From the sequence record NC_054902.1: DNA of 64,000 bases, one strand, 5' to 3'. Below the pieces are notes generated by a model that had not been told where the DNA came from, ran no database searches, and worked only from the letters and a program-made list of their open reading frames with translations. The stretch is from Enterobacteria phage Aplg8. Within the stretch, counting starts at the first letter, position 1. Every line of letters starts with the position of its first letter. A program made the translations under genes and the position numbers. Positions 1-64,000 of the stretch are shown piece after piece.

Positions 1-11
1 AGGATTGCATA

Positions 12-671
12 ATGAGTTTACTTAATAATAAAGCGGGAGTTATTTCCCGCTTAGCCGATTTTCTTGGTTTTAGACCTAAAGCTGGTAATATAGATGTAAT
101 GAATCGTCAATCAGTTGGGTCAGTGACAATTTCTCAATTAGCGAAAGGATTTTATGAACCAAACGTAGAATCAGCTATTAATGACGTTCATAATTTTTCT
201 ATAAAAGACGTTGGTACAATTATTACTAATAAAACTGGTGTTTCTCCTGAGGGTGTTTCTCAAACTGATTATTGGGCATTTTCTGGAACGGTAACAGACG
301 ATTCGCTTCCTCCTGGTTCTCCTGTTACTGTATTAGTATTTGGACTTCCAGTTTCAGCAACTACTGGAATGACGGCAATTGAGTTTGTTGCAAAAGTTCG
401 TGTTGCCCTTCAAGAAGCTATTGCGTCATTTACTGCTATCAACTCATATAAAGACCATCCAACGGATGGTAGTAAATTAGAAGTTACTTATTTAGATAAT
501 CAAAAACATGTATTAAGCACATATTCTACATATGGAATAACTATTTCACAGGAAATTATTTCTGAGTCTAAACCTGGCTACGGTACATGGAATTTATTAG
601 GCGCACAAACTGTAACTTTAGATAATCAGCAGACTCCTACAGTACTTTATCATTTTGAGAGAACAGCATGA
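12..671 (+). CDS. 11: baseplate wedge protein gp11 (short tail fibre attachment)
   Basis: 219-aa ORF; TAATG stop/start overlap with the preceding gene at 10-14; directly upstream of the short tail fibre gene; length and position match T4 gp11. Confidence 0.9.
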
Positions 672-2251
672 GTAATAATACATATCAACACGTTTCTAAT
701 GAATCTCGTTATGTAAAATTTGATCCAACTGGTACAAATTTTCCGGAAGAGATTACTGATGTTCAGGCTGCTATAGCAGCCATTTCTCCTGCTGGCGTAA
801 ATGGAGTTCCTGATGCATCGTCAACAACAAAGGGAATTTTATTTCTTGCCACTGAACAGGAAGTTATAGATGGAACTAATAATACCAAAGCAGTTACACC
901 GGCAACGTTGGCAACAAGATTATCATATCCAAATGCTACCGAAGAAGTTTATGGACTTACACGTTATTCAACAGACGATGAAGCTGTAGCTGGTGTTAAT
1001 AATGAATCATCTATAACTCCGGCTAAATTTACTACAGCAATTAATCACATTTTTGATACACGAATTTCTTCTGAAAGTTCACTTGGTGTTATTAAGTTAT
1101 CATCTCTACCGCAAGCATTAGCTGGTGCAGATGATACTACTGCAATGACTCCATTAAAAACGCAGCAGTTAGCTATTAAATTAATTGCGCAAATTGCTCC
1201 TTCTGAAACCACAGCTACCGAATCGGACCAAGGTGTTGTTCAATTAGCAACAGTAGCGCAGGTTCGCCAGGGAACTTTAAGAGAAGGCTATGCAATTTCT
1301 CCTTATACGTTTATGAATTCATCTGCTACTGAAGAATATAAAGGCGTAATTAAATTAGGAACACAGTCAGAAGTTAACTCGAATAATGCTTCTGTTGCTG
1401 TTACTGGTGCAACTCTTAATGGTCGTGGTTCTACAACGTCAATGAGAGGCGTAGTTAAATTAACTACAACTGCCGGCTCACAGAGTGGAGGTGATGCTTC
1501 ATCAGCACTAGCTTGGAATGCTGACGTTATCCATCAAAGAGGCGGTCAAACTATTAATGGAACACTCCGCATTAATAACACGCTTACAATAGCTTCAGGT
1601 GGAGCAAATATTATCGGAACAGTTAACATGACCGGTGGTTATATTCAAGGTAAGCGTGTCGTAACACAAAATGAAATTGATAGAACTATTCCTGTCGGAG
1701 CTATTATGATGTGGGCCGCTGATAGTCTTCCTAGTGATGCTTGGCGTTTTTGCCACGGTGGAACTGTTTCAGCATCAGATTGTCCATTATATGCTTCTAG
1801 AATTGGAACAAGATACGGCGGAAGTTCATCAAATCCTGGATTACCTGATATGCGTGGTCTTTTTGTTCGCGGCTCTGGTCGTGGCTCTCACTTAACAAAT
1901 CCAAATGTTAATGGTAATGACCAGTTTGGTAAGCCTAGATTAGGTGTAGGTTGTACTGGTGGATATGTTGGTGAAGTACAGAAACAACAGATGTCTTATC
2001 ATAAACATGCTGGCGGATTTGGTGAGCATGATGATTCTGGAGCATTCGGTAATACCCGTAGATCAAATTTTGTTGGTACACGTAAAGGACTTGACTGGGA
2101 TAACCGTTCATACTTCACCAATGACGGATATGAAATTGACCCGGCATCACAACGAAATTCCAAATATACATTAAATCGTCCTGAATTAATTGGAAATGAA
2201 ACACGTCCATGGAACATTTCTTTAAACTACATAATTAAGGTAAAAGAATGA
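668..2251 (+). CDS. 12: short tail fibre protein gp12
   Basis: 527-aa ORF; N-terminal repeats of the T(x)GxxxLAT/V..VxxG..TxxAVTP type shared with long tail fibre proteins; C-terminal Gly/His-rich receptor-binding region; ATGA overlap with gp11. Confidence 0.92.
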
Positions 2252-3711
2252 CAGATATTGTACTGAATGACTTACCATTCGTTGACGGCCCTCCTGCGGA
2301 GGGCCAGAGCCGCATTTCCTGGATTAAAAACGGCGAAGAAATATTAGGAGCTGACACACAGTATGGAAGCGAAGGTTCAATGAATAGACCTACAGTTTCT
2401 GTACTAAGAAATGTTGAAGTTCTTGATAAAAACATTGGAATACTTAAAACATCTTTAGAAACCGCAAATAGTGATATTAAAACCATCCAGGGCATCTTAG
2501 ATGTATCTGGTGATATTGAAGCTTTAGCGCAAATAAGTATCAATAAAAAGGATATTTCTGACCTCAAAACGCTAACCAGTGAACATACAGAAATATTAAA
2601 TGGAACTAATAGTACTGTTGACAACATTCTTGCTGATATTGGTCCATTTAACTCCGAGGCCAACTCTGTATACAGAACAATCAGAAATGATTTACTGTGG
2701 ATAAAGCGTGAACTTGGACAATACACTGGTCAAGATATTAATGGTCTTCCTGTTGTAGGAAATCCTAGTAGTGGAATGAAGCATCGCATTATTAATAATA
2801 CTGATGTCATTACTTCACAGGGAATACGTTTAAGTGAATTAGAAACAAAATTTATTGAATCTGATGTAGGTTCTTTGACCATTGAAGTTGGTAATCTTCG
2901 CGAAGAGCTTGGACCGAAACCACCGTCTTTTTCACAGACTGTTTATAGTCGTTTAAATGAAATTGACACTAAACAGACAACAGTTGAGTCTGATATTAGT
3001 GCTATTAAGACCTCAATAGGATATCCAGGAAATAATTCGATTATTACGAGTGTTAATACAAACACTGATAATATTGCATCTATTAATTTAGAGCTAAATC
3101 AAAGTGGAGGTATTAAACAGCGTTTAACCGTTATTGAAACTTCTATTGGTTCAGATGATATTCCTTCGAGTATTAAAGGCCAAATCAAAGATAATACAAC
3201 TTCAATCGAATCTTTAAATGGAATCGTCGGTGAAAACACTTCATCTGGTTTAAGAGCGAATGTTTCGTGGTTAAACCAAATTGTTGGAACTGATTCTAGC
3301 GGTGGACAACCTTCTCCTCCTGGGTCTCTTTTAAACCGAGTTTCTACAATTGAAACTTCTGTTTCAGGCTTGAATAACGATGTTCAAAACCTACAAGTAG
3401 AGATTGGTAATAACAGCACAGGAATTAAAGGACAAGTTGTAGCGTTAAATACTTTAGTAAATGGAACTAATCCAAACGGTTCAACTGTTGAAGAACGCGG
3501 ATTAACCAATTCAATAAAAGCTAACGAAACCAACATTGCATCAGTTACACAAGAAGTGAATACCGCTAAAGGTAGTATATCTTCTCTGCAAGGTGATGTT
3601 CAAGCTCTCCAAGAAGCAGGTTATATTCCTGAAGCTCCAAAAGATGGCCAAGCTTACGTTCGTAAAGACGGCGAATGGGTATTACTTTCTACCTTTTTAT
3701 CACCAGCATAA
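2248..3711 (+). CDS. wac: fibritin (whisker antigen control), coiled-coil with C-terminal foldon
   Basis: 487-aa ORF; heptad-rich coiled-coil segments; C-terminus [27 protein letters not shown] is the foldon trimerisation motif. Confidence 0.95.
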
Positions 3712-3714
3712 CAT

Positions 3715-3730
3715 GGGGCCGCAAGGCCCC
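3715..3730 (+). terminator. GC-rich tetraloop hairpin GGGGCC-GCAA-GGCCCC after wac
   Basis: perfect 6-bp GC stem with GNRA-type loop, 4 nt after the wac stop, followed by T-rich run. Confidence 0.6.
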
Positions 3731-3743
3731 AAAGGATTTTTAA

Positions 3744-5445
<1,702 letters not shown>

Positions 5446-5486
5446 TAAATATTATAAACTAATTAAAGCCCAGATTAGGAGAAATC

Positions 5487-8627
<3,141 letters not shown>

Positions 8628-8655
8628 TATTAAAGCATATTAAAGAGGATTAAAA

Positions 8656-10635
8656 ATGACTTTATTATCTCCGGGCATTGAGCTCAAAGAAACTACGGTT
8701 CAAAGCACCGTGGTTAATAACTCTACTGGTACAGCAGCTTTGGCCGGTAAATTCCAGTGGGGTCCTGCTTTTCAAATTAAACAGGTTACAAATGAAGTAG
8801 ATTTAGTTAATACTTTTGGTCAACCTACAGCTGAAACTGCTGACTATTTTATGTCTGCAATGAATTTCTTACAATACGGAAATGATTTGCGAGTTGTGCG
8901 TGCTGTCGATAGAGATACCGCTAAAAACTCATCTCCGATTGCCGGTAATATTGAATACACTATTTCTACCCCAGGTAGTAACTACGCGGTTGGAGATAAA
9001 ATCACTGTTAAGTATGTTTCAGAAGATGTTGAAACAGAAGGTAAAATTACCGAAGTAGATGCTGATGGAAAAATTAAGAAAATTAATATTCCTACCGCAA
9101 AAATTATCGCTAAAGCGAAAGAAGTAGGCGAATATCCAGCATTAGGTTCTAACTGGACTGCGGAAATTTCTTCGTCTTCCTCTGGTTTAGCTGCAGTAAT
9201 AACTCTTGGAAAAATTATTACTGATTCTGGTATTTTATTAGCTGAAATTGAAAATGCCGAAGCTGCTATGACAGCTGTTGACTTTCAAGCAAATCTCGAA
9301 AAATATGGAATTCCAGGAGTAGTAGCTCTTTATCCAGGCGAGTTGGGCGATAAAATCGAAATTGAAATCGTATCTAAAGCAGACTACGCAAAAGGTGCTT
9401 CTGCATTACTCCCAATTTATCCAGGTGGCGGAACACGCGCATCTACTGCCAAAGCAGTGTTTGGATATGGACCACAAACTGATTCACAATACGCTATTAT
9501 AGTTCGTCGCAATGATGCTATTGTTCAAAGCGTTGTTCTTTCAACGAAGCGTGGTGAAAAAGATATTTACGATAGTAACATCTATATTGATGACTTTTTC
9601 GCAAAAGGTGGTTCAGAATATATTTTCGCAACTGCACAAAACTGGCCAGAAGGCTTCTCTGGAATTTTAACTCTGTCTGGTGGTTTATCATCAAATGCTG
9701 AAGTAACAGCAGGAGATTTGATGGAAGCTTGGGACTTCTTTGCTGACCGTGAATCTGTTGACGTTCAGTTGTTTATTGCGGGTTCTTGTGCCGGTGAATC
9801 TTTAGAAACAGCATCTACTGTCCAAAAACACGTCGTTTCAATTGGGGATGCTCGCCAAGATTGCTTAGTATTGTGCTCACCACCGCGTGAAACTGTAGTT
9901 GGAATTCCTGTAACTCGTGCAGTAGATAATTTAGTTAACTGGAGAACTGCAGCAGGTTCATACACTGATAATAACTTTAATATCAGTTCAACCTACGCAG
10001 CAATTGATGGTAACTACAAGTATCAGTACGACAAATATAATGATGTGAATCGTTGGGTTCCATTAGCAGCTGATATTGCTGGTTTATGCGCAAGAACTGA
10101 TAACGTATCTCAGACTTGGATGTCTCCAGCTGGTTATAATCGTGGCCAGATTCTTAACGTTATTAAACTGGCTATTGAAACTCGCCAGGCTCAGCGCGAC
10201 CGTTTATACCAAGAAGCTATCAACCCGGTAACTGGTACAGGTGGTGATGGTTACGTATTGTATGGTGATAAAACAGCTACTTCTGTTCCTTCTCCATTTG
10301 ATCGTATTAACGTTCGTCGTCTGTTTAATATGTTGAAAACGAACATCGGACGTAGTTCAAAATATCGTTTGTTCGAATTAAACAATGCGTTTACTCGTTC
10401 ATCATTCCGCACAGAAACTGCCCAGTACTTACAGGGAATTAAAGCTCTCGGTGGAATTTATGAATATCGTGTAGTTTGCGATACAACAAATAACACTCCG
10501 TCAGTAATTGATAGAAATGAGTTTGTTGCAACATTCTACATCCAACCGGCTCGTAGTATAAATTATATCCAACTTAATTTCGTCGCAACTGCTACCGGTG
10601 CAGATTTTGATGAGTTAACTGGTCTTGCAGGTTAA
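8656..10635 (+). CDS. 18: tail sheath protein gp18
   Basis: 659-aa ORF; synteny; late promoter upstream. Confidence 0.95.
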   Translation: MTLLSPGIELKETTVQSTVVNNSTGTAALAGKFQWGPAFQIKQVTNEVDLVNTFGQPTAETADYFMSAMNFLQYGNDLRVVRAVDRDTAKNSSPIAGNIEYTISTPGSNYAVGDKITVKYVSEDVETEGKITEVDADGKIKKINIPTAKIIAKAKEVGEYPALGSNWTAEISSSSSGLAAVITLGKIITDSGILLAEIENAEAAMTAVDFQANLEKYGIPGVVALYPGELGDKIEIEIVSKADYAKGASALLPIYPGGGTRASTAKAVFGYGPQTDSQYAIIVRRNDAIVQSVVLSTKRGEKDIYDSNIYIDDFFAKGGSEYIFATAQNWPEGFSGILTLSGGLSSNAEVTAGDLMEAWDFFADRESVDVQLFIAGSCAGESLETASTVQKHVVSIGDARQDCLVLCSPPRETVVGIPVTRAVDNLVNWRTAAGSYTDNNFNISSTYAAIDGNYKYQYDKYNDVNRWVPLAADIAGLCARTDNVSQTWMSPAGYNRGQILNVIKLAIETRQAQRDRLYQEAINPVTGTGGDGYVLYGDKTATSVPSPFDRINVRRLFNMLKTNIGRSSKYRLFELNNAFTRSSFRTETAQYLQGIKALGGIYEYRVVCDTTNNTPSVIDRNEFVATFYIQPARSINYIQLNFVATATGADFDELTGLAG

Positions 10636-10643
10636 TTGATTAT

Positions 10644-10657
10644 GGGGCTTCGGCCCC
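10644..10657 (+). terminator. tetraloop hairpin GGGGC-TTCG-GCCCC after gene 18
   Basis: 5-bp GC stem with UUCG loop, 9 nt after the gene 18 stop; the same RNA hairpin recurs at 20236 and 41271 on the other strand. Confidence 0.6.
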
Positions 10658-10722
10658 TATTCTCGAGGAAACAAGTGATTATTTCTAAGTTTGTTACAAT
10701 AAAACCAAGAAATCATTCAAAA

Positions 10723-11280
10723 ATGTGGTCGACAATTCTGGGATATAAAGTATCATATCATGATACAGTATCTGTTCCAATAGAATTAATGCCAAAGAAT
10801 AGTAATAAAATAGTTGACGCTAAATGTGATTTGTGTGGTACTAAATTTAGTAGAAGCATTCAACTTTTAAATAGAACACCCACACATGCATGTAGAAAAT
10901 GTAGCATTAAACAAGTTGCTATTAAAAATTCGGAAGTTCAATCTGGAATAAGCAGACCATGGCAAAGAGGTGATAAACATCCTCGATGGACTGGCAAAAG
11001 AAAAGAGTTTGCATTATATGCTAGTAGAGTTCATTCTATAACTAAGTCAGCTAAAATAAGAAAAATCTGGTCAAAATGGCCGAATGCTGATAAAATAGGA
11101 ATGTGCGGCGTAGAAGGTGCTTATCAACTCGATCATAAAGTATCTATCAAATATGGATTTGATAATTTAATTCCGCCGGAAATTATAGCAAGTGTAAAAA
11201 ATTTAGAAATAATCACTTGGGAATCTAACCGAGAAAAGTCAAAAAGAAATAGCGTAGATCTTTGGGATTTACTAGAATGA
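10723..11280 (+). CDS. free-standing HNH-family endonuclease with N-terminal CxxC...CxxC zinc ribbon (putative homing endonuclease)
   Basis: ORF 10636..11280 begins with TTG inside the gene 18 terminator hairpin; first plausible ATG is at 10723 (MWSTILGY...). Motifs CDLCG...CRKCS and LDHKVSIKYGFDNL...NLEIITWESNREKSKRN (His-Me finger, H-N-N variant). Confidence 0.7.
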   Translation: MWSTILGYKVSYHDTVSVPIELMPKNSNKIVDAKCDLCGTKFSRSIQLLNRTPTHACRKCSIKQVAIKNSEVQSGISRPWQRGDKHPRWTGKRKEFALYASRVHSITKSAKIRKIWSKWPNADKIGMCGVEGAYQLDHKVSIKYGFDNLIPPEIIASVKNLEIITWESNREKSKRNSVDLWDLLE

Positions 11281-11287
11281 TTCTAAA

Positions 11288-11305
11288 GGCCTGTTTCGGC
11301 AGGCC
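11288..11305 (+). terminator. hairpin GGCCTG-tttcgg-CAGGCC after the HNH ORF
   Basis: 6-bp GC-rich inverted repeat 8 nt after the HNH ORF stop. Confidence 0.45.
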
Positions 11306-11306
11306 A

Positions 11307-11314
11307 TATAAATA
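11307..11314 (+). promoter_or_regulatory. T4-type late promoter TATAAATA (distal, upstream of gene 19)
   Basis: exact octamer. Confidence 0.5.
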
Positions 11315-11365
11315 CACTATATCCTTAATTCTTTAATTCTATATGCCCTAGGTTAAACATAGGGA

Positions 11366-11373
11366 TATAAATA
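11366..11373 (+). promoter_or_regulatory. T4-type late promoter TATAAATA (proximal, upstream of gene 19)
   Basis: exact octamer 15 nt upstream of the gene 19 ATG. Confidence 0.65.
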
Positions 11374-11387
11374 CTACAGAGGCTAAT

Positions 11388-11879
11388 ATGTTTGTAGATG
11401 ATGTAACACGAGCGTTTGAATCTGGTGATTTTGCTCGACCTAACTTATTCCAAGTAGAAATTTCTTATCTTGGACAAAATTTTACGTTTCAATGTAAAGC
11501 CACTGCTTTACCAGCTGGTATTGTAGAAAAAATTCCAGTCGGATTTATGAACCGTAAAATTAACGTAGCAGGCGATCGTACATTCGATGACTGGACTGTT
11601 ACAGTAATGAACGATGAGGCACATGATGCTCGCCAGAAGTTTGTTGATTGGCAAAGCATTGCTGCTGGGCAAGGGAACGAAATTACTGGTGGAAAACCAG
11701 CAGAGTATAAAAAGAGCGCTGTTGTTCGCCAATATGCTCGTGATGCTAAAACTGTAACAAAAGAAGTCGAAATTAAAGGCCTGTGGCCTACTAACGTGGG
11801 TGAACTTCAATTAGATTGGGATTCAAACAATGAAATCCAAACCTTTGAAGTAACTCTTGCTCTCGATTATTGGGAATAA
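11388..11879 (+). CDS. 19: tail tube protein gp19
   Basis: 163-aa ORF; synteny. Confidence 0.93.
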   Translation: MFVDDVTRAFESGDFARPNLFQVEISYLGQNFTFQCKATALPAGIVEKIPVGFMNRKINVAGDRTFDDWTVTVMNDEAHDARQKFVDWQSIAAGQGNEITGGKPAEYKKSAVVRQYARDAKTVTKEVEIKGLWPTNVGELQLDWDSNNEIQTFEVTLALDYWE

Positions 11880-11886
11880 AATGAAT

Positions 11887-11900
11887 GGGGAGAAATCCCC
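11887..11900 (+). terminator. hairpin GGGGA-GAAA-TCCCC after gene 19
   Basis: 5-bp stem with GNRA loop, 8 nt after the stop. Confidence 0.5.
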
Positions 11901-11911
11901 ATCCTGCTTAA

Positions 11912-13536
<1,625 letters not shown>

Positions 13537-13537
<1 letters not shown>

Positions 13538-13782
13538 TGGAAGGTTTAATTGAAGCTATTAAATCAAACGACCTCGTAGCCGCTCGTAAATTATTTGCTG
13601 AAGCCATGGCTGCAAGAACGATTGATTTAATTAAAGAAGAAAAAATCGCTATCGCTCGTAATTTCTTAATCGAAGGTGAAGAACCTGATGACGAGGATGA
13701 TGACGAAGACGAAGACGAAGATAGTGATGATAAAGACGACAAAAAAGACAAAGACTCTGACGAAGACGAGGATGATGAATAA
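13537..13782 (+). CDS. 67: prohead core protein gp67 with poly-acidic C-terminus
   Basis: 81-aa ORF; TAATG overlap with gene 20; C-terminal 35 residues almost entirely D/E. Confidence 0.85.
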
Positions 13783-14207
13783 TGCTTCTGATCCCTGAAA
13801 CTCATGAATTAGTTCTCGAGAATGTCGAAGCACTTATTCCTGAAGCACAGGGTCGCTTTGACGAATTGTCTTCTGCTTTAAATAAAGACGATATAAATAC
13901 AATTGTCGAGAATATGCTTGATGATGAAACTGATTTAGCGGTTGCATTAGCTTCTATTAATGAAAATATGCCGTTAAATGAATTTATCGTTAAACATGTT
14001 TCCGCCCGTGGTGAAATTACTCGCACTAAAGACCGCAAAACGCGTGAACGTAATGCATTTCAAACCACTGGGCTGTCTAAAGCAAAACGTAGACAAATTG
14101 CTCGTAAAGCTACCAAAACGAAGATTGCCAATCCAGCAGGTCAATCTCGTGCTCAGCGTAAGCGTAAAAAAGCTCTTAAACGCCGTAAAGCATTAGGATT
14201 AAGCTAA
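13782..14207 (+). CDS. 68: prohead core protein gp68
   Basis: 141-aa ORF with basic C-terminus; synteny. Confidence 0.85.
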
Positions 14208-14845
14208 TGAATGAACCCCAATTACTAATTGAAACTTGGGGTCAACCTGGCGAAATTATTGATGGCGTGCCAATGCTTGAATCTCATGATGGAAAAGACT
14301 TAGGTTTAAAACCGGGTTTATACATCGAAGGAATATTCATGCAAGCGGAAGTCGTCAATAGAAATAAACGTCTTTATCCAAAACGTATATTAGAAAAAGC
14401 GGTAAAAGACTATATTAATGAGCAAGTTTTAACTAAACAAGCTCTCGGAGAATTAAATCATCCTCCACGCGCTAATGTTGACCCGATGCAAGCCGCTATC
14501 ATTATAGAAGATATGTGGTGGAAAGGAAATGACGTATACGGACGAGCTCGTGTTATTGAAGGTGACCATGGTCCTGGAGATAAATTAGCAGCTAATATTC
14601 GTGCCGGATGGATTCCAGGAGTTTCTTCTCGTGGATTAGGTTCATTGACTGACACAAATAAAGGTTATCGTATCGTAAACGAAGGATTCAAATTAACTGT
14701 AGGTGTTGATGCAGTATGGGGTCCAAGTGCTCCAGATGCATGGGTAACTCCTAAGGAAATTACCGAATCACAGACGGCGGAAGCCGATACAAGTGCCGAT
14801 GACGCCTATATGGCTCTCGCAGAGGCCATGAAAAAAGCGTTATAA
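14207..14845 (+). CDS. 21: prohead core protease gp21
   Basis: 212-aa ORF; ATGA-type overlap with gp68; HK97-like prohead protease fold position. Confidence 0.92.
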   Translation: MNEPQLLIETWGQPGEIIDGVPMLESHDGKDLGLKPGLYIEGIFMQAEVVNRNKRLYPKRILEKAVKDYINEQVLTKQALGELNHPPRANVDPMQAAIIIEDMWWKGNDVYGRARVIEGDHGPGDKLAANIRAGWIPGVSSRGLGSLTDTNKGYRIVNEGFKLTVGVDAVWGPSAPDAWVTPKEITESQTAEADTSADDAYMALAEAMKKAL

Positions 14846-14848
14846 ATA
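14841..14848 (+). promoter_or_regulatory. T4-type late promoter TATAAATA upstream of gene 22
   Basis: exact octamer overlapping the gene 21 stop. Confidence 0.65.
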
Positions 14849-14875
14849 TTATTATCTAAACAACAGGACTACAAA

Positions 14876-15685
14876 ATGCTTAAAGAACAACTGATTGCCG
14901 AAGCGCAGAAAATTGATGCTTCCGTTGCTCTTGATAGTATTTTCGAATCAGTTAATATTTCTCCGGAAGCAAAAGAAACTTTCGGCACTGTATTCGAAGC
15001 TACCGTCAAGCAGCACGCCGTTAAATTAGCTGAATCTCATATCGCTAAAATTGCTGAAAAAGCAGAAGAAGAAGTAGAAAAAAATAAAGAAGAAGCCGAA
15101 GAAAAAGCTGAGAAGAAAATCGCTGAGCAAGCTTCTAAATTCATTGACCATCTTGCGAAAGAATGGCTCGCTGAAAATAAATTAGCAGTTGATAAAGGCA
15201 TCAAAGCCGAACTGTTTGAATCCATGCTTGGTGGATTAAAAGAGCTCTTTGTTGAACACAACGTTGTTGTTCCAGAAGAATCAGTTGATGTTGTAGCTGA
15301 AATGGAAGAAGAGCTGCAAGAACATAAAGAAGAATCAGCTCGTCTGTTCGAAGAACTCAATAAGCGTGACGCATATATCAATTATGTGCAGCGTGAAGTG
15401 GCATTGAGCGAAAGTACTAAAGATCTGACTGAGTCTCAAAAAGAAAAAGTCTCTGCTCTGGTCGAAGGTATGGATTATTCAGATGCATTCTCAAGTAAAT
15501 TGAGTGCCATCGTAGAAATGGTGAAGAAGTCTAATAAAGATGAAAGCACTATTACTGAGGGTATAAATACTCCTGATACTGAAGCAGCCGGACTGAATTT
15601 CGTCACTGAAGCTGTAGAAGATAAAGCTGCACAGGGTGCAGAAGATATTGTAAGTGTATATGCGAAAGTCGCATCTCGTTTCTAA
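14876..15685 (+). CDS. 22: prohead scaffold core protein gp22
   Basis: 269-aa ORF, Glu/Lys/Ala-rich helical protein; synteny. Confidence 0.92.
   Translation: MLKEQLIAEAQKIDASVALDSIFESVNISPEAKETFGTVFEATVKQHAVKLAESHIAKIAEKAEEEVEKNKEEAEEKAEKKIAEQASKFIDHLAKEWLAENKLAVDKGIKAELFESMLGGLKELFVEHNVVVPEESVDVVAEMEEELQEHKEESARLFEELNKRDAYINYVQREVALSESTKDLTESQKEKVSALVEGMDYSDAFSSKLSAIVEMVKKSNKDESTITEGINTPDTEAAGLNFVTEAVEDKAAQGAEDIVSVYAKVASRF
15562..15569 (+). promoter_or_regulatory. candidate late promoter TATAAATA inside the 3' end of gene 22 (for gene 23)
   Basis: exact octamer about 135 nt upstream of the gene 23 ATG; no octamer closer to the start. Confidence 0.45.
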
Positions 15686-15703
15686 TTTTAAAGGTTAACA
15701 CAA

Positions 15704-17269
15704 ATGACTATCAAAACTAAAGCTGAACTTTTGAACAAATGGAAGCCATTACTGGAAGGTGAAGGTTTACCGGAAATTGCTAATAGCAAACAAGCGATTA
15801 TCGCTAAAATCTTTGAAAACCAGGAAAAAGATTTCCAGACAGCTCCGGAATATAAAGACGAAAAAATTGCTCAGGCATTCGGTTCTTTCTTAACAGAAGC
15901 TGAAATCGGTGGTGACCACGGTTACAATGCTACCAACATCGCTGCAGGTCAGACTTCTGGCGCAGTAACTCAGATTGGCCCGGCTGTTATGGGTATGGTA
16001 CGTCGTGCTATTCCTAACCTGATTGCTTTCGATATTTGCGGTGTTCAACCGATGAGCAGCCCAACCGGTCAGGTATTCGCACTCCGCGCGGTATATGGTA
16101 AAGATCCGATCGCTGCCGGTGCTAAAGAAGCATTCCACCCAATGTATGGTCCAGATGCAATGTTCTCTGGTCAGGGTGCTGCTAAGAAATTCCCAGCTCT
16201 GGCTGCTAGCACAGAAACCACAGTAGGTGATATCTATACTCACTTCTTCCAGGACACTGGTACTGTGTATCTGCAAGCTTCTGCTCAAGTAACAATTAGT
16301 GCAAGCGCAACTGATGCAGATAAATTAGATGCTGAAATTAAGAAACAAATGGAAGCTGGTGCACTGGTAGAAATCGCTGAAGGTATGGCTACTTCTATCG
16401 CTGAACTCCAGGAAGGTTTCAATGGTTCTACCGATAACCCATGGAATGAAATGGGCTTCCGTATCGATAAACAAGTTATCGAAGCTAAATCTCGTCAGCT
16501 GAAAGCTGCTTACTCTATCGAATTAGCACAGGACCTCCGCGCTGTTCACGGTATGGATGCTGATGCTGAACTGTCTGGCATTCTGGCTACAGAAATTATG
16601 CTGGAAATCAACCGTGAAGTTGTTGATTGGATTAACTACTCAGCTCAGGTTGGTAAATCTGGTATGACCCTAACTCCGGGTTCTAAAGCTGGTGTATTTG
16701 ACTTCCAGGATCCGATTGATATTCGTGGTGCTCGCTGGGCAGGTGAATCCTTTAAAGCTCTGTTGTTCCAGATTGACAAAGAAGCAGTTGAAATTGCTCG
16801 TCAGACTGGTCGCGGCGAAGGTAACTTCATTATCGCTTCCCGTAACGTAGTTAACGTTCTGGCTTCAGTTGATACTGGCATTTCTTATGCTGCACAGGGT
16901 CTGGCTACCGGCTTTAACACTGATACTACCAAGTCAGTATTTGCTGGTGTTCTGGGTGGTAAATACCGTGTATATATCGACCAGTATGCTAAACAGGATT
17001 ATTTCACTGTAGGTTATAAAGGTCCGAACGAAATGGATGCTGGTATTTACTATGCTCCATATGTAGCTCTGACTCCGCTGCGTGGTTCCGATCCGAAGAA
17101 CTTCCAACCAGTAATGGGATTCAAAACTCGTTACGGTATCGGTATCAACCCATTTGCAGAATCCGCTGCTCAGGCTCCGGCTTCTCGCATCCAGAGCGGT
17201 ATGCCTTCTATTCTGAATAGCCTTGGTAAAAACGCTTACTTCCGCCGTGTATATGTTAAAGGTATCTAA
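15704..17269 (+). CDS. 23: major capsid protein gp23
   Basis: 521-aa ORF; synteny; sequence matches T4 gp23 as I recall it. Confidence 0.97.
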   Translation: MTIKTKAELLNKWKPLLEGEGLPEIANSKQAIIAKIFENQEKDFQTAPEYKDEKIAQAFGSFLTEAEIGGDHGYNATNIAAGQTSGAVTQIGPAVMGMVRRAIPNLIAFDICGVQPMSSPTGQVFALRAVYGKDPIAAGAKEAFHPMYGPDAMFSGQGAAKKFPALAASTETTVGDIYTHFFQDTGTVYLQASAQVTISASATDADKLDAEIKKQMEAGALVEIAEGMATSIAELQEGFNGSTDNPWNEMGFRIDKQVIEAKSRQLKAAYSIELAQDLRAVHGMDADAELSGILATEIMLEINREVVDWINYSAQVGKSGMTLTPGSKAGVFDFQDPIDIRGARWAGESFKALLFQIDKEAVEIARQTGRGEGNFIIASRNVVNVLASVDTGISYAAQGLATGFNTDTTKSVFAGVLGGKYRVYIDQYAKQDYFTVGYKGPNEMDAGIYYAPYVALTPLRGSDPKNFQPVMGFKTRYGIGINPFAESAAQAPASRIQSGMPSILNSLGKNAYFRRVYVKGI

Positions 17270-17282
17270 TCTTTGACGATTT

Positions 17283-17303
17283 AAGGGACCTTCGGGTCCC
17301 TTT
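17283..17303 (+). terminator. hairpin AAGGGACC-TTCG-GGTCCCTT after gene 23
   Basis: 8-bp stem with UUCG loop followed by TTT; 14 nt after the gene 23 stop. Confidence 0.7.
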
Positions 17304-17317
17304 AGTTGTTTTTATGG

Positions 17318-17325
17318 TATAAATA
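17318..17325 (+). promoter_or_regulatory. T4-type late promoter TATAAATA upstream of gene 24
   Basis: exact octamer 28 nt upstream of the gene 24 ATG. Confidence 0.7.
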
Positions 17326-17352
17326 AATCATATAAACCAAAAGGAAAGCGCA

Positions 17353-18636
17353 ATGGCTAAAATCAACGAACTTCTGCGCGAATCAACCACAACGAATAGC
17401 AACTCAATCGGTCGCCCAAATCTCGTTGCTTTGACTCGCGCTACCACTAAATTAATATATTCTGACATTGTAGCAACGCAAAGAACTAATCAACCTGTTG
17501 CTGCTTTTTATGGTATCAAATACCTTAATCCAGATAACGAATTTACATTTAAAACTGGTGCTACTTACGCTGGCGAAGCTGGATATGTAGACCGAGAACA
17601 AATCACAGAATTAACAGAAGAGTCTAAATTAACTCTCAATAAAGGCGATTTATTCAAATATAATAATATCGTTTATAAAGTATTAGAAGATACACCATTT
17701 GCTGATATTGAAGAAAGCGATTTAGAATTAGCTCTTCAGATTGCAATTGTTCTTTTAAAGGTTCGTTTATTTTCTGATGCTGCAGTAACAAGCAAATTTG
17801 AAAGCTCTGATAGTGAAATTGCGGATGCTAGATTCCAGATTAATAAATGGCAAACCGCAGTTAAATCTCGTAAACTTAAAACTGGCATTACGGTTGAATT
17901 AGCACAAGATTTAGAAGCAAATGGATTCGATGCTCCTAATTTCTTGGAAGATTTGCTTGCAACTGAAATGGCGGATGAAATCAATAAAGATATTCTGCAG
18001 TCTTTGATTACAGTATCAAAACGTTATAAAGTTACAGGAATTACTGATACTGGATTCATCGATTTGAGTTATGCATCTGCACCTGAAGCTGGTCGTTCAT
18101 TATACCGAATGGTATGTGAAATGGTTTCGCATATCCAAAAAGAATCAACTTATACAGCAACGTTCTGTGTTGCTTCTGCTCGTGCCGCTGCGATTCTTGC
18201 TGCATCAGGTTGGTTAAAACATAAACCAGAAGATGACAAATATCTTTCACAAAATGCCTACGGGTTCTTAGCTAATGGTTTACCGCTTTATTGCGATACC
18301 AACAGCCCATTAGATTATGTAATCGTTGGCGTAGTAGAAAATATCGGTGAAAAAGAAATTGTTGGATCAATTTTCTATGCTCCATATACAGAAGGTCTTG
18401 ACTTAGATGACCCTGAACATGTAGGTGCATTTAAAGTTGTAGTTGATCCAGAAAGTTTGCAGCCATCTATCGGTTTATTGGTTAGATATGCTTTATCTGC
18501 AAATCCTTATACTGTAGCAAAAGATGAAAAAGAAGCAAGAATAATTGATGGTGGAGACATGGATAAAATGGCGGGTCGTTCAGATTTGTCTGTTTTATTA
18601 GGTGTTAAGCTACCAAAAATTATCGTTGATGAATAA
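17353..18636 (+). CDS. 24: capsid vertex protein gp24
   Basis: 427-aa ORF, paralogous in architecture to gp23; synteny. Confidence 0.93.
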   Translation: MAKINELLRESTTTNSNSIGRPNLVALTRATTKLIYSDIVATQRTNQPVAAFYGIKYLNPDNEFTFKTGATYAGEAGYVDREQITELTEESKLTLNKGDLFKYNNIVYKVLEDTPFADIEESDLELALQIAIVLLKVRLFSDAAVTSKFESSDSEIADARFQINKWQTAVKSRKLKTGITVELAQDLEANGFDAPNFLEDLLATEMADEINKDILQSLITVSKRYKVTGITDTGFIDLSYASAPEAGRSLYRMVCEMVSHIQKESTYTATFCVASARAAAILAASGWLKHKPEDDKYLSQNAYGFLANGLPLYCDTNSPLDYVIVGVVENIGEKEIVGSIFYAPYTEGLDLDDPEHVGAFKVVVDPESLQPSIGLLVRYALSANPYTVAKDEKEARIIDGGDMDKMAGRSDLSVLLGVKLPKIIVDE

Positions 18637-18639
18637 AAC

Positions 18640-18663
18640 AAAGGGACCGAAAGGTCCCTTTTT
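18640..18663. terminator. bidirectional hairpin AAGGGACC-GAAA-GGTCCCTT between convergent genes 24 and rnlB
   Basis: 8-bp stem; A-run on one side and T-run on the other. Confidence 0.7.
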
Positions 18664-18665
18664 AT

Positions 18666-19670
18666 TTAACTTACCAATTCAATCCAAGCCGGACGAAGTA
18701 CATCTTGTACCATTTTAACTAATTCCTTCTTAATCAAGGAAGGATTATCCGCTTGAGTTAAAGTAATACCTTCACGAGAAGTTTCTTCCAAAATATCTTG
18801 AACAGTTAGCCCCATCACCTTTCCAAAATCCTTTGGACCAATTTCGCCAATTTTAGAAATAACGTTATTTACCCGGTTCAGTGTAACGTAACAAGCTAAA
18901 ATTCCCACCAATTTGTTATCAGCTTCTGATAGTTCAACTTTAGCTTTAATAGGCTTATCAGACTTTTTCTTTTCACTAAATTTGGAATTCTTGCATTTAA
19001 TCGCTACACGATTGCGATTAGGCAGCCAAGAAGGATAACAAGGTTTCAATACATATCCTTCAGCGGTAAATACTTCGCCTTTTGCTTCGGCATTCCAAAC
19101 GCATTTATTTGCATCAACTAATCCAGCATGGTCTACTGTAAAATTATAATCTTGGACGACAGAATCTAAATCATTTGGCAATTTAATAAGCTCTTCAAAT
19201 TTACCGCGACCTAAAAGTGGAGCCATTTTAAATTTAAATGTATTGCAGAATGATTCCATCATATAATCGTCGACATAAGTCACATCGCCACTTTCTGTAG
19301 TGACAATAATGTCAAATACATAAAAATCTTTATCACCATAATCGACATTCTTCTGAATGCCAGGTCCAGCGAATTCGCCAAAGACTTGATAAGATACAAC
19401 CGCTGAGGTTTCCATAATATCTTGTACTGCTTTAATGGAATCAGCGTAATTCTTTAGAATAATTTCATACCCAAAGAAATCTTCAGCAGGAAGAATAGGA
19501 CCAGTACGTTTAGCGCAAGTTACTTTATCACGCTCAATAATCAATGAGAAATTTGTGCCGTGAATCTTTTCACGAGCTACCCATTCGCCGCCAGTCAATC
19601 CCAAGCTGTAAAGTTTTTCAATAAATTTAGAGTTGTAATGATTTTCAAGACTGCTATACTTTTTAAACAT
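18666..19670 (-). CDS. rnlB: RNA ligase 2 (Rnl2)
   Basis: 334-aa ORF; nucleotidyltransferase motif I KIHGTNF; synteny downstream of gene 24. Confidence 0.93.
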
Positions 19671-19679
19671 AATTAATCC

Positions 19680-19964
19680 TCAAAATGTAATTTCTAACCA
19701 ATCACCATCACCATCACGCTGATCACTATTGACTTTAAAATTAAATCCTTCTTTTCTCAGCCAATCACCAATTTCTTCAGTAATCAATTTATCGCGAGCA
19801 GTACAATAATAACTAAAATATGTTTTACCTTGTTCAGCTGCTTTATTAGCAAGTTCTGAAAAATCTTTAATAAAACACTCTAGCTTAAACTGTTTACTTT
19901 TGAATGCTTTTTCGCGTAATTGATTAGCAAAAGATTCATTTTCATAAAGATCATACTGTTCCAT
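19680..19964 (-). CDS. hypothetical protein (T4 24.2 position)
   Basis: 94-aa ORF tightly packed after rnlB. Confidence 0.6.
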   Translation of the reverse strand: MEQYDLYENESFANQLREKAFKSKQFKLECFIKDFSELANKAAEQGKTYFSYYCTARDKLITEEIGDWLRKEGFNFKVNSDQRDGDGDWLEITF

Positions 19965-20166
19965 TTTTCACCTTTTTATTGATATGTCTTTTTCTATAGA
20001 CAACTTTTTCTCGAGTTTCAAATTTATTCTTAGCAGTCATAGCTCGAGCCCATAATACAGCCACTTCTTTCGCCTGTAAATTTAATTCACGAGCAATTTC
20101 AATGAATGACTTTCCAGACTCATGAAGAGTAAACACCACAACCTCAGTTCTCATAATTAATCTCAT
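19951..20166 (-). CDS. small hypothetical protein with helix-turn-helix-like segment (T4 24.3 position)
   Basis: 71-aa ORF; segment SFIEIARELNLQAKEVAVLWARA resembles an HTH; the start may instead be an internal Met. Confidence 0.55.
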   Translation of the reverse strand: MRLIMRTEVVVFTLHESGKSFIEIARELNLQAKEVAVLWARAMTAKNKFETREKVVYRKRHINKKVKNGTV

Positions 20167-20235
20167 GTTATCGAGTTGGTGCCATTATATACATCATTTT
20201 CTGATTGTGTTTTGTGTGCTTTCAAAATGAAGAAA

Positions 20236-20249
20236 GGGGCCGAAGCCCC
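20236..20249 (-). terminator. hairpin (RNA GGGGC-UUCG-GCCCC) downstream of hoc
   Basis: plus strand GGGGCCGAAGCCCC 6 nt past the hoc stop; T-run follows on the minus strand. Confidence 0.6.
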
Positions 20250-20254
20250 TACGA

Positions 20255-21385
20255 TTATGGATAGGTATAGATGATACCAGTTTCTAAAGCAGTTTTGTGA
20301 ATGATGTATCCATTACGCGATTCTTGGACATCAACTTCTGGATAATCTTTCATCATCTTCTGAAGAGTGTAACGATGCAGGTAGTATTTACTATCTGGAT
20401 CTTCAGTTTTCCAATCTTTACCTTCTTCAGTCATTTTTTGAATTTCATCCATAACCCACCAACCGCACCAGATATAAGCTGAAGTACGATGTGGAAGAGG
20501 ATGAACATAAGGCAATTCACCTTCTGGTTCTGGAGCAACTTTATCAGTTACCTGAACTTGACCTTCTGCTGTGATAGTTTTGCTATCATAGTCATCTGCA
20601 GTAACGACGGCAGTCACTTCAATAGTTTGACTTCCAACAGATGAAGTATCAACGGTATATACATTAGTTGACCCTTCTACAGGAGAAGAATCTTTCTTCC
20701 ATGAATACGCAATTTGCGCTTCTTCTGGAGCATCAGTGACATTAGCAGTAAATGTAGCCGAAGCATCTTGTTGAACGTTAATAGAAGGAGGAGTCAATGT
20801 AACCTGTGGATTCATTGTCTTCTTATTAACTGTTAATGATACTTCATTAGAAGTAACTTCCTTTGCATCATAATCTGTCGCGGTTACTTGAGCCACACAC
20901 TTAATTGTTTTAACTCCGCTTGTGGTAGGAGTGTAATTGAATGTAGTAGAAGTTGCTTCGCCTACAGGAGAACCGTCAACGTGCCATTGATACGTAGCAG
21001 ATGCGCCTGGTGGTTGAGAAGCTAAGGCAGCAGTAAATTGAACTGGGGTTCCAATTACTCCAGCTGAAGGACTATCGGGAGTTACTGCCAAGGTAGTCGT
21101 CTGTGTCTTATTTTGAACTGTGATAGTTGTAGTAGCTTCTGCTGTTTCAGCTTCAGCTTCTGGAACTGTATTTGTTGCAACAACTTTAATAGTCTTTTGA
21201 CCAGCAGGACCTTTTAATACATAATCAAAAGTTGCTTCAGACCCATCTTGTGGAGCATTATCTACACTCCAAGCATAAGTAATAGTTCCACCTCCAGTTT
21301 CACCACTGGGTGCAGCAGTAAACTGCTTGGTTTCATCAATAACCCCTGTCGGTGTTTTAGGAGTTATATCAACTGTAAAAGCCAT
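20255..21385 (-). CDS. hoc: highly immunogenic outer capsid protein Hoc (Ig-like domains)
   Basis: 376-aa ORF; Thr/Val-rich beta-sandwich repeats; synteny. Confidence 0.92.
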   Translation of the reverse strand: MAFTVDITPKTPTGVIDETKQFTAAPSGETGGGTITYAWSVDNAPQDGSEATFDYVLKGPAGQKTIKVVATNTVPEAEAETAEATTTITVQNKTQTTTLAVTPDSPSAGVIGTPVQFTAALASQPPGASATYQWHVDGSPVGEATSTTFNYTPTTSGVKTIKCVAQVTATDYDAKEVTSNEVSLTVNKKTMNPQVTLTPPSINVQQDASATFTANVTDAPEEAQIAYSWKKDSSPVEGSTNVYTVDTSSVGSQTIEVTAVVTADDYDSKTITAEGQVQVTDKVAPEPEGELPYVHPLPHRTSAYIWCGWWVMDEIQKMTEEGKDWKTEDPDSKYYLHRYTLQKMMKDYPEVDVQESRNGYIIHKTALETGIIYTYP

Positions 21386-21394
21386 AAGTTATCC

Positions 21395-22075
21395 TTATTT
21401 TAATGTTACGAAAGAAGAATTGCGTGTTTCACGAATTAAAACTGATCCGTCACGGTTAATGTAATAAATTAAGCTAAATAAAGTTTGGTGTGCTGATGCA
21501 TGCTCAAAACTAGTTGGGTGAGATTTCCAATCCGGAGTTTCAGCAATCCATTGATAAATCCACCAAGGAACAGTGCAGAATCCTGGATTTTTTCCAATCA
21601 GCTGAAGATTTGGGCTAAAGTTTTCCGGAAGAGTAAATACAGACGGCTTTTCAGATTCAATAATCTCAGCTACAGCCTGTTCAAATTTTTCTTCAACAAA
21701 AGGAGTATCTTCAATCAAAACATCGGTATTTTCAGGAATTTTATCCTTTTCTACTACTTCAATTTTAATGTCAGATTTAACCGGAGAATCAATCAGAAGT
21801 GCTGCTTCTGGATTGACTTCTTCATCGTCATATTTTAATCCCTCTGCGGCATCAGCAGCATCAATTAAGTCTTTAATAGATAACCCATCAGTCTCTGGCA
21901 TAGGTTCACTAGCAAGCTTCTGGAGGGCTTCTTCAATATCAACAACGATATTATCAAAAGATTTATTCTTTTTGACCTTTATACCAAACTGTTCAGCATA
22001 TTCAGCTAATTTAGCTTTAGCTTCTTTATTATCATCAAGAGCCTTCAGCTCTGCAATATAATCTTTATCTATCAT
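21395..22075 (-). CDS. inh: Inh, inhibitor of prohead protease
   Basis: 226-aa ORF directly upstream of hoc on the same strand; synteny. Confidence 0.8.
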   Translation of the reverse strand: MIDKDYIAELKALDDNKEAKAKLAEYAEQFGIKVKKNKSFDNIVVDIEEALQKLASEPMPETDGLSIKDLIDAADAAEGLKYDDEEVNPEAALLIDSPVKSDIKIEVVEKDKIPENTDVLIEDTPFVEEKFEQAVAEIIESEKPSVFTLPENFSPNLQLIGKNPGFCTVPWWIYQWIAETPDWKSHPTSFEHASAHQTLFSLIYYINRDGSVLIRETRNSSFVTLK

Positions 22076-22088
22076 AATATTTCCTCAG

Positions 22089-22096
22089 TATAAATA
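22089..22096 (+). promoter_or_regulatory. T4-type late promoter TATAAATA upstream of segE
   Basis: exact octamer 29 nt upstream of the segE ATG. Confidence 0.6.
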
Positions 22097-22124
22097 TAGA
22101 TATATTTATTACTCGGAAAATAGT

Positions 22125-22742
22125 ATGTACCACTTTGTATATGAAACAACAAATCTAATAAATGGTAAAAAGTATATAGGAAAACACTCTACTGATGACT
22201 TGAATGATGGTTACCTTGGTTCCGGTAAGGCAATTCAGCAGGCTATAAAGAAATATGGTGAAAACAATTTCTCTAGAACAATACTAAAAGAGTTTAAAAC
22301 TTCCGAAGAAGCGTACATGTATGAAGAAGAAATTATAACTCCTGAAATAATAAAAAGCAAAAATTATTATAATATGAAACCTGGTGGAATTGGTGGAATT
22401 GTTATGACTACAGAGGTTATAGCAAAGATGAAAGAATCTTCCGCTAAGAGATTTGAAAACTCACCGGGCACGGTATTAGGTACAACTTGTTACACTAATG
22501 GAACTAAAAATATTTTTATTAAACCTGGAGAACTTGTTCCAGAAGGATTTGTAAAAGGGATGGTTCATCCTAATAGAAAGTCCAGAAAAGGATGTAAAGT
22601 CAAACCGACTACCACAGGAACTTTTTGGGTCAATAATGGTGCAATAAATAAATTAATACAACCAGACGGTATTATTCCCGACGGATTTATTAAAGGTCGT
22701 CTCATGAAAAGAGATTCTAAAGGCAAATTTAGTAAGGCATAA
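22125..22742 (+). CDS. segE: GIY-YIG homing endonuclease SegE
   Basis: 205-aa ORF; N-terminal YHFVY...GKKYIGKHS GIY-YIG module; located between inh and uvsW as in T4. Confidence 0.88.
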   Translation: MYHFVYETTNLINGKKYIGKHSTDDLNDGYLGSGKAIQQAIKKYGENNFSRTILKEFKTSEEAYMYEEEIITPEIIKSKNYYNMKPGGIGGIVMTTEVIAKMKESSAKRFENSPGTVLGTTCYTNGTKNIFIKPGELVPEGFVKGMVHPNRKSRKGCKVKPTTTGTFWVNNGAINKLIQPDGIIPDGFIKGRLMKRDSKGKFSKA

Positions 22743-22744
22743 TT

Positions 22745-24253
22745 ATGGATATTAAAGTACATTTTCACGACTTCAGCCATGTACGCATCGATTGTGAAGA
22801 GAGCACGTTCCACGAATTAAGAGATTTCTTTTCGTTTGAGGCCGATGGATATAGGTTTAATCCTCGCTTCAGATATGGCAACTGGGATGGACGAATCCGT
22901 CTTTTAGATTATAATCGTCTTCTTCCATTCGGCTTAGTCGGGCAAATTAAAAAGTTCTGTGATAACTTTGGCTATAAAGCCTGGATTGACCCACAAATTA
23001 ACGAAAAAGAAGAATTATCAAGAAAAGATTTTGATGAATGGCTTTCTAAATTAGAAATCTATTCAGGAAATAAAAGAATTGAACCACACTGGTATCAAAA
23101 AGATGCAGTGTTCGAAGGATTAGTTAATCGTCGTAGAATTCTTAATCTTCCAACATCTGCAGGTAAATCTTTAATTCAAGCTTTGCTTGCGCGATATTAT
23201 TTGGAAAATTATGAAGGTAAAATTCTTATCATTGTTCCAACAACTGCTCTGACAACTCAGATGGCTGATGACTTCGTCGACTATCGTTTATTCAGTCATG
23301 CAATGATAAAGAAAATTGGCGGCGGAGCATCAAAAGATGATAAATATAAAAATGATGCACCAGTCGTTGTTGGTACATGGCAAACTGTAGTTAAACAACC
23401 GAAAGAATGGTTCTCACAGTTTGGAATGATGATGAATGATGAATGCCATCTTGCTACAGGAAAAAGTATTTCATCTATCATATCAGGTTTAAATAACTGC
23501 ATGTTCAAATTCGGTTTGTCCGGTTCATTACGTGATGGCAAAGCTAATATCATGCAGTATGTTGGAATGTTTGGTGAAATATTTAAGCCAGTAACGACTT
23601 CTAAATTAATGGAAGATGGGCAAGTAACTGAGCTAAAAATTAATAGTATTTTTCTTCGCTATCCCGATGAGTTCACTACTAAATTAAAGGGAAAAACTTA
23701 TCAAGAAGAAATAAAAATTATTACTGGGCTTAGTAAAAGAAATAAATGGATCGCTAAATTAGCTATTAAGCTTGCGCAAAAAGATGAAAACGCTTTTGTC
23801 ATGTTTAAACATGTATCACATGGTAAAGCTATTTTCGATTTAATTAAAAATGAATACGATAAAGTTTATTACGTATCAGGGGAAGTTGATACCGAAACCC
23901 GCAATATAATGAAAACCTTAGCTGAAAATGGTAAAGGAATAATTATAGTAGCTAGTTATGGTGTATTTTCTACTGGTATTTCAGTTAAAAATCTGCATCA
24001 CGTTGTTTTAGCGCACGGTGTTAAATCAAAAATCATTGTATTACAAACAATCGGTCGTGTATTACGTAAGCATGGTTCTAAGACAATAGCAACAGTCTGG
24101 GACCTCATAGATGATTGTGGTGTTAAGCCAAAATCTGCTAATACGAAAAAGAAATATGTTCATTTGAACTATCTTTTAAAACACGGCATTGATCGTATTC
24201 AGCGCTACGCAGATGAAAAATTCAATTACGTAATGAAAACAGTTAATTTATAA
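22745..24253 (+). CDS. uvsW: UvsW SF2 DNA helicase
   Basis: 502-aa ORF; helicase motifs (PTSAGKS Walker A, DECH box); synteny. Confidence 0.95.
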   Translation: MDIKVHFHDFSHVRIDCEESTFHELRDFFSFEADGYRFNPRFRYGNWDGRIRLLDYNRLLPFGLVGQIKKFCDNFGYKAWIDPQINEKEELSRKDFDEWLSKLEIYSGNKRIEPHWYQKDAVFEGLVNRRRILNLPTSAGKSLIQALLARYYLENYEGKILIIVPTTALTTQMADDFVDYRLFSHAMIKKIGGGASKDDKYKNDAPVVVGTWQTVVKQPKEWFSQFGMMMNDECHLATGKSISSIISGLNNCMFKFGLSGSLRDGKANIMQYVGMFGEIFKPVTTSKLMEDGQVTELKINSIFLRYPDEFTTKLKGKTYQEEIKIITGLSKRNKWIAKLAIKLAQKDENAFVMFKHVSHGKAIFDLIKNEYDKVYYVSGEVDTETRNIMKTLAENGKGIIIVASYGVFSTGISVKNLHHVVLAHGVKSKIIVLQTIGRVLRKHGSKTIATVWDLIDDCGVKPKSANTKKKYVHLNYLLKHGIDRIQRYADEKFNYVMKTVNL

Positions 24254-24268
24254 GGGCTTCGGCCCTTT
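24253..24268 (+). terminator. hairpin AAGGGC-TTCG-GCCCTT after uvsW
   Basis: 6-bp stem with UUCG loop immediately after the uvsW stop. Confidence 0.5.
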
Positions 24269-24278
24269 GGAGAAAAAG

Positions 24279-24509
24279 ATGTTACTAGAATTTAAACAAT
24301 TTCTTTATGAAGCTTCTATTGATGAATTTATGGGTAAAATTGCCTCTTGTCAAACATTAGAAGGTTTAGAAGAACTTGAAGCTTATTATAAGAAAAGAGT
24401 CAAAGAAACTGAATTAAAAGATACTGATGACATCTCTGTGAGAGATGCTTTGGCAGGAAAAAGAGCTGAATTAGAAGATTCAGACGATGAAGTAGAAGAA
24501 AGCTTTTAA
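24279..24509 (+). CDS. uvsW.1: UvsW.1 small acidic protein
   Basis: 76 aa from the ATG at 24279 (MLLEFKQFLYEA...); the ORF-track start at 24267 is a TTG. Confidence 0.7.
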   Translation: MLLEFKQFLYEASIDEFMGKIASCQTLEGLEELEAYYKKRVKETELKDTDDISVRDALAGKRAELEDSDDEVEESF

Positions 24510-24567
24510 ATTAAAAAAGGCCCAACCAAAAAGGAAGGGCCAAAACTATAGACTAAAGGTCACACTA

Positions 24568-24732
24568 TAGCAAAAGTTGTGTTTCATTTAATTGTTCTTC
24601 CGAACTTTCTGAAACTGGTAGTTCTTTAATGTAATTATAGCAAGGCCCAGGATGTACAGGACCTTTGTCTGTTTCAACAACCAATGCAGAATCGATTGGA
24701 GTTTTACAGACAACACAAATCTTATCTGACAT
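24568..24732 (-). CDS. small Cys-containing hypothetical protein (55 aa)
   Basis: hand-translated minus-strand ORF MSDKICVVCKTPIDSALVVETDKGPVHPGPCYNYIKE...; CxxC plus a distal Cys; not in the ORF track because under 60 aa. Confidence 0.45.
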
Positions 24733-24760
24733 GATTGTCTCCTCTGAATTATATATCTAT

Positions 24761-24985
24761 TTATACAACTCTCATATGCATATCAATGCCCATATCTTTA
24801 GAATAAAAATATTCATCAAGATATCCGGCAAATTTTCCTTTAATATAAAGGACATCTTCACCGCATGGGTGGTCGGCCAGGATACGAATATCCTGACGCT
24901 TAAGATTATGCTTTTTCATTAAGAATTGAATTTCCGTTTCAAATTCTTCTTCATAATTAAAAGCATCATCAATGCTATATCTCAT
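24761..24985 (-). CDS. hypothetical protein upstream-adjacent to uvsY (T4 uvsY.-1 position)
   Basis: 74-aa ORF; start overlaps the uvsY stop. Confidence 0.65.
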   Translation of the reverse strand: MRYSIDDAFNYEEEFETEIQFLMKKHNLKRQDIRILADHPCGEDVLYIKGKFAGYLDEYFYSKDMGIDMHMRVV

Positions 24986-25398
24986 TATTTTCCAGCCTCA
25001 AATGCCCGCATGTCTTGAATATGCTTAATAGCAAATCCGCGTGATTTGATAGCATCAAGAGCTCCACTACAGAAATCTAATAAAATCCCCCAATACTGCA
25101 GCGAGGTATCAACCTTTAAAACATCCTTATCAGCTGATAGAACTGTCTTCATTTCTGATTTCTCGTAACGATCCATACTAAATTCATCACCATCTCCTCG
25201 TCCCGAGTAGTAGTCTAATTTAGCTTTAAGAGCAACTTTTTTCTGTGCATCAATTCTAAGCATTTCCTTTTTAATACTTGAATGCTTATTAAGCCATTTA
25301 CTATATAACATCACATTATTAGCTGCTTCATACTGTAATTTAGTCGAATCTATAAACACATCTTTCTTCAATTCTTCTTGAAGATCTTCTAATCTCAT
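24985..25398 (-). CDS. uvsY: UvsY recombination mediator
   Basis: 137-aa ORF; synteny. Confidence 0.93.
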   Translation of the reverse strand: MRLEDLQEELKKDVFIDSTKLQYEAANNVMLYSKWLNKHSSIKKEMLRIDAQKKVALKAKLDYYSGRGDGDEFSMDRYEKSEMKTVLSADKDVLKVDTSLQYWGILLDFCSGALDAIKSRGFAIKHIQDMRAFEAGK

Positions 25399-25464
25399 AT
25401 TGTTCTCTATTCAATTGTTATTGGATGGACTTAGATTCATTATACCACGTTTTAACGTGAAGCA

Positions 25465-25863
25465 TTATACTCTATTACTGGAAGCCAGTTGCAGTTTTAT
25501 CTGCTCAATATCATCGGGGTTATCGATGACCGAAAAGCGTATTTCTACTATCAGAGTATAATCATCATAAACGGGTATCACATTAACTGCTAATTTATCA
25601 ATACGTGGCTCATAGTTTCTTACTGCGCTTTCGATATTGCGCTCAACTGTGTCAGCAGTAAGAGGAGTCATATTTTCAAAAAGTTGGTCTGATAAATCAC
25701 ATCCAAATTCAGGGTCAAACGGTCTTGAACCTTTTCTTGTTGTAATAATTCCCAAAAGACTGTTTTTAATTGACCTTAATCCAAGCGATCTGGAAACGTC
25801 TTTGTTCCAATCCATTTTCATTTCCGGGTCAATGTCAGAATAAAGCTTATTAATATTTGACAT
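25465..25863 (-). CDS. 25: baseplate wedge protein gp25
   Basis: 132-aa ORF; synteny. Confidence 0.92.
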   Translation of the reverse strand: MSNINKLYSDIDPEMKMDWNKDVSRSLGLRSIKNSLLGIITTRKGSRPFDPEFGCDLSDQLFENMTPLTADTVERNIESAVRNYEPRIDKLAVNVIPVYDDYTLIVEIRFSVIDNPDDIEQIKLQLASSNRV

Positions 25864-26489
25864 TATAGTAACTCAAAGAACTCTTTGAGGCCTCTTATTA
25901 CGTGAGCATGGGTTTTTCCACACTCTGGACACTTAATTGGAACAGCCAAATAAACAGTAGGCTTTAAAAGCATATCTTTTATAGCTACAATATCTGACTC
26001 TGTGATGATAGAATATAAATCTTCCAGTTCTTTTTCATTTAAGTCTTCAACTGGAATGCTTTCCCCGTTAGCATGAATCGTTTCTATGCATGATACTATC
26101 ATGTGGGCTATATTTTTATCATCAAAAATTTTAGGGTATCGGAATTTAATTTTAATGTCACCCAGTGTATACCAGAGGTCTTCTGGTGCATCTATTTGTG
26201 TATGTAATAGATTTATATGGGTTGGTATTTCAGTTCCACAGGTGCACTTCCAGGAGTTTTCGTGATTAACTTCACCGAGAGAATGTGCCCATAAATGAAT
26301 CAACAATAGTTCTGATTCTTGGCGGTTTAAATCTTTTGCATTTGTGCAGTCTTTGATTAGCTTTTTAACAATTACTTCTACGGAACCATTATTTTTGGCA
26401 GTAATAAGTTCTAGATATTCTTTAAGCGTGAATGCGCGACAATTGATTATTTTAGAACCAATTCTCACATCAAATTTGTATTCATACAT
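25863..26489 (-). CDS. 26: baseplate hub protein gp26
   Basis: 208-aa ORF; synteny. Confidence 0.88.
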
Positions 26490-26511
26490 ATTTTAGCTCC
26501 TTTATTTATCA

Positions 26512-26523
26512 TATTTATAAATA
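26512..26523. promoter_or_regulatory. divergent overlapping late promoters (TATTTATAAATA) between genes 26 and 51
   Basis: TATAAATA on the + strand at 26516-26523 and on the - strand at 26512-26519 within a 12-bp quasi-palindrome. Confidence 0.6.
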
Positions 26524-26540
26524 GAATAAAAGGAGCATCT

Positions 26541-27290
26541 ATGGCAAACATTATTCGTTGTAAATTACCAGATGGTGTTCATCGTTTTAAACCATTTACG
26601 GTAGAAGATTATCGAGATTTTTTGTTAGTTCGAAACGATATAGAACATCGGTCACCACAAGAACAAAAAGAAGTAATTGCTGATTTAATTGCTGATTATT
26701 TTGGAGATTATCCAAAGACTTGGCAACCATTTATATTTTTGCAGGTATTTGTAGGGTCAATAGGTAAAACTAAAGTACCAGTCACATTTGTATGTCCAAA
26801 ATGTAAAAAAGAAAAGACAGTTCCATTTGAAATATATCAAAAAGAATTAAAGGAACCTGTTTTTGATGTAGCTAATGTTAAAATTAAATTAAAGTTTCCT
26901 TCTGAGTTTTATGAAAATAAAGCAAAGATGATTACTGAAAATATTCATTCTGTCCAAGTAGATGAAACGTGGTATGATTGGAAGGAAATTAGTGAATCAA
27001 GTCAAATAGAACTTGTTGATGCCATCGAGATAGAAACATTAGAAAAAATTCTCGATTCAATGAATCCTATTAATTTAACATTGCACATGTCGTGTTGTAA
27101 TAAGTATGTAAAAAAATACACTGATATAGTAGATGTGTTTAAGCTATTAGTTAACCCAGATGAAATATTTACTTTTTATCAAATCAATCACACGCTTGTA
27201 AAAAGTAATTATAGCTTAAATTCAATAATGAAAATGATTCCTGCTGAGCGCGGATTCGTATTAAAACTGATTGAGAAGGATAAACAATAA
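26541..27290 (+). CDS. 51: baseplate hub assembly protein gp51
   Basis: 249-aa ORF; synteny. Confidence 0.88.
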
Positions 27291-28465
27291 TGAGTATGCT
27301 GCAACGCCCTGGATATCCAAATCTCAGCGTTAAATTATTTGATAGCTACGACGCTTGGAGTAATAATAGATTTGTTGAATTAGCTGCTACTATTACCACA
27401 TTAACTATGCGGGATTCTCTTTATGGCCGAAATGAAGGAATGCTGCAGTTTTATGATTCTAAAAATATCCATACAAAAATGGATGGAAATGAAATAATTC
27501 AGATTTCTGTAGCTAATGCAAATGATATTAATAATGTTAAAACACGAATTTATGGATGTAAGCATTTTTCAGTGTCAGTAGATTCAAAGGGTGATAACAT
27601 CATTGCTATTGAATTGGGAACTATTCATTCTATAGAAAATCTTAAATTTGGCAGACCGTTTTTCTCTGATGCAGGTGAATCTATAAAAGAAATGCTTGGT
27701 GTCATTTATCAGGATCGCACGTTATTAACTCCAGCAATAAATGCTATAAATGCTTATGTTCCTGATATTCCATGGACTAGCACATTTGAAAACTATTTGT
27801 CGTATGTCAGGGAAGTTGCTCTAGCTGTAGGAAGTGACAAATTTGTATTTGTGTGGCAAGACATCATGGGAGTTAACATGATGGACTATGATATGATGAT
27901 AAATCAAGAACCGTATCCAATGATTGTCGGTGAGCCATCTTTAATAGGTCAATTCATCCAAGAATTAAAATATCCATTAGCATATGATTTCGTTTGGTTG
28001 ACTAAATCGAATCCTCATAAACGTGACCCAATGAAAAACGCTACTATCTATGCGCATTCATTTTTGGATTCTTCATTGCCAATGATTACTACAGGAAAGG
28101 GAGAAAACTCTATTGTAGTGTCAAGGTCAGGTGCTTATTCTGAAATGACTTATAGGAATGGATATGAAGAAGCTATTCGTCTTCAAACTATGGCACAATA
28201 CGATGGTTATGCTAAATGTTCTACTGTCGGTAATTTTAACTTGACTCCTGGCGTTAAAATTATTTTTAATGATAGTAAAAACCAATTTAAAACAGAATTT
28301 TACGTTGATGAAGTTATCCACGAATTATCCAATAATAATTCAGTAACTCATCTATATATGTTCACTAATGCAACGAAACTGGAAACAATAGACCCAGTTA
28401 AGGTTAAAAATGAATTTAAATCTGATACTACCACTGAAGAAAGTAGTTCTTCCAATAAGCAATAA
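27290..28465 (+). CDS. 27: baseplate hub protein gp27
   Basis: 391-aa ORF; synteny. Confidence 0.92.
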
Positions 28466-28943
28466 AGAAGTTTCTATTCCTAAAATGGGTCTTAAACATT
28501 ATAACATTTTAAAAGATGTTAAAGGTCCTGATGAAAATTTAAAACTTCTTATTGATTCTATTTGTCCGAATTTATCACCAGCAGAAGTTGATTTCGTTTC
28601 CATTCATTTATTGGAATTTAATGGAAAGATTAAATCTCGTAAAGAAATAGATGGTTATACTTATGACATTAATGATGTTTATGTATGCCAAAGATTGGAA
28701 TTTCAATACCAAGGAAATACATTTTATTTTAGACCGCCTGGAAAATTTGAACAATTTTTAACTGTGAGCGATATGTTATCCAAATGCTTGCTTAAGGTCA
28801 ATGATGAAGTTAAAGAAATTAATTTTCTTGAGATGCCAGCATTCGTTTTAAAATGGGCAAATGATATTTTTACAACTTTAGCAATTCCTGGCCCTAATGG
28901 TCCAATAACTGGAATTGGTAATATTATTGGATTATTTGAATGA
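28410..28943 (+). CDS. 28: baseplate hub distal protein gp28
   Basis: 177-aa ORF overlapping the 3' end of gene 27; start uncertain. Confidence 0.8.
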
Positions 28944-30712
28944 AAAAGCCACAAGAAATGCAAACGATGCGTAGAAAAGTTATTTCAGATAATAAACCAA
29001 CACAGGAAGCGGCTAAATCCGCTTCTAACACTTTATCTGGACTTAACGATATATCTACGAAATTGGATGATGCTCAAGCTGCTTCTGAATTAATTGCTCA
29101 AACTGTTGAAGAAAAATCGAATGAAATAATTGGAGCAATTGACAATGTAGAAAGCGCAGTGAGTGATACTACTGCTGGTTCTGAGTTAATTGCTGAAACT
29201 GTCGAAATTGGCAATAATATTAATAAAGAAATCGGTGAATCGCTCGGGAGCAAATTAGATAAATTAACAAGTTTACTGGAGCAAAAAATTCAGACAGCTG
29301 GAATTCAACAAACAGGAACTAGTTTAGCCACGGTTGAAAGCGCTATTCCTGTTAAAGTTGTTGAGGACGATACAGCTGAATCTGTGGGTCCTTTATTACC
29401 GGCTCCTGAAGCAGTTAATAATGATCCTGATGCTGATTTTTTCCCTACCCCTCAGCCAGTTGAACCTAAACAAGAATCGCCAGAAGAAAAACAGAAAAAA
29501 GACGCATTTAACTTAAAATTATCTCAAGCTTTAGATAAATTAACAAAGACTGTTGATTTCGGATTTAAGAAATCTATTTCAATTACTGATAAAATATCAA
29601 GCATGCTATTTAAGTATACCGTCAGTGCTGCTATTGAAGCTGCTAAAATGACTGCAATGATATTGGCTGTTGTTGTTGGAATAGATCTGCTGATGGTTCA
29701 CTTTAAATATTGGTCAGATAAATTTTCACAGGCATGGGATTTATTTAGTACAGACTTTACTAAATTCTCTAGTGAAACAGGAACATGGGGTCCTTTATTA
29801 CAGAGCATCTTTAGTTCTATTGATGAAATTAAAAAATTCTGGGAAGAGGGAGATTGGGGCGGTTTGACGGTAGCTATTGTAGAAGGGCTTGGAAAGGTTC
29901 TTTATAATTTAGGAGAACTTATTCAGCTTGGAATGGCTAAATTATCTGCTGCAATTCTTCGAGTCATTCCTGGCATGAAGGATACCGCTGATGAAGTAGA
30001 AGGAAGAGCACTAGAAAATTTCCAAAATTCTACTGGAGCATCTCTCAATAAAGAAGACCAGGAAAAAGTTGCAAATTATCAAGATAAACGAATGAACGGA
30101 GACCTTGGTCCGATAGCAAAAGGATTAGATAAAATTGCTAATTGGAAAACTCGTGCATCTAACTGGATTCGTGGCGTTGATAATAAAGAAGCACTAACTA
30201 CCGACGAAGAACGCGCAGCAGAAGAAGAAAAATTAAAGCAACTTTCACCTGAAGAAAGAAAAAATGCTTTAATGAAGGCTAATGAAGCCCGTGCCGCGAT
30301 GATTCGTTTTGAAAAATATGCTGATTCAGCTGATATGAGTAAAGACTCAACGGTTAAATCAGTTGAAGCTGCCTATGAAGACCTTAAAAAACGGATGGAT
30401 GACCCGGATTTAAATAATTCACCGGCAGTTAAAAAAGAACTTGCTGCTAGATTTTCTAAAATTGATGCTACTTATCAAGAGCTCAAGAAAAATCAGCCTA
30501 ATGCCAAACCTGAAACTTCTGCTAAATCGCCAGAAGCAAAACAAGTCCAGGTAATAGAAAAGAACAAAGCACAGCAAGCTCCTGTTCAACAAGCATCTCC
30601 TTCGATCAATAATACTAATAATGTTATTAAGAAAAATACTGTCGTTCATAATATGACACCCGTAACGAGCACGACTGCTCCTGGTGTATTTGATGCGACT
30701 GGAGTTAATTAA
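28940..30712 (+). CDS. 29: tail tape-measure / baseplate hub protein gp29
   Basis: 590-aa ORF; long helical segments; synteny. Confidence 0.9.
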   Translation: MKKPQEMQTMRRKVISDNKPTQEAAKSASNTLSGLNDISTKLDDAQAASELIAQTVEEKSNEIIGAIDNVESAVSDTTAGSELIAETVEIGNNINKEIGESLGSKLDKLTSLLEQKIQTAGIQQTGTSLATVESAIPVKVVEDDTAESVGPLLPAPEAVNNDPDADFFPTPQPVEPKQESPEEKQKKDAFNLKLSQALDKLTKTVDFGFKKSISITDKISSMLFKYTVSAAIEAAKMTAMILAVVVGIDLLMVHFKYWSDKFSQAWDLFSTDFTKFSSETGTWGPLLQSIFSSIDEIKKFWEEGDWGGLTVAIVEGLGKVLYNLGELIQLGMAKLSAAILRVIPGMKDTADEVEGRALENFQNSTGASLNKEDQEKVANYQDKRMNGDLGPIAKGLDKIANWKTRASNWIRGVDNKEALTTDEERAAEEEKLKQLSPEERKNALMKANEARAAMIRFEKYADSADMSKDSTVKSVEAAYEDLKKRMDDPDLNNSPAVKKELAARFSKIDATYQELKKNQPNAKPETSAKSPEAKQVQVIEKNKAQQAPVQQASPSINNTNNVIKKNTVVHNMTPVTSTTAPGVFDATGVN

Positions 30713-30720
30713 GGAATAAT

Positions 30721-31815
30721 ATGGCAATTGTTAAAGAAATAACTGCTGATTTAATTAAAAAGTCCGGTGAGAAAATTTCAGCCGGACAGAGTACTAAATC
30801 AGAAGTAGCAACTAAAACATACACTGCCCAGTTTCCAACTGGGCGTGCTAGTGGTAATGACACTACAGGGGACTTCCAGGTAACAGATCTATATAAGAAT
30901 GGATTATTATTTACTGCATACAATATGTCATCTAGGGATTCTGGAAGTCTTAGATCGATGAGATCTAACTACTCTTCTTCATCTTCGAGTATTTTACGTA
31001 CAGCCAGAAACACTATTAGTAGTACAGTATCAAAACTATCAAATGGATTAATATCAAACAATAATTCAGGAACAATAAGTAAAGCTCCTGTCGCAAACAT
31101 TCTTTTACCGAGATCTAAATCTGACGTTGATACGTCATCACATAGATTTAATGATGTTCAAGAAAGTCTTATCAGCAGAGGCGGAGGTACTGCTACTGGT
31201 GTGTTAAGTAATATTGCTTCAACTGCAGTATTTGGGGCACTGGAAAGTATAACACAAGGTATAATGGCTGATAATAATGAACAGATTTATACGACAGCCA
31301 GAAGTATGTATGGTGGTGCTGAGAATAGAACTAAAGTGTTTACATGGGATTTGACTCCACGTTCAACAGAAGATTTGATGGCTATTATCAATATCTATCA
31401 ATATTTTAACTATTTTTCTTATGGTGAAACGGGCAAATCTCAATATGCTGCTGAAATAAAGGGGTATTTGGATGATTGGTATCGTTCTACGTTAATTGAA
31501 CCTTTATCTCCGGAAGACGCAGCTAAAAATAAAACACTATTTGAGAAAATGACATCGAGCTTAACTAACGTTCTAGTAGTTTCAAACCCGACAATTTGGA
31601 TGGTGAAAAACTTTGGTGCAACATCTAAGTTTGATGGAAAAACGGAAATATTTGGTCCATGTCAAATACAGAGCGTTAGATTTGATAAAACACCTAATGG
31701 TAACTTTAACGGATTAGCTATTGCTCCAAACCTCCCTAGTACATTTACTCTCGAGATTACTATGAGAGAAATTATCACGTTAAACCGTGCTTCTTTATAT
31801 GCGGGGACTTTTTAA
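30721..31815 (+). CDS. 48: baseplate tail-tube junction protein gp48
   Basis: 364-aa ORF; synteny. Confidence 0.9.
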   Translation: MAIVKEITADLIKKSGEKISAGQSTKSEVATKTYTAQFPTGRASGNDTTGDFQVTDLYKNGLLFTAYNMSSRDSGSLRSMRSNYSSSSSSILRTARNTISSTVSKLSNGLISNNNSGTISKAPVANILLPRSKSDVDTSSHRFNDVQESLISRGGGTATGVLSNIASTAVFGALESITQGIMADNNEQIYTTARSMYGGAENRTKVFTWDLTPRSTEDLMAIINIYQYFNYFSYGETGKSQYAAEIKGYLDDWYRSTLIEPLSPEDAAKNKTLFEKMTSSLTNVLVVSNPTIWMVKNFGATSKFDGKTEIFGPCQIQSVRFDKTPNGNFNGLAIAPNLPSTFTLEITMREIITLNRASLYAGTF

Positions 31816-32780
31816 TGTATTCTTTAGAGGAATTTAATAATCAAGCAATAAACGCAGATTTCCAACGTAATAATATGTTTAGCTGCGTTTTTGCAACAAC
31901 TCCATCAACTAAAAGCTCTTCGTTGATAAGTTCAATTAGCAACTTTTCTTATAATAACTTGGGCCTAAATTCAGATTGGTTAGGATTAACTCAAGGTGAT
32001 ATTAATCAGGGAATTACTACGCTAATTACAGCTGGCACACAAAAACTGATAAGAAAATCAGGGGTTAGTAAATATCTTATTGGTGCCATGAGTCAACGTA
32101 CAGTTCAAAGTTTATTAGGCTCATTTACAGTTGGTACATATTTAATTGACTTCTTTAACATGGCATATAACTCATCTGGATTGATGATATATTCTGTAAA
32201 AATGCCAGAGAATAGATTATCCTATGAAACTGACTGGAACTATAATTCTCCTAATATTCGTATAACTGGAAGAGAATTAGACCCTTTGGTTATTTCATTT
32301 AGAATGGATTCAGAAGCTTGTAACTATCGTGCAATGCAAGACTGGGTTAACGCTGTTCAAGACCCAGTAACTGGATTGCGTGCTTTACCGCAAGATGTCG
32401 AGGCAGATATTCAGGTCAATCTTCATTCTCGCAATGGATTACCACATACTGCGGTGATGTTCACTGGCTGTATTCCAATATCTGTGAGTGCTCCTGAGTT
32501 ATCATATGATGGAGATAACCAAATAACTACATTTGATGTTACTTTCGCTTATAGAGTCATGCAGGCTGGAGCAGTTGATAGACAAGCTGCCCTTGAATGG
32601 CTTGAATCTGCTACTATAAATGGTATTCAAAGCGTTCTCGGAAATAGTGGAGGTGTTACTGGACTATCTAATTCGCTTTCACGACTTAGTAGATTAGGGG
32701 GAACTGCAGGAAGCATTTCAAATATTAATACTATGACAGGAATTGTCAATTCGCAAAGTAAAATATTAGGAGCAATATAA
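31815..32780 (+). CDS. 54: baseplate tail-tube initiator gp54
   Basis: 321-aa ORF; synteny. Confidence 0.9.
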   Translation: MYSLEEFNNQAINADFQRNNMFSCVFATTPSTKSSSLISSISNFSYNNLGLNSDWLGLTQGDINQGITTLITAGTQKLIRKSGVSKYLIGAMSQRTVQSLLGSFTVGTYLIDFFNMAYNSSGLMIYSVKMPENRLSYETDWNYNSPNIRITGRELDPLVISFRMDSEACNYRAMQDWVNAVQDPVTGLRALPQDVEADIQVNLHSRNGLPHTAVMFTGCIPISVSAPELSYDGDNQITTFDVTFAYRVMQAGAVDRQAALEWLESATINGIQSVLGNSGGVTGLSNSLSRLSRLGGTAGSISNINTMTGIVNSQSKILGAI

Positions 32781-32784
32781 CAAT

Positions 32785-32803
32785 GGGGACCTTTCGGTCC
32801 CCC
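32785..32803. terminator. bidirectional hairpin GGGGACC-TTTC-GGTCCCC between gene 54 and the convergent 96-aa ORF
   Basis: 7-bp GC stem flanked by A/T runs. Confidence 0.65.
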
Positions 32804-32809
32804 ATATTT

Positions 32810-33100
32810 TTATTTACGGAATGAAATAAAAGCAGCAACTGAAGCAACAGAGGTTTCTTCAATATAAACCTCAATTTTTACCGGAGCTTCTGACTCAAAT
32901 TTACCTGTTACTACACCCTGGAAAATGCTTTCAGTCTGTTCTGGCTTTGAAAAATTTTCAGAAGGAAAAATTCCAAACTTTTTATCGGTTCCGAAAATTT
33001 TAATAAATTCATCGTAAACTGCTTCATTAAAAGCATTATCAGCGGGAATAACGCCTTCAACGACGAGTTCTTGACCTAAAAAGCGCAAAGAAGATTTCAT
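32810..33100 (-). CDS. hypothetical protein (T4 alt.-3 position), early-promoter driven
   Basis: 96-aa ORF; GAGGA Shine-Dalgarno; preceded by the 54-bp promoter-leader cassette. Confidence 0.65.
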   Translation of the reverse strand: MKSSLRFLGQELVVEGVIPADNAFNEAVYDEFIKIFGTDKKFGIFPSENFSKPEQTESIFQGVVTGKFESEAPVKIEVYIEETSVASVAAFISFRK

Positions 33101-33131
33101 TTTGTGTTCCTCATGTTATGTCAGTAAGACT

Positions 33132-33160
33132 ACTATAACACAACACGAGGGACTTGTAAA
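33132..33160 (-). promoter_or_regulatory. sigma70-type early promoter (GTTTACA-N17-TATAGT), copy A of duplicated cassette
   Basis: minus-strand reading TTTACA agtccctcgtgttgtgt TATAGT, followed by a leader with GAGGA. Confidence 0.6.
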
Positions 33161-35218
33161 CTACATTTTGAACTTTTTAGACATTCCGTTGATGTTAACC
33201 AAAGAAGCTAAGATTTGAGAAACTTCGTTTTCCTCTTCTTTTGATTCTTCTACAAGGAATTGATTAAATCCAGCCATTAGACGAACTTCACCAGTTTCCA
33301 TTAGATGGTCGCCATCATATACTGATTCCTCTAATTGTTCAGAAGGAGGAACGATTGTACCTTCGATTAGATACTTGTTATAAGCAGTTTCTTTCATAAA
33401 GTAAGTACTTACTTTATTAATCTTCAGTAAAATTCCACGTGGTAGAATAACTTCAGCTTCTGATGGAAATCCTGATAAATGACCCGGAACGATAACTTTG
33501 ATTCGCTCAGCTCCTTTAATTACCATACCCACGCTAGTTTCAGCATCTTCATTAGCATATGTAGAATGACTACCCATATGCATCAAATCTTCTGCATCAA
33601 CGGAACCTTCTCCTTCACCAGAAAATACTGCTCCGGAATCATCTAAGGCCATATAATTTTTACCATACTCACCAAAGATATTTGGTTTAAGTGATGTCGA
33701 TACGAAGTTCTTGAAATAGAACATTTTATTTTCAATGTTATGACGCAAAGTTTTAAAAGTAACTTCTTGTCCACGGTAAAGTGTAGTTCCTGGAGGAAGA
33801 ACTGAACCTTTAGCGAATGCAGAATCAAGCGTCTCAATATGTTTAATAGCTCGTTCCATATATTCTTCACGGGTAGAATCTGGTTTACCCAAAAGGAACG
33901 AGTTCATTTCAACATATGAATCTGCGCAATAATCTTCAATTACGTCAGATTCAGCCTGAGTTAATCCTTTTGGAGTTACTTCGGTGCTTGCATATTCATA
34001 CGCCTGAGCAGCGGATTCATCAATTAATTTATAAATGCCATTCATGACAAATTGAATAATAGCTGTCTTTTCATCTGGCGTAGCTTTAGAACCTTTAACT
34101 AAATCATTGACAATTTTCTTAATAACATCAAAGCTATTAGAAATATTAATGTCAGCAAGATCGCTTAAAATTTTATCAGTTTTATAATCAAAAAATTCTT
34201 TATTCTTTAAATATTCTTGAGAACTTTGATATGTTATATCGCTCTGCAACTTGATAGATGGATCACGTAAACGTGCATGGGCTAATGCAATATGATTTCG
34301 GAAGCTTTCTAGTTCATAATCGTTAGATTTAAAACGAGAAGCACTTCTCATACCACCGATAGCTCCTTTGCTGAAGTTTGAACCAATCTGAATAACGCCA
34401 GAGTTCATTGGTCCTTCTGCTTTATATACCGGAACTTTAGATTCAAACTCTTGATATTTCTTAGCAGCGAAGCTATCACCCTGAAGTGAAGCATCAACAG
34501 TAGAATATTGAGCTTGTGCTGCTAATCGACGACTAATTTTAGTTTTCTGAATAACAGCTTGATCCGTACGCTTATCATTTTCTAAAGCAATAGAAGCAGC
34601 AACTGCGACAGCTTTAGGAACAGCATTACCTGTTTTAACGTCTACATAAACATCACCAACCTTTGATTCAACTTTTGTGAATAACTCAGTTGAAATAGGA
34701 GGTACACCTGGAATGTCTTCTAAATTGGCATTTTTACGGTAAACCATAATATATGCATATTTCTTATCATAGTCCCAGATTTCCTTTAAAAGAACATATC
34801 GACCTGCTCCTTTAGTACGTACTAAACGGTCAGCAATAACTTGCATTTGACGAGCTGCGCCATTTGTTTTACTCTTTAGTACGCGGAATAAGCATGCATC
34901 AATTTTATACTGTTTCATTGTTTGAAGAGCAGTATCAAAAACAGCATTAATGACGCCAATTGGATTTCCACCTAAGTTTTTAAGTTTAACTAATGATAAT
35001 TTCTCGTTGACACCTATCATTACGATATGCATCATTTTGTCGCCTGGCTTAACGTTTTTATTCGTATCACCGCCAGAGGTGTATGTACAAAATCTAAATC
35101 CAGGAAGCACGCTTTCTTCACCGGCTTGAATAGCAAAAATTTGAGGTATTTTATGCTTAGGATTTAAGTTAACAACCGGCGCCGAAGCGCCGTCAAATAA
35201 TTCTGTAATAAGTTCCAT
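33161..35218 (-). CDS. Alt-like ADP-ribosyltransferase paralog (T4 alt.-2/alt.-1 position)
   Basis: 685-aa ORF; N-terminus MELITELFDGASAPVVNLNPKHKIPQIF parallels Alt; C-terminal R-S-E motifs (LYRGQ, FVSTSL, SEAEVILPRG). Confidence 0.8.
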   Translation of the reverse strand: MELITELFDGASAPVVNLNPKHKIPQIFAIQAGEESVLPGFRFCTYTSGGDTNKNVKPGDKMMHIVMIGVNEKLSLVKLKNLGGNPIGVINAVFDTALQTMKQYKIDACLFRVLKSKTNGAARQMQVIADRLVRTKGAGRYVLLKEIWDYDKKYAYIMVYRKNANLEDIPGVPPISTELFTKVESKVGDVYVDVKTGNAVPKAVAVAASIALENDKRTDQAVIQKTKISRRLAAQAQYSTVDASLQGDSFAAKKYQEFESKVPVYKAEGPMNSGVIQIGSNFSKGAIGGMRSASRFKSNDYELESFRNHIALAHARLRDPSIKLQSDITYQSSQEYLKNKEFFDYKTDKILSDLADINISNSFDVIKKIVNDLVKGSKATPDEKTAIIQFVMNGIYKLIDESAAQAYEYASTEVTPKGLTQAESDVIEDYCADSYVEMNSFLLGKPDSTREEYMERAIKHIETLDSAFAKGSVLPPGTTLYRGQEVTFKTLRHNIENKMFYFKNFVSTSLKPNIFGEYGKNYMALDDSGAVFSGEGEGSVDAEDLMHMGSHSTYANEDAETSVGMVIKGAERIKVIVPGHLSGFPSEAEVILPRGILLKINKVSTYFMKETAYNKYLIEGTIVPPSEQLEESVYDGDHLMETGEVRLMAGFNQFLVEESKEEENEVSQILASLVNINGMSKKFKM

Positions 35219-35221
35219 GAT

Positions 35222-37315
35222 TTATCCTTGAACGAACTTGTAAGGCATGTTTGTAATATCTATGCAAGACGCAATAATTCCAAGAGATGATTCTACTTTC
35301 TGTTTAACATTTGATGAAACAAATGATGCAAAGTCAACTCTGTCTTCTATTTCAATATCACCTGTCATTGCAACTACTTCGCCAGTTTCCATTAAACGGT
35401 CACCGTCATAAATTACCGATTCGGTGAGTTCTTCGGTGGTCATAACTTCAGCTTGAATGAGTTTTGTATTATTAGACGTGGTTCCGTCATTATTAGAAGC
35501 ATCAGTTATTTTATTAACTTTGACCATCAATCCGCGCGGTAGAATAACTTCGGCTTCTGTTGCTATTCCGAGACTTCCTGGATATACAACATTAACTTTA
35601 TGAGCTCCATCAATTGCCCATCCTATTTGAACTTTAACGTATTCAGGATTTTCTTTATACGCTCTTATTTCGTTTGGATTAATAGTTATTCCTTCTTCAT
35701 TTTTATCAACTGTCAATTCATTACGAGCTTCTGGTTCTAAAAGACCAATACCAGCATGTGTAATTCCAAAACGTCCAAAAATGATAGGAGTTAAAGAAGT
35801 AGATACAAAATTTCTGAAATAGAACACTTTATTTTTAACTAGTGCTTCGTATATAGGAGCAGTCATACTTTGAGCACGATAAACTGTGATGCCTTCCGGT
35901 ATGCGGTCACCATTTTCAAAAGCTGAATCTAAGTTATTTATAGCAGATTCAATTTCTTTTTCACTCATTACATCATATCGTTCTGGATTGTAACGACCTA
36001 AAAGAAGATTATTGATGTCAGTATATCCTGAACCGCAATATTCTCTAATGCCACGCTTTTGTGATGGAGTATATTTAGAACCATCGCGGGCAATAGTAAT
36101 ATCAATCATTGGACCAGCACCAATTCCAGAAAAACTGTAAATCATTCGTTTGAGGAATTTAGTTTTTGCTGCGTTCCAGGAATTTTTAGTTATTTCTTCC
36201 CAGACTTCATCTGGTTGTCCTTTACGATTTTTATTATGATTAGCAAGCCATTTATCTTTATAATCTTCAAAGAATTGATTTACAGCTGCTGCGTATTTCT
36301 CTAAACATTTTATTGAAGTAGTTGGTTCATTTTTAATTGCATTAAAAATTACTTCTTTAATTTTTTCTGAAACTTCACCGACTTGACTCATTGGAAAGAA
36401 TTTATAATCATAGTGAAGTTCATCTGCCGTTCCTTTAGCAATAATTTTTGCTGCCTTTGTTTTAGAAGCTAATGAATTAATTCCAATTTTCATTTCTTCT
36501 GCTTCGGGAATTAAAGGTGCAGTAGCTGGTTTATTAAAATTAGCTGCTGTAGATTCATACTTCTGGAATAATTCACTTTCAAATCTAGAAGATTCCAATG
36601 ACTGACTTTGTGCAATTGCTCTACGGGAAATTTTAACTTTAACGATTACGGCTTGGTCAGAACGTTTATCATTTTCTTGTGCAATAGATGCAGCAATTGC
36701 CTCATTTTTGGTTACTTGAGCTCCAGTATCTTTATTGATATAAACATCACCGACTTTCGATTCAACTTTAGTAAAGAGCTCGGTACTAATTTCCGGAACT
36801 CCTGGAATGTCTTCTAGTGATACATTTTTACGATGTATAAGAATATATGCATACTTTTTATCGTAATCCCAGAGTTCCTTAAGAAGGACGTATCTGCCAC
36901 CTGAACGACTGCGGATGAGTCTATCAGCAATAAGTTGAATTTGTCGAGCTTGACCGGCGGTTTTAGACTTAAGAATACGGAGCATACAGGCATCAATTTT
37001 ATACTGACGCATCGTTTGCATCGCAACAGTAAAAACTGAATTGATGTAATTAATTGGGCTTGGACCGAGACCTTTTAATTTAGCAATTGAACCTTTAGCA
37101 GTTAATGTAAAAGGAACAATATGCATCATTTTATCGCCCATCTTTAAATCGCGATTAGTATCACCTCCAGATGTATAGGTACACAAACGAAAGCCTGGTT
37201 GTTCAATTGCGTCATCAACATGAACTGAAAAAATTTGCGGTATTTTCTTCTTTGGATTTAAGTTTGTAATCGGAAGAGTAGTATCTTCGTCAAATAATTC
37301 TGTAATGAGTTCCAT
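35222..37315 (-). CDS. alt: Alt ADP-ribosyltransferase (packaged, modifies host RNA polymerase)
   Basis: 697 aa from the second Met (MELITELFDEDTTLP...); R-S-E motifs (VYRAQ, FVSTSL, TEAEVILPRG); late promoter upstream. Confidence 0.88.
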   Translation of the reverse strand: MELITELFDEDTTLPITNLNPKKKIPQIFSVHVDDAIEQPGFRLCTYTSGGDTNRDLKMGDKMMHIVPFTLTAKGSIAKLKGLGPSPINYINSVFTVAMQTMRQYKIDACMLRILKSKTAGQARQIQLIADRLIRSRSGGRYVLLKELWDYDKKYAYILIHRKNVSLEDIPGVPEISTELFTKVESKVGDVYINKDTGAQVTKNEAIAASIAQENDKRSDQAVIVKVKISRRAIAQSQSLESSRFESELFQKYESTAANFNKPATAPLIPEAEEMKIGINSLASKTKAAKIIAKGTADELHYDYKFFPMSQVGEVSEKIKEVIFNAIKNEPTTSIKCLEKYAAAVNQFFEDYKDKWLANHNKNRKGQPDEVWEEITKNSWNAAKTKFLKRMIYSFSGIGAGPMIDITIARDGSKYTPSQKRGIREYCGSGYTDINNLLLGRYNPERYDVMSEKEIESAINNLDSAFENGDRIPEGITVYRAQSMTAPIYEALVKNKVFYFRNFVSTSLTPIIFGRFGITHAGIGLLEPEARNELTVDKNEEGITINPNEIRAYKENPEYVKVQIGWAIDGAHKVNVVYPGSLGIATEAEVILPRGLMVKVNKITDASNNDGTTSNNTKLIQAEVMTTEELTESVIYDGDRLMETGEVVAMTGDIEIEDRVDFASFVSSNVKQKVESSLGIIASCIDITNMPYKFVQG

Positions 37316-37338
37316 CATATCCTCTCTAGTGTTTATTC

Positions 37339-37346
37339 TATTTATA
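37339..37346 (-). promoter_or_regulatory. T4-type late promoter TATAAATA (minus strand) upstream of alt
   Basis: plus-strand TATTTATA at 37339-37346, about 20 nt upstream of the alt start. Confidence 0.65.
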
Positions 37347-37351
37347 AAATT

Positions 37352-37369
37352 AAAGGCCCGAAGGCCTTT
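37352..37369 (-). terminator. hairpin AAAGGCC-CGAA-GGCCTTT downstream of the 62-aa ORF
   Basis: 7-bp stem; overlaps the stop of the 62-aa ORF. Confidence 0.55.
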
Positions 37370-37556
37370 AATAATCTATTGGTAAGAGAGTACGATATAT
37401 TTCAAACTTTGGACCTTTTTCATAGGCATCAAATGTTTCTGTGAATTTATTATAAGCATATGCATCTATAAATTCAATCATAATTTGTGATACAGAAGTA
37501 GAAACATCTCCACCTTCTTTTTGAGCCACGACAATTGTTTCTAAGTAAGCTTTCAT
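37368..37556 (-). CDS. small hypothetical protein between gene 30 and alt
   Basis: 62-aa ORF; start overlaps the gene 30 stop. Confidence 0.55.
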   Translation of the reverse strand: MKAYLETIVVAQKEGGDVSTSVSQIMIEFIDAYAYNKFTETFDAYEKGPKFEIYRTLLPIDY

Positions 37557-39016
37557 AAACCAGTTACCTCATGAAAATCGCCAAATACATCTTCGAACGT
37601 ATTAGCTTTAGTTTTATCTTCACGTAAACGAATCGCAATCGGAAGAAATAATTTAACGTAATCAGTGCGGCCATCAGATTTTAACCAACCGTTGCATTCG
37701 CACTCTAGAATTTTTCCAATATAATAATTTTGGTTTTCCATAATGCGAGTACGGTCAAGTTCATGCGATTTTACACCGGCTTTATCTTTTAAGCCTGAAC
37801 CAGCATTTACTTTAATTTTTCCACACTCTGATTCAAGAATAAATCCACCTGCTTTAGTAGGGTCTTTACGGTGAGGATAAATTCCTACAATTTTTAAATC
37901 AACATCAATTACTTCTTTAAATTTATAGAGATTTTTTGAACGAGCATTTTCCCATAACCCATCAACGTTTTTGAGAATAATACCTTCAAGACCTTGATCA
38001 ATATACTTTTTGTAAATTACCTTAGCTTCATCTAGGTTATTTACTACCTGGTTTTCAATTAAAATTACTTTATCATAGCCTGATGTCATTTGTTCTAGTT
38101 TAGAAAAACGTACATCATATTTTAAACGAAACGCCGGAAGACCGTATATTTCTACCAACGGGACATAATCCCAAACCTGAAACTTCATGCATTGAGCTTC
38201 TTTTTCAGAAATGGTTCCTTTTAAGGATTTATTGGCGATTCCATTAGAAGTAGTACGAGATTCCGCTACTTCGGCGAATTCTTTAGCTTTACTAATTTCA
38301 GGATAAGCATCAAAAAGAAAATCTAGGCCTTCTGGTTCCTTTTTAACTTGCTCATGGTATACCAATTCGCCATCAATTAACACGCCTTCTGGATGAATCT
38401 GGCGGGCTTCAGCAGTCATTTTGATTAACTCTTCCTTAAGAAGATCTAATCCTAGATATTCATTACCAGCTCGCGATAAAAGACGAACATCATCTAATTC
38501 ATCACCTCTAACTTCAGCAAAACATCGAGCTCCATCTGCTTTTAACTGCGCAAAGGCTGGAAATTTGATATTCTTACTAATGCCCTTTTCATCATAAGAA
38601 CTTGCCAGCATTTGAGGTTGTTCAGGAATTAAACCTGGCCAAACTTTGTTTGCAATAGATACTGAAGCACCGCATTCAAGGTCTCGCATCATCACTCGAC
38701 GCAAAACTTCAACATCATCCTTTTTACCATCGGTGATATATCCAGTCAATTCCTCAATTGCAGCATTTCCGGTCAATTTCCGAGTAGCTAACGTGAATTC
38801 AATGAAGTCAAGCATATCGGTAATAGTCAGCATTCCAAAACTCTGGGTAGCAATACCAGGTTTAGGCCATTTCTTGATATAATACTGTAACCCACGAGAA
38901 TAAGTCAGACGATATACCCGTTTAAGCAATTCATTATCTTTATTCTTTTCAAGAATTGCTTGCTTCTGCTTAGTTGATCCAATAGATGCTATTTCATTCA
39001 GAATTTTAAGAATCAT
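37553..39016 (-). CDS. 30: ATP-dependent DNA ligase gp30
   Basis: 487-aa ORF; active-site KADGAR motif; sequence matches T4 DNA ligase as I recall it. Confidence 0.97.
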   Translation of the reverse strand: MILKILNEIASIGSTKQKQAILEKNKDNELLKRVYRLTYSRGLQYYIKKWPKPGIATQSFGMLTITDMLDFIEFTLATRKLTGNAAIEELTGYITDGKKDDVEVLRRVMMRDLECGASVSIANKVWPGLIPEQPQMLASSYDEKGISKNIKFPAFAQLKADGARCFAEVRGDELDDVRLLSRAGNEYLGLDLLKEELIKMTAEARQIHPEGVLIDGELVYHEQVKKEPEGLDFLFDAYPEISKAKEFAEVAESRTTSNGIANKSLKGTISEKEAQCMKFQVWDYVPLVEIYGLPAFRLKYDVRFSKLEQMTSGYDKVILIENQVVNNLDEAKVIYKKYIDQGLEGIILKNVDGLWENARSKNLYKFKEVIDVDLKIVGIYPHRKDPTKAGGFILESECGKIKVNAGSGLKDKAGVKSHELDRTRIMENQNYYIGKILECECNGWLKSDGRTDYVKLFLPIAIRLREDKTKANTFEDVFGDFHEVTGL

Positions 39017-39282
39017 TGCTCATCCTTCAAAGTTTGGTTTACAGCTCTATTATAAATCAATTCATCATTAAGCTCAGGCAAAGACTTATGATATGTAGTT
39101 CTAACTTTATTTCCTTGCATCCAGTGCTTGACGTAAATGAAACCTTGCTCTACACATTTTTTAAAAATTCGTTCGTCTTTTTGAGCTCGGAATTCTGGAT
39201 TGCATCTAAAAAATTGATTTACGTGACCGTAATCACGTGTAGTATTACCTTCATTTTCATAAATAGTGTGAACGACAAACAT
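39013..39282 (-). CDS. hypothetical protein (T4 30.1 position)
   Basis: 89-aa ORF; ATGA overlap with gene 30. Confidence 0.65.
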   Translation of the reverse strand: MFVVHTIYENEGNTTRDYGHVNQFFRCNPEFRAQKDERIFKKCVEQGFIYVKHWMQGNKVRTTYHKSLPELNDELIYNRAVNQTLKDEQ

Positions 39283-40118
39283 TAGAATGCTCCTTGGAAA
39301 ATATTATCACCACCAGTAGGTCTATTATACAAATACTCTATGCCACCAGGTTTAATATAGTTCCATGTCTGAAAAGGATGCGTCTGATATGGATGATATA
39401 GATTATAAGGATTAAATCCAGGAGTTCTCCAGGTAGTGTTCCAAGGAAAAGAATCGTTTTTAATCATCTTCTCAATTACATCTTTTATAACTTTTTCACT
39501 ATCAAAACTTTCTTTATTTTCCTTCGATGGAAAAAGCTTATTCTCTACATCATTCCATGTATAAACTCGCTGTGCAGTTTTTGGAATACTGTCACGCTCC
39601 CCTCGAGCCATCCAATAAACAGGAACATTTAATATTTCACTCGCGTGATCGCAATGGTGAGCGAGATCGTCAATATAACAAATTACGTTATATTTCTCTT
39701 TTGCCTTTTTGAACAACTCTTCTTTTGAAGAATCATGACCACACATCAATACTTCTGAGAAGGCACCAGGAAAAAGAGCATTCAAATTAAATTGACGATT
39801 CAGCAGAGCGTCAATAGAATCACCCAATGCTGTAACAGCTACAAAATTATAATCTTCTTTTAATTTGTTAATTACACACAGAGCATCTTTATATGGAGAC
39901 AAGTAACGAATAAAATCCGAACGATTGTATTTTTCAATTAGCTTAACGCCAAGTTCTTCATCACAGTTAAAGAGTTTACCTGGAGAAATAAATTTTTCGT
40001 CCTGAATCATTTTTAAAATATGTTCTAATGGAAGATTATATTTTTGGGCAAAATAAGGAAGACCTGATTGCCAGCTTAAACATACACCATCAATATCAGT
40101 TAAAATAGTAGGCTTCAT
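39282..40118 (-). CDS. HAD-superfamily hydrolase-like protein (T4 30.2 position)
   Basis: 278-aa ORF; N-terminal ILTDIDGV matches HAD motif I (DxDG). Confidence 0.7.
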   Translation of the reverse strand: MKPTILTDIDGVCLSWQSGLPYFAQKYNLPLEHILKMIQDEKFISPGKLFNCDEELGVKLIEKYNRSDFIRYLSPYKDALCVINKLKEDYNFVAVTALGDSIDALLNRQFNLNALFPGAFSEVLMCGHDSSKEELFKKAKEKYNVICYIDDLAHHCDHASEILNVPVYWMARGERDSIPKTAQRVYTWNDVENKLFPSKENKESFDSEKVIKDVIEKMIKNDSFPWNTTWRTPGFNPYNLYHPYQTHPFQTWNYIKPGGIEYLYNRPTGGDNIFQGAF

Positions 40119-40579
40119 AGAGAGTCTCTTAATAGGTTTAACACATCAATAAATTCAGCTTCGGTTAATATTGTATCATCTTTTGTTAGACCACTAGCCA
40201 TGCTGTGCTTCAAAACTTTTCCTTTCGAGGCTTGTAATGCATCACGAAAGCCCCTGTTTTGGAACGCTGCTTCAAAATATGCATTTGTGTATAATTCTTT
40301 CCACGCTGGAGAGTATCTTGAAAACGGAACTCCGAGCCAGAAGAGGGTCCCACGGTCCTGAGCTCTAGCATAAGCTCGTCCAGCTTGTTGGGCAGCAAGC
40401 CCGGATAACCCAAATATACGACGTTGCTGTTCAACATTTTTCACCTTACACCCTTGGAGGAATCCTTCGAGACCTCCAAATTGGATACCATCCATAACAA
40501 AAGGCCATTGGGCGAAATTACTTAATGCGCATGATGGCCATTTAAAATTGCTTCTTATCTCTAGCTCAGACATTTTCAA
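40115..40579 (-). CDS. NADAR-domain (YbiA-like) protein (T4 30.3 position)
   Basis: 154-aa ORF; pattern WPSCALSNF...GIQFGGLEGFLQ...W...Y typical of NADAR/DUF1768 proteins. Confidence 0.65.
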   Translation of the reverse strand: MKMSELEIRSNFKWPSCALSNFAQWPFVMDGIQFGGLEGFLQGCKVKNVEQQRRIFGLSGLAAQQAGRAYARAQDRGTLFWLGVPFSRYSPAWKELYTNAYFEAAFQNRGFRDALQASKGKVLKHSMASGLTKDDTILTEAEFIDVLNLLRDSL

Positions 40580-40772
40580 TACTTATAATTTCAACATCAG
40601 CCCAATGACCATAGCAAGGAAGACGAAATTCAACTGGCCAGTTAGGGTCCTTTTCTAATATAATAGACTCAACTTTCGGTTCTTCATGTTCATCAGTATA
40701 TGGATTTTTATCTGTTACTTTATATGTGACCTTAATGTACTGAATTCCAAAAATCTTATTAATTATATTCAT
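40566..40772 (-). CDS. hypothetical protein
   Basis: 68-aa ORF in a tightly overlapping minus-strand array. Confidence 0.55.
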   Translation of the reverse strand: MNIINKIFGIQYIKVTYKVTDKNPYTDEHEEPKVESIILEKDPNWPVEFRLPCYGHWADVEIISIENV

Positions 40773-40966
40773 ACTAATTCCTTTAATCCGTAAATAGGAG
40801 ATAATTCATCGCCCATACGAAGGTCTTCATTTCCATCTACCCAGGAAACAATATAAGCCTCTTTTATTTGAATACCACTCCATTTAAATGGAGGTAGAAC
40901 CTTAGAAATTAATCCAGGTATACCAACTCCCTTTAATTCAACAGTTTGACCTAAAAAGAATTTCAT
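40769..40966 (-). CDS. hypothetical protein
   Basis: 65-aa ORF; ATGA overlap with the downstream gene. Confidence 0.55.
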   Translation of the reverse strand: MKFFLGQTVELKGVGIPGLISKVLPPFKWSGIQIKEAYIVSWVDGNEDLRMGDELSPIYGLKELV

Positions 40967-41253
40967 TAGAACCTCATCTGAAAACCGTGCGATTTAACAT
41001 TACCGCCGCCAATATCAGAAATGTTAATTTCACGCGCAATTGAAGGATCAATGTCAATTTCACGATTGAGTTTAGTGATAGCTAAAGTATCGCGCCCATT
41101 TACAGTACGGAACTCTAAAGGACATACTACATTAACGTAGTTTTTAATCGATTCACTGGTAGGTTGCAAATGAGCAGGAAGGTCTTTAGGCGCTTTAGAG
41201 AAAACCACTTCACAGAAATTTTTGCGGGTATCAAAATAAGTAGTCATAAACAT
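40966..41253 (-). CDS. hypothetical protein
   Basis: 95-aa ORF. Confidence 0.6.
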   Translation of the reverse strand: MFMTTYFDTRKNFCEVVFSKAPKDLPAHLQPTSESIKNYVNVVCPLEFRTVNGRDTLAITKLNREIDIDPSIAREINISDIGGGNVKSHGFQMRF

Positions 41254-41270
41254 AGTATTTTCCTCAGTAA

Positions 41271-41284
41271 GGGGCCGAAGCCCC
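41271..41284 (-). terminator. hairpin (RNA GGGGC-UUCG-GCCCC) downstream of the 121-aa ORF
   Basis: plus strand GGGGCCGAAGCCCC, identical to the element at 20236. Confidence 0.55.
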
Positions 41285-41294
41285 TCATTTTATT

Positions 41295-41660
41295 TTAAAT
41301 ATCAAATTCGTTAAGAACTACATCAAAGATTGCTTCAAGATGCTCAGGTTTAGCTCTGTTACTCAGAATATGACGAATCCAAGTTTTAACCAGAAGCTTG
41401 CGATTAACGCCATTCCAGCAAGGATGAGTCCCTAAATCGCGTTGACGAAAATCATCATCCAAAGCGATTTTGAAGTTGGAACCTTCCATTGTGATTGAAA
41501 CCGTGATGCCATTTTCAAATCGCATATAAACGTAGTTAGGAGTCATATACTGTTCAATTTCGCATACTGATCCATTTTGATGTTTCCAAAGGCAAATAGT
41601 ATCAATAGAACCTGCAATACCATTAGAAACATATTTACGTTCAAAGTTGATGTAGTTCAT
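41295..41660 (-). CDS. hypothetical protein
   Basis: 121-aa ORF; early promoter upstream. Confidence 0.65.
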   Translation of the reverse strand: MNYINFERKYVSNGIAGSIDTICLWKHQNGSVCEIEQYMTPNYVYMRFENGITVSITMEGSNFKIALDDDFRQRDLGTHPCWNGVNRKLLVKTWIRHILSNRAKPEHLEAIFDVVLNEFDI

Positions 41661-41687
41661 TTTTATTCTCCGAGATGTTTAATTGCG

Positions 41688-41726
41688 GTACAGGTATATA
41701 ATATCATATCCTGTACCAAAGTAAAC
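41688..41726 (-). promoter_or_regulatory. early promoter (GTTTAC-N17-TGaTATTAT) with -10 inside an 8-bp inverted repeat
   Basis: plus GGTACAGG tatataatatcatat CCTGTACC; minus-strand -35 GTTTAC at 41721-41726, extended -10 at 41698-41706. Confidence 0.55.
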
Positions 41727-41728
41727 AA

Positions 41729-42061
41729 TTATTTTACTACTTTCCAGTGCTGCATGTCAAGTTTACCAACTTTTTTCATCTTCTCAATTAAGCGTTCGGC
41801 ACGTTGGCGAGCTGTAACATAATACCATTCACCTAATTCATTTTGTTCAATTTTTCCAACGATTACTGTATTCAATTCATAAATCCAACCAGTAAAGAAA
41901 TTATGAACTTGAATTGTAAAGGTGAAATCTGTTCCCATACCTTCTGTTGTTTCTACTTCAATAATATTACCTTCAACTGCCATTAAGAACCACATAGTTT
42001 CATCATATTTACCATTGAAGCATTTAGTTTTAACTGCAGCGTTCAGATTAATCGTTTTCAT
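41729..42061 (-). CDS. hypothetical protein
   Basis: 110-aa ORF. Confidence 0.65.
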   Translation of the reverse strand: MKTINLNAAVKTKCFNGKYDETMWFLMAVEGNIIEVETTEGMGTDFTFTIQVHNFFTGWIYELNTVIVGKIEQNELGEWYYVTARQRAERLIEKMKKVGKLDMQHWKVVK

Positions 42062-42085
42062 TTTATTCTCCTTTGTTTGTGTAAG

Positions 42086-42118
42086 ATAATACTATCACAA
42101 AGGAACCATACTGTAAAC
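42086..42118 (-). promoter_or_regulatory. early promoter (GTTTAC-N18-TGaTAGTAT)
   Basis: minus-strand reading GTTTAC agtatggttcctttgtga TAGTAT upstream of the 110-aa ORF. Confidence 0.5.
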
Positions 42119-42145
42119 AACTTTGTGCAATCTTTGGAAAATAAA

Positions 42146-42166
42146 AAAGGACTCCCGAAGGAGTCC
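42146..42166 (-). terminator. intrinsic terminator GGACTCC-TTCG-GGAGTCC + U-tract (minus strand)
   Basis: plus strand AAAAAAGGACTCCCGAAGGAGTCC just past the stop of the basic 58-aa ORF. Confidence 0.7.
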
Positions 42167-42171
42167 TCAAC

Positions 42172-42348
42172 TTATGCTTTCTGCTTACCAAAACGAGAAG
42201 CATCATCTCGAAGAACCGCACGTGCTCGGCGCATGATCTTCTCAACAGTTTGATTGATACGAGAGTTCGACCCACGCTTGTAACCAGCGCGTTTAGAATC
42301 ACCAACTTTCTTTTCAACTGCTTTCTTTGCTTTAGCTTGTTTTGCCAT
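42172..42348 (-). CDS. small highly basic protein (Lys/Arg-rich)
   Basis: 58 aa from the internal ATG (MAKQAKAKKAVEKK...); the ORF-track start at 42390 is less likely. Confidence 0.55.
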   Translation of the reverse strand: MAKQAKAKKAVEKKVGDSKRAGYKRGSNSRINQTVEKIMRRARAVLRDDASRFGKQKA

Positions 42349-42592
42349 TATAAATTCTCTTTTAAATGAAAATGCAGGACTTATTGGCATTGCCTGCGAA
42401 AGCCCTCAAGGGGTACTTAGGTTTTGAATATTTAACGACCAGGATAACCATAAACCCGTCATCATTCACATTCAAGAGGTACACCGTAAAACTGCCGGGG
42501 TCTTAAAACTATAATGATTCGCAAATCATTAATCAGACAGTTCGACGGCTCCTCGATTTTAGCTCACACTAAGGCAGTGAATCTCCAATAAA

Positions 42593-42841
42593 TTACTTCA
42601 GTGTTACCACAAAGTGACGAACTGCTTTTCGTGCAGCAGAAGCCAGAGGCTTAGCATATTTAAGTTCATCTTTTTCCTGAAGCTCAGCGGCTAATGCAGT
42701 TTGAGCAGGATTCAGATGTTTGAAATAACGCAGGATTTCAAGAGCTTCGGCTTCAACATCAATAGATGCGCCATAGTTTTCGTGACCATTATTCCATGCG
42801 TTTCGTTGCAGTTCAAGAGCGTGTTGTAATTGTTTAATCAT
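42593..42841 (-). CDS. rIII: rIII lysis-inhibition accessory protein
   Basis: 82-aa ORF; position between gene 31 and the 30.x cluster. Confidence 0.8.
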   Translation of the reverse strand: MIKQLQHALELQRNAWNNGHENYGASIDVEAEALEILRYFKHLNPAQTALAAELQEKDELKYAKPLASAARKAVRHFVVTLK

Positions 42842-42988
42842 TTAAAAATTCTCGTTAGAGATTAAAACTCGGTAGTCACGTTCTTCTGAATTTCATCTTC
42901 TTTCGACAGATCTCTCAGTTGTAGACTACCACATAGAATTGTTCGGTTAACTTATTATTCCGACACCCAATTCATATTATTATTTATA

Positions 42989-43324
42989 TCACTTATAAAG
43001 ACACGGAATAGCTTTATAATGACAGGTAACGAATTTTTGTTTAATTTCTTTTGGCTGCTTAAGACCCAGAGCTACAAAAGGATGCGGAACATTTCGAATT
43101 TGACCAACTGGAAGAGAAGTCAAATCACCAACTTCGCAGAAACCTTCAGGAACATCAGGACCAACAGAGTGAACTACACACAGTTCAGGAACTTCACCTT
43201 GGACACGTTTACCAATAATAAGTCCTGATTCTGTAACTTCTTCATCACCGGCTTGCGCAGGTTCAGAAACTAAAATAACATATTCACCGACAGCACGAAT
43301 TGGTAGCTGTTGTACTTCAGACAT
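42989..43324 (-). CDS. 31: co-chaperonin gp31 (GroES analogue)
   Basis: 111-aa ORF; synteny. Confidence 0.9.
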
Positions 43325-43380
43325 CGTTTTTCCTTTTTGTTAACAGATGAATTAATAATAACAAATAATTCTTAAAGCAT

Positions 43381-43689
43381 TTATTTACCAATAAATTGAA
43401 GCAAATGCTCAACTTTCATGCCATTAACGGAAATCAATTTGTCAATAGAAAAACCTCGCCATGCACCGAGTTCAACATCAAATATCGGAATCATATCAGT
43501 AGATTCTTTCCGAGTAGATTCAGTCAATTTACCGGTTTGCATAGTTGGCATAAAGTCACCATCACGGGTGCCTTTCATAGTACGAATAGTACCATCAGAC
43601 TTTTCAAAAACCACGTTTGAAATACCCATGGACAATTTAGTTTTCAAAATTTCACGAATTGCTACTTTCTGTTCAGTTGTCAGTTTCAT
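43381..43689 (-). CDS. hypothetical protein
   Basis: 102-aa ORF. Confidence 0.6.
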   Translation of the reverse strand: MKLTTEQKVAIREILKTKLSMGISNVVFEKSDGTIRTMKGTRDGDFMPTMQTGKLTESTRKESTDMIPIFDVELGAWRGFSIDKLISVNGMKVEHLLQFIGK

Positions 43690-43926
43690 TTATTTACCTA
43701 TTACAGTTTTAATATGAGTTGTTCCACGTTCTTTAAGAGTGGAAAGCAACTTTTGGCATTTTTCTAAATCAGATTTCCAACTATACGGCCTATCAATACA
43801 AACCCATTCTGACTTATAATACTGTTTCCATTTAGAGAAAAAATATTTCTTATACTCTACAGCAAATGAGATGTTCTCATTAGAATAAGAACTAATTGCT
43901 GTGAGCTTTACCAAACGAAATTTCAT
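43690..43926 (-). CDS. hypothetical protein
   Basis: 78-aa ORF. Confidence 0.55.
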   Translation of the reverse strand: MKFRLVKLTAISSYSNENISFAVEYKKYFFSKWKQYYKSEWVCIDRPYSWKSDLEKCQKLLSTLKERGTTHIKTVIGK

Positions 43927-44507
43927 TATTCACCACAGAATTCGTTGATATTTTCCCAGTTTAACTTATTCAAGTTTTTCTTAGGAACATTAAACACTTC
44001 AATACCTGCATTTCGCAGAATATCATCCCAACCAGGTTTATTTTTATCGTATGTTTCACAATAAACTAGCTTTTTAATACCAGATTGAGCTATCGCTTTT
44101 GCGCAATCCGGACAAGGAGAAAGTGTTACATACATAGTAGCACCTTCAATAGAAGAACCATTTCGTGCAGCAAACAAAATTGCATTTAGTTCAGCATGAA
44201 TTTCATTTTTAGATGACCATTCCGAGTGAGCACTACGATGTTCTTTCGCCAAGACAAAACGATCAGTTGAACCAAACGATACACATTCAGGCTTATGACC
44301 TTGAATGATAGTATGTTTAGGTTTATTCAACAACCAACCTTGCTCAGCAGCATAATCACAGCAGTTCACACCACCAGCAGGTGAACCATTATATCCGGTA
44401 GAAATAATACGTCCATTCTTTTCAATTACTGCTCCTACTTTCCAGGAGCAACATTTTGATTCTTGTGATACTAAATATGCAATTTGAAGTACTGTACTCG
44501 CTTTCAT
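43926..44507 (-). CDS. cd: dCMP deaminase
   Basis: 193-aa ORF; cytidine/dCMP deaminase zinc motifs (HAE...PCPDC). Confidence 0.93.
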   Translation of the reverse strand: MKASTVLQIAYLVSQESKCCSWKVGAVIEKNGRIISTGYNGSPAGGVNCCDYAAEQGWLLNKPKHTIIQGHKPECVSFGSTDRFVLAKEHRSAHSEWSSKNEIHAELNAILFAARNGSSIEGATMYVTLSPCPDCAKAIAQSGIKKLVYCETYDKNKPGWDDILRNAGIEVFNVPKKNLNKLNWENINEFCGE

Positions 44508-44842
44508 TTCATAATCACCAGATAAGCAGATTTAGCAGTTTCAACACGATAAATTTCGTGACGAAGTTTAGTTATACTTTTAATAACAGAACTAATTATA
44601 TTCTGCCCATCTTTAAAGCGGTTTTTCTTATCAATAAAAACTGCGCCAGTCATCTTTTTGTGAAGCTCAACTGGATACTTCGTCACAATAATAGCATCAT
44701 ACACAGAAGGATGAATACTATTCACCAGAGTATCATTCATTAAAGTTATTCTAATGAACTTTGCTGTTTCAGAATCAAGCGCTCTATGATCGCCAGTATC
44801 ATTTTCAAGACAATTATCAATTATATCAGTTAAATTCATCAT
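44504..44842 (-). CDS. hypothetical protein
   Basis: 112-aa ORF; ATGA overlap with cd. Confidence 0.6.
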   Translation of the reverse strand: MMNLTDIIDNCLENDTGDHRALDSETAKFIRITLMNDTLVNSIHPSVYDAIIVTKYPVELHKKMTGAVFIDKKNRFKDGQNIISSVIKSITKLRHEIYRVETAKSAYLVIMK

Positions 44843-45075
44843 AGTACGCCATACACCCTTTGTGCTTCAACTAATCCATCAAAATCCAATTTGAGATGTG
44901 TTATTTGGTCACCATCACCTGGATTCACAATTACTAATACTGAACGAGGAGTTTCGGTAATAACACGAACCGATGTTTCAGGAAATCGTTCAGAAACCTT
45001 ATTTACCAATTCCTGTGCAAATAGCTTAACTTTTTCTTGGAATTCTTTAACAGTAATTGGTTTTTCACTTAGCAT
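44839..45075 (-). CDS. hypothetical protein
   Basis: 78-aa ORF. Confidence 0.6.
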   Translation of the reverse strand: MLSEKPITVKEFQEKVKLFAQELVNKVSERFPETSVRVITETPRSVLVIVNPGDGDQITHLKLDFDGLVEAQRVYGVL

Positions 45076-45096
45076 TTTGTTTTCCTCATTTGTTTT

Positions 45097-45135
45097 GGTA
45101 GAGCTATAATATCACAACTCTACCGTAAAGTAAAC
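45097..45135 (-). promoter_or_regulatory. early promoter (GTTTAC-N18-TGaTATTAT) with -10 inside a 7-bp inverted repeat
   Basis: plus GGTAGAG ctataatatcacaa CTCTACC; minus-strand -35 at 45130-45135. Confidence 0.55.
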
Positions 45136-45137
45136 TG

Positions 45138-45413
45138 TTAAATTGCCTTGAATTCTGATGTCTGTGATTCAAAACGAATATCGCCTTTGATGACCAGCTC
45201 AGCATCAAGACCAAATACGACAATGATATGCGCAGAACCTGGATACAGCGTAATGGCAATAGAATCCACCTGGTCTGGAAGCAAAGTGTTCAATACATGA
45301 GTCACTTGAGCATGAATTCGAAGCTCGGCTGCGTTATCAAGCTTTTCAAACATATTATTAGCGATAATTTGGCTAAACACTACTTCTACGATTTTAGAAT
45401 AAGTCGGAAACAT
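45138..45413 (-). CDS. hypothetical protein
   Basis: 91-aa ORF. Confidence 0.6.
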   Translation of the reverse strand: MFPTYSKIVEVVFSQIIANNMFEKLDNAAELRIHAQVTHVLNTLLPDQVDSIAITLYPGSAHIIVVFGLDAELVIKGDIRFESQTSEFKAI

Positions 45414-45415
45414 AT

Positions 45416-45608
45416 TTACCTCACATAATTTTCTTCAAGCCAATCAATAACATCCAACGCATTATCAAAAGTTGAACCATCTACTTTATCTTCTGTTTCA
45501 TAATCAAGAACATCTAAGCCTACTCTTCCATCAACAATAGGCCATAAACAAAATAGATATTTCTTTTCTTTTTCAATTTTATCACAAAGTCGATAAATCT
45601 TTTCTATG

Positions 45609-45616
<8 letters not shown>
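45416..45616 (-). CDS. hypothetical protein
   Basis: 66-aa ORF. Confidence 0.55.
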
Positions 45617-47009
<1,393 letters not shown>

Positions 47010-47013
<4 letters not shown>

Positions 47014-47240
47014 TTATTTTTCTCAACTAATGATTGAATATAATCATGCAGGTCTTTAGATGCTTTACCCCACTTATTTTGATATTCATTTTTGAGATTA
47101 GCACGTGATTGAGCTAATAAAACATCATTAGTTGGAGGTAAAGATTCTAACCGCTGAATCTGGCGTCCATAAATCATTGCAGCCATCTCGGATTCATAAA
47201 TCAATCCTTTGAGATGTTCAAATTGATGCCATGAAATCAT
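47010..47240 (-). CDS. hypothetical protein
   Basis: 76-aa ORF. Confidence 0.55.
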
Positions 47241-47536
47241 TTACATTTATCCTCTTTTAACTCTTGACGATAATAACATATCATAGTTTTCTGATCATGT
47301 ACATATCGTTTTACATCATTAAGCCAAATACGAAATTCCTGGGAATCTTCAAATGGCATACCGACCCAAGCTTTACCATCAATAACTTTAACTTGCCAAG
47401 ATAGTTTAGCTTCATCATATGACTTTATTTGTACAGGCCAATTAGGATGAACTGTTTCTTTCTTTACTTCTAGAGGCTTTGTAGAACAACCAACTAGAAG
47501 ACCAATAGATAATATTACTGCTGATAGTTTAATCAT
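47237..47536 (-). CDS. outer-membrane lipoprotein, putative o-spanin
   Basis: 99-aa ORF; signal peptide with lipobox LLVGC|S; adjacent to the i-spanin-like ORF. Confidence 0.7.
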   Translation of the reverse strand: MIKLSAVILSIGLLVGCSTKPLEVKKETVHPNWPVQIKSYDEAKLSWQVKVIDGKAWVGMPFEDSQEFRIWLNDVKRYVHDQKTMICYYRQELKEDKCK

Positions 47537-47886
47537 TTAGAAAGGTCCTGGATGTCTTCTGCGAACTTGTTGAAGGAGTTGTTGATTTGTTTTTCAACCA
47601 ATCCTGGCTTATGAGCCACCACATCCGCCTTCTTTGCGTCTTTGCGCAGTTTTTCATTTTCACGCTCAATAGCAGCAATTGCCTCACGATTTTTATTATT
47701 CATCGCATCAATATAATTATACTGAATTCGCAAATTATTTAATGCTAAGGCGTTTTCATTGGCCGTTTTTGTAATTTCTACAACAGACGTTTCTAATCTT
47801 TCAATTTTATTTTTTAAAATTAAAGAAGTTCCGCCTAATGCAATTACAATTAATAGCAAACCTGCTGTCGTATTACTTAATTGCAT
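47533..47886 (-). CDS. putative i-spanin (N-terminal transmembrane helix + coiled coil)
   Basis: 117-aa ORF; hydrophobic segment AGLLLIVIALGGTSLIL followed by helical charged region. Confidence 0.7.
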   Translation of the reverse strand: MQLSNTTAGLLLIVIALGGTSLILKNKIERLETSVVEITKTANENALALNNLRIQYNYIDAMNNKNREAIAAIERENEKLRKDAKKADVVAHKPGLVEKQINNSFNKFAEDIQDLSK

Positions 47887-48383
47887 AAAGTTTTAATAAC
47901 CTCTATAATATCGTCTTGAGAAAGACCGTTAATTAAAATATGATGTTCAGCTGGAGATTTAGAAATTTTAAAGCATGCCTCAACATCTTCTGCCATATCC
48001 GATGCACTACGATTTGGATTACTAATACCAAGGCGGTGTTTTCCCGTCAAAGGATTAACGATGATATAGCATTTGCAGCTATTGATATGAACATTGGGTT
48101 GAGTCTGATTAATGAACACTTCACAATCATACTTAGCGAGTTGATTTTCTAAAAAGACTTTCATCTCTTCAACCGCATCAGGAAGCATATCACGGGCTTG
48201 CTCAAGACGACGATTTCGATATTCTTTAATGGTCGTTTTCCGCTTGACTTGCTTAGCTAAATCTTTCTTAAGATCGGTGATATATCCAACTCGACGATTT
48301 CCTTTGAATACAGAAATCCCATCTGTAGTATCACCGTATGCTTCAACGACCATTTCAGTAGTAATAAGTTGTAAATCCATCAT
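47877..48383 (-). CDS. alc: Alc, inhibitor of host transcription on cytosine DNA
   Basis: 168-aa ORF in the T4 position between rnlA and the spanin/pseT cluster; early promoter cassette upstream. Confidence 0.75.
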   Translation of the reverse strand: MMDLQLITTEMVVEAYGDTTDGISVFKGNRRVGYITDLKKDLAKQVKRKTTIKEYRNRRLEQARDMLPDAVEEMKVFLENQLAKYDCEVFINQTQPNVHINSCKCYIIVNPLTGKHRLGISNPNRSASDMAEDVEACFKISKSPAEHHILINGLSQDDIIEVIKTLCN

Positions 48384-48411
48384 AAAGTCCTCATGTTATG
48401 TCAGTAAGACT

Positions 48412-48440
48412 ACTGTAACACAACACGAGGGACTTGTAAA
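48412..48440 (-). promoter_or_regulatory. sigma70-type early promoter (GTTTACA-N17-TACAGT), copy B of duplicated cassette
   Basis: 53/54 identical to the cassette at 33108-33161; directly upstream of the alc start. Confidence 0.6.
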
Positions 48441-48444
48441 CAGC

Positions 48445-50032
<1,588 letters not shown>

Positions 50033-50039
50033 AATAAAA

Positions 50040-50053
50040 TGGGCCTTGCGGCC
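50040..50053 (-). terminator. hairpin GGGCC-TTGC-GGCCC downstream of nrdB
   Basis: 5-bp GC stem between the nrdB stop and the denA start. Confidence 0.5.
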
Positions 50054-50059
50054 CACTCC

Positions 50060-51238
50060 TTAAAAGTATTTTTTAAAACTCATCATAACTTTATCATCAA
50101 CATCATTATCAATCTGTGCAACAAGATAAGATGACAGCTCTACTTCTTGCGGTGCAGATTGAACATTATCAGAATTAAGATATTCACGAATCCAAGGATA
50201 TGGATGTTTAACCGGAGCATCGGTAATTGGGCATGGAAGACCACACTGTTTCATACGAGATACAGTTAAGTAATCAATAAAGCTCCACATGCTATTTGTA
50301 TTTAATCCAGGAACATCGCCATCTTTAAATAAATGAACTGCCCAATCTTTTTCTTGGCGGTTAACTTCCATGAAAATATCAACTGCTTCTTGTTCACACT
50401 CTTGAGCAATTTTAACCCATTCATCGCCATCAGTACCAGATTGAAGTTGACGAATAATATATTGGGTGCCTTTAAGGTGAAGCTGTTCATCGCGTGCAAT
50501 GAACTTCATAATCTTGGCATTACCTTCCATGATTTCCATGTTCTTATGGAAGTTAAAGGTACATGCGAAAGATACATAAAAACGAATAGCTTCCAATGCA
50601 TTGATTACATGCAAACAGAGGTAAAGAGATTTCATTAGCTCACGCTTCCAATATGTCTCATGCTCAATAGCATCTTCAATAACGTCTTCGTCTGCATTAA
50701 TTTCTTTTTGGTATTCGATATCAGCTTTAGCGTTTTCCCAATAACGAGTTTTAATCAGAACATCATCATAATAACGTCCAATGGATTCAGCACGTTTCAT
50801 AATAGCTTCATCTAATACAATTTCATCAAATACCTTCGATGGATCAGTATAAAGATTTCGCATGATATGAGTATATGAACGACTGTGAATAGTTTCACTA
50901 AAAGTCCATGTAGCAACCCATGTATCAAGGCTTGGGTCTGAAATTAATGACATAAGTACAGCAGATGGCGCGCGACCCTGAATGCTATCTAAAAGTGATT
51001 GATACTTCAAGTTGTTAGTAAAAATATTTTGCTGATACTGAGGAAGCTTATTAAACTGTGCAGCATCCATCATCAAGTTTACTTCTTCGGGACGCCAAAA
51101 AAATGATAAAGATTTCTCAATAAGTTCTTCAAATACTCTATGTCGTTGAATATCATATCGAGCTAAACCCAATCCAGAACCAAAAAACATCGGCTCAGTC
51201 AAAATATTAACAGGGGATGTATTAAAAACTGTGCTCAT
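50060..51238 (-). CDS. nrdB: ribonucleotide reductase small subunit (uninterrupted)
   Basis: 392-aa continuous ORF with di-iron/tyrosyl radical R2 features; no intron. Confidence 0.93.
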   Translation of the reverse strand: MSTVFNTSPVNILTEPMFFGSGLGLARYDIQRHRVFEELIEKSLSFFWRPEEVNLMMDAAQFNKLPQYQQNIFTNNLKYQSLLDSIQGRAPSAVLMSLISDPSLDTWVATWTFSETIHSRSYTHIMRNLYTDPSKVFDEIVLDEAIMKRAESIGRYYDDVLIKTRYWENAKADIEYQKEINADEDVIEDAIEHETYWKRELMKSLYLCLHVINALEAIRFYVSFACTFNFHKNMEIMEGNAKIMKFIARDEQLHLKGTQYIIRQLQSGTDGDEWVKIAQECEQEAVDIFMEVNRQEKDWAVHLFKDGDVPGLNTNSMWSFIDYLTVSRMKQCGLPCPITDAPVKHPYPWIREYLNSDNVQSAPQEVELSSYLVAQIDNDVDDKVMMSFKKYF

Positions 51239-51968
51239 AAATTTTCCTCTTTAAAATTCTGCCGCGTTTCCAACCTGGCGGTATAATATCATCTTTACCT
51301 ATAAGCGTGCATTCACTTCCATTATTAATCCATTTCTTACCGCGGATTCCTTTATAATCTCTTGGTTGTATTTTATCAAACTTTGCATCAAGTTGATATG
51401 ACCATCTAAATCCATAGGCATATTGAAATTTACCCTCAGCACAATATTTGATATTTGACCCGTTTCCATTAACTGACCTGGACGCTGCCGCAATAGAGTG
51501 AAAGGTTTCTATGAAATCCCCATCTAATGAGAATTTATGTATTTCGATAGATGGGCATGCATACCTATTCACGTTTGATACATGTTGTTTAGTTTCGTTT
51601 TTATGATGCTTGCCTAACATTCCTCTAGGATGAGGATTATTTTTCCAATATTTCTTAAAGAAATCAGAATTAGCTTTAGCAAATAATTTTCTGTGCAAGC
51701 TATACAATCTGTTATTAATTCTATTACCAGCTTTATCTGTTGCCATTAACGTTAACGCAGAGGCAAGCCCAAAATGGCCTTCATTTATCTTACATAGTAA
51801 TAGATGCGCTATAAAATGTTCTCTAGCTGTTAATTCAACTAAATTTTCTTTATCATCAGAACCTCCCATGCATTTAGGGACTATATGATGTGTCTCTTTA
51901 TATTCAGATAAAGGTTCCCGAGCCTGAGCTCGGGAAATTAGGTCATTATAGATTTTTTGATAATTCAT
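51222..51968 (-). CDS. mobE: HNH homing endonuclease (MobE-like) between nrdA and nrdB
   Basis: 248-aa ORF; HNH motif HHIVPKCMGGSDDKENLVELTAREH; C-terminal basic DNA-binding region; ATGA overlap with nrdA. Confidence 0.75.
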   Translation of the reverse strand: MNYQKIYNDLISRAQAREPLSEYKETHHIVPKCMGGSDDKENLVELTAREHFIAHLLLCKINEGHFGLASALTLMATDKAGNRINNRLYSLHRKLFAKANSDFFKKYWKNNPHPRGMLGKHHKNETKQHVSNVNRYACPSIEIHKFSLDGDFIETFHSIAAASRSVNGNGSNIKYCAEGKFQYAYGFRWSYQLDAKFDKIQPRDYKGIRGKKWINNGSECTLIGKDDIIPPGWKRGRILKRKIYEHSF

Positions 51969-54232
51969 TACAATTTACACGCTGCACAATCGTCGGCTTT
52001 AGGAGTTTCTATTTCATAATCATCAGTACCAGAACCATCACGGGTATTATGATAATAGAAATTTTTAATGCCATAATACCATCCATATAGCATGTCATCA
52101 ATCATTATTGACATTGGAACCTTTCCTTTTGGAAAAATCTGCGGGTCATAGTATGTATTCGCCGAAGCTGATTGACAAACCCATTTCAGCATAATAGCTA
52201 CCTGTGTAAGATAAGGTTTATTACCTTTCTTAGCTAATTTCCATGTATAGTCGTAAAGGTCTATGTTATGCTCAATATTGGGCACGACCTGATTAAAGGA
52301 GCCCTCTTTTGATTCTTTAACAGAGACTGGTCCACGTGGAGGCTCGATACCGTTTGTACTGTTAGAAACTTGGGAAGATGACTCACATGGCATAAGTGCT
52401 GATAATGTGCTATTACGGATGCCAAAGAGCTTAAGGTCTTCCCGCAGCGCCGACCAGTCACAAACGTATTTTGGAGCTGCGATTTGGTCAATCTTTTTAT
52501 TGTACCAGTCGATAGGTAATTCGCCTCGAGACCAACGAGTGTCTGAATAATATTCGCAAGGTCCTTTTTCTTTGGCGAGCTTAATGGATGCTTTAATGAG
52601 TCCATATTGTAATCTCTCAAATAGTTCATGTGTTAAATCGTTAGCATCTTCATAAGAAGCAAAGTTACTTGCCAGCCAAGCTGCATAGTTAGTAACACCT
52701 ACACCGAGGTTACGACGCTTTTTAGCTTTTTCTGCTTCAGGAACTGGATATCCTTGGTAATCCAAAAGATTATCAAGAGCACGAACTTGGACTTCTGCCA
52801 ATTCATTAATTTTATCTTGGTCTTGCCAGTCAAAATTATCCAGTACGAATGCAGAGAGAGTACACAATCCAATTTCAGCATCAGGACTATTCACATCATT
52901 TGTTGGAATAGCAATTTCACAGCACAAGTTACTCTGACGAATAGGTGCCTTTTCACGAATAAATGGAGTATAGTTATTCGTATTATCAATGAACTGCACA
53001 TAAATCCTTGCTGTTCCTGAACGTTCAGTCATGAGCAATTCAAATAGTTCACGGGCTTTAATACGCTTTTTGCGAATATTAGGGTCTTTTTCTGCTGCTT
53101 CGTATAATTCACGGAAACGGTCTTGGTCTTTAAAATAAGAATAATAAAGCTCGCCACCCATTTCATGCGGACTGAACAAAGTAATGTAATCGTTCTTTCC
53201 GAATCGTTCCATCATCAAATCATTCAGCTGAACACCATAATCCATGTGACGAATGCGGTTTTCTTCTACGCCTTTGTTATTTTTCAAAACGAGAAGATTT
53301 TCAACTTCCAAATGCCAAATAGGATAATAAGCAGTAGCAGCGCCGCCACGAATTCCACCCTGTGAGCATGATTTAACTGCAGTCTGAAAATGTTTCCAAA
53401 AAGGAATAACACCAGTATGGCGTACTTCACCCATGCCAATCTTAGAACCTTCAGCACGAATCATACCAACGTTAATACCAATTCCAGCGCGTTTAGAGAT
53501 ATATTCAACAATTGAAGCGGAAGCCTTATTGATAGACTTTAATGAATCACCTGCTTCAATAACAACGCATGAACTAAACTGCCGAGTTGGAGTACGGCAA
53601 CCAGCCATAATAGGAGTTGGTAGTGAAATCTGTCGAGTAGATACTGCTTCATAAAAACGAATAACGTGTTTTAATCTATCAACAGGTTCATCTTGATGCA
53701 ATGCCATTCCAATAGTCATAAATGCAAACTGTGGAGTTTCATAAATTTGACCGGTGGTTTTATCTTTGACTAGATATTTTTCTTTTAATTGCATCGCTCC
53801 GGAATAAGTAAATTCCATATCCCGCTCGTGCTTAATTTTTGATTCTAAAAATGTAATTTCTTCCGCAGAATATTTTGACAATAATTCAGGGTCATATTTC
53901 CCTTCATTTACGCAATAAGAAATATGGTCAATAAATGAACGCGGTTCATACTGCCCGTAAACATGCTTACGAAGAGCAAACATTAAACAGCGTGCAGCTA
54001 CATATTGATAATCAGGCTCTTCAACCGAAATAGAATTCGCAGCAGCCTTAATGACAATAGTCTGAATATCATCAGTTGTCATTCCATCACGGAGATAAGA
54101 TTTAATATTTTCATATAATTCATAAGGATCTACTGATGTTCCCTCAGCTGCCCAAGATAAAACTTTAATAATTTTTTGTGGGTCAAAGCTCTGAGAAACA
54201 CCACTACTTTTGGTAACATTAATTAATTGCAT
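51968..54232 (-). CDS. nrdA: ribonucleotide reductase large subunit
   Basis: 754-aa ORF; class Ia R1 with C-terminal redox cysteines (CAACKL). Confidence 0.96.
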   Translation of the reverse strand: MQLINVTKSSGVSQSFDPQKIIKVLSWAAEGTSVDPYELYENIKSYLRDGMTTDDIQTIVIKAAANSISVEEPDYQYVAARCLMFALRKHVYGQYEPRSFIDHISYCVNEGKYDPELLSKYSAEEITFLESKIKHERDMEFTYSGAMQLKEKYLVKDKTTGQIYETPQFAFMTIGMALHQDEPVDRLKHVIRFYEAVSTRQISLPTPIMAGCRTPTRQFSSCVVIEAGDSLKSINKASASIVEYISKRAGIGINVGMIRAEGSKIGMGEVRHTGVIPFWKHFQTAVKSCSQGGIRGGAATAYYPIWHLEVENLLVLKNNKGVEENRIRHMDYGVQLNDLMMERFGKNDYITLFSPHEMGGELYYSYFKDQDRFRELYEAAEKDPNIRKKRIKARELFELLMTERSGTARIYVQFIDNTNNYTPFIREKAPIRQSNLCCEIAIPTNDVNSPDAEIGLCTLSAFVLDNFDWQDQDKINELAEVQVRALDNLLDYQGYPVPEAEKAKKRRNLGVGVTNYAAWLASNFASYEDANDLTHELFERLQYGLIKASIKLAKEKGPCEYYSDTRWSRGELPIDWYNKKIDQIAAPKYVCDWSALREDLKLFGIRNSTLSALMPCESSSQVSNSTNGIEPPRGPVSVKESKEGSFNQVVPNIEHNIDLYDYTWKLAKKGNKPYLTQVAIMLKWVCQSASANTYYDPQIFPKGKVPMSIMIDDMLYGWYYGIKNFYYHNTRDGSGTDDYEIETPKADDCAACKL

Positions 54233-54549
54233 AAGTCCTCAACTTGAAAATCGTCTTTAAACAATCGGTTAACTATATGAGCTATTATATCACCATGACA
54301 CGGCTTTGGTTTACATGTGCATCCTAGCCTCATTCCACGTAAAGGCTCTAAATGTGCTTTAGTTATTTCTCCGGATTTAATTCGACGTATAAAATCTTTT
54401 TTGAATAATTCAATGGCAGCCTCCCGGCTGCCAGCATCTTTACCGACGTAATTTCCCCAAAATGTACCACGGTGAATATTAACATCAAAGTCGGATTTGT
54501 ATTTATTCACTACCCGGCATAGACGGCCCACGCTGGAATAATTCGTCAT
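54223..54549 (-). CDS. hypothetical protein (T4 nrdA.1 position) with conserved Cys/His cluster
   Basis: 108-aa ORF; C-x-C...C-H-G-D segment. Confidence 0.6.
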
Positions 54550-54778
54550 ATTGTTTTTCCGTTAATACAGTAATATCATAGTAACAATCGGAAGAAGTTT
54601 TAACTGTGGAAATTTTATTATCAAAATACTCACGAGTCATTTTATGAGTATAGTATTTTTTACCATAAATGGTAATAGGCTGTTCTGGTCCTGGAACTTC
54701 TAACTCGCTTGGGTTAGGAAGTGTAAAAAGAACAACACCAGAAGTATCTTTAAATCGTAAAATCATATATCCTCGCAA
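54503..54778 (-). CDS. hypothetical protein (T4 nrdA.2 position)
   Basis: 91-aa ORF. Confidence 0.55.
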
Positions 54779-54786
54779 TAATAAAA

Positions 54787-55647
54787 TTACACCGCCATCT
54801 TTCCTTTAATAGGAGGGTGTGATTCATAGTTGTTAAGAATAAAATTATGCGGCTTTGCGAATTGACTCAACCAAAATACCTGCGATTCTGTGTCCCATTC
54901 ATCAAATTCATCTGGAAATTTTAATTGCAATTCGCATAAATCCATAGGTTCACGACGCAAAATTTCTTTACATTGCTCTACGTGATTCATATAGATATGA
55001 GTATTACCACCAGAAAATATCAAATCTCCGGGAATAAGATTACACATCTTAGCTACAATATGCGTCAAGGCAGCGTACGAGGCAATGTTGAATGGCAAGC
55101 CCAAGAAAACATCTACACTTCTTTGGTACCACTGCAAATCCAAATAGCCATTACGCACATTAAACTGATAGAACATATGACAAGGCGGTAATGCCATATA
55201 TTTAAGTTCAGCTGGATTCCACGCAGAAACAATTTGACGCCTATCATTCGGCAGTTTTTTAATACGATCAATAACTTCTACAATTTGGTCTACACCGCCA
55301 AAATCACGCCATTGTTTTCCATAAATTGGACCAAGTTCACCGCTATGGTATCCTAAATCTTTTGCCTGATTTTCGTAATTTTCATCCCAAACTGTTTTGC
55401 CTTGGATTAATGAATCATGCTGAATTAATCGTAAATCATTGACATTTGTGCTTCCTGACAAAAACCATATTAACTCAGCAATGCATGCATTCCAGGCGAG
55501 CTTTTTAGTTGTTACTGCAGGAAAACCTTTGGTTAAATCCCAACGCAATTTAGTACCGAACAAAGCAATTGTTCCTGTGCCTGTTCGGTCATCGGTTTCA
55601 TAACCATTTTCAAAAATGTCTTTAATTAAATCTTGGTATTGTTTCAT
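54787..55647 (-). CDS. td: thymidylate synthase (uninterrupted)
   Basis: 286-aa continuous ORF; active-site region PPCH..FYQ; no intron. Confidence 0.96.
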
Positions 55648-55684
55648 TTAGTACCTTATATAAATTATAATACATTTTATGAAG

Positions 55685-56050
55685 CTAATAATTAAACGGT
55701 TTAGCATCAAATTTTCTCTCAATTTCAGGCGTGAAATATAATTCTTTACCGCGTTTGGAAAAACGACCAATAATATGATAATTATTCTCATCAAACGTGA
55801 TATTGCCGATATCCATAGCTTTCAACCAAATATCGATATTTCTGTCAAGCTTTATATCAAAATTCCAATACGGAGAACTATTACCAAAAATACTGCAAGC
55901 GGATTCAGTGAAACAACTGCTATAAATTTTGTCTTTAGGAACTATTAATTGATAGACGCCTTTAATAAACTGAGGACCTTGCCATTTTGGTTGTTTCGCG
56001 TCTTTTTCTAATAGAATAGGGTAATAATTAAAATTCATATTTTCCGCCAC
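55685..56050 (-). CDS. hypothetical protein inserted between frd and td
   Basis: 121-aa ORF filling a 411-bp gap between the frd stop and the td start. Confidence 0.6.
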   Translation of the reverse strand: MAENMNFNYYPILLEKDAKQPKWQGPQFIKGVYQLIVPKDKIYSSCFTESACSIFGNSSPYWNFDIKLDRNIDIWLKAMDIGNITFDENNYHIIGRFSKRGKELYFTPEIERKFDAKPFNY

Positions 56051-56058
56051 GTATTATT

Positions 56059-56881
<823 letters not shown>

Positions 56882-56885
<4 letters not shown>

Positions 56886-57241
56886 ATTACCTCCCACTGA
56901 AAGGGGCCAGAAGCAAATCCGCTATCTTTAATCATTTTAACTAAAGTTACCATTCCTCTGTTAACTGCTTGCGCGATTTCATCAAAAACTTCATCACTAT
57001 CACCATAAAGATCGCTAAAAAGTTCTAACACATTCTTCTGAACTTTTAATTTACAGCCAACAAATTCGCCTACAGTAAATTCGTTTCCGCCAACTCCAGC
57101 GTAAAACGTAATTACACCAGTTAATGGTCTTTCACTAGAACATAGGTCGTGTGATAAATTAATATAAGCCGTCCCGGGTACAGTTTTAAGTTGGCAACGA
57201 ATACTTACTCGAGCAATTCCAGCTACATGAATGTCAGACAT
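56882..57241 (-). CDS. hypothetical protein (T4 frd.2 position)
   Basis: 119-aa ORF. Confidence 0.6.
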
Positions 57242-57251
57242 AGTATTTTCC

Positions 57252-57494
57252 TCAAATAGACTTTTTCACAATTTTCCAATCAGCTTTAAACTGATCAACG
57301 TCAGAGTGATAAATCCAAAATCCTGCGCTTTCACCGTCTTCATAAAGCGGACACCCATCGCATTCATCTTCCCATCCCATATCACGCAAAAGATGTTCAG
57401 CTTTTTCAATGAGTTCAGAATCTTTACCGATGATATTAAAATACCATTTACCTCTAACTTCTGAATCTTTGATGCTCTGACGTTGTAATCTCAT
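57252..57494 (-). CDS. hypothetical protein (T4 frd.3 position)
   Basis: 80 aa from the ATG at 57494 preceded by AGGAG; the longer track ORF would start inside the upstream promoter. Confidence 0.6.
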   Translation of the reverse strand: MRLQRQSIKDSEVRGKWYFNIIGKDSELIEKAEHLLRDMGWEDECDGCPLYEDGESAGFWIYHSDVDQFKADWKIVKKSI

Positions 57495-57515
57495 TTTATT
57501 CTCCTTAGTTGATAA

Positions 57516-57549
57516 GGCTATAGTATCACTACCATAGCCTGTTGTAAAC
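57516..57549 (-). promoter_or_regulatory. early promoter (GTTTAC-N18-TACTAT) with -10 inside a 10-bp inverted repeat
   Basis: plus GGCTATAGTA tcac TACCATAGCC; minus-strand -35 at 57544-57549. Confidence 0.55.
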
Positions 57550-57551
57550 AA

Positions 57552-57854
57552 TTATTTTTGAATTTTATCAAGCCACTTACCAAGCTTAATCATTTCTTTA
57601 GTAGCCTTTTCCATACTTCTGAACTTAACCAATAGAGGATAGGTATCGACACCCATAACTAAGCTAGTTACAAGACTGTGTTCACCCACAAGCCATAACG
57701 AATACGTTTGAATATCGAGCCCGTAATTTCTGTCTTTATGGACCCGTACACCCATCACTTCAAATTTCTCACTAGCTTTTTCTACCGCATCCAGGAAATC
57801 ATCTTTAGTCATATTAGGCCTTAAAAGTTTTTCGCAAAAGTTCAATGATTTCAT
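57552..57854 (-). CDS. hypothetical protein
   Basis: 100-aa ORF; the start may instead be the ATG at 57812 (TAA-ATG junction with the upstream ORF). Confidence 0.5.
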   Translation of the reverse strand: MKSLNFCEKLLRPNMTKDDFLDAVEKASEKFEVMGVRVHKDRNYGLDIQTYSLWLVGEHSLVTSLVMGVDTYPLLVKFRSMEKATKEMIKLGKWLDKIQK

Positions 57855-58194
57855 CTACATTGTTTTCGTCAACAATACAGTGAATTTTTGTTACGCCAGA
57901 AACCTTGTCTTTGACTTCATCTTTTTCAGAAGTCGGTTCTTTATACTCACGAAAACAATGAAATTCGTCTTCGCAAATTTCTAAAAGTCTATCTTTGAGG
58001 TAAAAATGCTTTCCATTTGCGCATTCAATGTGTTTTACTGCTTTATATCCATTAGCGACGGAAACTTCTTTAACTTCAAACCATCCGCCATTATCTCGAA
58101 TCGCTTTAACTATTGATGAATTAGAACGTGGGCTATAATTAATAAATGTATCAATAAGTCTTGGAACAAGCTCATACTTTTTGCCGATATACAT
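57814..58194 (-). CDS. hypothetical protein
   Basis: 126 aa from the ATG at 58194 with GAGGAAA Shine-Dalgarno; a hairpin at 58215-58232 lies between this start and the upstream ORF. Confidence 0.55.
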   Translation of the reverse strand: MYIGKKYELVPRLIDTFINYSPRSNSSIVKAIRDNGGWFEVKEVSVANGYKAVKHIECANGKHFYLKDRLLEICEDEFHCFREYKEPTSEKDEVKDKVSGVTKIHCIVDENNVDEIIELLRKTFKA

Positions 58195-58240
58195 TACGGT
58201 TTCCTCATTTTGATAGGGGCTTGATAGAGCCCCTTGATAA

Positions 58241-58468
58241 TTATTGTTCAATCAATCCCATGTAAAATTCTGCGTCTTCAGAATCCATGCCATCACAATA
58301 TTCATTAGCCATAAAGCGGGTGAGGTCTTCAAGAGGACCTTCAATAACGATTTGAATACTCCAAAACTTAGAATCTTGCACGCTTGTGATACTAAGTTCA
58401 GGATAACGATTACGAATAATTTCTTCAATATATTCAAAATCAACGATGTCAATATCAACTTTAGCCAT
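58241..58468 (-). CDS. hypothetical protein
   Basis: 75 aa from the ATG at 58468 ([11 protein letters not shown]...) with GAGGAAAATAAT upstream; early promoter at 58512-58541. Confidence 0.55.
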
Positions 58469-58511
58469 ATTATTTTCCTCTTTAATCATCAGCAGTATTG
58501 CCGATAGTTGT

Positions 58512-58541
58512 ATAGTACCATGGAAGGACAAGGATGTAAAC
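58512..58541 (-). promoter_or_regulatory. early promoter (GTTTAC-N18-TACTAT)
   Basis: minus-strand reading GTTTACA tccttgtccttccatgg TACTAT downstream of the gene 32 terminator. Confidence 0.5.
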
Positions 58542-58571
58542 CGTTTTGTGAAAAAAATTTGAAATAAAAAA

Positions 58572-58591
58572 GGGGACCTCTAAAGGTCCCC
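58572..58591 (-). terminator. gene 32 intrinsic terminator (GGGGACC-loop-GGTCCCC + U-tract on minus strand)
   Basis: plus strand AAAAAAGGGGACCTCTAAAGGTCCCC, 23 nt past the gene 32 stop. Confidence 0.7.
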
Positions 58592-58613
58592 AATTAATTA
58601 GTAATATAATCTA

Positions 58614-59522
58614 TTAAAGGTCATTCAAAAGGTCATCCAGGTCCGTGTCATCAGCACTAGATGAACTGCCAGAGCTTGAGCTCATAAAATCATCTTCAGT
58701 TTTTGTATTGAAGTCATCAACATTGAATGCATCCAAATCATCAGCAACTTTATCAGCTTTCTTAGCAGCAGTTGCAGCGGCACCGCCCATCACAGCAGTT
58801 CCCATAACTTGACCGAATTTAGTGCTCAGTTCTTCAAACGATTTGAATTTATCTTTAGAAGTCATTTCAGAAAGGTCAACCATTTGTTCGAACAGTTCTT
58901 TCTGGAAAGATTCATCGTCAATGTTTGGAATCGCAGATTGATTCAGGAATTTAGATTCGTCGTAGTTACTAAATCCAGAAACCTGTTTAACTTTCAGTAC
59001 AAAGTTAGCACCTTCCCACGGACAAGTTACATCAACCGGAGTTTCACCCATTTCAACATCAACTGCAATCATTGCATTGATTTTATCCCAGATTTTCTTA
59101 CCGAAACGGTATTTAAATACTTTACCTTCATTTTCTGGAGCAGCTGGGTCTTTTACTACAAGAATGTTAGCCCAGTAAGAAGTTTTACGTTTAACAAGAC
59201 TGTACTCTTTATTGTCAGTGTTGTACAAATCATTTTTACTGATGTACTGACATACTGGACAAGAATCGTAATCACCGTGGGTAGATGAACAGTTTTCAAT
59301 ATACCATTTACCATTTTTCTTGAAACCGTGATTTACAAGAATTGCGAATGGTGCTTGTTCATCATTTTTAGACGGAAGAAAACGAATTACTGCTTGACCG
59401 TTACCCGCATTGTCGAGTTTCAGCTTCCACTCGCCTTTATCTTCAGAAGAAAAACCACCTTTATTTCCAGCCAGTTTAGCCATTTGTGCAGCGAGTTCAG
59501 CAGTAGATTTACGTTTAAACAT
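58614..59522 (-). CDS. 32: single-stranded DNA-binding protein gp32
   Basis: 302-aa ORF; Zn-binding H/C cluster; acidic Ser/Asp-rich C-terminal tail; sequence matches T4 gp32 as I recall it. Confidence 0.96.
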
Positions 59523-59600
59523 TTTTATTTCCTTTTTAATTTAATTAACAGTTGGTGCTATGACGATGTATGACCTCATAGCTGGTCAGTGAGATAATTA
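59523..59600 (-). promoter_or_regulatory. gene 32 autoregulatory translational operator (pseudoknot + A/U-rich unstructured leader)
   Basis: minus-strand leader ...GACCAGCUAUGAGGUCAUACAUCGUCAUAGCACCAACUGUUAAUUAAAUUAAAAAGGAAAUAAAAAUG: nested complementarity GCUAUGA/UCAUAGC and UGACC/GGUCA, then UUAAAUUAAA repeats before the AUG. Confidence 0.65.
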
Positions 59601-59621
59601 TAATTTATTTATAATAAGCAA

Positions 59622-60275
59622 TTAATACTTACAAGATTTCACAGTTTCAATAAAAACTTTTTTAGCTTCCTGTGAATCGATATTTAAAATTTTTCTATAA
59701 GCTTTTAACTTTATAGAATAATTGTTCCAAACTAAATTATCAGTTTGTTCATCATGTTTATCAATTATATTTAAAAACGAATCAAGCAAGATAAACGTCT
59801 CAAACGAAATTATATTCGATTGAAGTAGTTTAAAAATATAACTTGATTGAACTTTTGGATTATACTCAAAGATTTCTTTAAAAGCAGAAACTTCAACTTT
59901 TTTACTAAAATAATAAATGTTGCGAATATCTTCTTCAAACTTAAATTTAATTTGCTTTAAACGTCCGATATATTCACGATAAAACACAAGTGCATCAGCG
60001 TCAGAGATGTCACCAATCCAAGCATCTTGGTTAGCAACCAAATTGCTTATAAAGATTAAAGCAAGTTCCTTTAATTTATATTTTTCTGATAACTTCTGGA
60101 AAAAATACTTATCCCTTCGCTTTTGATAAGCGGCATCAGACACCCGCATGCACCAATTATACTTAATAACATCATACTTTCCATTCATATGTTGTTTTAT
60201 CATTAAGTATAATTTATAAACTGATTTACCATCAATGTATCTTTCACCACCAGCAGGCATGCGGAGTTTAATCAT
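59622..60275 (-). CDS. 59: helicase loader gp59
   Basis: 217-aa ORF; synteny between genes 32 and 33. Confidence 0.9.
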   Translation of the reverse strand: MIKLRMPAGGERYIDGKSVYKLYLMIKQHMNGKYDVIKYNWCMRVSDAAYQKRRDKYFFQKLSEKYKLKELALIFISNLVANQDAWIGDISDADALVFYREYIGRLKQIKFKFEEDIRNIYYFSKKVEVSAFKEIFEYNPKVQSSYIFKLLQSNIISFETFILLDSFLNIIDKHDEQTDNLVWNNYSIKLKAYRKILNIDSQEAKKVFIETVKSCKY

Positions 60276-60610
60276 AGTAGAAAATCTAATGTATTAGTTT
60301 TTTCACAACGAACAACAGAAGGACGTAAAAGATTTTCGTCAATAGCTTCTGACTGAATTTTTTCAATTATACCCGAAGGAATAAATTTAGCAAATTGAGT
60401 TTCAGGAATAGAGTTTTCTTCTAAGAATGCTGTCGTAGCTTCAAGATAACTCATTCCAAACTCTTCTACCATTTTTTCAATAATAAATCCATTTTCTTGA
60501 CGATCAAGAAGCTTTGCTATTTCATCCTTTTCTTTCTTGATTGAAAGTTCTTTTTCTGAAAGACCGGTCTCATCGACCGGACGAATATCATTTAGAGAAA
60601 ACTGTGTCAT
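60272..60610 (-). CDS. 33: late transcription co-activator gp33
   Basis: 112 aa from MTQFSLNDIRPV...; the ORF track extends 3 codons upstream. Confidence 0.85.
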   Translation of the reverse strand: MTQFSLNDIRPVDETGLSEKELSIKKEKDEIAKLLDRQENGFIIEKMVEEFGMSYLEATTAFLEENSIPETQFAKFIPSGIIEKIQSEAIDENLLRPSVVRCEKTNTLDFLL

Positions 60611-60857
60611 AAAGTTCAACTACCTCTTCAGTTTCAGCTTCAAACACATCACGGTTATCTTTATGATACAAAGCTAATAGACGATTAAACATCTTACCAT
60701 CAACGCCAAGTTCATCTTTGGCACGAATTCGAATATCTTTAATCAGTTCATTATAACCGGAAATTTTCAGTTTATGATCAGATGCTTCTTTAATAAATTT
60801 AGCCAAGTCTTCGCCATGGATAGCTTCATCAAATTCAACCATTTCTTTTTTAGCCAT
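60588..60857 (-). CDS. dsbA: DsbA, dsDNA-binding late transcription enhancer
   Basis: 89-aa ORF; synteny. Confidence 0.8.
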   Translation of the reverse strand: MAKKEMVEFDEAIHGEDLAKFIKEASDHKLKISGYNELIKDIRIRAKDELGVDGKMFNRLLALYHKDNRDVFEAETEEVVELYDTVFSK

Positions 60858-60865
60858 TATTCACC

Positions 60866-61783
60866 TCAAAATTCATTAATGCTATTAGTTAATTTAGAAA
60901 GACCCGCTTTTACAAAATATGAATAAATTTTGCCACGCGGTGGTAATTTATATGAATTATAGTAATTCACAATGTTTGAAGCAATATTATCAGGAATATA
61001 ATCAAAATCAATTAGAACTAAATTTTCTTTATAACGATTATATTCAGATTCTGTGAGAAGCACCTTAGCTTGCTCACGGTCATTAGCAATAGCTTCAACG
61101 ATTGAAGTTTTCATCGAAGGAGTTCGTTCACCTTCAACTTTGGTAAACCAAAAGTCAGATCGTACTTTAACTGAAGCAACGTTATCCTTTTTATCGCCTT
61201 TAAGGATTTTAGTCATACAGTCAATTTCAGCAGAACCGCTTTTAATTTTAACCCATTTCTTATGCATCGGCGACCATTGCTTAACATTTGGATATTTGTG
61301 AAGTTGAGTAAAGTCACCATCCGACGAAATGATTAAAATCTTATGTCCTTCTAAAGAGAACTTTTTAACAAGAACAGCAATGTGGTCATCTGCTTCATAC
61401 TTATCAATATCCATAACAATGTATGGCATATAAGCTTTCAATTCATCTATAACTTTGTGGCTGGATTCAAAATAACCTTCCCAGTCCCAAGTCGATTCTT
61501 CTCGTGCTTTTCCACGGTTTTTCTTATAATAATACGCGAAATCACGACGCCAGTATCCAGATTTCGCGTTATCAATACACAGTACAATTTTAGTGTATCC
61601 AAGCGTTTTTGCTTTTTTGACATTAAACTTAATTGAGTTCAATATCAAATGACGAACCATTGATAAATTAATTTTTTCTTTATCTGGAAAGTTTACCAAA
61701 GCAGTTGAAAGCGCAATTTGACTAAAGTCAATTAAGCAGATTCCTTCTTTGTAATCTTCATCCAGCATCATTTCTAAATCCAT
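60866..61783 (-). CDS. rnh: RNase H (5'-3' exonuclease / FEN family)
   Basis: 305 aa from MDLEMMLDEDYKEGICLIDF...; FEN-type acidic residues; synteny upstream of gene 34. Confidence 0.92.
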   Translation of the reverse strand: MDLEMMLDEDYKEGICLIDFSQIALSTALVNFPDKEKINLSMVRHLILNSIKFNVKKAKTLGYTKIVLCIDNAKSGYWRRDFAYYYKKNRGKAREESTWDWEGYFESSHKVIDELKAYMPYIVMDIDKYEADDHIAVLVKKFSLEGHKILIISSDGDFTQLHKYPNVKQWSPMHKKWVKIKSGSAEIDCMTKILKGDKKDNVASVKVRSDFWFTKVEGERTPSMKTSIVEAIANDREQAKVLLTESEYNRYKENLVLIDFDYIPDNIASNIVNYYNSYKLPPRGKIYSYFVKAGLSKLTNSINEF

Positions 61784-61845
61784 ATGAACCTCGTTCAATT
61801 AGTGAGATTTCTATTATATACCATCCGAATCTTAAAGTAAACAAG

Positions 61846-61853
61846 TATAAATA
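61846..61853 (+). promoter_or_regulatory. T4-type late promoter TATAAATA upstream of gene 34
   Basis: exact octamer 35 nt upstream of the gene 34 ATG; GGAG Shine-Dalgarno at 61874. Confidence 0.7.
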
Positions 61854-61887
61854 CTTATTATTGAAAACACAATAGGAGCCCGGGAGA

Positions 61888-64000
61888 ATGGCCGAGATTA
61901 AAAGAAAGTTCAGAGCAGAAGACGGTCTGGACGCAGGTGGCGATAAAATAATCAACGTAGCTTTAGCTGATCGTGCCGTAGGAACTGACGGTGTTAACGT
62001 TGATTACCTAATTCAAGAAAACACAGTTCAACAATACGATCCAACTCGTGGATATTTAAAAGATTTTGTAATCATTTATGATAACCGCTTTTGGGCTGCT
62101 ATAAATGATATTCCAAAACCGGCAGGAGCTTTTAATAGCGGACGCTGGAGAGCATTACGTACCGATGCTAACTGGATTACAGTCTCATCTGGTTCATATC
62201 AATTAAAATCTGGTGAAGCTATTTCGGTTAACACTGCAGCTGGTAATGATATTACATTTACTTTACCATCTTCTCCAATTGACGGTGATACTATCGTTCT
62301 CCAAGATATTGGAGGAAAACCTGGAGTTAACCAAGTTTTAATTGTAGCTCCAGTGCAAAGTATTGTAAACTTCAGAGGTCAACAAGTACGTTCAGTACTA
62401 ATGACTCATCCAAAATCGCAGATAGTTTTAATTTTTAGTAATCGTCTGTGGCAAATGTATGTTGCCGATTATAGTAGAGAAGCTGTCGTTGTAACACCAG
62501 CAAGTCTCTATCAGGCGCAATCTAATGATTTTATCGTACGTAGATTTACTTCTGCTGCACCAATTAATGTTAAACTTCCAAGATTTGCTAATCATGGCGA
62601 TATTATTAATTTCGTTGATTTAGATAAACTGAATCCACTTTATCATACAATTGTTACTACATACGATGAAACGACTTCAGTACAAGAAGTTGGAACTCAT
62701 TCCATTGAAGGCCGTACATCAATTGACGGTTTCTTGATGTTTGATGATAATGAGAAATTATGGAGATTGTTTGACGGGGACAGTAAAGCACGTTTACGTA
62801 TCATAACGACTAATTCAAATATTCGTCCAAACGAAGAAGTTATGGTATTTGGTGCAAATAACGGAACAACTCAAACGATTGAGCTTCAGCTTCCAACTAA
62901 TATTTCTGTTGGTGATACTGTTAAAATTTCCATGAATTACATGAGAAAAGGACAAACAGTTAAAATCAAAGCTGCCGGTGAAGATAAAATTGCTTCTTCA
63001 GTTCAATTGCTGCAATTCCCAAAACGTTCAGAATATCCGCCTGAAGCTGAATGGGTGACTGTTCAAGAATTAGTTTTTAACGGTGAAACTAATTATGTTC
63101 CAGTTTTACAGCTTGCTTATATCGAAGATTCCGATGGAAAATATTGGGTTGTACAGCAAAACGTTCCAACTGTAGAAAGAGTAGACTCTTTAAATAATTC
63201 TACTAGAGCAAGATTAGGCGTAATTGCTTTAGCTACACAAGCTCAAGCTAATGTCGATTTAGAAAATTCTCCACAAAAAGAATTAGCAATTACTCCAGAA
63301 ACGTTAGCTAATCGTACTGCTACTGAAACTCGCAGAGGTATTGCAAGAATAGCAACTACTGCTCAAGTGAATCAGAACACCACATTCTCTTTTGCTGATG
63401 ATATTATCATCACTCCTAAAAAGCTGAATGAAAGAACTGCTACAGAAACTCGCAGAGGTGTCGCAGAAATTGCTACACAACAGGAAACTAATACAGGTAC
63501 TGATGATACTACAATCATCACTCCTAAAAAGCTTCAAGCTCGTCAAGGTTCTGAATCATTATCTGGTATTGTAACTTTTGTATCTACTGCAGGAGCTACT
63601 CCAGCTTCTAGTCGTGAATTAAATGGTACGAATGTTTATAATAAAAACACTAATAATTTAGTTGTTTCACCTAAAGCTTTGGATCAGTATAAAGCTACTC
63701 CAACACAGCAAGGTGCAGTAATTTTAGCAGTTGAAAGTGAAGTAATTGCTGGACAAAGCCAAGAAGGATGGGCAAATGCGGTTGTAACGCCAGAAACGTT
63801 ACATAAAAAGACATCAACTGATGCAAGAATTGGTTTAATTGAAATTGCTACGCAAAGTGAAGTTAATACAGGAACTGATTATACTCGTGCAGTCACTCCT
63901 AAAACTTTAAATGACCGTAGAGCAACTGAAAGTTTAAGTGGTATAGCTGAAATTGCTACACAAGTTGAATTCGACGTAGGCGTCGACGATACTCGTATCT
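61888..64000 (+). CDS. 34: long tail fibre proximal subunit gp34 (5' partial, continues beyond window)
   Basis: open frame from the ATG at 61888 (MAEIKRKFRAEDGLDAGGDKIINVALADRAV...) to the window end, about 704 codons; repeated TETRRGIA.IAT..E.N.GTDDT..ITPK.L motifs; absent from the ORF track because it has no in-window stop. Confidence 0.9.
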   Translation, partial: MAEIKRKFRAEDGLDAGGDKIINVALADRAVGTDGVNVDYLIQENTVQQYDPTRGYLKDFVIIYDNRFWAAINDIPKPAGAFNSGRWRALRTDANWITVSSGSYQLKSGEAISVNTAAGNDITFTLPSSPIDGDTIVLQDIGGKPGVNQVLIVAPVQSIVNFRGQQVRSVLMTHPKSQIVLIFSNRLWQMYVADYSREAVVVTPASLYQAQSNDFIVRRFTSAAPINVKLPRFANHGDIINFVDLDKLNPLYHTIVTTYDETTSVQEVGTHSIEGRTSIDGFLMFDDNEKLWRLFDGDSKARLRIITTNSNIRPNEEVMVFGANNGTTQTIELQLPTNISVGDTVKISMNYMRKGQTVKIKAAGEDKIASSVQLLQFPKRSEYPPEAEWVTVQELVFNGETNYVPVLQLAYIEDSDGKYWVVQQNVPTVERVDSLNNSTRARLGVIALATQAQANVDLENSPQKELAITPETLANRTATETRRGIARIATTAQVNQNTTFSFADDIIITPKKLNERTATETRRGVAEIATQQETNTGTDDTTIITPKKLQARQGSESLSGIVTFVSTAGATPASSRELNGTNVYNKNTNNLVVSPKALDQYKATPTQQGAVILAVESEVIAGQSQEGWANAVVTPETLHKKTSTDARIGLIEIATQSEVNTGTDYTRAVTPKTLNDRRATESLSGIAEIATQVEFDVGVDDTRI

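Follow-up and report, generated by a model that had tools for sequence, protein, structure and literature searches.

The 64,000-nucleotide window analyzed here, which is taken from Enterobacteria phage Aplg8 (NC_054902.1), is that of a T6/Kelasse-like Tequatrovirus, with the region from 10300 to 11700 exhibiting 99.7% identity to Escherichia phage vB_EcoM_Kelasse and 99.1% identity to T6. The spacer that separates the tail sheath gene (gene 18) from gene 19 is 752 bp long in this window versus 116 bp in T4, and it contains an intact open reading frame that we refer to as gene 19.1 (Table 1). Alignments to T4 place the start of the inserted segment just 3' of the gene 18 stop codon, and a second form of the gene, the RB3-type allele, is inserted with identical boundaries. 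No remnant of gene 19.1 persists at the empty site in T4, where the 7-bp filler bears no relation to the cassette. A first-pass annotation of this DNA had described an open reading frame between genes 18 and 19 with a zinc CxxC...CxxC motif followed by LDHKVSIKYGFDNL...NLEIITWESNREK, and had stated that T4 has no gene at this position. Both statements are borne out, as the motifs are present in the product and the gene is missing from T4 as well as from roughly three quarters of Tequatrovirus records.

The sequence located 3' of the cassette is native to T4. Approximately 200 bp beyond position 11280 are identical to T4 and span a stem-loop as well as both copies of the late promoter box TATAAATA. 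Since this segment is 100% identical to the T4 18-19 spacer, the stem-loop (fold energy -14.1 kcal/mol, z-score -3.05) and both promoters fall outside of the insert. The earlier view that this is an intergenic insertion is upheld by the replacement of 7 bp of T4 sequence with 643 bp, while the argument it had drawn from a hairpin and two late promoters belonging to the insert is lost, as these elements are T4-native sequence. It had also been proposed that the open reading frame starts inside of the gene 18 terminator hairpin. That hairpin is absent from T4 and is part of the insert; it occurs directly after the gene 18 stop codon and folds, has no U-tract and is not called by a terminator scan. 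A pattern scan for terminators with a U-tract found none, an Rfam search of the window gave no matches, and no TATAAATA box is present within the insert, with the nearest upstream copy located at 8620, before gene 18. Gene 19.1 in lacking a promoter of its own resembles seven free-standing endonuclease genes of T4, which are promoter-less as well (PMC2988022). As both gene 19 promoters are intact, the insertion presumably costs the phage little.

The open reading frame, when defined mechanically, opens at TTG 10636 and gives a 214-amino-acid reading, and the starts that had originally been put forward were this TTG and ATG 10723 (185-214 amino acids). GTG 10675 is the better choice. It is preceded by GAGGA located 5 nt upstream, and the residue that it encodes is the first one of the PHROG 5104 profile as well as of 26 among 29 aligned homologues, with N-termini of MII(S/T)K or MI(I/L/T). 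Additionally, the T6 and vB_SsoM_113 records annotate the same 201-amino-acid start. Because the Shine-Dalgarno sequence, the PHROG profile and the homologue starts all favor it, we regard GTG 10675 as the best predicted start codon and take the product to be 201 amino acids in length. The dN/dS ratio is 0.04 and 0.09 between T6-type copies and 0.10 for the HNH-encoding third of the gene when T6 and RB3 types are compared, and at least 80% of the protein is covered in 231 of the 242 phage records matched by tblastn. The dN/dS values of 0.04-0.10 indicate purifying selection on a protein that is functional and not decaying. Gene 19.1 is a real, intact and selected gene, and its full-length homologues, its PHROG 5104 match and these ratios lie well outside of what chance would produce.

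Table 1. Genes and sequence features at the 18/19 locus (positions are those of the window).
Feature	Position	Strand	Details and basis
Gene 17	6792-8624		
Gene 18	8656-10635		
Synonymous variation, gene 18 3' end	10558-10584	+	ATA AAT TAT (I-N-Y) 10558-10566; AAT 10576-10578; GTC 10582-10584
Inserted cassette	10637-11279	+	643 bp versus 7 bp in T4 (ACGGTGC); alignments to T4
Insert-borne stem-loop GGGGC-UUCG-GCCCC, leader of 19.1	10644-10657	+	Absent from T4, conserved in RB3-type allele
Shine-Dalgarno GAGGA and predicted GTG start	10665-10677	+	GAGGA 10665-10669, GTG 10675-10677; sequence, homologue N-termini, PHROG profile
Gene 19.1, 201-aa protein	10675-11280	+	Stop TGA 11278-11280
Variable N-terminal domain, ~residues 1-120	10675-11034	+	Beta strands, zinc site, low-confidence linker (~81-110); AF2 model
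Predicted HNH (beta-beta-alpha-metal) core, residues 150-188	11122-11238	+	D153-H154 (11131-11136), N176 (11200-11202), N185 (11227-11229)
Native gene 18 downstream stem-loop, now 3' of 19.1	11288-11305	+	100% identical to T4
Two native gene 19 late promoters, TATAAATA	11307-11314, 11366-11373	+	As in T4, undisturbed by insertion
Gene 19	11388-11879		
Gene 20	after gene 19		

Occupancy of the 18/19 site varies among near-identical genomes. Among approximately 500 Tequatrovirus records there are about 116 that are occupied, as defined by coverage of the occupied left junction, versus about 382 that are empty, as defined by coverage of an empty-junction query. This constitutes a presence/absence polymorphism at one intergenic site with precise boundaries. 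The T6-type gene accounts for 68 of the roughly 116 occupied records. The RB3-type allele (RB7, RB3, sb1, ADUt and others) codes for a protein that is only 49-50% identical to the T6-type protein in genomes where the gp18 C-terminus and gp19 are 99% identical, and it exhibits an extra insertion in its N-terminal region. DNA identity between the two types is about 90% in the leader and in the HNH third, with the N-terminal two thirds unalignable, and at the protein level the first 120 residues are about 30% and the C-terminal 81 residues about 84% identical. The RB3-type allele also shares the leader hairpin, Shine-Dalgarno sequence, GTG and first codons with the T6-type. A conserved leader and HNH third that flank an unalignable N-terminus point to in-place recombination between alleles that swaps a putative recognition module.

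Additional insertion points are found outside of the genus. In Dhakavirus, the same 135-bp piece of native spacer (97.8% identical) is located 3' of the open reading frame in PSD9 and 5' of it in ecom005, where the open reading frame abuts the gene 19 ATG. In VR7, the whole native spacer is retained 3' of the open reading frame, as positions 21-210 of its empty-type counterpart. Acinetobacter phage 133 has a 273-amino-acid protein with a 19.1-type C-terminal module that is encoded inside of rnlA, splitting this gene into pieces that correspond to T4 RnlA residues 3-81 and 89-374. Incongruent alleles, opposite ends of the Dhakavirus spacer and a relative in rnlA together indicate independent acquisition.

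There is also considerable fidelity to one location, with the gene directly following the tail sheath gene in 14 of 15 contexts inspected (T6, vB_SsoM_113, VR7, RB7, KP185, PSD9, ecom005, Thanatos-2, Ci1, Acj61, AS-zj, SAJK-IND, sb1/ADUt and Sinorhizobium phiM12). In the very distant phiM12, the gene after the 19.1 relative is not gene 19. Such a position, held across several subfamilies plus phiM12, is what one would see if 19.1 were an old resident accessory gene of T4-like phages that is inherited vertically and has been lost repeatedly, for example in T4, with its nuclease serving the phage by such means as degrading host or competitor DNA. Strong purifying selection and the intactness of nearly all copies in the tblastn matches would fit this history as well. 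Vertical descent plus loss is nonetheless hard to reconcile with the incongruence of alleles, where 49%-identical proteins are found in genomes with 99%-identical gp18 and gp19, and with the presence of two alleles and two insertion points in one spacer of a single genus. It also does not account for a T4 empty site that has no remnant and an unrelated 7-bp filler, or for a relative that has invaded rnlA. We consider an old resident gene to be unlikely, and we think that a conserved target is a better explanation of locus fidelity given the high protein-level conservation of the gene 18 3' end. MobE of T4 similarly stays at nrdA/nrdB as 19.1 does at gene 18. Judging from these sequence comparisons, gene 19.1 is probably a homing-type selfish element belonging to a family that has not yet been described.

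The catalytic part of such an element would reside in the C-terminal domain. Fifteen positions are invariant among 29 full-length sequences (C54, Y115, G145, Y150, Q151, D153, H154, S157, G161, N176, L177, W182, N185, R186 and K188), and D153, H154, N176 and N185 are still invariant in 20 C-terminal domain sequences that include the phage 133, AS-zj, Acj61 and phiM12 relatives. These residues comprise what is expected of an HNH site, namely a catalytic His that follows an Asp, a structural Asn and a metal-binding Asn in a helix, and they are spaced as DH-x21-N-x8-N. This is the pattern of HNH domains such as that of Cas9 (D839-H840, N854, N863), where the residues are catalytic. An AlphaFold (AF2) model built on the alignment (mean pLDDT 88.5) has a strand at 150-154, two short helices, a strand at 177-181 and a helix at 182-190, which form the beta-beta-alpha unit of a beta-beta-alpha-metal fold. 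In structural comparison, the top two matches are the small HNH nicking enzymes 4h9d (Gme HNH) and 5h0o (phage GVE2 HNH), followed at lower rank by Cas9 HNH domains, an Rhs nuclease toxin, the T5 SciA nickase, McrA, VcaM4I, PtuB and PacI. A Foldseek search of the PDB gave no match below E 0.38, and Foldseek against predicted viral structures returned proteins annotated as HNH endonuclease, endonuclease-like and homing endonuclease. Several short relatives are named 'McrA' in IMG.

Sequence profiles are less responsive. No Pfam HNH family matches the window protein at E <= 1, and when 29 members were compared with curated HNH profiles the best result was HNH_4 (PF13395) at E 0.078 with one member only. 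NCBIfam gave no useful match. A profile search of the PDB returned spurious leucine-rich-repeat and zinc-finger matches, with Cas8f-HNH (E 0.21) being the only HNH match; the spurious leucine-rich-repeat matches occur because a P-x-I-I-x-x-I-x-N-L motif mimics such repeats. Our reading is that the C-terminal 80 residues form an HNH domain of a subfamily missed by curated profiles, for which the support is good but not overwhelming. Considering sequence and model together, the 19.1 protein is very probably an HNH nuclease. The first-pass annotation would have been abandoned had T4 carried the gene at this locus or had the nuclease fold found no support, and neither is the case.

The silence of the curated HNH models, together with an H-N-N variant that lacks the cysteine pairs flanking many HNH domains, could instead describe a protein that binds DNA and whose HNH-like fold has degenerated to inactivity, such as one regulating the late genes 18 and 19. 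We view this as very unlikely, as the residues expected for catalysis (D-H, N and N) are precisely the ones that are invariant across thousands of relatives and the gene is dispensable in most relatives. The HNH protein of GVE2 works with a large terminase, and a role for 19.1 in assisting terminase during packaging, as do HNH proteins encoded beside cos-phage terminase genes, is hardly credible despite the best structural matches being small HNH nicking enzymes and the location of 19.1 in the 16-17-18-19-20 packaging/morphogenesis block, since gene 18 separates it from gene 17 so that it is not adjacent to the terminase, T4 and most relatives lack it and package with what is annotated as gp17's own nuclease, its N-terminal domain varies between alleles and its occurrence is sporadic.

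The N-terminal domain contains the two CxxC pairs of the 201-amino-acid product, C51 and C54 (10825-10836) and C73 and C76 (10891-10902), with C51 and C73 nearly invariant among the 29 aligned sequences. Based on the alignment and AF2 model, the four cysteines occupy a knuckle and a helix start and thus form a treble clef. There is a weak match to a Pfam treble-clef zinc finger (DUF4379, E 0.013-0.015) as well as a weak match of the domain to PHROG 12131, which is annotated as 'homing endonuclease'. When compared to class-B alleles, the N-terminal domain is about 30% identical versus 65-84% for the C-terminal domain. These features suggest that it is a putative DNA-recognition module.

Taken together, we consider it likely, from sequence and model, that 19.1 is a promoter-less, free-standing cassette that codes for a homing-type endonuclease of predicted activity. 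In the mechanism that we envision, the gene would be expressed late by riding on gene 18 transcripts that start from the late promoter at 8620 and that have to read through the insert-borne stem-loop, and would be translated from GTG 10675. The variable zinc-finger domain would then select the DNA site, and the HNH domain would act with H154 as the general base, with D153 and N185 holding the metal and with N176 in a structural role. During mixed infection, a co-infecting relative without the gene may be nicked or cleaved by the protein in its 18/19 region, and the target would be the empty junction interrupted by the cassette or, alternatively, the conserved gene 18 3' end. Repair by recombination from the 19.1-bearing genome would copy the cassette, along with nearby gene 18 sequence, to the recipient. 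By analogy with MobE of T4, it is most likely that a monomer with one HNH site nicks its target, with the nick converted to a break at replication and donor repair then copying the cassette. Enzyme activity, the preference for a nick over a double-strand break, the target site and homing are the parts of this scheme that we infer.

A candidate for the target is the variable 3' end of gene 18. Within the final 100 nt of gene 18 there are 17 differences from T4, where the background upstream is about 4%, and gp18 has 11 amino-acid differences from T4 with one (Q639/T) located in this stretch. Among 17 Tequatrovirus loci, the AAT...GTC combination at 10576-10584 is present at 7 of 7 occupied and 0 of 10 empty sites. 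Searches with chimeric junctions refuted the idea that synonymous sites 10578 and 10584 are strict markers of occupancy, with six empty records 100% identical to the T6-type flank and three RB3-type records present on a 100% T4-type flank. T6-type inserts on a T4-type flank were found in 0 of 68 cases, the best being 94.7% identical and keeping at least 14 of the 17 differences, which links a gene 18 flank haplotype to the T6-type allele. The T4-type flank occurs in about two thirds of sampled empty records, and the RB3-type allele occurs next to gene 18 flanks of the T4 type as well as of the RB3 type. Similarly, ATA AAT TAT is present at 13 of 19 occupied loci from six lineages versus 4 of 18 empty loci, which mostly have ATY AAC TAC, with exceptions in both directions. 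We treat the gene 18 haplotype as a lead only, because the samples are non-independent and an identical pattern would result from tight linkage or co-conversion; as such a lead, 10558-10584 is a candidate for a site of recognition or immunity, or for a co-conversion tract.

The haplotype sequence AGTATAAATTATAT was also considered as a late promoter for 19.1 and rejected, as it reads TATAAATT and not TATAAATA; moreover VR7 and PSD9 have GATAAATT, and some empty genomes carry the haplotype. An alternative target would be a site that extends across the empty junction, GGTTAAT/ACGGTGC/ATTCTAAAGG, and that would be destroyed by the cassette. For free-standing endonucleases it is common that cleavage occurs at a distance from the site where their gene is inserted (PMC13096335).

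Gene 19.1 belongs to a large, unnamed family. A word-indexed search recovered 46 full-length homologues with E values down to 1e-129, and a profile search of 1.84 billion representative proteins returned 6385 clusters (50% identity) with E <= 1e-3, of which 1677 reach E <= 1e-10. The protein matches PHROG 5104, of unknown function, at E 9.8e-82 over residues 14-213 of the 214-amino-acid reading, and the relatives that were tested match this PHROG at E 1e-15 to 1e-91. In other relatives the HNH module is joined to a DUF7487 N-terminus or is followed by W-Y-N-D-G repeats at the C-terminus, and this modularity is a further line of evidence for mobility. Long relatives of 350-390 amino acids were considered as possible fusions to gp19, which was rejected since their extra C-terminal parts are W-Y-N-D-G-type repeats and not tail tube. 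A broader reading, which we offer as speculative and rather doubtful, is that this family of HNH proteins is faithful to the 3' flank of the tail-sheath gene in Straboviridae subfamilies and phiM12, that it swaps N-terminal recognition domains in place and that ATA-AAT-TAT is the footprint of an arms race between target and immunity.

The open reading frame has long been annotated as '19.1' in T6, and is cited as such in the 2010 annotation of VR7 and in a note to the phage 133 record. Almost all records label it hypothetical, some mislabel it as 'head morphogenesis protein' and those of two Klebsiella phages as 'type II restriction endonuclease'. The GenBank record of ADUt calls the RB3-type allele a 'homing endonuclease', and the RB7 record leaves the open reading frame uncalled. 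Petrov et al. list one 'other HNH' gene in T6 and none in RB3 or Acj61 (PMC2993671). Both RB3 and Acj61 carry the 19.1 family, and thus a count of none in these two carriers indicates that 19.1 was not recognized as a family (PMC2993671). Searches of the literature for cleavage, homing, expression, crosses or other experiments on 19.1 found none, those for 'gp19.1' or 'ORF19.1' returned SPP1 and Candida genes only, and the 18/19 locus is not discussed in two 2010 T4 reviews or in a 2026 T6 SegB paper.

Intron-less homing has its reference system in the T-even phages, and even so 19.1 of the classic phage T6 is still 'hypothetical' and has no Pfam family. If the protein is active, a homing site would be added within an essential tail gene block, the local mosaicism at the end of gene 18 would be explained, and PHROG 5104 and its thousands of metagenomic relatives would acquire a name and function. 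The two alleles found in nature, in which one catalytic domain is combined with exchanged recognition domains, would then also provide a convenient pair with which to follow specificity change in HNH homing. Should the locus-faithful family reading be true, there would be a natural series of re-targeted nickases built on a common catalytic module. There is also a practical relevance to annotation, as the open reading frame is uncalled or mislabelled in existing records.

Hef of phage U5 is from a different nuclease family (EDxHD, PD-(D/E)xK-like). The Gme HNH (4h9d) and GVE2 HNH (5h0o) proteins share 10-18% sequence identity with 19.1 and, unlike 19.1, are single-domain proteins of about 95 amino acids that are not known as mobile cassettes of an 18/19 spacer. 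Acj133p227 of Acinetobacter phage 133 has the same C-terminal HNH module (47% over 58 amino acids by tblastn; PHROG 5104, E 1e-15), and the depositors of this record noted 'some similarity to ORF19.1 of T6'. It differs from 19.1 in its length of 273 amino acids, in an N-terminal half that matches PHROG 3339 ('homing endonuclease') and in its location inside of rnlA.

A close parallel in organization is MobE of T4, which has no promoter of its own, shares its transcript with nrdA, is limited by a stem-loop and makes a strand-specific, HNH-dependent nick in T2 nrdB (PMC2790892), and which is inherited at high frequency (PMC2790892; PMC2988022). Sequence similarity between the two proteins is not detectable (BLASTP gives E 0.36 across 17 residues), and 19.1 matches no Mob PHROG, so that by sequence it is not a mob-like (mobA-E) gene. 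MobE carries its HNH domain at the N-terminus and 19.1 at the C-terminus; the stem-loop lies inside of the open reading frame in MobE and in the leader of 19.1; and the zinc treble-clef N-terminal domain of 19.1 is not shared by MobE, for which activity has been demonstrated where that of 19.1 is predicted. What they have in common is the arrangement of a promoter-less cassette that is located between two conserved genes (nrdA and nrdB in the case of MobE) and co-transcribed, as predicted for 19.1, with the upstream gene, a stem-loop that possibly limits read-through, a single HNH site and a patchy distribution among T-even phages.

The tail-tube gene is flanked by known or putative endonuclease genes on both sides in one relative. 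The Dhakavirus vB_EcoM_005 carries, in addition to its 19.1-family gene, an annotated HNH endonuclease gene between genes 19 and 20 (positions 3747-4328 of compared locus L011); this second gene is unrelated to the first, and both spacers of the tail-tube gene are therefore occupied. A different arrangement is found in the IMG/VR genome UViG 2706795394 (compared locus L021), where a GGGGA-TGAAAG-TCCCC stem-loop is inserted directly 3' of the gene 18 stop codon (approximately 1605-1640) and the 19.1-family ORF lies away from it at the opposite end, adjoining gene 19. This stem-loop hints at an earlier proximal occupant of the spacer or at a hairpin that is mobile separately.

Copies of 19.1 are inconsistently recorded among Tequatrovirus genomes. 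RB7 (KM606997.1; compared locus L005) contains an intact RB3-type 19.1 ORF (205 aa) at 2501-3118 that has no annotation in the record, and the same ORF appears to be likewise unannotated in RB5, RB6, RB9 and RB10, for which the tail-sheath gene is the sole feature listed under the junction match. The T6-type gene of vB_EcoM_WL-3 (MT968995.1) is annotated in pieces as several short ORFs, one of which (P0047, 59 amino acids) is 100% identical to the 19.1 C-terminus and is labeled "putative head morphogenesis protein". The fragmentation reflects either decay of this copy through a frameshift or an error in sequencing. Three records with 98-99% identity to the Tequatrovirus locus of the window (PV654520.1, OR584013.1 and MG010123.1) are labeled Pseudomonas phage vB_PSGBLB0006, Pseudomonas phage PsgM02F and Staphylococcus phage SAJK-IND. 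These host assignments are doubtful, and the SAJK-IND record is flagged UNVERIFIED_ORG.

Comparison of the window with T4 revealed differences well beyond the gene 18/19 junction. Additional DNA at three places encodes small ORFs of unknown function, and the region of alt and alt.-1 to alt.-3 (33180-36509) is both rearranged and diverged, with BLAST matches to T4 that are out of order and only 69-79% identical.

Features of the window that differ from T4
Feature	Position	Strand	Remark
100-aa ORF, pseT/pseT.1 interval	46711-47013	-	extra DNA
121-aa ORF, td/frd interval	55685-56050	-	extra DNA
85-aa and 119-aa ORFs, frd/frd.1 interval	56640-57241	-	extra DNA
MobE homologue, 248 aa	51222-51968	-	
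segD	17281-17340		absent; in T4 between genes 23 and 24
nrdB intron with I-TevIII	50562-50565		absent
td intron with I-TevI	55095-55100		absent
segG	59585-59621		absent; in T4 between genes 32 and 59

In the MobE homologue the C-terminal half is long and contains the motif K-K-W-I-N-N-G. There is overlap between the ORF of this homologue and the beginning of nrdB. While the window encodes this single protein, the T4 annotation lists a 141-aa MobE and an 83-aa nrdB.1, which may represent a truncated or split version. Four further mobile elements of T4, namely segD, segG and the nrdB and td introns, are missing from the window phage. Consequently, its set of homing elements is very unlike that of T4.

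Follow-up and report, generated by a model that had tools for sequence, protein, structure and literature searches.

We consider a pair of nearly identical 54-bp sequences in a 64,000-nt stretch (the window) of the Tequatrovirus genome of Enterobacteria phage Aplg8 (NC_054902.1). Our reading, which we hold with somewhat more belief than doubt, is that each copy is an early promoter cassette embedded in a hairpin, that translation of the gene downstream (alt.-3 or alc) is tied to the gene's own promoter, and that the near-identity of the two copies results from gene conversion.

The 54-bp repeat and its surroundings

The first-pass annotation of this DNA had reported the two copies as 53/54 identical, and direct comparison bears this out. 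Positions 33108-33161 and 48388-48441, both read on the minus strand, agree at 53 of 54 positions, while 100 dinucleotide shuffles gave no match. The minus-strand sequence of copy A (33108-33161) is GTTTACAAGTCCCTCGTGTTGTGTTATAGTAGTCTTACTGACATAACATGAGGA, and copy B departs from it by a single T to C change inside the -10 box. A repeat scan of the window returns the pair as a 54-nt direct repeat, 98% identical, with the copies 15,280 bp apart. The other repeats in the window are the coding duplication of alt and the alt paralogue and a set of coding repeats near 63.3-64.0 kb, and the 54-bp pair is the sole dispersed non-coding repeat there. The copies and the genes around them are as follows.

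33108-33161, minus strand: cassette copy A (54 bp), which separates alt.-3 from the stop codon of the second Alt-like ADP-ribosyltransferase gene
48388-48441, minus strand: cassette copy B (54 bp), which separates alc from rnlA (gene 63)
32810-33100, minus strand: alt.-3 ORF, 96 aa, downstream of copy A
47877-48383, minus strand: alc ORF, 168 aa from the first ATG, downstream of copy B
33161-35218, minus strand: second Alt-like ADP-ribosyltransferase, 685 aa, upstream of copy A
48445-49569, minus strand: rnlA / gene 63 (RNA ligase 1), upstream of copy B, 5' end taken from the 1125-nt T4 annotation

Both copies thus precede minus-strand ORFs, as the annotation had it. In copy A the identity starts with the final base of the TAG stop of the upstream gene, and in copy B it starts 3 nt past the TAA stop; in both it ends after GAGGA. 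Because both edges are abrupt and the flanks are unrelated, the pair is not part of a longer repeat that reaches into coding sequence, a possibility that the annotation had raised and that was checked here. Copy B sits in a conserved rnlA-alc synteny found in 12 genera; the second alt copy beside copy A is intact in the window and decayed to alt.-1/alt.-2 in T4. The T4 expression classes are early RNA and early protein for alc and alt.-3, early RNA and late protein for rnlA, and middle for the alt.-1/-2 RNA. The suggested co-regulation of alc and alt.-3 extends, on present evidence, to both being early genes.

Matches to the 54-mer number 995 in 498 phage records, or about two per genome; T4 itself carries two copies. 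The matching records examined are Tequatrovirus, and the pair is fixed in all 498 of them; at the search sensitivity used, the 54-mer was undetected in all remaining records of the phage collection. The earlier proposal of a recent duplication is borne out in part: the pair looks like a transplant of the alc cassette to alt.-3, after which exchange went on.

Promoter and hairpin

A consensus scan reproduces the GTTTACA-N17-TATAGT/TACAGT reading of the two promoters, with 10/12 matches in copy A and 9/12 in copy B and with a TG before the -10 box in both. The spacing is TTTACA-17-TATAGT in copy A and TTTACA-17-TACAGT in copy B, TGT stands directly before each -10, and each -35 abuts the upstream stop codon. 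From these matches each copy is read as a sigma-70 or T4-early-type promoter with its leader. The general design of a T4 early promoter is UP/-35/TGn/-10 (Hinton 2010, PMC2988021), and the copies resemble the T4 Pe "uber" promoters described there in the GTTTACA, the 17-bp spacer, the TGn, the TAnnnT -10, the cTTAC start region and the early-class genes that they serve. The upstream 20-40 nt are coding yet A/T-rich, with AAAAAGTTCAAAATGTAG in copy A and AAAAATTATAAAAAATTTATCC further upstream in copy B. Spacing from the -10 places the predicted transcription start of copy A at about A 33125 (about A37 of the element).

Ordinary early promoters of the window are much less alike than these two. 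From -35 to ATG the copies share 89% identity, and the 27 other pairs that can be formed from the window's eight early-promoter-like sites (15 of which involve neither copy A nor copy B) have a mean of 59% and a maximum of 71%, as against 98% over the 54 bp. The T4 RefSeq record annotates no promoter at either site and names early promoters only in passing (Pe133295), and a literature search found no start-site, termination or translation data for copies A and B, nor a T4 transcription-start data set. Both promoters are probably included in the promoter lists of Liebig and Rüger (1989) and of Wilkens and Rüger (1994).

The spacer of the promoter (CCTCGTGTTGTGTT) and the leader (GACATAACATGAGG) are complementary to each other. 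Specifically, the 14 spacer nucleotides adjoining the -10 box (CCUCGUGUUGUGUU) are complementary to 14 nucleotides of the leader (GACAUAACAUGAGG), Shine-Dalgarno (SD) sequence included. RNA folding of both copies gives an 18-bp hairpin that encloses the -10 box and carries it at the top. The parts are located as follows.

33155-33160, minus strand: copy A -35, TTTACA, preceded by the G at 33161 that is the last base of the TAG stop
33132-33137, minus strand: copy A -10, TATAGT, extended (TGT before it), at the hairpin top
33137-33150, minus strand: copy A 5' hairpin arm CCTCGTGTTGTGTT, promoter spacer with anti-SD CCTC, upstream of the predicted start
33123-33134, minus strand: copy A apical stem-loop AGTA-GTCT-TACT, from folding
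33109-33122, minus strand: copy A 3' hairpin arm GACATAACATGAGG, transcribed leader, SD GAGG at 33109-33112
48412-48440, minus strand: copy B promoter, TTTACA at 48435-48440, 17-bp spacer, TGT and TACAGT at 48412-48417
48417-48430, minus strand: copy B 5' hairpin arm, spacer with anti-SD
48389-48402, minus strand: copy B 3' hairpin arm, leader with SD GAGG at 48389-48392

Folded from the -35 to the ATG, copy A reaches a minimum free energy of -23.0 kcal/mol (z -4.4) and copy B one of -25.7 kcal/mol (z -6.1). For RNA that begins just past the -10 box, the values of -2.5 and -5.0 kcal/mol (z -0.2 and -1.0) do not stand out from those of shuffled sequences. The first-pass annotation had proposed folding the shared leader: by itself the leader behaves like its shuffles, and only together with the spacer does it give the 18-bp hairpin. 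Its remark that conservation into the leader is meaningful is upheld, the leader being the 3' arm of the hairpin; an independent "shared leader element", on the other hand, is not what is seen, as the spacer supplies the 5' arm. Promoter and leader are therefore constrained together. The suggested processing site or protein operator finds no counterpart either, with no RegB GGAG, no Rfam family and complementarity alone kept across genera. A RegB site was rejected since the version in T4 and the window has GAGGA and no GGAG; Rfam gives no family at either copy, and its four hits in 32000-49500 are all sub-threshold and all elsewhere.

In the predicted fold of a read-through RNA the SD GAGG is paired, and opening the region from SD to AUG would cost 14.5 and 16.2 kcal/mol in the two copies, compared with a predicted 2.4 and 3.1 kcal/mol in the RNA from the copy's own promoter. 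Transcription from that promoter is predicted to start on the 3' side of the apical stem-loop, directly ahead of the 14-nt 3' arm. Opening energies are used here in place of the "probability paired" of the SD, a quantity that is misleading for short transcripts (0.5-0.9 in structures of only -2 to -4 kcal/mol).

Conservation of the hairpin in other genera

Does the same architecture exist between rnlA and alc in other genera? Protein scans of IMG/VR with Alc and Alt.-3 gave five to six close relatives each, and the GenBank phage collection was used instead. In 11 of 12 other genera the rnlA-alc element keeps the order of stop codon, GTTTACA, spacer, TGn -10, leader and SD, and in these 11 a hairpin around the -10 is kept as well (z -2.3 to -7.1). 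Nine of 13 genera, the window's own counted, have an anti-SD as their 5' arm, and the arms vary in a compensatory way, as in the pairs UCUCCGUUU/AAACGGAGA, UCUCCAUUUGGUU/AACCAAAUGGAGA and CCCAUUUUGUU/AACAAAAUGGG. In IME523 the anti-SD changes along with the SD (UCCCC with GGGGA).

A conventional alignment (MAFFT and RNAalifold, 10 cross-genus alc elements) yields no consensus hairpin. Sequence alignment is blind to this covariation because the arms shift register against the fixed -35 and -10, and the alignment test was replaced by permutations of matched against mismatched duplex energies, together with z-scores for each sequence. The spacer-leader duplex averages -15.5 kcal/mol within a genome and -8.9 kcal/mol between mismatched genomes, and none of 20,000 permutations gave pairing as good (13 genera, rnlA-alc). 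These comparisons of sequence and predicted fold demonstrate the hairpin and the covariation of spacer and leader; what is kept across genera is complementarity, not sequence.

Coverage of the SD by the hairpin is not universal. The hairpins of fHe-Yen9-01, PEi26 and AC4 enclose the -10 and end before the SD, and the Mosigvirus rnlA-alc element has no hairpin. Since the hairpin does not always reach the SD, occlusion of the SD may be secondary to another function of the hairpin.

Probable origin of the alt.-3 copy and possible exchange between the copies

We turn to the alt.-3 promoter. Upstream of alt.-3, Winklervirus, Dhakavirus, Gelderlandvirus, Mosigvirus and Karamvirus have a different promoter that is alike among the five, with a mini-hairpin within the spacer, no anti-SD and a leader ending in ACATGAGGAAC. 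As the anti-SD arm is absent in these five other genera examined, occlusion is not required for alt.-3. As these genera use a different alt.-3 promoter, copy A is probably an alc-type cassette that was transplanted by gene conversion.

Within the genus, the two loci show no fixed difference, despite polymorphism at 8-9 sites per locus. They share four polymorphisms against 0.4-0.7 expected (P about 0.001-0.005), and in PP01 the haplotype G29A+G32A is identical at both loci. These patterns suggest that exchange between the copies is continuing; the shared polymorphisms could instead be recurrent mutation at a few tolerant sites. The variants include C15U (a C-G to a U-G pair), followed in one genome by G50A (U-A), and G16A and G40A, which turn G-U pairs into A-U pairs. 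Natural variants that break a pair are G16U, U19A, C12A, G40U and G29A, the last of which improves the -10 to TATAAT. Measured over the stretch between -35 and ATG, the two copies of one genome have an identity of 0.89 in the window, 0.87 in VR5 and 0.79 in moha, compared with an orthologue mean of 0.70, which suggests that the loci have exchanged sequence in three genera.

The diversity of the element (0.036-0.055) is not lower than that of the flanking coding sequence (0.027-0.044) in 11 genomes, a weak comparison because the sample was deliberately biased to divergent ones. A diversity of 0.319 upstream of alt.-3 was set aside as an alignment artefact of the T4 deletion.

Proposed mechanism and its relation to known systems

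According to our model, the host sigma-70 RNA polymerase would use GTTTACA-17 bp-TGn-TATAGT and initiate about 25 nt ahead of the start codon. RNA that arrives from the upstream gene, which would originate in the second Alt-like ADP-ribosyltransferase gene (33161-35218) for copy A and in rnlA (48445-49569) for copy B, would hold both arms and form the 18-bp hairpin, hiding the ribosome-binding site of alt.-3 or alc. RNA from the cassette's own promoter would begin within the hairpin, without the 5' arm, and leave the ribosome-binding site free. The outcome would be that translation of alc and alt.-3 is tied to each gene's own early promoter. As to its history, the rnlA-alc cassette would be ancestral, and gene conversion in the Tequatrovirus lineage, running between GTTTACA and ACATGAGGA as the shared ends, would have put it in the place of the older alt.-3 promoter. 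In this scheme we infer where transcription starts, how translation is affected, and in which direction and by what mechanism the conversion took place. More tentatively, and with rather more doubt than belief, we extend it to many T4-type phages: in these, an early promoter may be joined to an anti-SD hairpin, with the result that Alc (in Tequatrovirus also Alt.-3) is translatable only from own-promoter RNA, the cassette having been moved by repeated conversion in at least three genera.

The closest functional parallel is found in T4 genes e, soc, 49 and I-TevI, which have hairpins that sequester the ribosome-binding site and contain an internal promoter (Uzan & Miller 2010, PMC3014915). Like them, the present element is predicted to have the SD in a helix in long read-through RNA, its own promoter in the DNA of the 5' strand and loop, and an own RNA without the inhibitory arm. 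In that family, however, the internal promoter is late (gp55, TATAAATA) and early translation of a late gene is blocked, whereas here the internal promoter is an early sigma-70 promoter and translation would be limited to the window of early-promoter activity. In the predicted fold the element works like this family and is not a strict member of it, its internal promoter being early rather than late.

The element also fits the published class of PeSL ("promoter-early stem-loop") cassettes (PMC2839356, PMC4122927). PeSLs have a sigma-70-like early promoter (T4/PST consensus TTTACW-N17-TAYWAT; Comeau 2014, PMC4122927), a stem-loop that in a listed subclass overlaps the -10, and an SD and ATG at the 3' end, and they are repeated in the genome, all as seen here. 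They also carry signs of recombination between copies, which the shared polymorphisms and the lack of fixed differences suggest for the present pair. The published role of the stem-loop is that of a terminator or attenuator, and pairing of the SD is not discussed in the text considered. Unlike the published PeSLs, the present stem has 18 bp, is not based on G/C tracts, lacks a U-tail and ends on the SD, and the A/T-rich upstream segment is inside the upstream coding sequence. PeSLs favour hyperplastic regions, near indels or ORFans; the present copies lie 15 kb apart beside essential genes, with copy A adjoining the variable second alt and copy B in the conserved rnlA-alc synteny.

Since the element occurs in T4, any function would hold for the most thoroughly studied lytic phage and be open to standard T4 genetics. 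A hairpin that works as predicted would add an early-promoter version to the classic T4 switch in which a promoter lies inside a ribosome-binding-site hairpin. Silenced early promoters with ongoing read-through would then yield an untranslatable message, that is, a cis-encoded post-transcriptional "off" switch for immediate-early proteins and the mirror image of the lysozyme (e) switch. It would help to explain why Alc, the terminator of host transcription, and other immediate-early proteins are made for a limited time, and PeSL stem-loops would gain a second role beyond termination. The exchange, if real, would be one of few documented examples of regulatory cassettes that evolve in concert in a lytic phage (loci 15 kb apart, at least three genera), and transplant with homogenisation would mean that phage regulatory modules move without genes moving. 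The picture of T4 biology would undergo no fundamental change.

Alternative explanations

The hairpin may instead insulate transcription units, by terminating or attenuating the upstream RNA or by protecting its 3' end, with the promoter restarting transcription and the cover of the SD incidental. This corresponds to the original PeSL interpretation. Arbiol et al. (2010, PMC2839356) showed that one PeSL stem-loop lowered the expression of a lacZ gene placed after it to nearly the same extent as the rrnB T1 terminator, and they list stem-loops overlapping the -10 as a common subclass; the three genera with a strong -10 hairpin that stops short of the SD point the same way, as do four other early promoters of the window that have -10-spanning hairpins, one of which reaches the SD. 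An intrinsic (Rho-independent) terminator at either copy was nevertheless rejected by its sequence: there is no U-tract after the stem in 13/13 alc elements, whose tails are A-rich (AACACAAAAUG and CUUUAUGAUG in the two copies), and a terminator scan that detects a true bidirectional terminator at 32785-32802 is empty at both. Also, the 5' arm is specifically an anti-SD in 9/13 genera and co-changes with the SD in IME523. We consider insulation unlikely as the main function, and more doubtful still is the idea that the copies are recombination linkers, PeSL-type repeats kept alike for homologous exchange and modular shuffling of adjacent genes, with an identity that is not regulatory. The signs of exchange in three genera, the polymorphisms common to both loci, the plastic region beside copy A (the second alt being intact here and decayed in T4) and the documented PeSL mini-circles (Arbiol et al. 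2010, PMC2839356) would agree with linkers. A crossover between the direct copies, however, would delete or duplicate 15.3 kb with DNA ligase, gene 31 and others, so that only non-crossover conversion is plausible; gene order at both loci is unchanged in 11/11 genomes examined, and the cross-genus covariation of spacer and leader is left unexplained.

A plain duplicate of a strong promoter, its identity a historical accident in a young genus and its hairpin without function, is already disfavoured and in our estimate improbable. Tequatrovirus genomes do differ by only a few percent, and the element is no more conserved than its flanking genes in the 11 genomes, biased to divergent ones; yet such a duplicate accounts neither for the hairpin z-scores of -4.4 and -6.1, nor for a hairpin kept with different sequences in 11/12 other genera while spacer and leader covary, nor for zero fixed differences between paralogues that are polymorphic at 8-9 sites per locus. 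The -10 box lies at the centre of the palindrome, and the mechanism of T4 early-promoter shut-off is still open (Hinton 2010, PMC2988021), so the inverted repeat might be a DNA operator for a dimeric protein, for example an early-promoter shut-off factor, or a cruciform that affects promoter opening. This we regard as very improbable: the arm sequences vary between promoters of the window and between genera while their complementarity stays, which argues for selection on a single-stranded fold, not on a sequence recognised by a protein. The tolerance of G-U (G-T) pairs and their replacement by A-U pairs likewise fit pairing in RNA.

The repeat and its loci

An unbiased repeat search of the window gives a 54-nt direct repeat with copies 98% identical and 15,280 bp apart. 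None of 100 shuffled sequences yields a match to this repeat, and the remaining repeat families are coding duplications. Copy A reads GTTTACAAGTCCCTCGTGTTGTGTTATAGTAGTCTTACTGACATAACATGAGGA on the minus strand, and copy B differs from it by a single mismatch, T to C within the -10 box, so the 53/54 identity claimed in the first-pass annotation is confirmed by both search and alignment. When the copies are aligned with 150-200 nt of flank per side, identity runs from the G of GTTTACA to GAGGA and the flanks are unrelated; the identity is thus not a fragment of some longer repeat that also takes in coding sequence, a possibility the annotation had raised. The loci are:

33161-35218, minus: second Alt-like ADP-ribosyltransferase gene, intact, upstream of copy A
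33108-33161, minus: copy A, between the stop codon of that gene and alt.-3
32810-33100, minus: alt.-3, downstream of copy A
48388-48441, minus: copy B, between rnlA (gene 63) and alc
47877-48383, minus: alc, downstream of copy B

The window belongs to Tequatrovirus, with 98-100% identity to T4, RB51 and relatives. T4 also has both copies, likewise 53/54 identical, with the mismatch at another position. A blastn search of 50,697 phage records places the 54-mer at 995 sites in 498 records, all at least 94% identical, with no match in the other records at the sensitivity used. At about two matches per genome, the pair appears to be fixed in T4-type (Tequatrovirus) genomes and not peculiar to Aplg8. 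The alt.-3 gene is uncharacterised and dispensable in T4; its C-terminal extension mutants escape the CmdTAC defence (Vassallo et al. 2024), so control of its expression may matter for phage-defence interactions.

Around copy A, the Alt-like genes are a full-length minus-strand tandem (33161-35218, 685 aa; 35222-37318, 698 aa) with 72-75% DNA identity across several blocks at 2094-2097 bp spacing. In T4 decay has reduced the second Alt copy to alt.-1 and alt.-2, and a frameshift splits alt in Melville. Between the convergent alt.-3 and 54 lies a bidirectional terminator-like hairpin, GGGGACC-GAAA-GGTCCCC (32785-32802).

A predicted early promoter within one hairpin

Both copies contain TTTACA, a 17-bp spacer, TGn, and TATAGT (A) or TACAGT (B). 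The element reads as a T4 early promoter, fitting both the published UP/-35/TGn/-10 design (Hinton 2010, PMC2988021) and the T4/PST consensus TTTACW-N17-TAYWAT (Comeau et al. 2014, PMC4122927), and the earlier reading as promoter plus leader stands. Transcription would start near A37 of the 54-mer. Time-resolved omics of T4 class alc and alt.-3 as early at both RNA and protein level; rnlA is early as RNA and late as protein, and the RNA of alt.-1/-2 belongs to the middle class. Among 8 early-promoter-like sites in the window, copies A and B are 89% identical from -35 to ATG, against a mean of 59% and a maximum of 71% for the other 27 pairs (15 involving neither copy).

The whole element is predicted to be one hairpin, a feature overlooked in the first-pass annotation. 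In the predicted fold, spacer positions 12-25 (CCUCGUGUUGUGUU, the 5' arm) pair with leader positions 40-53 (GACAUAACAUGAGG, the 3' arm), which include the Shine-Dalgarno (SD) GAGG; above these arms, 28-31 pairs with 36-39 in an apical stem that closes a GUCU loop, and the -10 box lies at the top. Folded from -35 to ATG, copy A reaches -23.0 kcal/mol (z -4.4) and copy B -25.7 kcal/mol (z -6.1); the fold of an RNA starting just 3' of the -10 box is no more stable than that of shuffled sequence. Freeing the SD-to-AUG region is predicted to cost 14.5 (A) and 16.2 (B) kcal/mol in read-through RNA, and 2.4 (A) and 3.1 (B) kcal/mol in own-promoter RNA at each of three adjacent assumed starts. This accounts for the conservation past the promoter into the leader that was first described: spacer and leader constrain each other by pairing in one hairpin. 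No evidence for a processing site or protein operator in the leader was found.

Pairing across genera

We compare the rnlA-alc intergenic region in 12 further genera. The stop codon, GTTTACA, TGn -10, leader and SD are kept in 11, and a significant hairpin around the -10 is found in the same 11 (z -2.3 to -7.1). The Mosigvirus element has the promoter layout without the hairpin, and the layout is not evident in this region of Aes012 and S13. In Gaprivervirus VR26 (L017, 388-704) its place is taken by a terminator-like hairpin rich in G/C, AAGGGGTGTACAAGCCCCTT, together with a 234-nt ORF that carries an Alc-similar annotation and is a partial alc duplicate. In 9 of 13 genera, T4 included, the 5' arm starts with the anti-SD directly after the -35, and the arms vary between genera in a compensatory manner:

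Hairpin arms (5' arm / 3' arm)
T4: CCUCGUGUU / AACAUGAGG
Melville: UCUCCGUUU / AAACGGAGA
Pet-CM3-4: UCUCCAUUUGGUU / AACCAAAUGGAGA
LilPanda: UCCUCAUCAG / CUGAUGAGGA
X20: UCCUCAUUUUGUU / AACGAAAUGAGGA
IME523: CCCAUUUUGUU / AACAAAAUGGG (SD itself altered)

Sequence alignment fails to capture this covariation because the arms shift register, so every genome's spacer was paired with all genomes' leaders (20000 permutations). Matched pairs average -15.5 and mismatched pairs -8.9 kcal/mol, and no permutation reaches the matched total. Judged from these comparisons, spacer-leader pairing is under selection.

Within Tequatrovirus (23 copies, 13 haplotypes), G16A and G40A each replace a G-U pair by A-U, C15U creates a U-G pair that G50A completes to U-A in one genome, and T27C falls in the bulge. 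Five pair-breaking changes are also seen, among them G29A, which converts the -10 to TATAAT.

Origin of the near-identity

Five other genera have a different early promoter ahead of alt.-3, similar among themselves; its spacer holds a mini-hairpin (CCACaaggaNGTGG), it lacks an anti-SD, and its leader closes with ACATGAGGAAC. Copy A is thus most simply explained as a transplanted alc-type cassette that displaced the ancestral alt.-3 promoter; the replacement may have been bounded by the short homologies GTTTACA and ACATGAGGA. In VR5 (Dhakavirus; L021 647-706, L026 4158-4235) the alc and alt.-3 upstream regions have an identical 29-nt leader, CCTTACACAAACATGAGGAGAACATTATG, and differing, locus-specific spacers, which looks like an independent partial conversion in another genus. 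At 79% identity, the two elements of Mosigvirus moha exceed the orthologue mean of 70%. Exchange between these loci seems to have occurred outside Tequatrovirus as well.

Within the genus sample, which is small and biased to divergent genomes, the loci have no fixed differences. Copies A and B of one genome differ at 2.2 positions, orthologues between genomes at 1.9-3.0, and 4 polymorphisms are common to both loci against 0.4-0.7 expected (P about 0.001-0.005); in PP01 one double variant recurs at both. This pattern suggests that gene conversion is still continuing, with repeated mutation of the few sites that tolerate change as a live alternative for the shared polymorphisms.

Mechanism and relation to known systems

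The best-supported joint reading combines an early promoter, a hairpin occluding the ribosome-binding site, and duplication by conversion. The promoter would drive the own transcripts of alc and alt.-3, the hairpin would block the ribosome-binding site solely in transcripts coming from upstream, and both genes would be translated only off their own early transcripts, the second copy having arisen via conversion. The leader identity is explained by the promoter-spanning anti-SD hairpin together with transplant or conversion between the two loci.

The main rival is the published view of the "promoter-early stem-loop" (PeSL) cassettes, in which the stem-loop terminates or attenuates transcription (Arbiol et al. 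2010, PMC2839356). It is favoured by the hairpins of three genera, which end before the SD, and by four further early promoters in the window with -10-enclosing hairpins, only one of which reaches the SD:

57492-57549, minus: z -3.8
45075-45135, minus: z -5.1
42059-42118, minus: z -2.1; spacer (UUCCUUUG) pairs with SD (CAAAGGAG)
41662-41726, minus: z -5.1

Against termination, a U-tail is missing from all 13 elements and a terminator scan gives nothing at either copy. The two roles are compatible. Three further readings have less support: a recombination linker, a DNA operator, and duplication of a neutral kind.

The element has the structure that defines a PeSL cassette (PMC2839356, PMC4122927): stop codon, sigma-70 promoter, -10-overlapping stem-loop, then SD and ATG. 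The portions of those papers covered here are silent on SD pairing, on alc and on translation. In proposed working it resembles the T4 e/soc/49/I-TevI hairpins, the four late-gene cases that alone are listed by Uzan & Miller (2010, PMC3014915), but one of their defining features is a late internal promoter, whereas this one is early. The element is a regulatory cassette of known type, to which the proposed mechanism would add a modest novelty.

Early promoters of this region seem as a rule to have a hairpin across the -10; at the promoter-like sites 61842 and 58541 the hairpin is absent or weak. Directly 5' of the early promoter at 42118, a sub-threshold Rfam match to the Rhizobiales sRNA Atu_C8 (42133-42216, minus; 31.4 bits against a gathering threshold of 50, E 0.006) is probably chance. 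At 63290-63963 lie four copies of a coding repeat of about 71 nt, 61-73% identical; by synteny with annotated relatives, in which rnh precedes the gene for the proximal subunit of the long tail fibre, this is probably in gene 34.

What the first reader, a model, noticed from the sequence alone, without database searches (positions are those of the whole stretch)
33161..37346. Tandem Alt-type ADP-ribosyltransferase paralogs sharing capsid-targeting N-termini and catalytic motifs but divergent middle regions
Two adjacent minus-strand genes (685 and 697 aa) are separated by 3 bp and both begin MELITELFD...TNLNPK.KIPQIF, the region that in Alt directs packaging and is cleaved by the prohead protease. 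Both keep the R-S-E ART signature (Y-R-G/A-Q, FVSTSL, [ST]EAEVILPRG), so both are probably active and injected with the DNA. Their central regions (about residues 230-480) differ strongly, which suggests different substrates. A late promoter sits upstream of the first gene; the second appears co-transcribed.
Basis: partly seen in the sequence, partly recalled or inferred. Interest (0 to 1): 0.6.

Follow-up and report, generated by a model that had tools for sequence, protein, structure and literature searches.

The report
Two tandem injected Alt ADP-ribosyltransferase genes
[quoted passage not shown] The arrangement is real and common (T2 and T6 have it; T4 lost the second copy) and is already annotated, but what the second copy does has never been tested.

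Summary
Two minus-strand genes, 35222-37315 (697 aa, "AltA", in the T4 alt position) and 33161-35218 (685 aa, "AltB"), lie 3 nt apart and are paralogs (BLASTP 41% identity, E 4e-164). Both keep the Arg / S-T-S / E-x-E catalytic triad, the C3/Vis-type ART fold and both known prohead-protease sites (I-T-E6 and L-x-E about 55-65 residues from the C-terminus). A TATAAATA late promoter sits upstream.

It is not new. The window is a Tequatrovirus, and about 400 deposited phages carry the same second gene. It is annotated as "Alt-like RNA polymerase ADP-ribosyltransferase", "alt.-2" or "Alt2". T4's alt.-1 and alt.-2 ORFs are its frameshifted remnant.

What I add:
- The duplication is old (synonymous sites are saturated), and AltB is under strong purifying selection (dN/dS about 0.05).
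- The locus is a mosaic. A conserved N-terminal module and a conserved C-terminal tail flank a swappable "warhead" (residues ~247-595). The upstream slot has two alleles, T4-type and this one.
- Isolates such as ECML-134 and PST carry a single AltA-N-terminus/AltB-body hybrid.

Best reading: two packaged, injected, arginine-specific ARTs with different targets. Function of the second copy is still untested.

The parts
35222..37315 (-). AltA: 697-aa Alt-type ADP-ribosyltransferase in the T4 alt position (coordinates include the stop). An in-frame ATG 3 nt upstream at 37318 would give 698 aa.
   Evidence: ORF. (PF03496, E 1e-37). (phrog_802, E 3e-272). (annotated alt in RB14, T2, T6 and Bas37). 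(GAGG at 37321-37324, 5 nt before the ATG at 37315).
33161..35218 (-). AltB: 685-aa second Alt-type ADP-ribosyltransferase. It equals RB14 'alt.-2' and Bas37 'Alt2', and is the intact form of the T4 alt.-1 + alt.-2 remnants.
   Evidence: (PF03496, E 7.5e-20). (phrog_802, E 6e-256; also phrog_23015 and phrog_15247, the families of the T4 remnants).. (T4 remnant ORFs near-identical to AltB residues 1-54 and 62-116). (dN/dS 0.05-0.06 against RB14 and T2).
37339..37346 (-). T4-type late promoter TATAAATA upstream of AltA.
   Evidence: The same element is present upstream of T4 alt.
37352..37369 (-). GC-rich hairpin AAAGGCC-TTCG-GGCCTTT followed by AATTTT, directly after the alt.1 stop codon. It probably ends the upstream gene 30/alt.1 transcript just before the late promoter.
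   Evidence: Read directly, and conserved in T4. The consensus scan did not call it.
35225..35229 (-). AAGGA Shine-Dalgarno for AltB, 6 nt before its ATG and abutting the AltA stop codon. It implies independent translation initiation on a shared mRNA.
   Evidence: sequence ...caaggaTAAatcATG....
37298..37306 (-). AltA I4-T5-E6: N-terminal gp21 prohead-protease site.
   Evidence: T4 Alt is cleaved at ITE-6 (PMC5694885). E6 is invariant in 23 sequences.
35201..35209 (-). AltB I4-T5-E6: N-terminal gp21 site.
35420..35428 (-). AltA L630-T631-E632: C-terminal gp21 site, homologous to T4 LTE-619. Cleavage would remove 65 residues.
   Evidence: checked. PMC5694885.
33326..33334 (-). AltB L629-E630-E631: predicted C-terminal gp21 site. 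Cleavage would remove 54 residues.
   Evidence: (E631 invariant). The AlphaFold model is disordered from residue 630 onward.
35876..35878 (-). AltA catalytic Arg480 (Y-R-A-Q).
   Evidence: The profile aligns it to the C3 'YRG'.
35795..35803 (-). AltA S505-T506-S507 motif.
35549..35557 (-). AltA E587-A-E589 (E-x-E in the ARTT loop).
33773..33775 (-). AltB catalytic Arg482 (Y-R-G-Q).
33692..33700 (-). AltB S507-T508-S509 motif.
33452..33460 (-). AltB E587-A-E589 (E-x-E).
35531..36577 (-). AltA variable 'warhead' cassette (about residues 247-595: helical centre plus ART core up to EVILPRG). Its DNA is ~55% identical to T4 alt, between flanks that are ~97% identical.
   Evidence: sharp identity breaks at alignment columns ~770 and ~1815..
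36602..37297 (-). AltA conserved N-terminal module (mature residues 7-238): an alpha/beta domain plus its first helices. Presumed prohead-core anchoring module.
   Evidence: 99% identical to T4 Alt, 68% to AltB. (dN/dS 0.19 between the paralogs). (fold).
34505..35200 (-). AltB conserved N-terminal module (mature residues 7-238).
   Evidence: Pfam PF26846 Tevenvirinae_ADPRT is on record for relatives 88-98% identical over the full length.
32810..33100 (-). alt.-3 (96 aa, DUF5498), the last gene before the terminator. It is reachable by read-through from the late promoter and also has its own early-type promoter.
   Evidence: The promoter-like site GTTTAC-17-TATAGT is at 33160..33132.
32785..32802 (.). 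Bidirectional intrinsic-terminator hairpin between gene 54 (+) and alt.-3 (-). Likely 3' end of the alt transcription unit.

Best explanation
The locus encodes two paralogous Alt-type mono-ADP-ribosyltransferases. Both are made late, packed into the phage head and delivered into the next host together with the DNA.

Inferred sequence of events:
1. gp55-dependent late transcription starts at TATAAATA (37339-37346). It reads through AltA, AltB and probably alt.-3 to the hairpin at 32785-32802.
2. Each gene is translated from its own Shine-Dalgarno sequence.
3. The conserved N-terminal module, and perhaps the conserved acidic C-terminal tail, places each protein in the prohead scaffolding core.
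4. The gp21 protease trims both proteins after I-T-E6 and after L-x-E (AltA E632, AltB E631). This leaves mature proteins of about 70 and 69 kDa.
5. On infection both enter the cell with the DNA and use NAD+ to ADP-ribosylate arginine residues of host proteins before any phage gene is expressed.

The two proteins share chassis and chemistry but carry different 'warheads': the helical centre, the ART surface and the ARTT loop (GIATEAE versus GFPSEAE). They therefore most likely act on different host targets, widening early host takeover and/or counter-defence.

Shown here: gene structure, catalytic and cleavage motifs, fold, purifying selection, mosaic structure and distribution across phages.
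Inferred, not shown: expression, packaging, cleavage, enzymatic activity and target differences.
For: - Paralogy and intact ORFs.
- R, STS and ExE are invariant in 23 family members. They align to the catalytic YRG and Q/E-x-E of C3 and BECa. E-x-E rather than Q-x-E is the arginine-specific signature (established knowledge of C3/VIP2-type ARTs).
- Both gp21 sites known for T4 Alt (ITE-6 and LTE-619; PMC5694885) are conserved in position in both proteins. The AlphaFold models are disordered in the terminal propeptides: residues 1-10/11 in both, AltB from residue 630, and AltA from 652; residues 633-651, the first part of its predicted propeptide, are modelled with moderate confidence.
- The N-terminal module is under purifying selection between the paralogs (dN/dS 0.19 with saturated dS).
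- AltB is under strong purifying selection between phages (dN/dS 0.05-0.06) and is intact at >=90% identity in 400 deposited phage records, including T2 and T6.
- ECML-134, SCS4 and PST carry one hybrid gene, an AltA N-terminus fused to the AltB body, as their only alt gene. The AltB warhead therefore works on the Alt chassis and can be the sole Alt of a viable phage.
- Late promoter, no intervening terminator, separate SD.
- T4 Alt is a head protein of about 40 copies, cleaved, injected, and modifies RNAP alpha Arg265 (PMC9026906; PMC2988021). An Alt homologue was detected by mass spectrometry in virions of the distant Tevenvirinae phage MP1 (PMC5384007).
- Different warheads are functionally non-equivalent: T4 Alt, but not the Bas37 Alt (AltA-type), restores plating on Mokosh type I (bioRxiv 10.1101/2025.11.20.689424).
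Against: - I found no direct evidence for AltB protein in virions, for its cleavage, for enzymatic activity or for any target.
- T4 lost AltB through a frameshift and deletion without obvious cost in the laboratory, so it is dispensable under some conditions.
- The capsid-targeting role of the Alt N-terminus is taken from reviews and by analogy with the internal proteins. It has not been mapped for Alt.
- AltB scores lower against the Pfam ART model than AltA does (71 versus 130 bits). It also has a different insertion between STS and ExE, so altered chemistry or an altered substrate class cannot be excluded.
- The HIDEN-SEQ preprint's main text does not mention bas37_0032 (Alt2), so no phenotype is on record for it.
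Confidence: 0.7

Rival explanations
1. AltB is a redundant dosage or back-up copy. It is packaged and active but hits the same main targets as AltA (for example RNA polymerase alpha Arg265), so the pair only raises the injected ART dose or buffers against loss.
For: The chassis, catalytic motifs and processing sites are the same. T4 and the single-gene hybrids (ECML-134, PST) do well with one copy. T4 Alt itself is promiscuous (PMC2988021).
Against: - The helical centre is 23% identical and the ART domain 38%. The ARTT loops differ, and dS is saturated.
- Both copies have been kept under strong purifying selection for a long time, which is not what simple redundancy predicts.
- Even the two alleles of the upstream slot are not interchangeable in one assay.
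Confidence: 0.15
2. AltB is expressed late but is not an injected effector. It would act inside the producing cell, on host or phage proteins late in infection. Alternatively it enters proheads but is degraded by gp21.
For: AltB has two further L/I-x-E motifs near the C-terminal end of the ART domain and in the tail (LIE at 617, LVE at 655). There are no proteomic data for it.
Against: The N-terminal module and both Alt processing sites are conserved under selection. The hybrid phages use the AltB body on the Alt N-terminus as their only Alt. L/I-x-E motifs inside folded domains are usually not cleaved (general knowledge of gp21).
Confidence: 0.07
3. AltB has shifted substrate class. It would modify a non-protein target (RNA, DNA or a small molecule) or attach NAD-capped RNA as T4 ModB does, rather than carrying out classical arginine ADP-ribosylation of proteins.
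For: ARTs of this superfamily repeatedly change substrate class: ModB RNAylation (PMC10468400, listed) and the mRNA ART CmdT (PMC11618068). AltB has a distinct 40-residue acidic insertion between STS and ExE.
Against: The R-S-ExE set typical of arginine-specific protein ARTs is fully retained. The closest structure is the Vis NAD+-arginine ART. Nothing specific points to nucleic-acid binding in the warhead.
Confidence: 0.06
4. AltB is a decaying or non-functional duplicate, as it is in T4.
For: T4 carries only frameshifted, truncated remnants.
Against: The gene is an intact 685-codon ORF here and in about 400 records. dN/dS is 0.05-0.06, with 52-64 synonymous against 11-12 non-synonymous differences. 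All catalytic residues are invariant.
Confidence: 0.02

Closest known systems
Bacteriophage T4 Alt (gpAlt, NAD+--arginine ADP-ribosyltransferase; head protein, about 40 copies, injected)
   Same: - Same locus, between gene 30/alt.1 and gene 54.
- Same late promoter.
- The N-terminal 245 residues of AltA are 99% identical to T4 Alt, and the C-terminal ~80 residues about 95%.
- Same R-STS-ExE motifs and the same ITE-6 and L-x-E processing sites.

   Different: Neither window protein carries the T4 warhead. AltA residues ~247-595 are about 46% identical to T4 Alt, with sharp recombination-like boundaries in the DNA. AltB is 41-43% identical overall. The targets of the two window proteins are unknown. 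The Bas37 AltA-type protein did not substitute for T4 Alt against Mokosh I.
T4 alt.-1 / alt.-2 ORFs (relic of an alt duplication) and 'alt.-2' / 'Alt2' / 'Alt-like RNA polymerase ADP-ribosyltransferase' of RB14, RB51, T2, T6, wV7, AR1 and Bas37
   Same: AltB is this gene. It is 98-99.6% identical to the deposited copies. The T4 61-aa and 67-aa ORFs match AltB residues 1-54 and 62-116. Alt duplications were noted in Nolan et al. 2006 (PMC1524935) and in the T4 annotation.
   Different: Nothing differs from the deposited full-length copies. Compared with T4, the gene here is intact.
T4 ModA and ModB (early, non-packaged ARTs)
   Same: Same Alt/VIP2 clade of R-S-E ARTs (PMC5512222). ModA also hits RNAP alpha Arg265.
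   Different: The Mod proteins are about 200 aa, expressed early and not packaged. They lack the N-terminal module, the helical centre and the propeptides.
[quoted passage not shown]
   Same: A conserved packaging signal, cleaved by gp21, is fused to variable injected payloads that serve host takeover or anti-defence. Payloads differ between close relatives.
   Different: These are small non-enzymatic proteins with a 10-residue CTS (MKTYQEFIAE type). There is no sequence similarity to Alt. Alt uses a much larger conserved N-terminal module plus a C-terminal propeptide.
C3-like / binary-toxin ARTs (Vis toxin, C3bot, CDTa, iota Ia, VIP2, Certhrax)
   Different: These are secreted bacterial toxins that act on eukaryotic or small-molecule targets. 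They share 14-23% identity, have no phage packaging modules, and most have a shorter STS-to-ExE spacing.

Membership tests
R-S-E (C3/VIP2-like) mono-ADP-ribosyltransferases, Pfam PF03496 ADPrib_exo_Tox | Significant match to the family profile, above the curated cut-off | tested here: met
   AltA 129.9 bits and AltB 71.5 bits, against a cut-off of 23.4.
R-S-E (C3/VIP2-like) mono-ADP-ribosyltransferases, Pfam PF03496 ADPrib_exo_Tox | Catalytic Arg on beta-1 (aromatic-R motif) | tested here: met
   AltA Y479-R480 and AltB Y481-R482. The Arg is invariant in 23 sequences and aligns to the C3 'VYRGDD'.
R-S-E (C3/VIP2-like) mono-ADP-ribosyltransferases, Pfam PF03496 ADPrib_exo_Tox | S-T-S motif | tested here: met
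   FVSTSL is present in both proteins. The two Ser are invariant. The local HMM alignments to PDB chains did not cover this segment, so placement rests on the motif and on the fold matches.
R-S-E (C3/VIP2-like) mono-ADP-ribosyltransferases, Pfam PF03496 ADPrib_exo_Tox | Catalytic Glu in a [QE]-x-E ARTT motif (E-x-E marks arginine-specific enzymes) | tested here: met
   E587-A-E589 in both proteins, invariant. It aligns to the C3 'QYELLLPRN' and the BECa 'EYEVLI'.
R-S-E (C3/VIP2-like) mono-ADP-ribosyltransferases, Pfam PF03496 ADPrib_exo_Tox | ART beta-sandwich fold with an N-terminal helical subdomain | tested here: met
   [not shown]
R-S-E (C3/VIP2-like) mono-ADP-ribosyltransferases, Pfam PF03496 ADPrib_exo_Tox | NAD+-dependent ADP-ribosyl transfer activity | not testable with these tools
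   This needs an enzyme assay.
T4 Alt family (PHROG 802; Pfam PF26846 Tevenvirinae_ADPRT plus PF03496) | Full-length similarity to Alt, including the N-terminal module | tested here: met
   phrog_802 matches end to end (E 3e-272 and 6e-256). PF26846 is on record for relatives 88-98% identical over the full length. My local Pfam copy did not report PF26846.
T4 Alt family (PHROG 802; Pfam PF26846 Tevenvirinae_ADPRT plus PF03496) | Genomic position between DNA ligase (gene 30)/alt.1 and baseplate gene 54, on the strand opposite the baseplate genes | tested here: met
T4 Alt family (PHROG 802; Pfam PF26846 Tevenvirinae_ADPRT plus PF03496) | Late (gp55-type) promoter | tested here: met
   TATAAATA at 37339-37346, conserved in T4. 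Promoter activity itself was not tested.
T4 Alt family (PHROG 802; Pfam PF26846 Tevenvirinae_ADPRT plus PF03496) | gp21 prohead-protease processing sites (ITE-6; L-x-E about 60 residues from the C-terminus) | tested here: met
   The motifs are present at homologous positions in both proteins. T4 data: PMC5694885. Actual cleavage is not testable here.
T4 Alt family (PHROG 802; Pfam PF26846 Tevenvirinae_ADPRT plus PF03496) | Presence in the mature head and injection with the DNA | not testable with these tools
   No virion proteomics for a two-copy Tequatrovirus was found.
T4 Alt family (PHROG 802; Pfam PF26846 Tevenvirinae_ADPRT plus PF03496) | ADP-ribosylation of RNA polymerase alpha Arg265 ('alteration') | not testable with these tools
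   Known for T4 Alt only. Neither window warhead is the T4 allele.

The most novel reading that the evidence does not exclude
The alt locus may be a two-slot cassette system for injected enzymatic effectors. A conserved packaging chassis, made of the N-terminal module and the C-terminal propeptide, flanks interchangeable ART 'warheads'. These are shuffled between slots and between phages by recombination. Three observations fit this: T4-type or RB14-type alleles occur in slot 1, AltB is present, absent or fused in slot 2, and crossovers fall in conserved stretches.

On this reading each warhead neutralises a different host defence or takeover target, and Alt2 is a dedicated counter-defence ART against a still unidentified E. 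coli immunity system. The combination a phage carries would then help set its host range.
Probability: 0.3. Interest if true: 0.6.

Novelty: already known. Interest (0 to 1): 0.3.

Why it matters
Alt is the textbook example of a phage enzyme injected with the DNA to reprogram the host. Almost all work on it used T4, which is the exception: it has lost the second copy and carries a different warhead from most of its relatives. In the phage collection searched, roughly three quarters of Tequatrovirus records with an alt gene also have an intact second ART. That group includes T2 and T6, and nobody has characterised the second enzyme.

Alt alleles are now being linked to evasion of defence systems (Mokosh type I, MazF). 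The two-gene, mosaic locus is therefore an obvious and easily testable place to look for allele-specific counter-defence and host-range determinants. The chassis-plus-warhead layout also suggests a route for packaging foreign enzymes into T-even heads.

As a genome-scan finding it is correct but ordinary. The genes are 98-99% identical to hundreds of annotated sequences.

Tried and rejected
- phmmer of full-length AltB against PDB sequences found nothing. A family profile and fold searches were needed. No solved Alt structure turned up.
- Literature searches for 'alt.-2', 'Alt-like' and 'Alt2' found no functional study of the second copy. Searches for virion proteomics of two-copy T-even phages found nothing usable. 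PMC12373910 on injected anti-restriction proteins does not mention Alt.
- Hypothesis: the similar N-termini reflect recent gene conversion within this genome. Rejected, because synonymous sites are saturated in the N-terminal module too (pS 0.57-0.71). The similarity is maintained at the protein level. Recombination between the paralogs does occur in other phages, as the hybrids show.
- Hypothesis: AltB is a pseudogene in the making, as in T4. Rejected on dN/dS 0.05-0.06 and invariant catalytic residues.
- Hypothesis: the hybrid genes seen in Logan contigs are assembly chimeras. Rejected, because the same single hybrid gene is present in the complete genomes of the isolates ECML-134, SCS4 and PST.
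- The sigma-70 promoter scan of the region is at chance level (20 found, 19.3 expected). I used only the site in front of alt.-3, which also fits the T4 early -35 consensus GTTTAC.

Full report
WHAT IS THERE

The window is a T-even phage genome segment of the genus Tequatrovirus. The 5 kb around the finding is 97-98% identical to AV122, wV7, RB14, RB51, RB68 and many others, and 367 records cover at least 80% of it. The gene order is gene 48, gene 54 (+ strand), then alt.-3, a 685-aa gene, a 697-aa gene, alt.1 and DNA ligase gene 30 on the - strand.

The two large ORFs are 33161-35218 and 35222-37315. An in-frame ATG 3 nt further upstream at 37318 would add one Met. The annotated start at 37315 lies 5 nt after a GAGG, which is the usual spacing. 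The stop of the upstream gene and the ATG of the downstream gene are separated by 'atc', and an AAGGA lies 6 nt before the downstream ATG. I call the upstream gene AltA (the T4 alt position) and the downstream gene AltB.

CHECK OF THE OBSERVATION

BLASTP of the two products gives 41% identity over the full length, E 4e-164. Both start MELITELFD. Both contain Y-R-[AG]-Q, FVSTSL and [TS]-E-A-E-VILPRG.

Identity between the two is uneven (AltA numbering):
- Residues 1-238: 68%.
- Residues 239-420: 23%.
- Residues 421-620: 38%.
- The C-terminal 77 residues: 37%.

TATAAATA lies at 37339-37346 on the minus strand, and the same element precedes T4 alt. No minus-strand terminator lies between that promoter and the bidirectional hairpin at 32785-32802.

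WHAT THE PROTEINS ARE

Both proteins match Pfam ADPrib_exo_Tox well above threshold. Both match PHROG 802, 'Alt-like RNA polymerase ADP-ribosyltransferase', end to end.

In an alignment of 23 family members spanning 43-97% identity to AltB, the Arg, both Ser of S-T-S and both Glu of E-x-E are invariant. A profile of that alignment, searched against PDB sequences, aligns 'lyRgq' with the catalytic 'VYRGDD' of a C3-type enzyme. It aligns 'eEaEviLPRG' with 'QYELLLPRN' of C3 and 'EYEVLI' of BECa.

AlphaFold models of both proteins (pLDDT 76 and 75) have the same layout:
- A disordered N-terminal ~10 residues.
- An alpha/beta domain at about residues 15-195.
- An all-helical region at about residues 200-468.
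- An ART beta-sandwich at about residues 478-625.
- A low-confidence C-terminal tail.

PACKAGING AND PROCESSING SIGNALS

T4 Alt is a prohead-core protein of about 40 copies. It is cleaved by gp21, is not essential and is ejected with the DNA (PMC9026906). It modifies RNA polymerase alpha Arg265 and other proteins (PMC2988021). Mass spectrometry showed that it loses 6 residues at I-T-E6 and 63 residues at L-T-E619 (PMC5694885).

Both window proteins have I-T-E at residues 4-6. They also have an L-x-E at the homologous C-terminal position: AltA L630-T-E632 and AltB L629-E-E631. E6 and this Glu are invariant across the family. The predicted mature forms are 70.1 and 69.2 kDa. In AltB the low-confidence tail starts exactly at the predicted cleavage site. 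Just after the C-terminal site comes a nearly invariant YDGDxLMETGE motif, so the C-terminal propeptide is itself constrained.

Only six residues are removed there, and a second, C-terminal propeptide exists.

HOW OLD AND HOW CONSTRAINED

Between AltA and AltB synonymous sites are saturated everywhere (pS 0.57-0.71). dN/dS is 0.19 in the N-terminal module, against 0.55-0.63 elsewhere. The duplication is therefore ancient, and the shared N-terminus is held by selection on the protein, not by recent conversion in this genome.

Between this window and RB14 or T2, AltB shows 52-64 synonymous but only 11-12 non-synonymous differences (dN/dS 0.05-0.06). AltA shows 0.02-0.08. AltB is thus a working gene.

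IT IS ALREADY KNOWN

- tblastn finds AltB at >=90% identity in 400 phage records. It is annotated 'Alt-like RNA polymerase ADP-ribosyltransferase' (RefSeq), 'alt.-2' (RB14, RB51) or 'ADP-ribosyltransferase Alt2' (Bas37/KarlGJung).
- T2 and T6 carry the identical 2094 + 2058 nt pair with the 3-nt gap.
- In T4 the 61-aa alt.-1 and 67-aa alt.-2 ORFs are near-identical to AltB residues 1-54 and 62-116. The T4 record says they 'reflect an old duplication of the first part of gene alt'.
- Nolan et al. 2006 already listed alt duplications in several T4-like phages (PMC1524935).
- I found no paper that tests the second copy.

WHAT THE COMPARISON ADDS

First, AltA is not the T4 allele. The DNA alignment with T4 alt is about 97% identical up to codon ~247. 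It then drops abruptly to about 55%, and returns to above 95% right after EVILPRG. At the protein level the segment is about 46% identical. The AltA-type segment occurs at >=90% identity in 317 records and the T4-type in 174.

Second, AltB combines with either allele. AR1 carries a T4-type Alt (94.5%) together with AltB (98.4%), and Sf21 and fFiEco06 also show a second alt place alongside a T4-type Alt.

Third, unequal recombination between the paralogs has produced single hybrid genes. ECML-134, SCS4 and Yersinia phage PST have one alt gene between alt.1 and alt.-3. Its first ~157 residues are AltA-type and the rest is AltB-type, with the crossover inside the shared GRYVLLKE.WDYDKKYAYI stretch. 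Metagenomic contigs show other breakpoints, near residues 55, 105, 195 and 225.

The locus therefore behaves as a conserved chassis carrying exchangeable warheads in one or two slots.

FUNCTIONAL CONTEXT

A 2025 preprint reports that T4 alt is needed to evade Mokosh type I. It also reports that the Alt of Bas37 does not substitute for it (10.1101/2025.11.20.689424). The Bas37 protein is bas37_0033, an AltA-type protein whose variable module is 96% identical to the window's. This shows that different warheads are not equivalent, and it links Alt to counter-defence. The preprint's main text does not mention Alt2 (bas37_0032).

MECHANISM AND CONFIDENCE

The most likely reading, at about 0.7, is as follows. 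Both proteins are made from one late transcript and anchored in the prohead core through the shared N-terminal module. Both are trimmed by gp21 at both ends and injected, and both act as arginine-specific mono-ARTs. Their different targets would be set by the divergent helical centre, ART surface and ARTT loop (GIATEAE in AltA, GFPSEAE in AltB, APSNEME in T4).

Gene structure, motifs, fold, selection and distribution are shown here. Expression, packaging, cleavage, activity and targets are inferred.

The rivals are simple redundancy (0.15), late intracellular action without injection (0.07), a shifted substrate class (0.06) and a decaying gene (0.02).

VERDICT

The feature is, however, an already annotated and widespread property of T-even phages. 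The remaining interest is that the second injected ART and the non-T4 warheads are functionally unexplored.

Noticed in passing
window 32810-33100 (-), with a promoter-like site at 33160..33132 (-): alt.-3 (96 aa, DUF5498) directly follows AltB. It has its own early-type promoter (GTTTAC, 17 nt, TG-TATAGT). In T4, C-terminal extensions of Alt.-3 allow escape from the CmdTAC defence system by blocking CmdA degradation (PMC11618068). The normal function of the gene is unknown.
   Followed up: partly
window 35935-35942 (-): A second perfect TATAAATA lies inside the AltA coding sequence (codons ...A-I-N-N...), about 717 nt upstream of the AltB start. It could act as an internal late promoter giving AltB its own transcript, or it could be a chance match. 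The T4 allele reads GCTATTGATAAT here, so the element is specific to the AltA allele.
   Followed up: partly
L008 (Escherichia phage ECML-134, NC_025449) 2001-4061; also vB_EcoM_SCS4 and Yersinia phage PST; L006 5001-7055: These phages have a single hybrid alt gene (AltA N-terminus to residue ~157, then the AltB body) between alt.1 and alt.-3. This is evidence of unequal recombination between the tandem paralogs. Metagenomic contigs show other breakpoints.
   Followed up: yes
window 35531-36577 (-) compared with L002 (T4) 2501-4549: The AltA gene is a mosaic relative to T4 alt. The flanks are ~97% identical at the DNA level, while an internal ~1 kb segment (about residues 247-595) is only ~55% identical, with sharp boundaries. 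Two allele classes are common among Tequatrovirus genomes: 317 records with the window's type and 174 with the T4 type.
   Followed up: yes
AltA residues 633-697 (window 35225-35419) and AltB residues 632-685 (window 33164-33325): The C-terminal propeptide, which is removed in T4 Alt, carries a nearly invariant YDGDxLMETGE motif and a conserved terminal KF. It is acidic (pI 4.2-4.6), whereas the mature bodies are neutral to basic. It may tether the protein to the scaffolding core, or keep the ART inactive until maturation.
   Followed up: no
[not shown]
   Followed up: partly
window 37352-37369 (-): A GC-rich hairpin (AAAGGCC-TTCG-GGCCTTT, then AATTTT) lies immediately after the alt.1 stop codon and 5 nt before the late promoter. 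It is conserved in T4 and probably terminates the early gene 30/alt.1 transcript. The consensus terminator scan did not report it.
   Followed up: no
window 37368-37556 (-): alt.1 (62 aa) matches the recently defined Pfam family PF24647 'Phage_blade' (E 7.5e-29). It overlaps the end of the DNA ligase gene by 4 nt.
   Followed up: no

Follow-up and report, generated by a model that had tools for sequence, protein, structure and literature searches.

The window analyzed here is a 64,000-nucleotide stretch of DNA from Enterobacteria phage Aplg8 (NC_054902.1), an RB14/RB51-like Tequatrovirus. Comparison of annotations indicates that the gene order in the window is that of T4 and RB14. The initial annotation had drawn attention to two ORFs that together span positions 39282 to 40579, and both are present on the minus strand in the ORF list of the window, where they correspond to the real genes 30.3 and 30.2 (Table 1). 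Neither is a chance reading frame, because gp30.3 and gp30.2 have tblastn matches in 1509 and 1438 phage records, respectively. Both protein families are listed in PHROGs with unknown function. Genes in this minus-strand run are joined by overlapping stop and start codons of the forms ATGA and TAATG. The two genes had been described as lying downstream of a pair of ADP-ribosyltransferase genes, but the direction of transcription reverses this relationship, such that both lie on the upstream side of ligase and alt. The Alt pair shares 41% identity, and each member matches Pfam ADPrib_exo_Tox.

Table 1. Genes, codons and protein regions at the 30.4–alt locus (positions in the window).
Feature	Position	Strand	Remarks
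Gene 30.4	40566..40772	-	68 aa; no Pfam match; stop codon overlaps the adfN ATG (ATGTCTGA)
Two extra codons, TTG AAA, from the mechanical ORF call	40574..40579	-	Probably untranslated as part of AdfN
Gene 30.3 = adfN	40115..40573	-	152 aa; predicted NADAR-family DNA ADP-ribosylglycohydrolase of the orphan-antitoxin type; stop codon 40115-40117
Codon of catalytic Glu36, AdfN	40466..40468	-	Invariant; aligns with the YbiA motif Glu; codon checked
Codon of catalytic Lys43, AdfN	40445..40447	-	Invariant; codon checked
Codon of His123, AdfN	40205..40207	-	Invariant; codon checked
Last 15 adfN codons, C-terminal helix	40118..40162	-	Helix at residues 138-151 in the AF2 model
Gene 30.2, residues 1-200	39519..40118	-	Predicted HAD-fold phosphatase core with helical C1 cap (about residues 14-88)
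Gene 30.2, residues 201-278 and stop codon	39282..39518	-	Predicted short helix followed by a disordered tail
Gene 30.1 (DUF3045)	39013..39282	-	89 aa; Pfam PF11243, 5.6e-63; 30.2 stop and 30.1 start overlap (TAATG)
Gene 30, ATP-dependent DNA ligase	37553..39016	-	Pfam DNA_ligase_A_M, 2.4e-32; RB14 and T4 annotation
alt, protein ADP-ribosyltransferase	35222..37318	-	Pfam ADPrib_exo_Tox, 9.9e-38
Second Alt paralogue (alt.-2 in RB14)	33161..35218	-	Pfam ADPrib_exo_Tox, 7.5e-20; RB14 annotation

The plus-strand ORFs in this region encode 42 to 61 amino acids, lie inside the minus-strand genes and were taken as chance occurrences. A promoter scan identified a strong sigma-70-like site upstream of gene 30.7 (41760-41731, minus strand), and a terminator scan identified a terminator-like hairpin at 42168-42147. 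Sites of the promoter and terminator types are in total no more frequent than in shuffled sequence, and therefore no conclusion on the timing of expression is drawn from these scans.

The start of gene 30.3 is more likely the ATG at positions 40571-40573, which yields a protein of 152 amino acids, than the TTG that would yield 154. This choice is favored because the gene is annotated in this manner in RB14 and T4, and because the published numbering of E36 and K43 fits the ATG start only. The protein can be aligned without gaps, through its last residue, with T4 gp30.3, and the two share 147 of 152 residues (97%). It matches the Pfam family Phage_30_3 (PF08010) with an E value of 6.1e-69 and a score of 230.6 bits (cut-off 36), and the conserved core begins at approximately residue 6 of 152.

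A search of PDB sequences with gp30.3 as a single sequence gave a chance match only, and profiles and structure models were needed to place the protein. When the gp30.3 family profile is used instead, the sole match among PDB sequences is YbiA (1.3e-3), wherein the Glu and Lys residues are aligned. Moreover, Pfam NADAR (PF08719) is also matched by 15 of 35 gp30.3 homologues, with a best E value of 1.5e-7. The AlphaFold (AF2) model has a pLDDT of 94.6 and includes short strand pairs that flank a helical core. A Foldseek search of the PDB with this model places three NADAR proteins at the top, namely YbiA (2b3w, 6e-5), a Phytophthora protein (8bau) and a DarG1 protein from Geobacter (8bat), which are the sole matches with a probability of at least 0.95. 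No non-NADAR match in that search has a probability greater than 0.02.

Three residues, E36, K43 and H123, are invariant among the 35 homologues. The first two reside in the string LEGFLQGCK, which fits the NADAR motif E-x-(F/Y)-x-Q-x(2)-K and whose two key codons were checked, whereas the third is located within LKHSM in the last strand. A His at this location is the published mark of gp30.3-type NADARs, in place of the Glu of YbiA or the Asp of BC4488. The hallmarks of DarG1, which are an N-terminal extension and the last-strand Asp, are absent from the window protein in the 35-homologue alignment. Likewise, no DarT1 toxin gene adjoins adfN in the window, where the neighbors are 30.4 and 30.2 and the nearest ADP-ribosyltransferase genes are of the Alt type and about 3 kb distant. 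The predicted C-terminal helix (residues 138-151) is intact and carries no frameshift of the RB69 type. Together, the Pfam and profile matches, the AF2 model with its Foldseek neighbors, and the invariant residues support the assignment of the 152-residue protein as a NADAR enzyme, and they bear out the original suggestion of a NADAR/YbiA-like ORF with its length corrected from 154 amino acids.

The T4 orthologue of this protein, named AdfN, has been studied experimentally. It removes guanine-linked ADP-ribose from DNA in vitro and is inactive on thymidine-ADP-ribose. Deletion and complementation experiments established that T4 adfN is necessary and sufficient for resistance to DarTG1, and the protein is impaired by the E36A and K43A mutations or by truncation of its C-terminus. 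In phage RB69, the C-terminal part of AdfN has been lost by a frameshift and the phage is sensitive to DarTG1, yet it is fully rescued when AdfN alone is supplied in trans. In a published transposon screen of T4 on DarTG1, insertions in 30.3 were lost (log2FC -7.25). In uninfected cells, the T4 protein neither relieves DarT1 toxicity nor substitutes for DarG1.

In the mechanism shown for the T4 protein, the DarT1 toxin of an infected DarTG1 host ADP-ribosylates guanines of the phage DNA and thereby blocks replication. AdfN then hydrolyzes the N-glycosidic bond of guanine-ADP-ribose by using Glu36, Lys43 and His123, and the resulting release of free ADP-ribose and restoration of the base permit replication to continue. 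Because the window protein is 97% identical to T4 AdfN and retains both the catalytic residues and the C-terminal helix, we infer that it acts against DarTG1 as T4 AdfN does. Thus, the proposal that the NADAR gene serves as an anti-defense function against DarTG systems is right for the 97%-identical T4 orthologue, as judged by in vitro activity, gene deletion and the transposon screen. The idea is correct, but it was already published between 2023 and 2025: the phage NADAR clade was recognized in 2023, the in vitro activity of AdfN was reported in 2024, and its name dates from 2024-2025. The anti-DarTG inference drawn from raw sequence was therefore sound, and it adds nothing new because experiments with T4 had shown the same.

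The AdfN authors infer that a further factor supplied by T-even phages is required for full AdfN activity, with DNA modification having been excluded by the use of T4-GT7. The gene adjoining adfN on its upstream side, 30.4, occurs in 718 phage records that are without exception T-even in type, a number close to the 727 records that carry AdfN at 80% identity or greater. It is missing beside the more distant gp30.3 homologues examined. In addition, the transposon screen of T4 on DarTG1 yielded a single significant gene besides 30.3, and this was 30.4 (log2FC -1.79, padj 0.014). The gp30.4 protein is consequently a candidate for the T-even-specific helper of AdfN, albeit an unlikely one. The depletion of 30.4 insertions is probably a polar effect on adfN. 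No Shine-Dalgarno sequence precedes the adfN ATG, which is placed inside the end of 30.4, and therefore insertions in 30.4 would be expected to lower AdfN translation. The restriction of full AdfN activity to T-even infection indicates that an extra factor is at work, and this question extends beyond the present window.

The protein product of gene 30.2 (39282-40118) begins with MKPTILTDIDGV, which includes the DxDGV form of HAD motif I. Both aspartates of this motif, D8 and D10, are invariant in alignments of 34 and of 124 homologues. Elsewhere in the HAD motifs, K132 is invariant, T96 and D150/D151 reach at least 90% conservation, and the corresponding codons were checked. The structure model includes a confident HAD core fold, and some 75 residues between motifs I and II form a helical C1 cap (helices spanning residues 16-86). 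Past residue 200, the chain continues as one short helix and then a disordered tail that is rich in Trp, Pro and Tyr, has pLDDT values below 50 at residues 228-231, 239-261 and 266-278, and ends with GGIEYLYNRPT. Many homologues lack this tail or have a different one, while its end motif recurs in a subset, and such a variable, disordered region may tether the protein to a partner. The initial annotation had called the 278-residue ORF a HAD-like hydrolase on the basis of motif I, and the conserved motifs and confident model now firmly predict a HAD phosphatase with a helical C1 cap. HAD phosphatases differ from dehalogenases in that a second Asp, two residues past the nucleophile, acts as the general acid/base. 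The gp30.2 protein would be a Mg2+-dependent HAD phosphomonoesterase, with Asp8 as the putative nucleophile and Asp10 as the putative general acid/base.

Assignment of gp30.2 to a family within this superfamily is less direct. The window protein alone has no Pfam or NCBIfam match that reaches threshold, the best being HAD_PNKP (E 0.17), and it has no match to NT5C at E <=1. Its best PDB sequence matches are deoxyribonucleotidases. Among 124 relatives, 37 match Pfam NT5C (PF06941) at E <=1e-3, and two relatives, which match the gp30.2 profile at 1e-20 to 1e-24, exceed the NT5C cut-off (30.1 and 36.8 bits versus 24.8). Furthermore, the profile built from the 124 sequences gives a full-length match to a Staphylococcus epidermidis protein (3bwv) with an E value of 7.7e-7. 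An invariant Trp of gp30.2, W16, aligns with a Phe of cdN located eight residues past the nucleophile, and crystal structures of cdN and mdN reveal that this Phe stacks on the nucleobase. We conclude that the most fitting description of gp30.2 is a divergent sister branch of NT5C, to which it appears to be linked transitively through its relatives. Its substrate may be a (deoxy)nucleoside monophosphate or another small phosphoester of that kind, a guess to which we give even odds.

Other sources provide little additional guidance on the role of gp30.2. No extra Pfam domain is present in five longer proteins of the wider gp30.2 family (347-660 aa) that were inspected for fusion partners. The literature searched holds no functional data on gp30.2 or on a deoxyribonucleotidase of T4-like phages, and no phenotype for 30.2 appears in any condition of the published genetics, which therefore lend no genetic support to a nucleotidase role. 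The protein may be a nucleotidase that counters a defense outside those screened, although we regard this as a weaker reading than that of gp30.4 as an AdfN helper. Since a nucleotidase-like phosphatase of this kind is encoded by more than 1400 phage genomes, its purpose is a question that reaches beyond this window.

Another function that might be considered for gp30.2 is that of a nucleic-acid 3'-phosphatase, which would make ligatable 3'-OH ends for the adjoining ligase in the manner of the PNKP HAD domain. In three genera, the 30.2 gene is next to the ligase gene or overlaps it, a gp30.2 homologue is located among replication genes in Pseudomonas phage Paride, and the HAD_PNKP match noted above, which covers motifs III-IV, is the sole Pfam match of the window protein. 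However, that match scores 12.4 bits, far under the cut-off of 27.6, and both the sequence neighbors and the fold neighbors of gp30.2 are small-molecule nucleotidases. The helical C1 cap in the model also argues against this function, as HAD enzymes with macromolecular substrates typically lack a cap. Finally, the gene run in RB14 continues, some 6 kb on, to pseT, which codes for a polynucleotide kinase with 3'-phosphatase activity. We consider a role in end healing to be distinctly improbable, and continue to favor a small-molecule, NT5C-like phosphatase.

The initial annotation had also grouped the NADAR, HAD, ligase and Alt proteins into a single toolkit for ADP-ribosylation and nucleic-acid repair. 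In such a scheme, AdfN would remove ADP-ribose, gp30.2 would process a phosphorylated product or damaged end, ligase would seal the strand, and the Alt enzymes would be included as partners. Several observations are consistent with this proposal: overlaps of the ATGA and TAATG types couple the translation of the genes within a single run, Tevenvirinae, Slopekvirus and Hadassahvirus all have the order 30.3-30.2-ligase, the expression of NADARs together with ADP-ribosyltransferases in T4-like phages was remarked upon in 2022, and a helper for AdfN was postulated by its discoverers. Nevertheless, the products of NADAR hydrolysis are free ADP-ribose and an undamaged base, and therefore no nick or phosphate end would await repair. 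Alt enzymes act on host proteins, which are a different class of substrate from the guanine-ADP-ribose cleaved by NADARs.

Genetic data and gene distribution weigh further against this scheme. In the T4 screen on DarTG1, 30.2 was unaffected (log2FC -0.12, 71 sites, p 0.61), compared with the -7.25 observed for 30.3, and both 30.1 and alt were neutral (-0.01 each). The complete rescue of RB69 required AdfN only. The genes are unlinked in 44RR2.8t, PC-Liy1, RSP15 and Paride. Outside T4-type synteny we found no case of adjacent 30.3 and 30.2 genes, which are apart in Biquartavirus, Schizotequatrovirus, Ralstonia phage RSP15 and Pseudomonas phage Paride. A coordinated toolkit is thus already largely refuted for DarTG1 and, taken as a whole, is very unlikely, although a link between 30.3, 30.2 and ligase may exist under conditions beyond those screened. 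Least credible of all is the possibility that AdfN acts mainly on soluble, ADP-ribose-derived signals of host immunity rather than on DNA adducts, which was put forward from context for phage NADARs generally before experiments were conducted and would accord with the lack of rescue of DarT1 toxicity in uninfected cells, but which is already contradicted as the main role because T4 AdfN takes ADP-ribose off DNA directly in vitro, T4 lacking adfN is specifically sensitive to DarTG1, and catalytic mutants of AdfN are impaired.

Our preferred interpretation, to which we assign a probability of roughly 80%, is that the two genes of this region belong to the T4 early-region cluster 30.9-30 and are independent of each other, with 30.3 coding for AdfN and 30.2 coding for a divergent NT5C-like HAD phosphatase. 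The two genes are not mutually required for counter-defense against DarTG1, and they lie near the ligase and Alt genes through inherited T4-type synteny.

Among known systems, the closest counterpart of the window NADAR is T4 AdfN itself, which has equal length, the same neighboring genes, the residues E36, K43 and H123, and the C-terminal helix. The two differ by five conservative substitutions (window to T4: K11R, A67S, F104I, R107K and M125I). More distant are the DarG1-type NADARs of the BC4488 family, such as those of Geobacter lovleyi (8bat) and E. coli C7, which have the fold predicted for the window protein and the same catalytic Glu and Lys residues, and whose removal of ADP-ribose from guanine the window protein would share by analogy with T4. 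Unlike these antitoxins, the window AdfN is an orphan that has no DarT1 gene and no N-terminal extension, and it carries His rather than Asp in the last strand. The founding protein of the NADAR/YbiA fold, E. coli YbiA (2b3w), is both the best structural match (Foldseek 6e-5, TM 0.67) and the sole PDB sequence match of the gp30.3 profile. However, it is only 18% identical, has Glu at the position of the phage-clade His, and is a housekeeping enzyme tied to riboflavin metabolism that gives no protection from DarT1 in vivo.

For gp30.2, the T4 PseT HAD domain is similar with regard to superfamily, catalytic motifs and location in the T4 early region, but the HAD_PNKP match (E 0.17) is insignificant, and the large cap predicted for gp30.2 points to small substrates. 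The NT5C nucleotidases, including mammalian cdN and mdN and the S. epidermidis protein 3bwv, provide both the best sequence matches and the best Foldseek matches, and they share with gp30.2 the HAD core, the helical C1 cap, the DxDGV motif and an aromatic residue at nucleophile+8 (W16 versus the Phe of cdN). They differ from gp30.2 in that identity is 15-20% and the window protein falls under the Pfam NT5C threshold. The phage protein also carries about 80 additional residues as a disordered tail, together with a distinct set of conserved residues, which consists of S18, Y64, S67, R108 and N111.

The product of gene 30.3 is a NADAR protein, specifically AdfN, the name given by the LeRoux laboratory. 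The protein matches the Pfam family Phage_30_3 (6.1e-69) and aligns without gaps to T4 gp30.3, with 147 of 152 residues identical. E36, K43, and H123 are invariant in an alignment of 35 homologues extending down to 35% identity, and 15 of these sequences also match Pfam NADAR. Among solved structures, the profile of this family detects E. coli YbiA alone (E 1.3e-3), with the Glu and Lys residues aligned. AlphaFold predicts the protein with high confidence (pLDDT 94.6), and in Foldseek this model has meaningful matches only to YbiA, an ADP-ribose-bound NADAR from Phytophthora, and the NADAR of Geobacter lovleyi DarG1. A 2023 structural paper pointed out that the Glu or Asp of other NADARs is replaced by His in those of phages.

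The initial annotation proposed that this gene counters DarTG systems, which is correct but already known, having been proven for the T4 orthologue. A 2024 study demonstrated that T4 gp30.3 strips ADP-ribose from DNA guanine and not from thymidine. The LeRoux laboratory found AdfN to be necessary and sufficient for the resistance of T-even phages to the bacterial defence DarTG1, and impaired by E36A, K43A, or C-terminal truncation. A frameshift that deletes the last 15 residues of AdfN renders phage RB69 sensitive to DarTG1. In a genome-wide T4 transposon screen on a DarTG1 host, insertions in 30.3 were lost (log2FC -7.25). Since the allele in the window retains all three catalytic residues and the complete C-terminal helix, its AdfN should be functional. 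The methods of a 2024 Toxins paper (PMC11125620) give the T4 gp30.3 construct as 'residues 1-208', and T4 gp30.3 has 152 aa; the larger figure may be a tag-inclusive count or refer to another phage protein.

Both ORFs had been delimited correctly (39282-40579), with 30.3 read as 154 aa from a TTG codon. However, translation almost certainly begins at an ATG located two codons further in, giving 152 aa, because RB14 and T4 are annotated in this way and the published residue numbering requires it. The two genes had also been placed downstream of the ADP-ribosyltransferases, whereas by direction of transcription it is the ligase and alt genes that are downstream of them. All genes surrounding 30.3 and 30.2 follow the classical T4 order, and the junctions overlap: by 8 nt between 30.4 and 30.3 (ATGTCTGA), by ATGA between 30.3 and 30.2, and by TAATG between 30.2 and 30.1. 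These genes are thus read as a single translationally coupled run.

Features of the 30.x to alt region, listed in the order of transcription
Feature	Coordinates	Strand	Remark
30.9 to 30.4		-	precede 30.3
Hairpin	42147-42168	-	strong, terminator-like; between 30.9 and 30.8
Promoter-like site	41731-41760	-	TTGACA-18-TAAAAT; at 30.8 end, just upstream of 30.7
30.4	40566-40772	-	68 aa; just upstream of adfN
30.3 (adfN)	40115-40573	-	
30.3'	40210-40437	-	predicted 75-aa ORF, other frame within adfN
30.2	39282-40118	-	HAD-like
30.2 C-terminal tail	39282-39518	-	~80 residues
30.1	39013-39282	-	
30	37553-39016	-	DNA ligase
alt.1		-	between gene 30 and alt
alt	35222-37318	-	
Second Alt paralogue	33161-35218	-	

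The near-consensus sigma-70-type promoter and the hairpin come from a scan whose total site count was not above that of shuffled sequence, and the two could delimit the transcription unit to which adfN and 30.2 belong.

The ORF nested in adfN, annotated as 30.3' in T4, is intact in the window, RB14, T4T, and Dhakavirus IME281, and a stop interrupts the copy in Gaprivervirus SP18. Among the homologues of gp30.3 (P0104-P0118, P0145, and P0192), many entries are truncated (83-154 aa), and several also match a second, different Pfam family (PF11097, PF06919, PF06019, or PF26911). These entries suggest that adfN is often disrupted or mis-called in T-even phages, as in RB69. The IME281 RefSeq record (NC_055740.1) has an intact but unannotated adfN homologue (1501-1956 of locus L009), and its 30.x labels are off by one gene, such that the HAD gene is called gp30.3.

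The 278-aa product of gene 30.2 was rightly recognized as a HAD fold, as the conserved motifs and the AlphaFold model attest. By itself, the window protein has no significant family match (best HAD_PNKP, E 0.17), but it has about 1400 phage homologues. The four HAD motifs (D8 and D10, T96, K132, and D150/D151) are conserved in alignments of 34 and 124 sequences, as are W16, R108, and N111. A second Asp in motif I is a sign of a phosphatase rather than a dehalogenase. Residues 1-190 are modeled confidently and form a Rossmann-like core into which a helical cap is inserted behind motif I; the final ~50 residues are disordered. Mouse cytosolic 5'(3')-deoxyribonucleotidase is both the best Foldseek match (3e-8) and the best PDB sequence match of the family profile. 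An exhaustive profile search gave 1537 cluster representatives at an E of 1e-3 or better; in a subset of 124, 37 match Pfam NT5C, some above its curated cut-off, and no other family is matched as often. A profile of these 124 sequences also matches the NT5C-like Staphylococcus protein 3bwv end to end (7.7e-7). Given these matches, we place gp30.2 as a probable divergent sister of the NT5C nucleotidases, a putative nucleotidase-type HAD phosphatase. The large cap in the model argues for a small substrate; none is reported in the literature searched. The tail is predicted to be disordered, is rich in Trp, Pro, and Tyr, and varies greatly among homologues. The tails group into a small number of classes marked by short motifs conserved at their ends (GTGIEYLNRQPT, DLRAYY, and Y-LLNKV-AND), which could serve for docking.

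The proposal that the NADAR, HAD, ligase, and Alt proteins form a joint ADP-ribosylation and repair toolkit proved wrong, and the evidence says that they are not a functional unit for DarTG1. The T4 screen yielded only two significant genes and was neutral for 30.2 (71 sites, log2FC -0.12, p 0.61), 30.1 (log2FC -0.01), alt (-0.01), and alt.-1 to alt.-3. Genes 30.1-30.9 are all dispensable on E. coli K-12, and RB69 is rescued by AdfN alone in trans. NADAR hydrolysis restores the base, and thus nothing is left for a phosphatase or ligase to mend. Nor is the linkage widely kept: 30.3 lies within a tRNA cluster in Aeromonas phage 44RR2.8t, next to genes for recombination nucleases in Vibrio phage PC-Liy1, and alone in Ralstonia phage RSP15, and the HAD gene of Pseudomonas phage Paride adjoins the clamp loader with no NADAR nearby. 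In Tevenvirinae, Slopekvirus, and Hadassahvirus, the 30.3, 30.2, and ligase genes remain near one another, as expected from inherited synteny.

Besides 30.3, the one significant gene of the screen was 30.4 (log2FC -1.79, padj 0.014), whose product has no Pfam match. The AdfN authors observed full AdfN activity only during T-even infection; having ruled out DNA modification as an explanation, they inferred that a different factor from the phage contributes. gp30.4 is confined to T-even-type phages and occurs in 718 records, versus 727 that carry an AdfN with at least 80% identity. We nevertheless consider it unlikely that gp30.4 is an AdfN helper. A simpler reading is polarity, wherein insertions in 30.4 lower AdfN synthesis. 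The adfN ATG sits within the end of 30.4 and lacks a Shine-Dalgarno sequence, and therefore halting translation of 30.4 should have this effect.

The window belongs to the genome of a T4-type phage (Tequatrovirus), and the region 39000-40800 has 97% DNA identity to phages KAW1E185, RB14, and RB51, with 710 phage records matched. Alt and its paralogue are encoded in tandem, are 41% identical, and both match the ADP-ribosyltransferase exoenzyme family. T4 has one alt gene followed by small ORFs, whereas the window carries two Alt-type paralogues.

Follow-up and report, generated by a model that had tools for sequence, protein, structure and literature searches.

Positions 40566-42348 of the window (the whole stretch of Enterobacteria phage Aplg8 DNA that was analysed, 64,000 nucleotides) hold six small ORFs, all on the minus strand, encoding proteins of 68, 65, 95, 121, 110 and 58 aa (30.4, 30.5, 30.6, 30.7, 30.8 and 30.9, respectively). 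The region is the T4 30.4-30.9 cluster of a Tequatrovirus, and its products are six unrelated, phage-restricted small proteins. The genes, together with the neighbouring cistron 30.3, are:

40115..40573, minus strand: gene 30.3 = adfN (anti-DarT factor NADAR), the next cistron; Pfam PF08010; 96.7% identical to T4
40566..40772, minus strand: gene 30.4, 68 aa, acidic, two diverged allelic types (ORF map); dN/dS 0.11-0.33
40769..40772, minus strand: 30.5/30.4 junction, ATGA (ORF map, sequence)
40769..40966, minus strand: gene 30.5, 65 aa (ORF map); 65/65 residues equal to T4 gp30.5 (NP_049819)
40966, minus strand: 30.6/30.5 junction, TAATG, 1 nt overlap (ORF map, sequence)
40966..41253, minus strand: gene 30.6, 95 aa (ORF map, PHROG); dN/dS 0.05-0.12
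41295..41660, minus strand: gene 30.7, 121 aa, Pfam PF06919, the most conserved of the six
41729..42061, minus strand: gene 30.8, 110 aa, Pfam PF06019 (ORF map, profile, T4 comparison)
42172..42348, minus strand: gene 30.9, 58 aa, 6.5 kDa, very basic (ORF map, T4 comparison)

The initial annotation had listed six small ORFs without any motif that it recognised. The ORFs are real, but they are named genes that correspond one-to-one with T4 30.4-30.9, and two of them belong to Pfam families (PF06919 with 176 bits against a cut-off of 27, PF06019 with 196 bits against 25, in the profile search). Protein identities to T4 amount to 97.1% for 30.4, 100% for 30.5, 97.9% for 30.6, 98.3% for 30.7, 98.2% for 30.8 and 100% for 30.9, and PHROGs 2042, 1690, 2153, 1582, 1507 and 1427 give full-length matches for the six proteins (E 1e-31 to 1e-65). 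The gene order, which runs on one strand from rIII/gene 31 through the cluster to 30.3-30.2-30.1-DNA ligase, matches the annotation of RB51 and T4. T4 (NC_000866, 128758-130540) shares with Aplg8 the gene order and strand, the overlaps, the promoters, the terminator and the hairpins. Few substitutions separate the two clusters, and the hairpin at 41270-41285 has the loop UUCG in Aplg8 against UUCA in T4. At the DNA level the closest overall match is phage ECP2301 (98.7%) rather than T4 itself. The locus is already known, and the observation of it is correct; what is new in the present analysis is the extension of the comparison to newer genera, and nothing else.

Junctions, promoters and terminators

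The array had also been described as one of overlapping ORFs. This applies to two of the five internal junctions (30.6/30.5 and 30.5/30.4), whereas the other three have gaps of 110 nt (30.9|30.8), 68 nt (30.8|30.7) and 41 nt (30.7|30.6). Beyond the cluster, the end of 30.4 and the start of 30.3 have 8 nt in common. The regulatory features found between and within these junctions are:

42137..42168, minus strand: intrinsic terminator after 30.9, GAGGACUCC-UUCG-GGAGUCCUU plus U-run (scan, fold)
42089..42118, minus strand: candidate early promoter (PE) upstream of 30.8, GTTTAC, 18-nt spacer with TG, TAGTAT (pattern scan)
42068..42071, minus strand: GGAG in the 30.8 Shine-Dalgarno sequence AAGGAGAAUAAAAUG, putative RegB site (sequence)
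41698..41726, minus strand: candidate PE upstream of 30.7, GTTTAC, 17-nt spacer, TATTAT (pattern scan)
41687..41717, minus strand: perfect 8-bp inverted repeat GGTACAGG...CCTGTACC over the spacer and -10 of PE(30.7) (sequence, fold)
41668..41671, minus strand: GGAG in the 30.7 Shine-Dalgarno sequence CGGAGAAUAAAAAUG (sequence)
41270..41285, minus strand: intercistronic tetraloop hairpin GGGGC-UUCG-GCCCC, abutting the 30.6 Shine-Dalgarno sequence (scan, fold z = -3.6)

The GTTTAC promoters proposed at 41688 and 42086 were recovered on the minus strand, at 41698-41726 and 42089-42118. Judged by their sequence, both qualify as T4 sigma-70 early promoters lying upstream of early genes. The pattern GTTTAC-N16-18-TANNNT occurs nine times in the 64-kb window, in all cases on the minus strand, where 2.27 +/- 1.43 are expected and 0/100 shuffles reach nine; the pattern is approximately 4-fold enriched over shuffles, and on the early strand only. 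PE(30.7) is kept in 9/9 phages compared, and the PE(30.8) pattern in seven of the nine (absent in IME08 and YenP8). The inverted repeat over PE(30.7) is present in T4, IME08, p000v and YenP8, and the segment 41661-41730 folds at -20.1 kcal/mol (z = -5.9). This repeat is predicted to form a stable hairpin only in read-through RNA coming from PE(30.8). For 30.9 the phage comparison identified no promoter, with the CGTTAAATA block at 42429-42437 as a candidate, and no mapped middle promoter has been reported inside the 30.4-30.9 cluster.

Two hairpins had been noted as terminators, and they differ. The one at 42146 is indeed the canonical intrinsic terminator of 30.9 (42147-42168, CUUCGG loop plus U-run), with a 9-bp stem, a UUCG loop and a U6AU4 tail (-15.9 kcal/mol, z = -2.9). 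It is found in 8/8 other phages compared, with compensatory changes in the stem, and the record of phage GiZh annotates it as an early terminator. In the one at 41271, UUACUGAGGAAAA comes after the stem on the coding strand, and a T-run lies beside the hairpin on the plus strand only. Because the coding strand offers no U-run and the hairpin directly adjoins the Shine-Dalgarno sequence of 30.6, this element is an intercistronic stem-loop and not a terminator for these genes. A hairpin ahead of the Shine-Dalgarno sequence occupies the same place, with other stems and loops, in IME08, Potts1, NM4.3, a Karamvirus phage, YenP8 and T4.

Two Rfam matches were discarded, Atu_C8 over the terminator and mir-126 over the promoter hairpin; neither reaches the gathering score, and simple hairpins explain both. 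For the leader of 30.9, a conserved RNA structure is not supported: RNAalifold gives only invariant or weak pairs, and the single-sequence folds disagree in structure and are not stabler than shuffles (z -1.1 to +0.8).

Since a terminator is found only after 30.9, and the hairpin at 41270-41285 has no U-run on the coding strand, the array resolves into two transcription units. Unit 1 is (rIII-)30.9|terminator and unit 2 is PE-30.8-PE-30.7-hairpin-30.6-30.5-30.4-30.3-30.2-... The earlier description of individual promoters and terminators for the ORFs was therefore overstated: there are two GTTTAC promoters, one true terminator and two units, not six. Sequence and conservation then indicate the following course of transcription. 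Gene 30.9 would close the upstream rIII unit at the strong intrinsic terminator, and two tandem sigma-70 GTTTAC early promoters right after it would drive 30.8 and 30.7. Read-through past the stable intercistronic hairpin would then supply the translationally coupled 30.6-30.5-30.4, followed by 30.3 (adfN) and 30.2. For this locus, a study of 2006 (Virology 344:378, cited in PMC9409239) is reported to describe a pair of early promoters, one rho-independent terminator, a stem-loop that is conserved, and Shine-Dalgarno sequences with RegB sites. The sequence analysis recovers each of these elements, and they are conserved across genera.

As far as the sequence goes, both GGAG motifs agree with the definition of a RegB target, in which GGAG is part of the Shine-Dalgarno region of an early mRNA, with the 30.8 site being putative. 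For 30.7 the mRNA is a known RegB substrate, with a site mapped experimentally in T4 according to PMC9409239, which cites Truncaite et al. 2006; ribosomal protein S1 stimulates cleavage by RegB. The context GGAGAAUAAAAUG of the 30.8 GGAG is kept in most other genera, and the layout, including the GGAG Shine-Dalgarno sites of 30.8 and 30.7, is kept across seven genera. Cleavage by RegB at both sites would confine the translation of 30.8 and 30.7 to a brief burst within minutes of the onset of infection.

Selection, expression and dispensability

Given that the ORFs are short (58-121 aa), show no motif that can be recognised and carry the label 'hypothetical' in almost all records, it might be argued that some of them are not genes but frames left open by chance in regulatory DNA that is AT-rich. 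We practically dismiss this explanation. All six show purifying selection across genera, with dN/dS of 0.03-0.46, similar to rIII and gp31. Also, their Shine-Dalgarno sequences are correctly spaced, each ORF has a PHROG or Pfam family, and the opposite strand has only shorter ORFs, of 81 aa or less. Data for T4 place 30.4-30.8 in the class 'early-RNA/early-Protein' and show the RNA of 30.9 to be early; the proteins of 30.4-30.8 are detected during infection, and for these five genes the chance-ORF reading is already refuted.

The genes are real but dispensable. HIDEN-SEQ data show that 95-100% of the TA sites per gene tolerate insertions and that all six are non-essential on E. coli K-12. Natural variation points in the same direction: phage LZ is without 30.8 and 30.5, natural deletion chimeras fuse gp30.7 or gp30.8 to AdfN (gp30.7::AdfN, gp30.8::AdfN), and the ORFs occur in 52-73% of the phage records that carry gene 31, with roughly 700-1000 records each for 30.8, 30.6 and 30.4. 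The initial annotation had called the region hyperplastic, but fast evolution is not shared by all its genes. For 30.7 and 30.6, dN/dS is 0.03-0.12, which indicates high conservation. Gene 30.8 (dN/dS 0.16-0.35) exists as two deeply diverged allelic types, the one of Tequatrovirus being approximately 38% identical to the one of the other genera.

Homology searches and the basic protein gp30.9

No enzyme or domain signature was found for the cluster proteins in Pfam, NCBIfam, PADLOC or PHROGs, and PDB searches with single sequences and family profiles gave chance-level matches only. The fold search proposed as a check in the initial annotation returned no fold relative for the proteins tested, and BFVD gave their own homologues only. 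For the proteins tested there was no homologue outside phages, and complete E. coli genomes contain no cellular or prophage copy. The six proteins show no paralogy among each other (hhalign probability at most 5%). The predicted fold of gp30.7 is a 7-stranded beta-sheet with two C-terminal helices, in a model of moderate quality. The AF2 model of gp30.8 is poor (pLDDT 63) and stayed so because the combined six-family profile search deepened only 30.9 and 30.7.

As had been noted, the 58-aa product of 30.9 is Lys/Arg-rich: it contains 33% Lys+Arg, with a pI of 11.4 and a net charge of +14. An invariant SKRxGYKR..N.RI motif is followed by a strongly amphipathic helix (muH up to 0.77). The start codon was set by comparison, given an in-frame stop 4-5 codons upstream in four phages. 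Among 1.84e9 representative proteins, gp30.9 is found in only four clusters, all of close relatives. Given its charge and helix, the most probable ligand of gp30.9 is a polyanion, be it RNA, the ribosome or DNA.

A more specific proposal is that gp30.9 acts on RNA or DNA by coating or remodelling it, or else attaches to the ribosome, possibly in concert with RIII. Apart from the composition and the invariant SKRxGYKR, the genetic context speaks in favour of this: in the enterobacterial T4-like phages compared, 30.9 always lies directly after rIII and before the terminator, and RIII, with which it is co-transcribed, binds ribosomal protein S1 and modulates RegB (PMC9409239). The gene is present in 72% of T4-like records and reaches as far as a Pseudomonas phage. 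Nonetheless, neither the single sequence nor the family profile matches a nucleic-acid-binding or ribosomal family or structure in Pfam, NCBIfam or PDB (the best PDB match is SlmA, E = 0.27). The idea of nucleic-acid binding comes from composition only, and basic amphipathic peptides also target membranes and acidic proteins. In addition, the protein is unclassified in the T4 proteome and the gene is among those non-essential in HIDEN-SEQ. We therefore treat the proposal as tentative and, on balance, somewhat doubtful.

The promoter-less spacer between rIII and 30.9 contains the blocks CGTTAAATA and GT(A/T)CCCYTYGAGGGCTTKCG, which do not vary among the enterobacterial T4-like genera compared and lie just upstream of the 30.9 Shine-Dalgarno sequence, itself possibly sequestered; one invariant block occupies 42397-42416. 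One could imagine gp30.9 as an autoregulated RNA binder with this spacer as its operator, which together with RIII on the S1/RegB axis times the decay of early mRNA, but we regard this as very improbable.

Host interaction and anti-defence

Two genes at the locus have a characterised product. T4 gp30.5 co-purifies with Ppk, the polyphosphate kinase of E. coli, and is an activator of bNACHT11, an NLR-like defence protein (preprint). T2 gp6 and T2 gp57, likewise small early proteins that bind host kinases, also activate bNACHT11. AdfN (T4 gp30.3) is an anti-DarTG1 enzyme that reverses the ADP-ribosylation of DNA by DarT1 (PMC11257639; its function is also seen in HIDEN-SEQ). It shares the early operon, is coupled to 30.4 by the 8-nt overlap and is dispensable on K-12. 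However, the enzyme AdfN has relatives in cells and a fold that can be recognised, whereas the six cluster proteins are without either, where tested. The five remaining orphans (30.4, 30.6, 30.7, 30.8 and 30.9) resemble gp30.5 in size class, early timing, dispensability and absence of homologues, but their sequences are unrelated to it.

The initial annotation had viewed the region as a place for host-takeover and anti-defence genes. The general part of this view holds up: it is a plastic, non-essential early region of T-even phages, in which gp30.5 binds Ppk and the neighbour 30.3 encodes AdfN. The anti-defence part fares less well, given that gp30.5 is known as a trigger of bNACHT11 rather than as an anti-defence protein and that none of the six was a hit in transposon screens against the defence systems tested. 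By analogy with this one characterised member and one neighbour, we infer that the products are accessory host-interaction factors and not enzymes, probably small proteins, each with a host target, protein or nucleic acid, to which it binds. They would bring no benefit on laboratory E. coli K-12, yet be kept by selection in nature. We assign a probability of roughly three in four to the joint reading, in which the identity of the T4 cluster and its early regulation follow from sequence and conservation and the host-interaction function is added by analogy.

It can be asked whether at least one of the five orphans is a dedicated anti-defence factor against a system absent from K-12 and from the tested panels. 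Some observations are in line with this: adfN is the next cistron, all five are non-essential on K-12 and patchily distributed (52-73% of T4-like records), 30.8 and 30.4 each have two deeply diverged alleles, as expected under diversifying host pressure, and in other genera the interval between 30.8 and 30.7 carries variable ORF insertions, the mark of an accessory-gene hotspot. The screens argue in the other direction. Transposon screens of T4 and Bas37 gave no phenotype for any of the five, with RexAB, RnlAB, CBASS, DarTG1/2, Mokosh, minimal medium and several clinical isolates covered, and HIDEN-SEQ gave no hits for them against RexAB, RnlAB, CBASS, DarTG1, DarTG2, Mokosh or clinical isolates. 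Also, the dN/dS values of 30.7 and 30.6 are not arms-race-like, and 30.5, the sole characterised member, triggers defence and does not block it. Dedicated anti-defence is consequently rather unlikely in our view, and a set of accessory host-interaction factors is the reading we prefer. The CRISPRi-ART preprint and its supplement contain nothing on 30.4-30.9.

The locus belongs to the textbook 'dark matter' of T4: the names of its genes go back to the annotation of the T4 genome, and their transcription has been dissected. Even so, five orphans that are expressed early in the best-studied phage (with protein detected for four), are under selection and are conserved across genera stand without a function, and their two nearest characterised neighbours are a counter-defence enzyme and a protein that binds a host kinase and is sensed by an immune protein of the NLR-like type. 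The five are reasonable candidates for partner-finding screens, while existing knowledge is unchanged by the Aplg8 window.

A separate observation concerns the strong conservation of 30.7 and 30.6. This is odd for arms-race genes, and could mean that these two have a role in phage physiology rather than in host manipulation.

Identity and layout of the cluster

The genome is of the Tequatrovirus (T4) type, and the six minus-strand ORFs correspond one to one with T4 genes 30.4-30.9, with protein identities of 97-100%. The flanking ORFs, rIII and co-chaperonin gp31, are each 100% identical to T4, and 783 phage records match the 2.3 kb around the cluster (top identity 98.7%). The feature seen in the initial annotation is thus real, its ORF sizes and coordinates are correct and the neighbourhood was guessed rightly. 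It is certainly the already named, transcriptionally characterised T4 30.4-30.9 cluster.

Genes and spacer (percentages: share of 1394 phage records carrying gene 31; dN/dS: against orthologues from other phages)
39282-40118, minus strand: gene 30.2, 278 aa, starting with a DxDGV motif of the kind usual in HAD-family phosphatases
40115-40573, minus strand: gene 30.3 (adfN), translationally coupled to 30.4 via an 8-nt overlap
40566-40772, minus strand: gene 30.4, 68 aa, 52%, dN/dS 0.11-0.33
40769-40966, minus strand: gene 30.5, 65 aa, 61%, dN/dS 0.13-0.26
40966-41253, minus strand: gene 30.6, 95 aa, 55%, dN/dS 0.05-0.12
41295-41660, minus strand: gene 30.7, 121 aa, 71%, dN/dS 0.03-0.09
41729-42061, minus strand: gene 30.8, 110 aa, 73%, dN/dS 0.16-0.35
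42172-42348, minus strand: gene 30.9, 58 aa, 72%, dN/dS 0.21-0.46
42172-42390 (4372-4590 in compared locus L001): span of inconsistent 30.9 start annotation, comparative stop codons backing the 58-aa form only
42349-42592, minus strand: rIII-30.9 spacer, 244 nt

The six ORFs are genes. Their dN/dS values lie well under 1, much like those of rIII and of gp31, which is essential. Time-resolved transcriptomics and proteomics of T4 place 30.4-30.8 in the 'early-RNA/early-Protein' class; for 30.9 the RNA is early and the protein has no classification. Annotated lengths of 30.9 vary (T4 has 58 aa, RB51 72 aa, UniProt 97 aa under '11.1 kDa protein', other records 68-92 aa). Four phages carry an in-frame stop 4-5 codons 5' of the MAKQ/MAKK ATG, so the conserved form is the 58-aa protein, and the 72-aa and 97-aa annotations are unsupported.

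Each ORF has a PHROGs family, all labelled 'unknown function', and Pfam families exist for 30.7 (PF06919) and 30.8 (PF06019). Several GenBank records carry plainly wrong names that stem from annotation transfer: for example, gp30.9 appears as '1,4-alpha-glucan branching enzyme', gp30.6 as 'valyl-tRNA synthetase modifier', and gp30.7 as 'head vertex protein' or 'putative baseplate hub subunit'.

Promoters, hairpins and RegB sites

The ORFs had been described as overlapping, with individual promoters and terminators. Overlap holds for 30.6/30.5 (TAATG) and 30.5/30.4 (ATGA); gaps of 110, 68 and 41 nt separate the other pairs. Both proposed GTTTAC promoters are real matches, and one of the two proposed terminators stands:

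42089-42118, minus strand: early promoter 5' of 30.8
41698-41726, minus strand: early promoter 5' of 30.7
42147-42168, minus strand: canonical terminator after 30.9 (CUUCGG loop, U-run)
41270-41285, minus strand: intercistronic stem-loop

The last hairpin is stable (z = -3.6) and lies directly 5' of the 30.6 Shine-Dalgarno, but lacks a coding-strand U-run and is not a terminator for the minus-strand genes. With two early promoters, one terminator, one non-terminating hairpin and few overlaps, the array therefore forms a pair of transcription units and not six separate ones, and 'individual' was an overstatement. On the plus strand only, the 30.7/30.6 hairpin is followed by a T-run (41270-41294). 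The phage GiZh annotation lists this hairpin as a plus-strand terminator, and it could block antisense transcription arriving from the opposite direction.

Exact matches to GTTTAC-N16-18-TANNNT number nine in the window, where 2.3 would be expected, and every one is on the minus strand; none of 100 shuffles reached nine. The other seven lie at 33132, 45106, 48412, 57520, 58512, 61813 and 62341; those at 33132 and 48412 are near-identical over 30 nt. Mapped T4 middle promoters include none within the cluster, P30.2 and P31 being closest.

For comparison the region was extracted from T4, RB51, LZ and GiZh, and from IME08 (Dhakavirus), p000v (Mosigvirus), PEi20 (Kanagawavirus), Potts1 (Marfavirus), NM4.3 (Moonvirus), VIPECLOM01 (Karamvirus) and the Yersinia phage YenP8. 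Regulatory elements were scanned in nine phages: T4, the phage of this window and the seven from IME08 through YenP8, which are more distant. The terminator after 30.9, with compensatory stem changes, and the promoter 5' of 30.7 are kept in all nine, and the promoter 5' of 30.8 in seven. The GGAGAAUAAAAUG Shine-Dalgarno context is retained in most. The tetraloop hairpin before the next Shine-Dalgarno is conserved with varying stems and loops (UUCG, UACG, GAAA; UUCA in T4). A perfect 8-bp inverted repeat encloses the 30.7 promoter; its fold is strong (z = -5.9) only in RNA that reads through from the promoter 5' of 30.8.

The endoribonuclease RegB targets GGAG within early Shine-Dalgarno sequences. 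T4 30.7 mRNA is a known RegB substrate (PMC9409239, citing Truncaite et al.), and from its sequence 30.8 would be cleaved likewise. Most likely, two strong promoters would start immediate-early transcription, 30.6-30.5-30.4-30.3 would be translated in a coupled manner, and RegB would rapidly inactivate the ribosome-binding sites of 30.8 and 30.7. Of this, the layout is observed in the sequence, and published T4 work documents the timing and cleavage at 30.7. Regulation as an early pulse is well supported.

The rIII-30.9 spacer has no GTTTAC early promoter in enterobacterial phages, whereas a Pseudomonas phage carries a canonical one at this position instead. Within the enterobacterial spacer, all T4-like genera compared share unchanged sequence blocks, at 42429-42437 and 42397-42416 (minus strand): CGTTAAATA, late-promoter-like at 6/8 positions, and GT(A/T)CCCYTYGAGGGCTTKCG. 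A stem of lineage-specific sequence lies 3' of them. RNA structure is unsupported as an explanation of the conservation, the folds being no stabler than shuffles.

Dispensable and variable genes

By HIDEN-SEQ in T4, 95-100% of the TA sites within every one of the six genes accept a transposon, and all six are classed non-essential on K-12. The reported conditional hits include none of them for RexAB, RnlAB, CBASS, DarTG1/2, minimal medium, Mokosh, Septu, Druantia III or clinical isolates. In phage LZ, a natural variant, 30.8 and 30.5 are missing and 30.4 is split. Among database proteins P0011, P0023 and P0024, two are natural in-frame deletion chimeras that lost the intervening genes, gp30.7(1-78)::AdfN-C and gp30.8(1-36)::AdfN-C, presumably with adfN inactivated; the other joins an SH3_3-like domain to the gp30.8 C-terminal helix.

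Other genera carry different small ORFs 3' of 30.7, and one or two extra unannotated ORFs (~160 aa) between 30.8 and 30.7 (L006 5137-6108; L007 4403-5419; L008 4386-4874; L009 3711-3932), which makes this junction an insertion hotspot. Comparing the window with L005, L011 and L013, we found two deeply diverged alleles each of 30.8 (41729-42061) and 30.4 (40566-40772), with 38-53% identity between Tequatrovirus and Mosigvirus or Dhakavirus, whereas 30.7 and 30.6 are near-invariant (81-94%) in the same phages. This mosaic pattern suggests allele replacement via recombination. Outside Straboviridae, gp30.7 has homologues of ~31% identity and the same predicted fold in rV5-like phages, namely Klebsiella phage KaOmega (Vequintavirinae; L010 4001-4372) and, as a BFVD match, Erwinia phage Cronus; hence this family has moved among large myoviruses that are unrelated to one another. 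Complete E. coli genomes hold no copies of the cluster ORFs.

Functions of the products

For the orphans 30.4, 30.6, 30.7, 30.8 and 30.9, the literature search yielded no function, and no informative relatives were found: there was no NCBIfam or PADLOC match, no Pfam match beyond self-named families, and no PDB match with single sequences or family profiles. The six families are mutually unrelated. The suggested structure prediction and fold search gave for gp30.8 an unreliable model (pLDDT 63) matching its own homologues only. In the NM4.3 deposit, the homologues of 30.9 and 30.5 carry the remark 'No HHsearch hits'.

The last ORF is indeed Lys/Arg-rich: gp30.9 (6.5 kDa, pI 11.4) has 33% Lys+Arg and a net charge of +14. 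A search of 1.84 billion representative proteins yielded just four clusters for it. Its basicity, invariant SKRxGYKR..N.RI motif and amphipathic helix make polyanion binding plausible but unproven; that it specifically binds nucleic acid or the ribosome we regard as doubtful.

Published experiments on protein function cover one cluster gene, 30.5, and one neighbour, 30.3. Here gp30.5 is identical to its T4 counterpart. The T4 protein lowers colony numbers if expressed together with bNACHT11, an NLR-related defence protein; deleting gene 30.5 contributes to bNACHT11 escape, and gp30.5 reciprocally co-immunoprecipitates with E. coli polyphosphate kinase. AdfN is a NADAR DNA ADP-ribosylglycohydrolase, necessary and sufficient to overcome DarTG1, against which T-even phages deploy it (PMC11257639); HIDEN-SEQ confirms this. 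The proposed host-takeover and anti-defence character thus holds as anti-defence for adjacent 30.3 only and as host interaction for 30.5 only. That one or more of the orphans serve in anti-defence seems unlikely, somewhat more so than nucleic-acid or ribosome binding by gp30.9. Neither excludes the other or our preferred account, to which we give a probability of about 75%: the T4 30.4-30.9 genes, expressed as an early pulse, would encode small host-factor binders.

The Pfam entry for gene 30.3 still reads merely 'Phage_30_3'. For 30.2, the NM4.3 depositor recorded an HHsearch match to haloacid-dehalogenase-like hydrolases, and PHROG similarity to polynucleotide kinase is weak.
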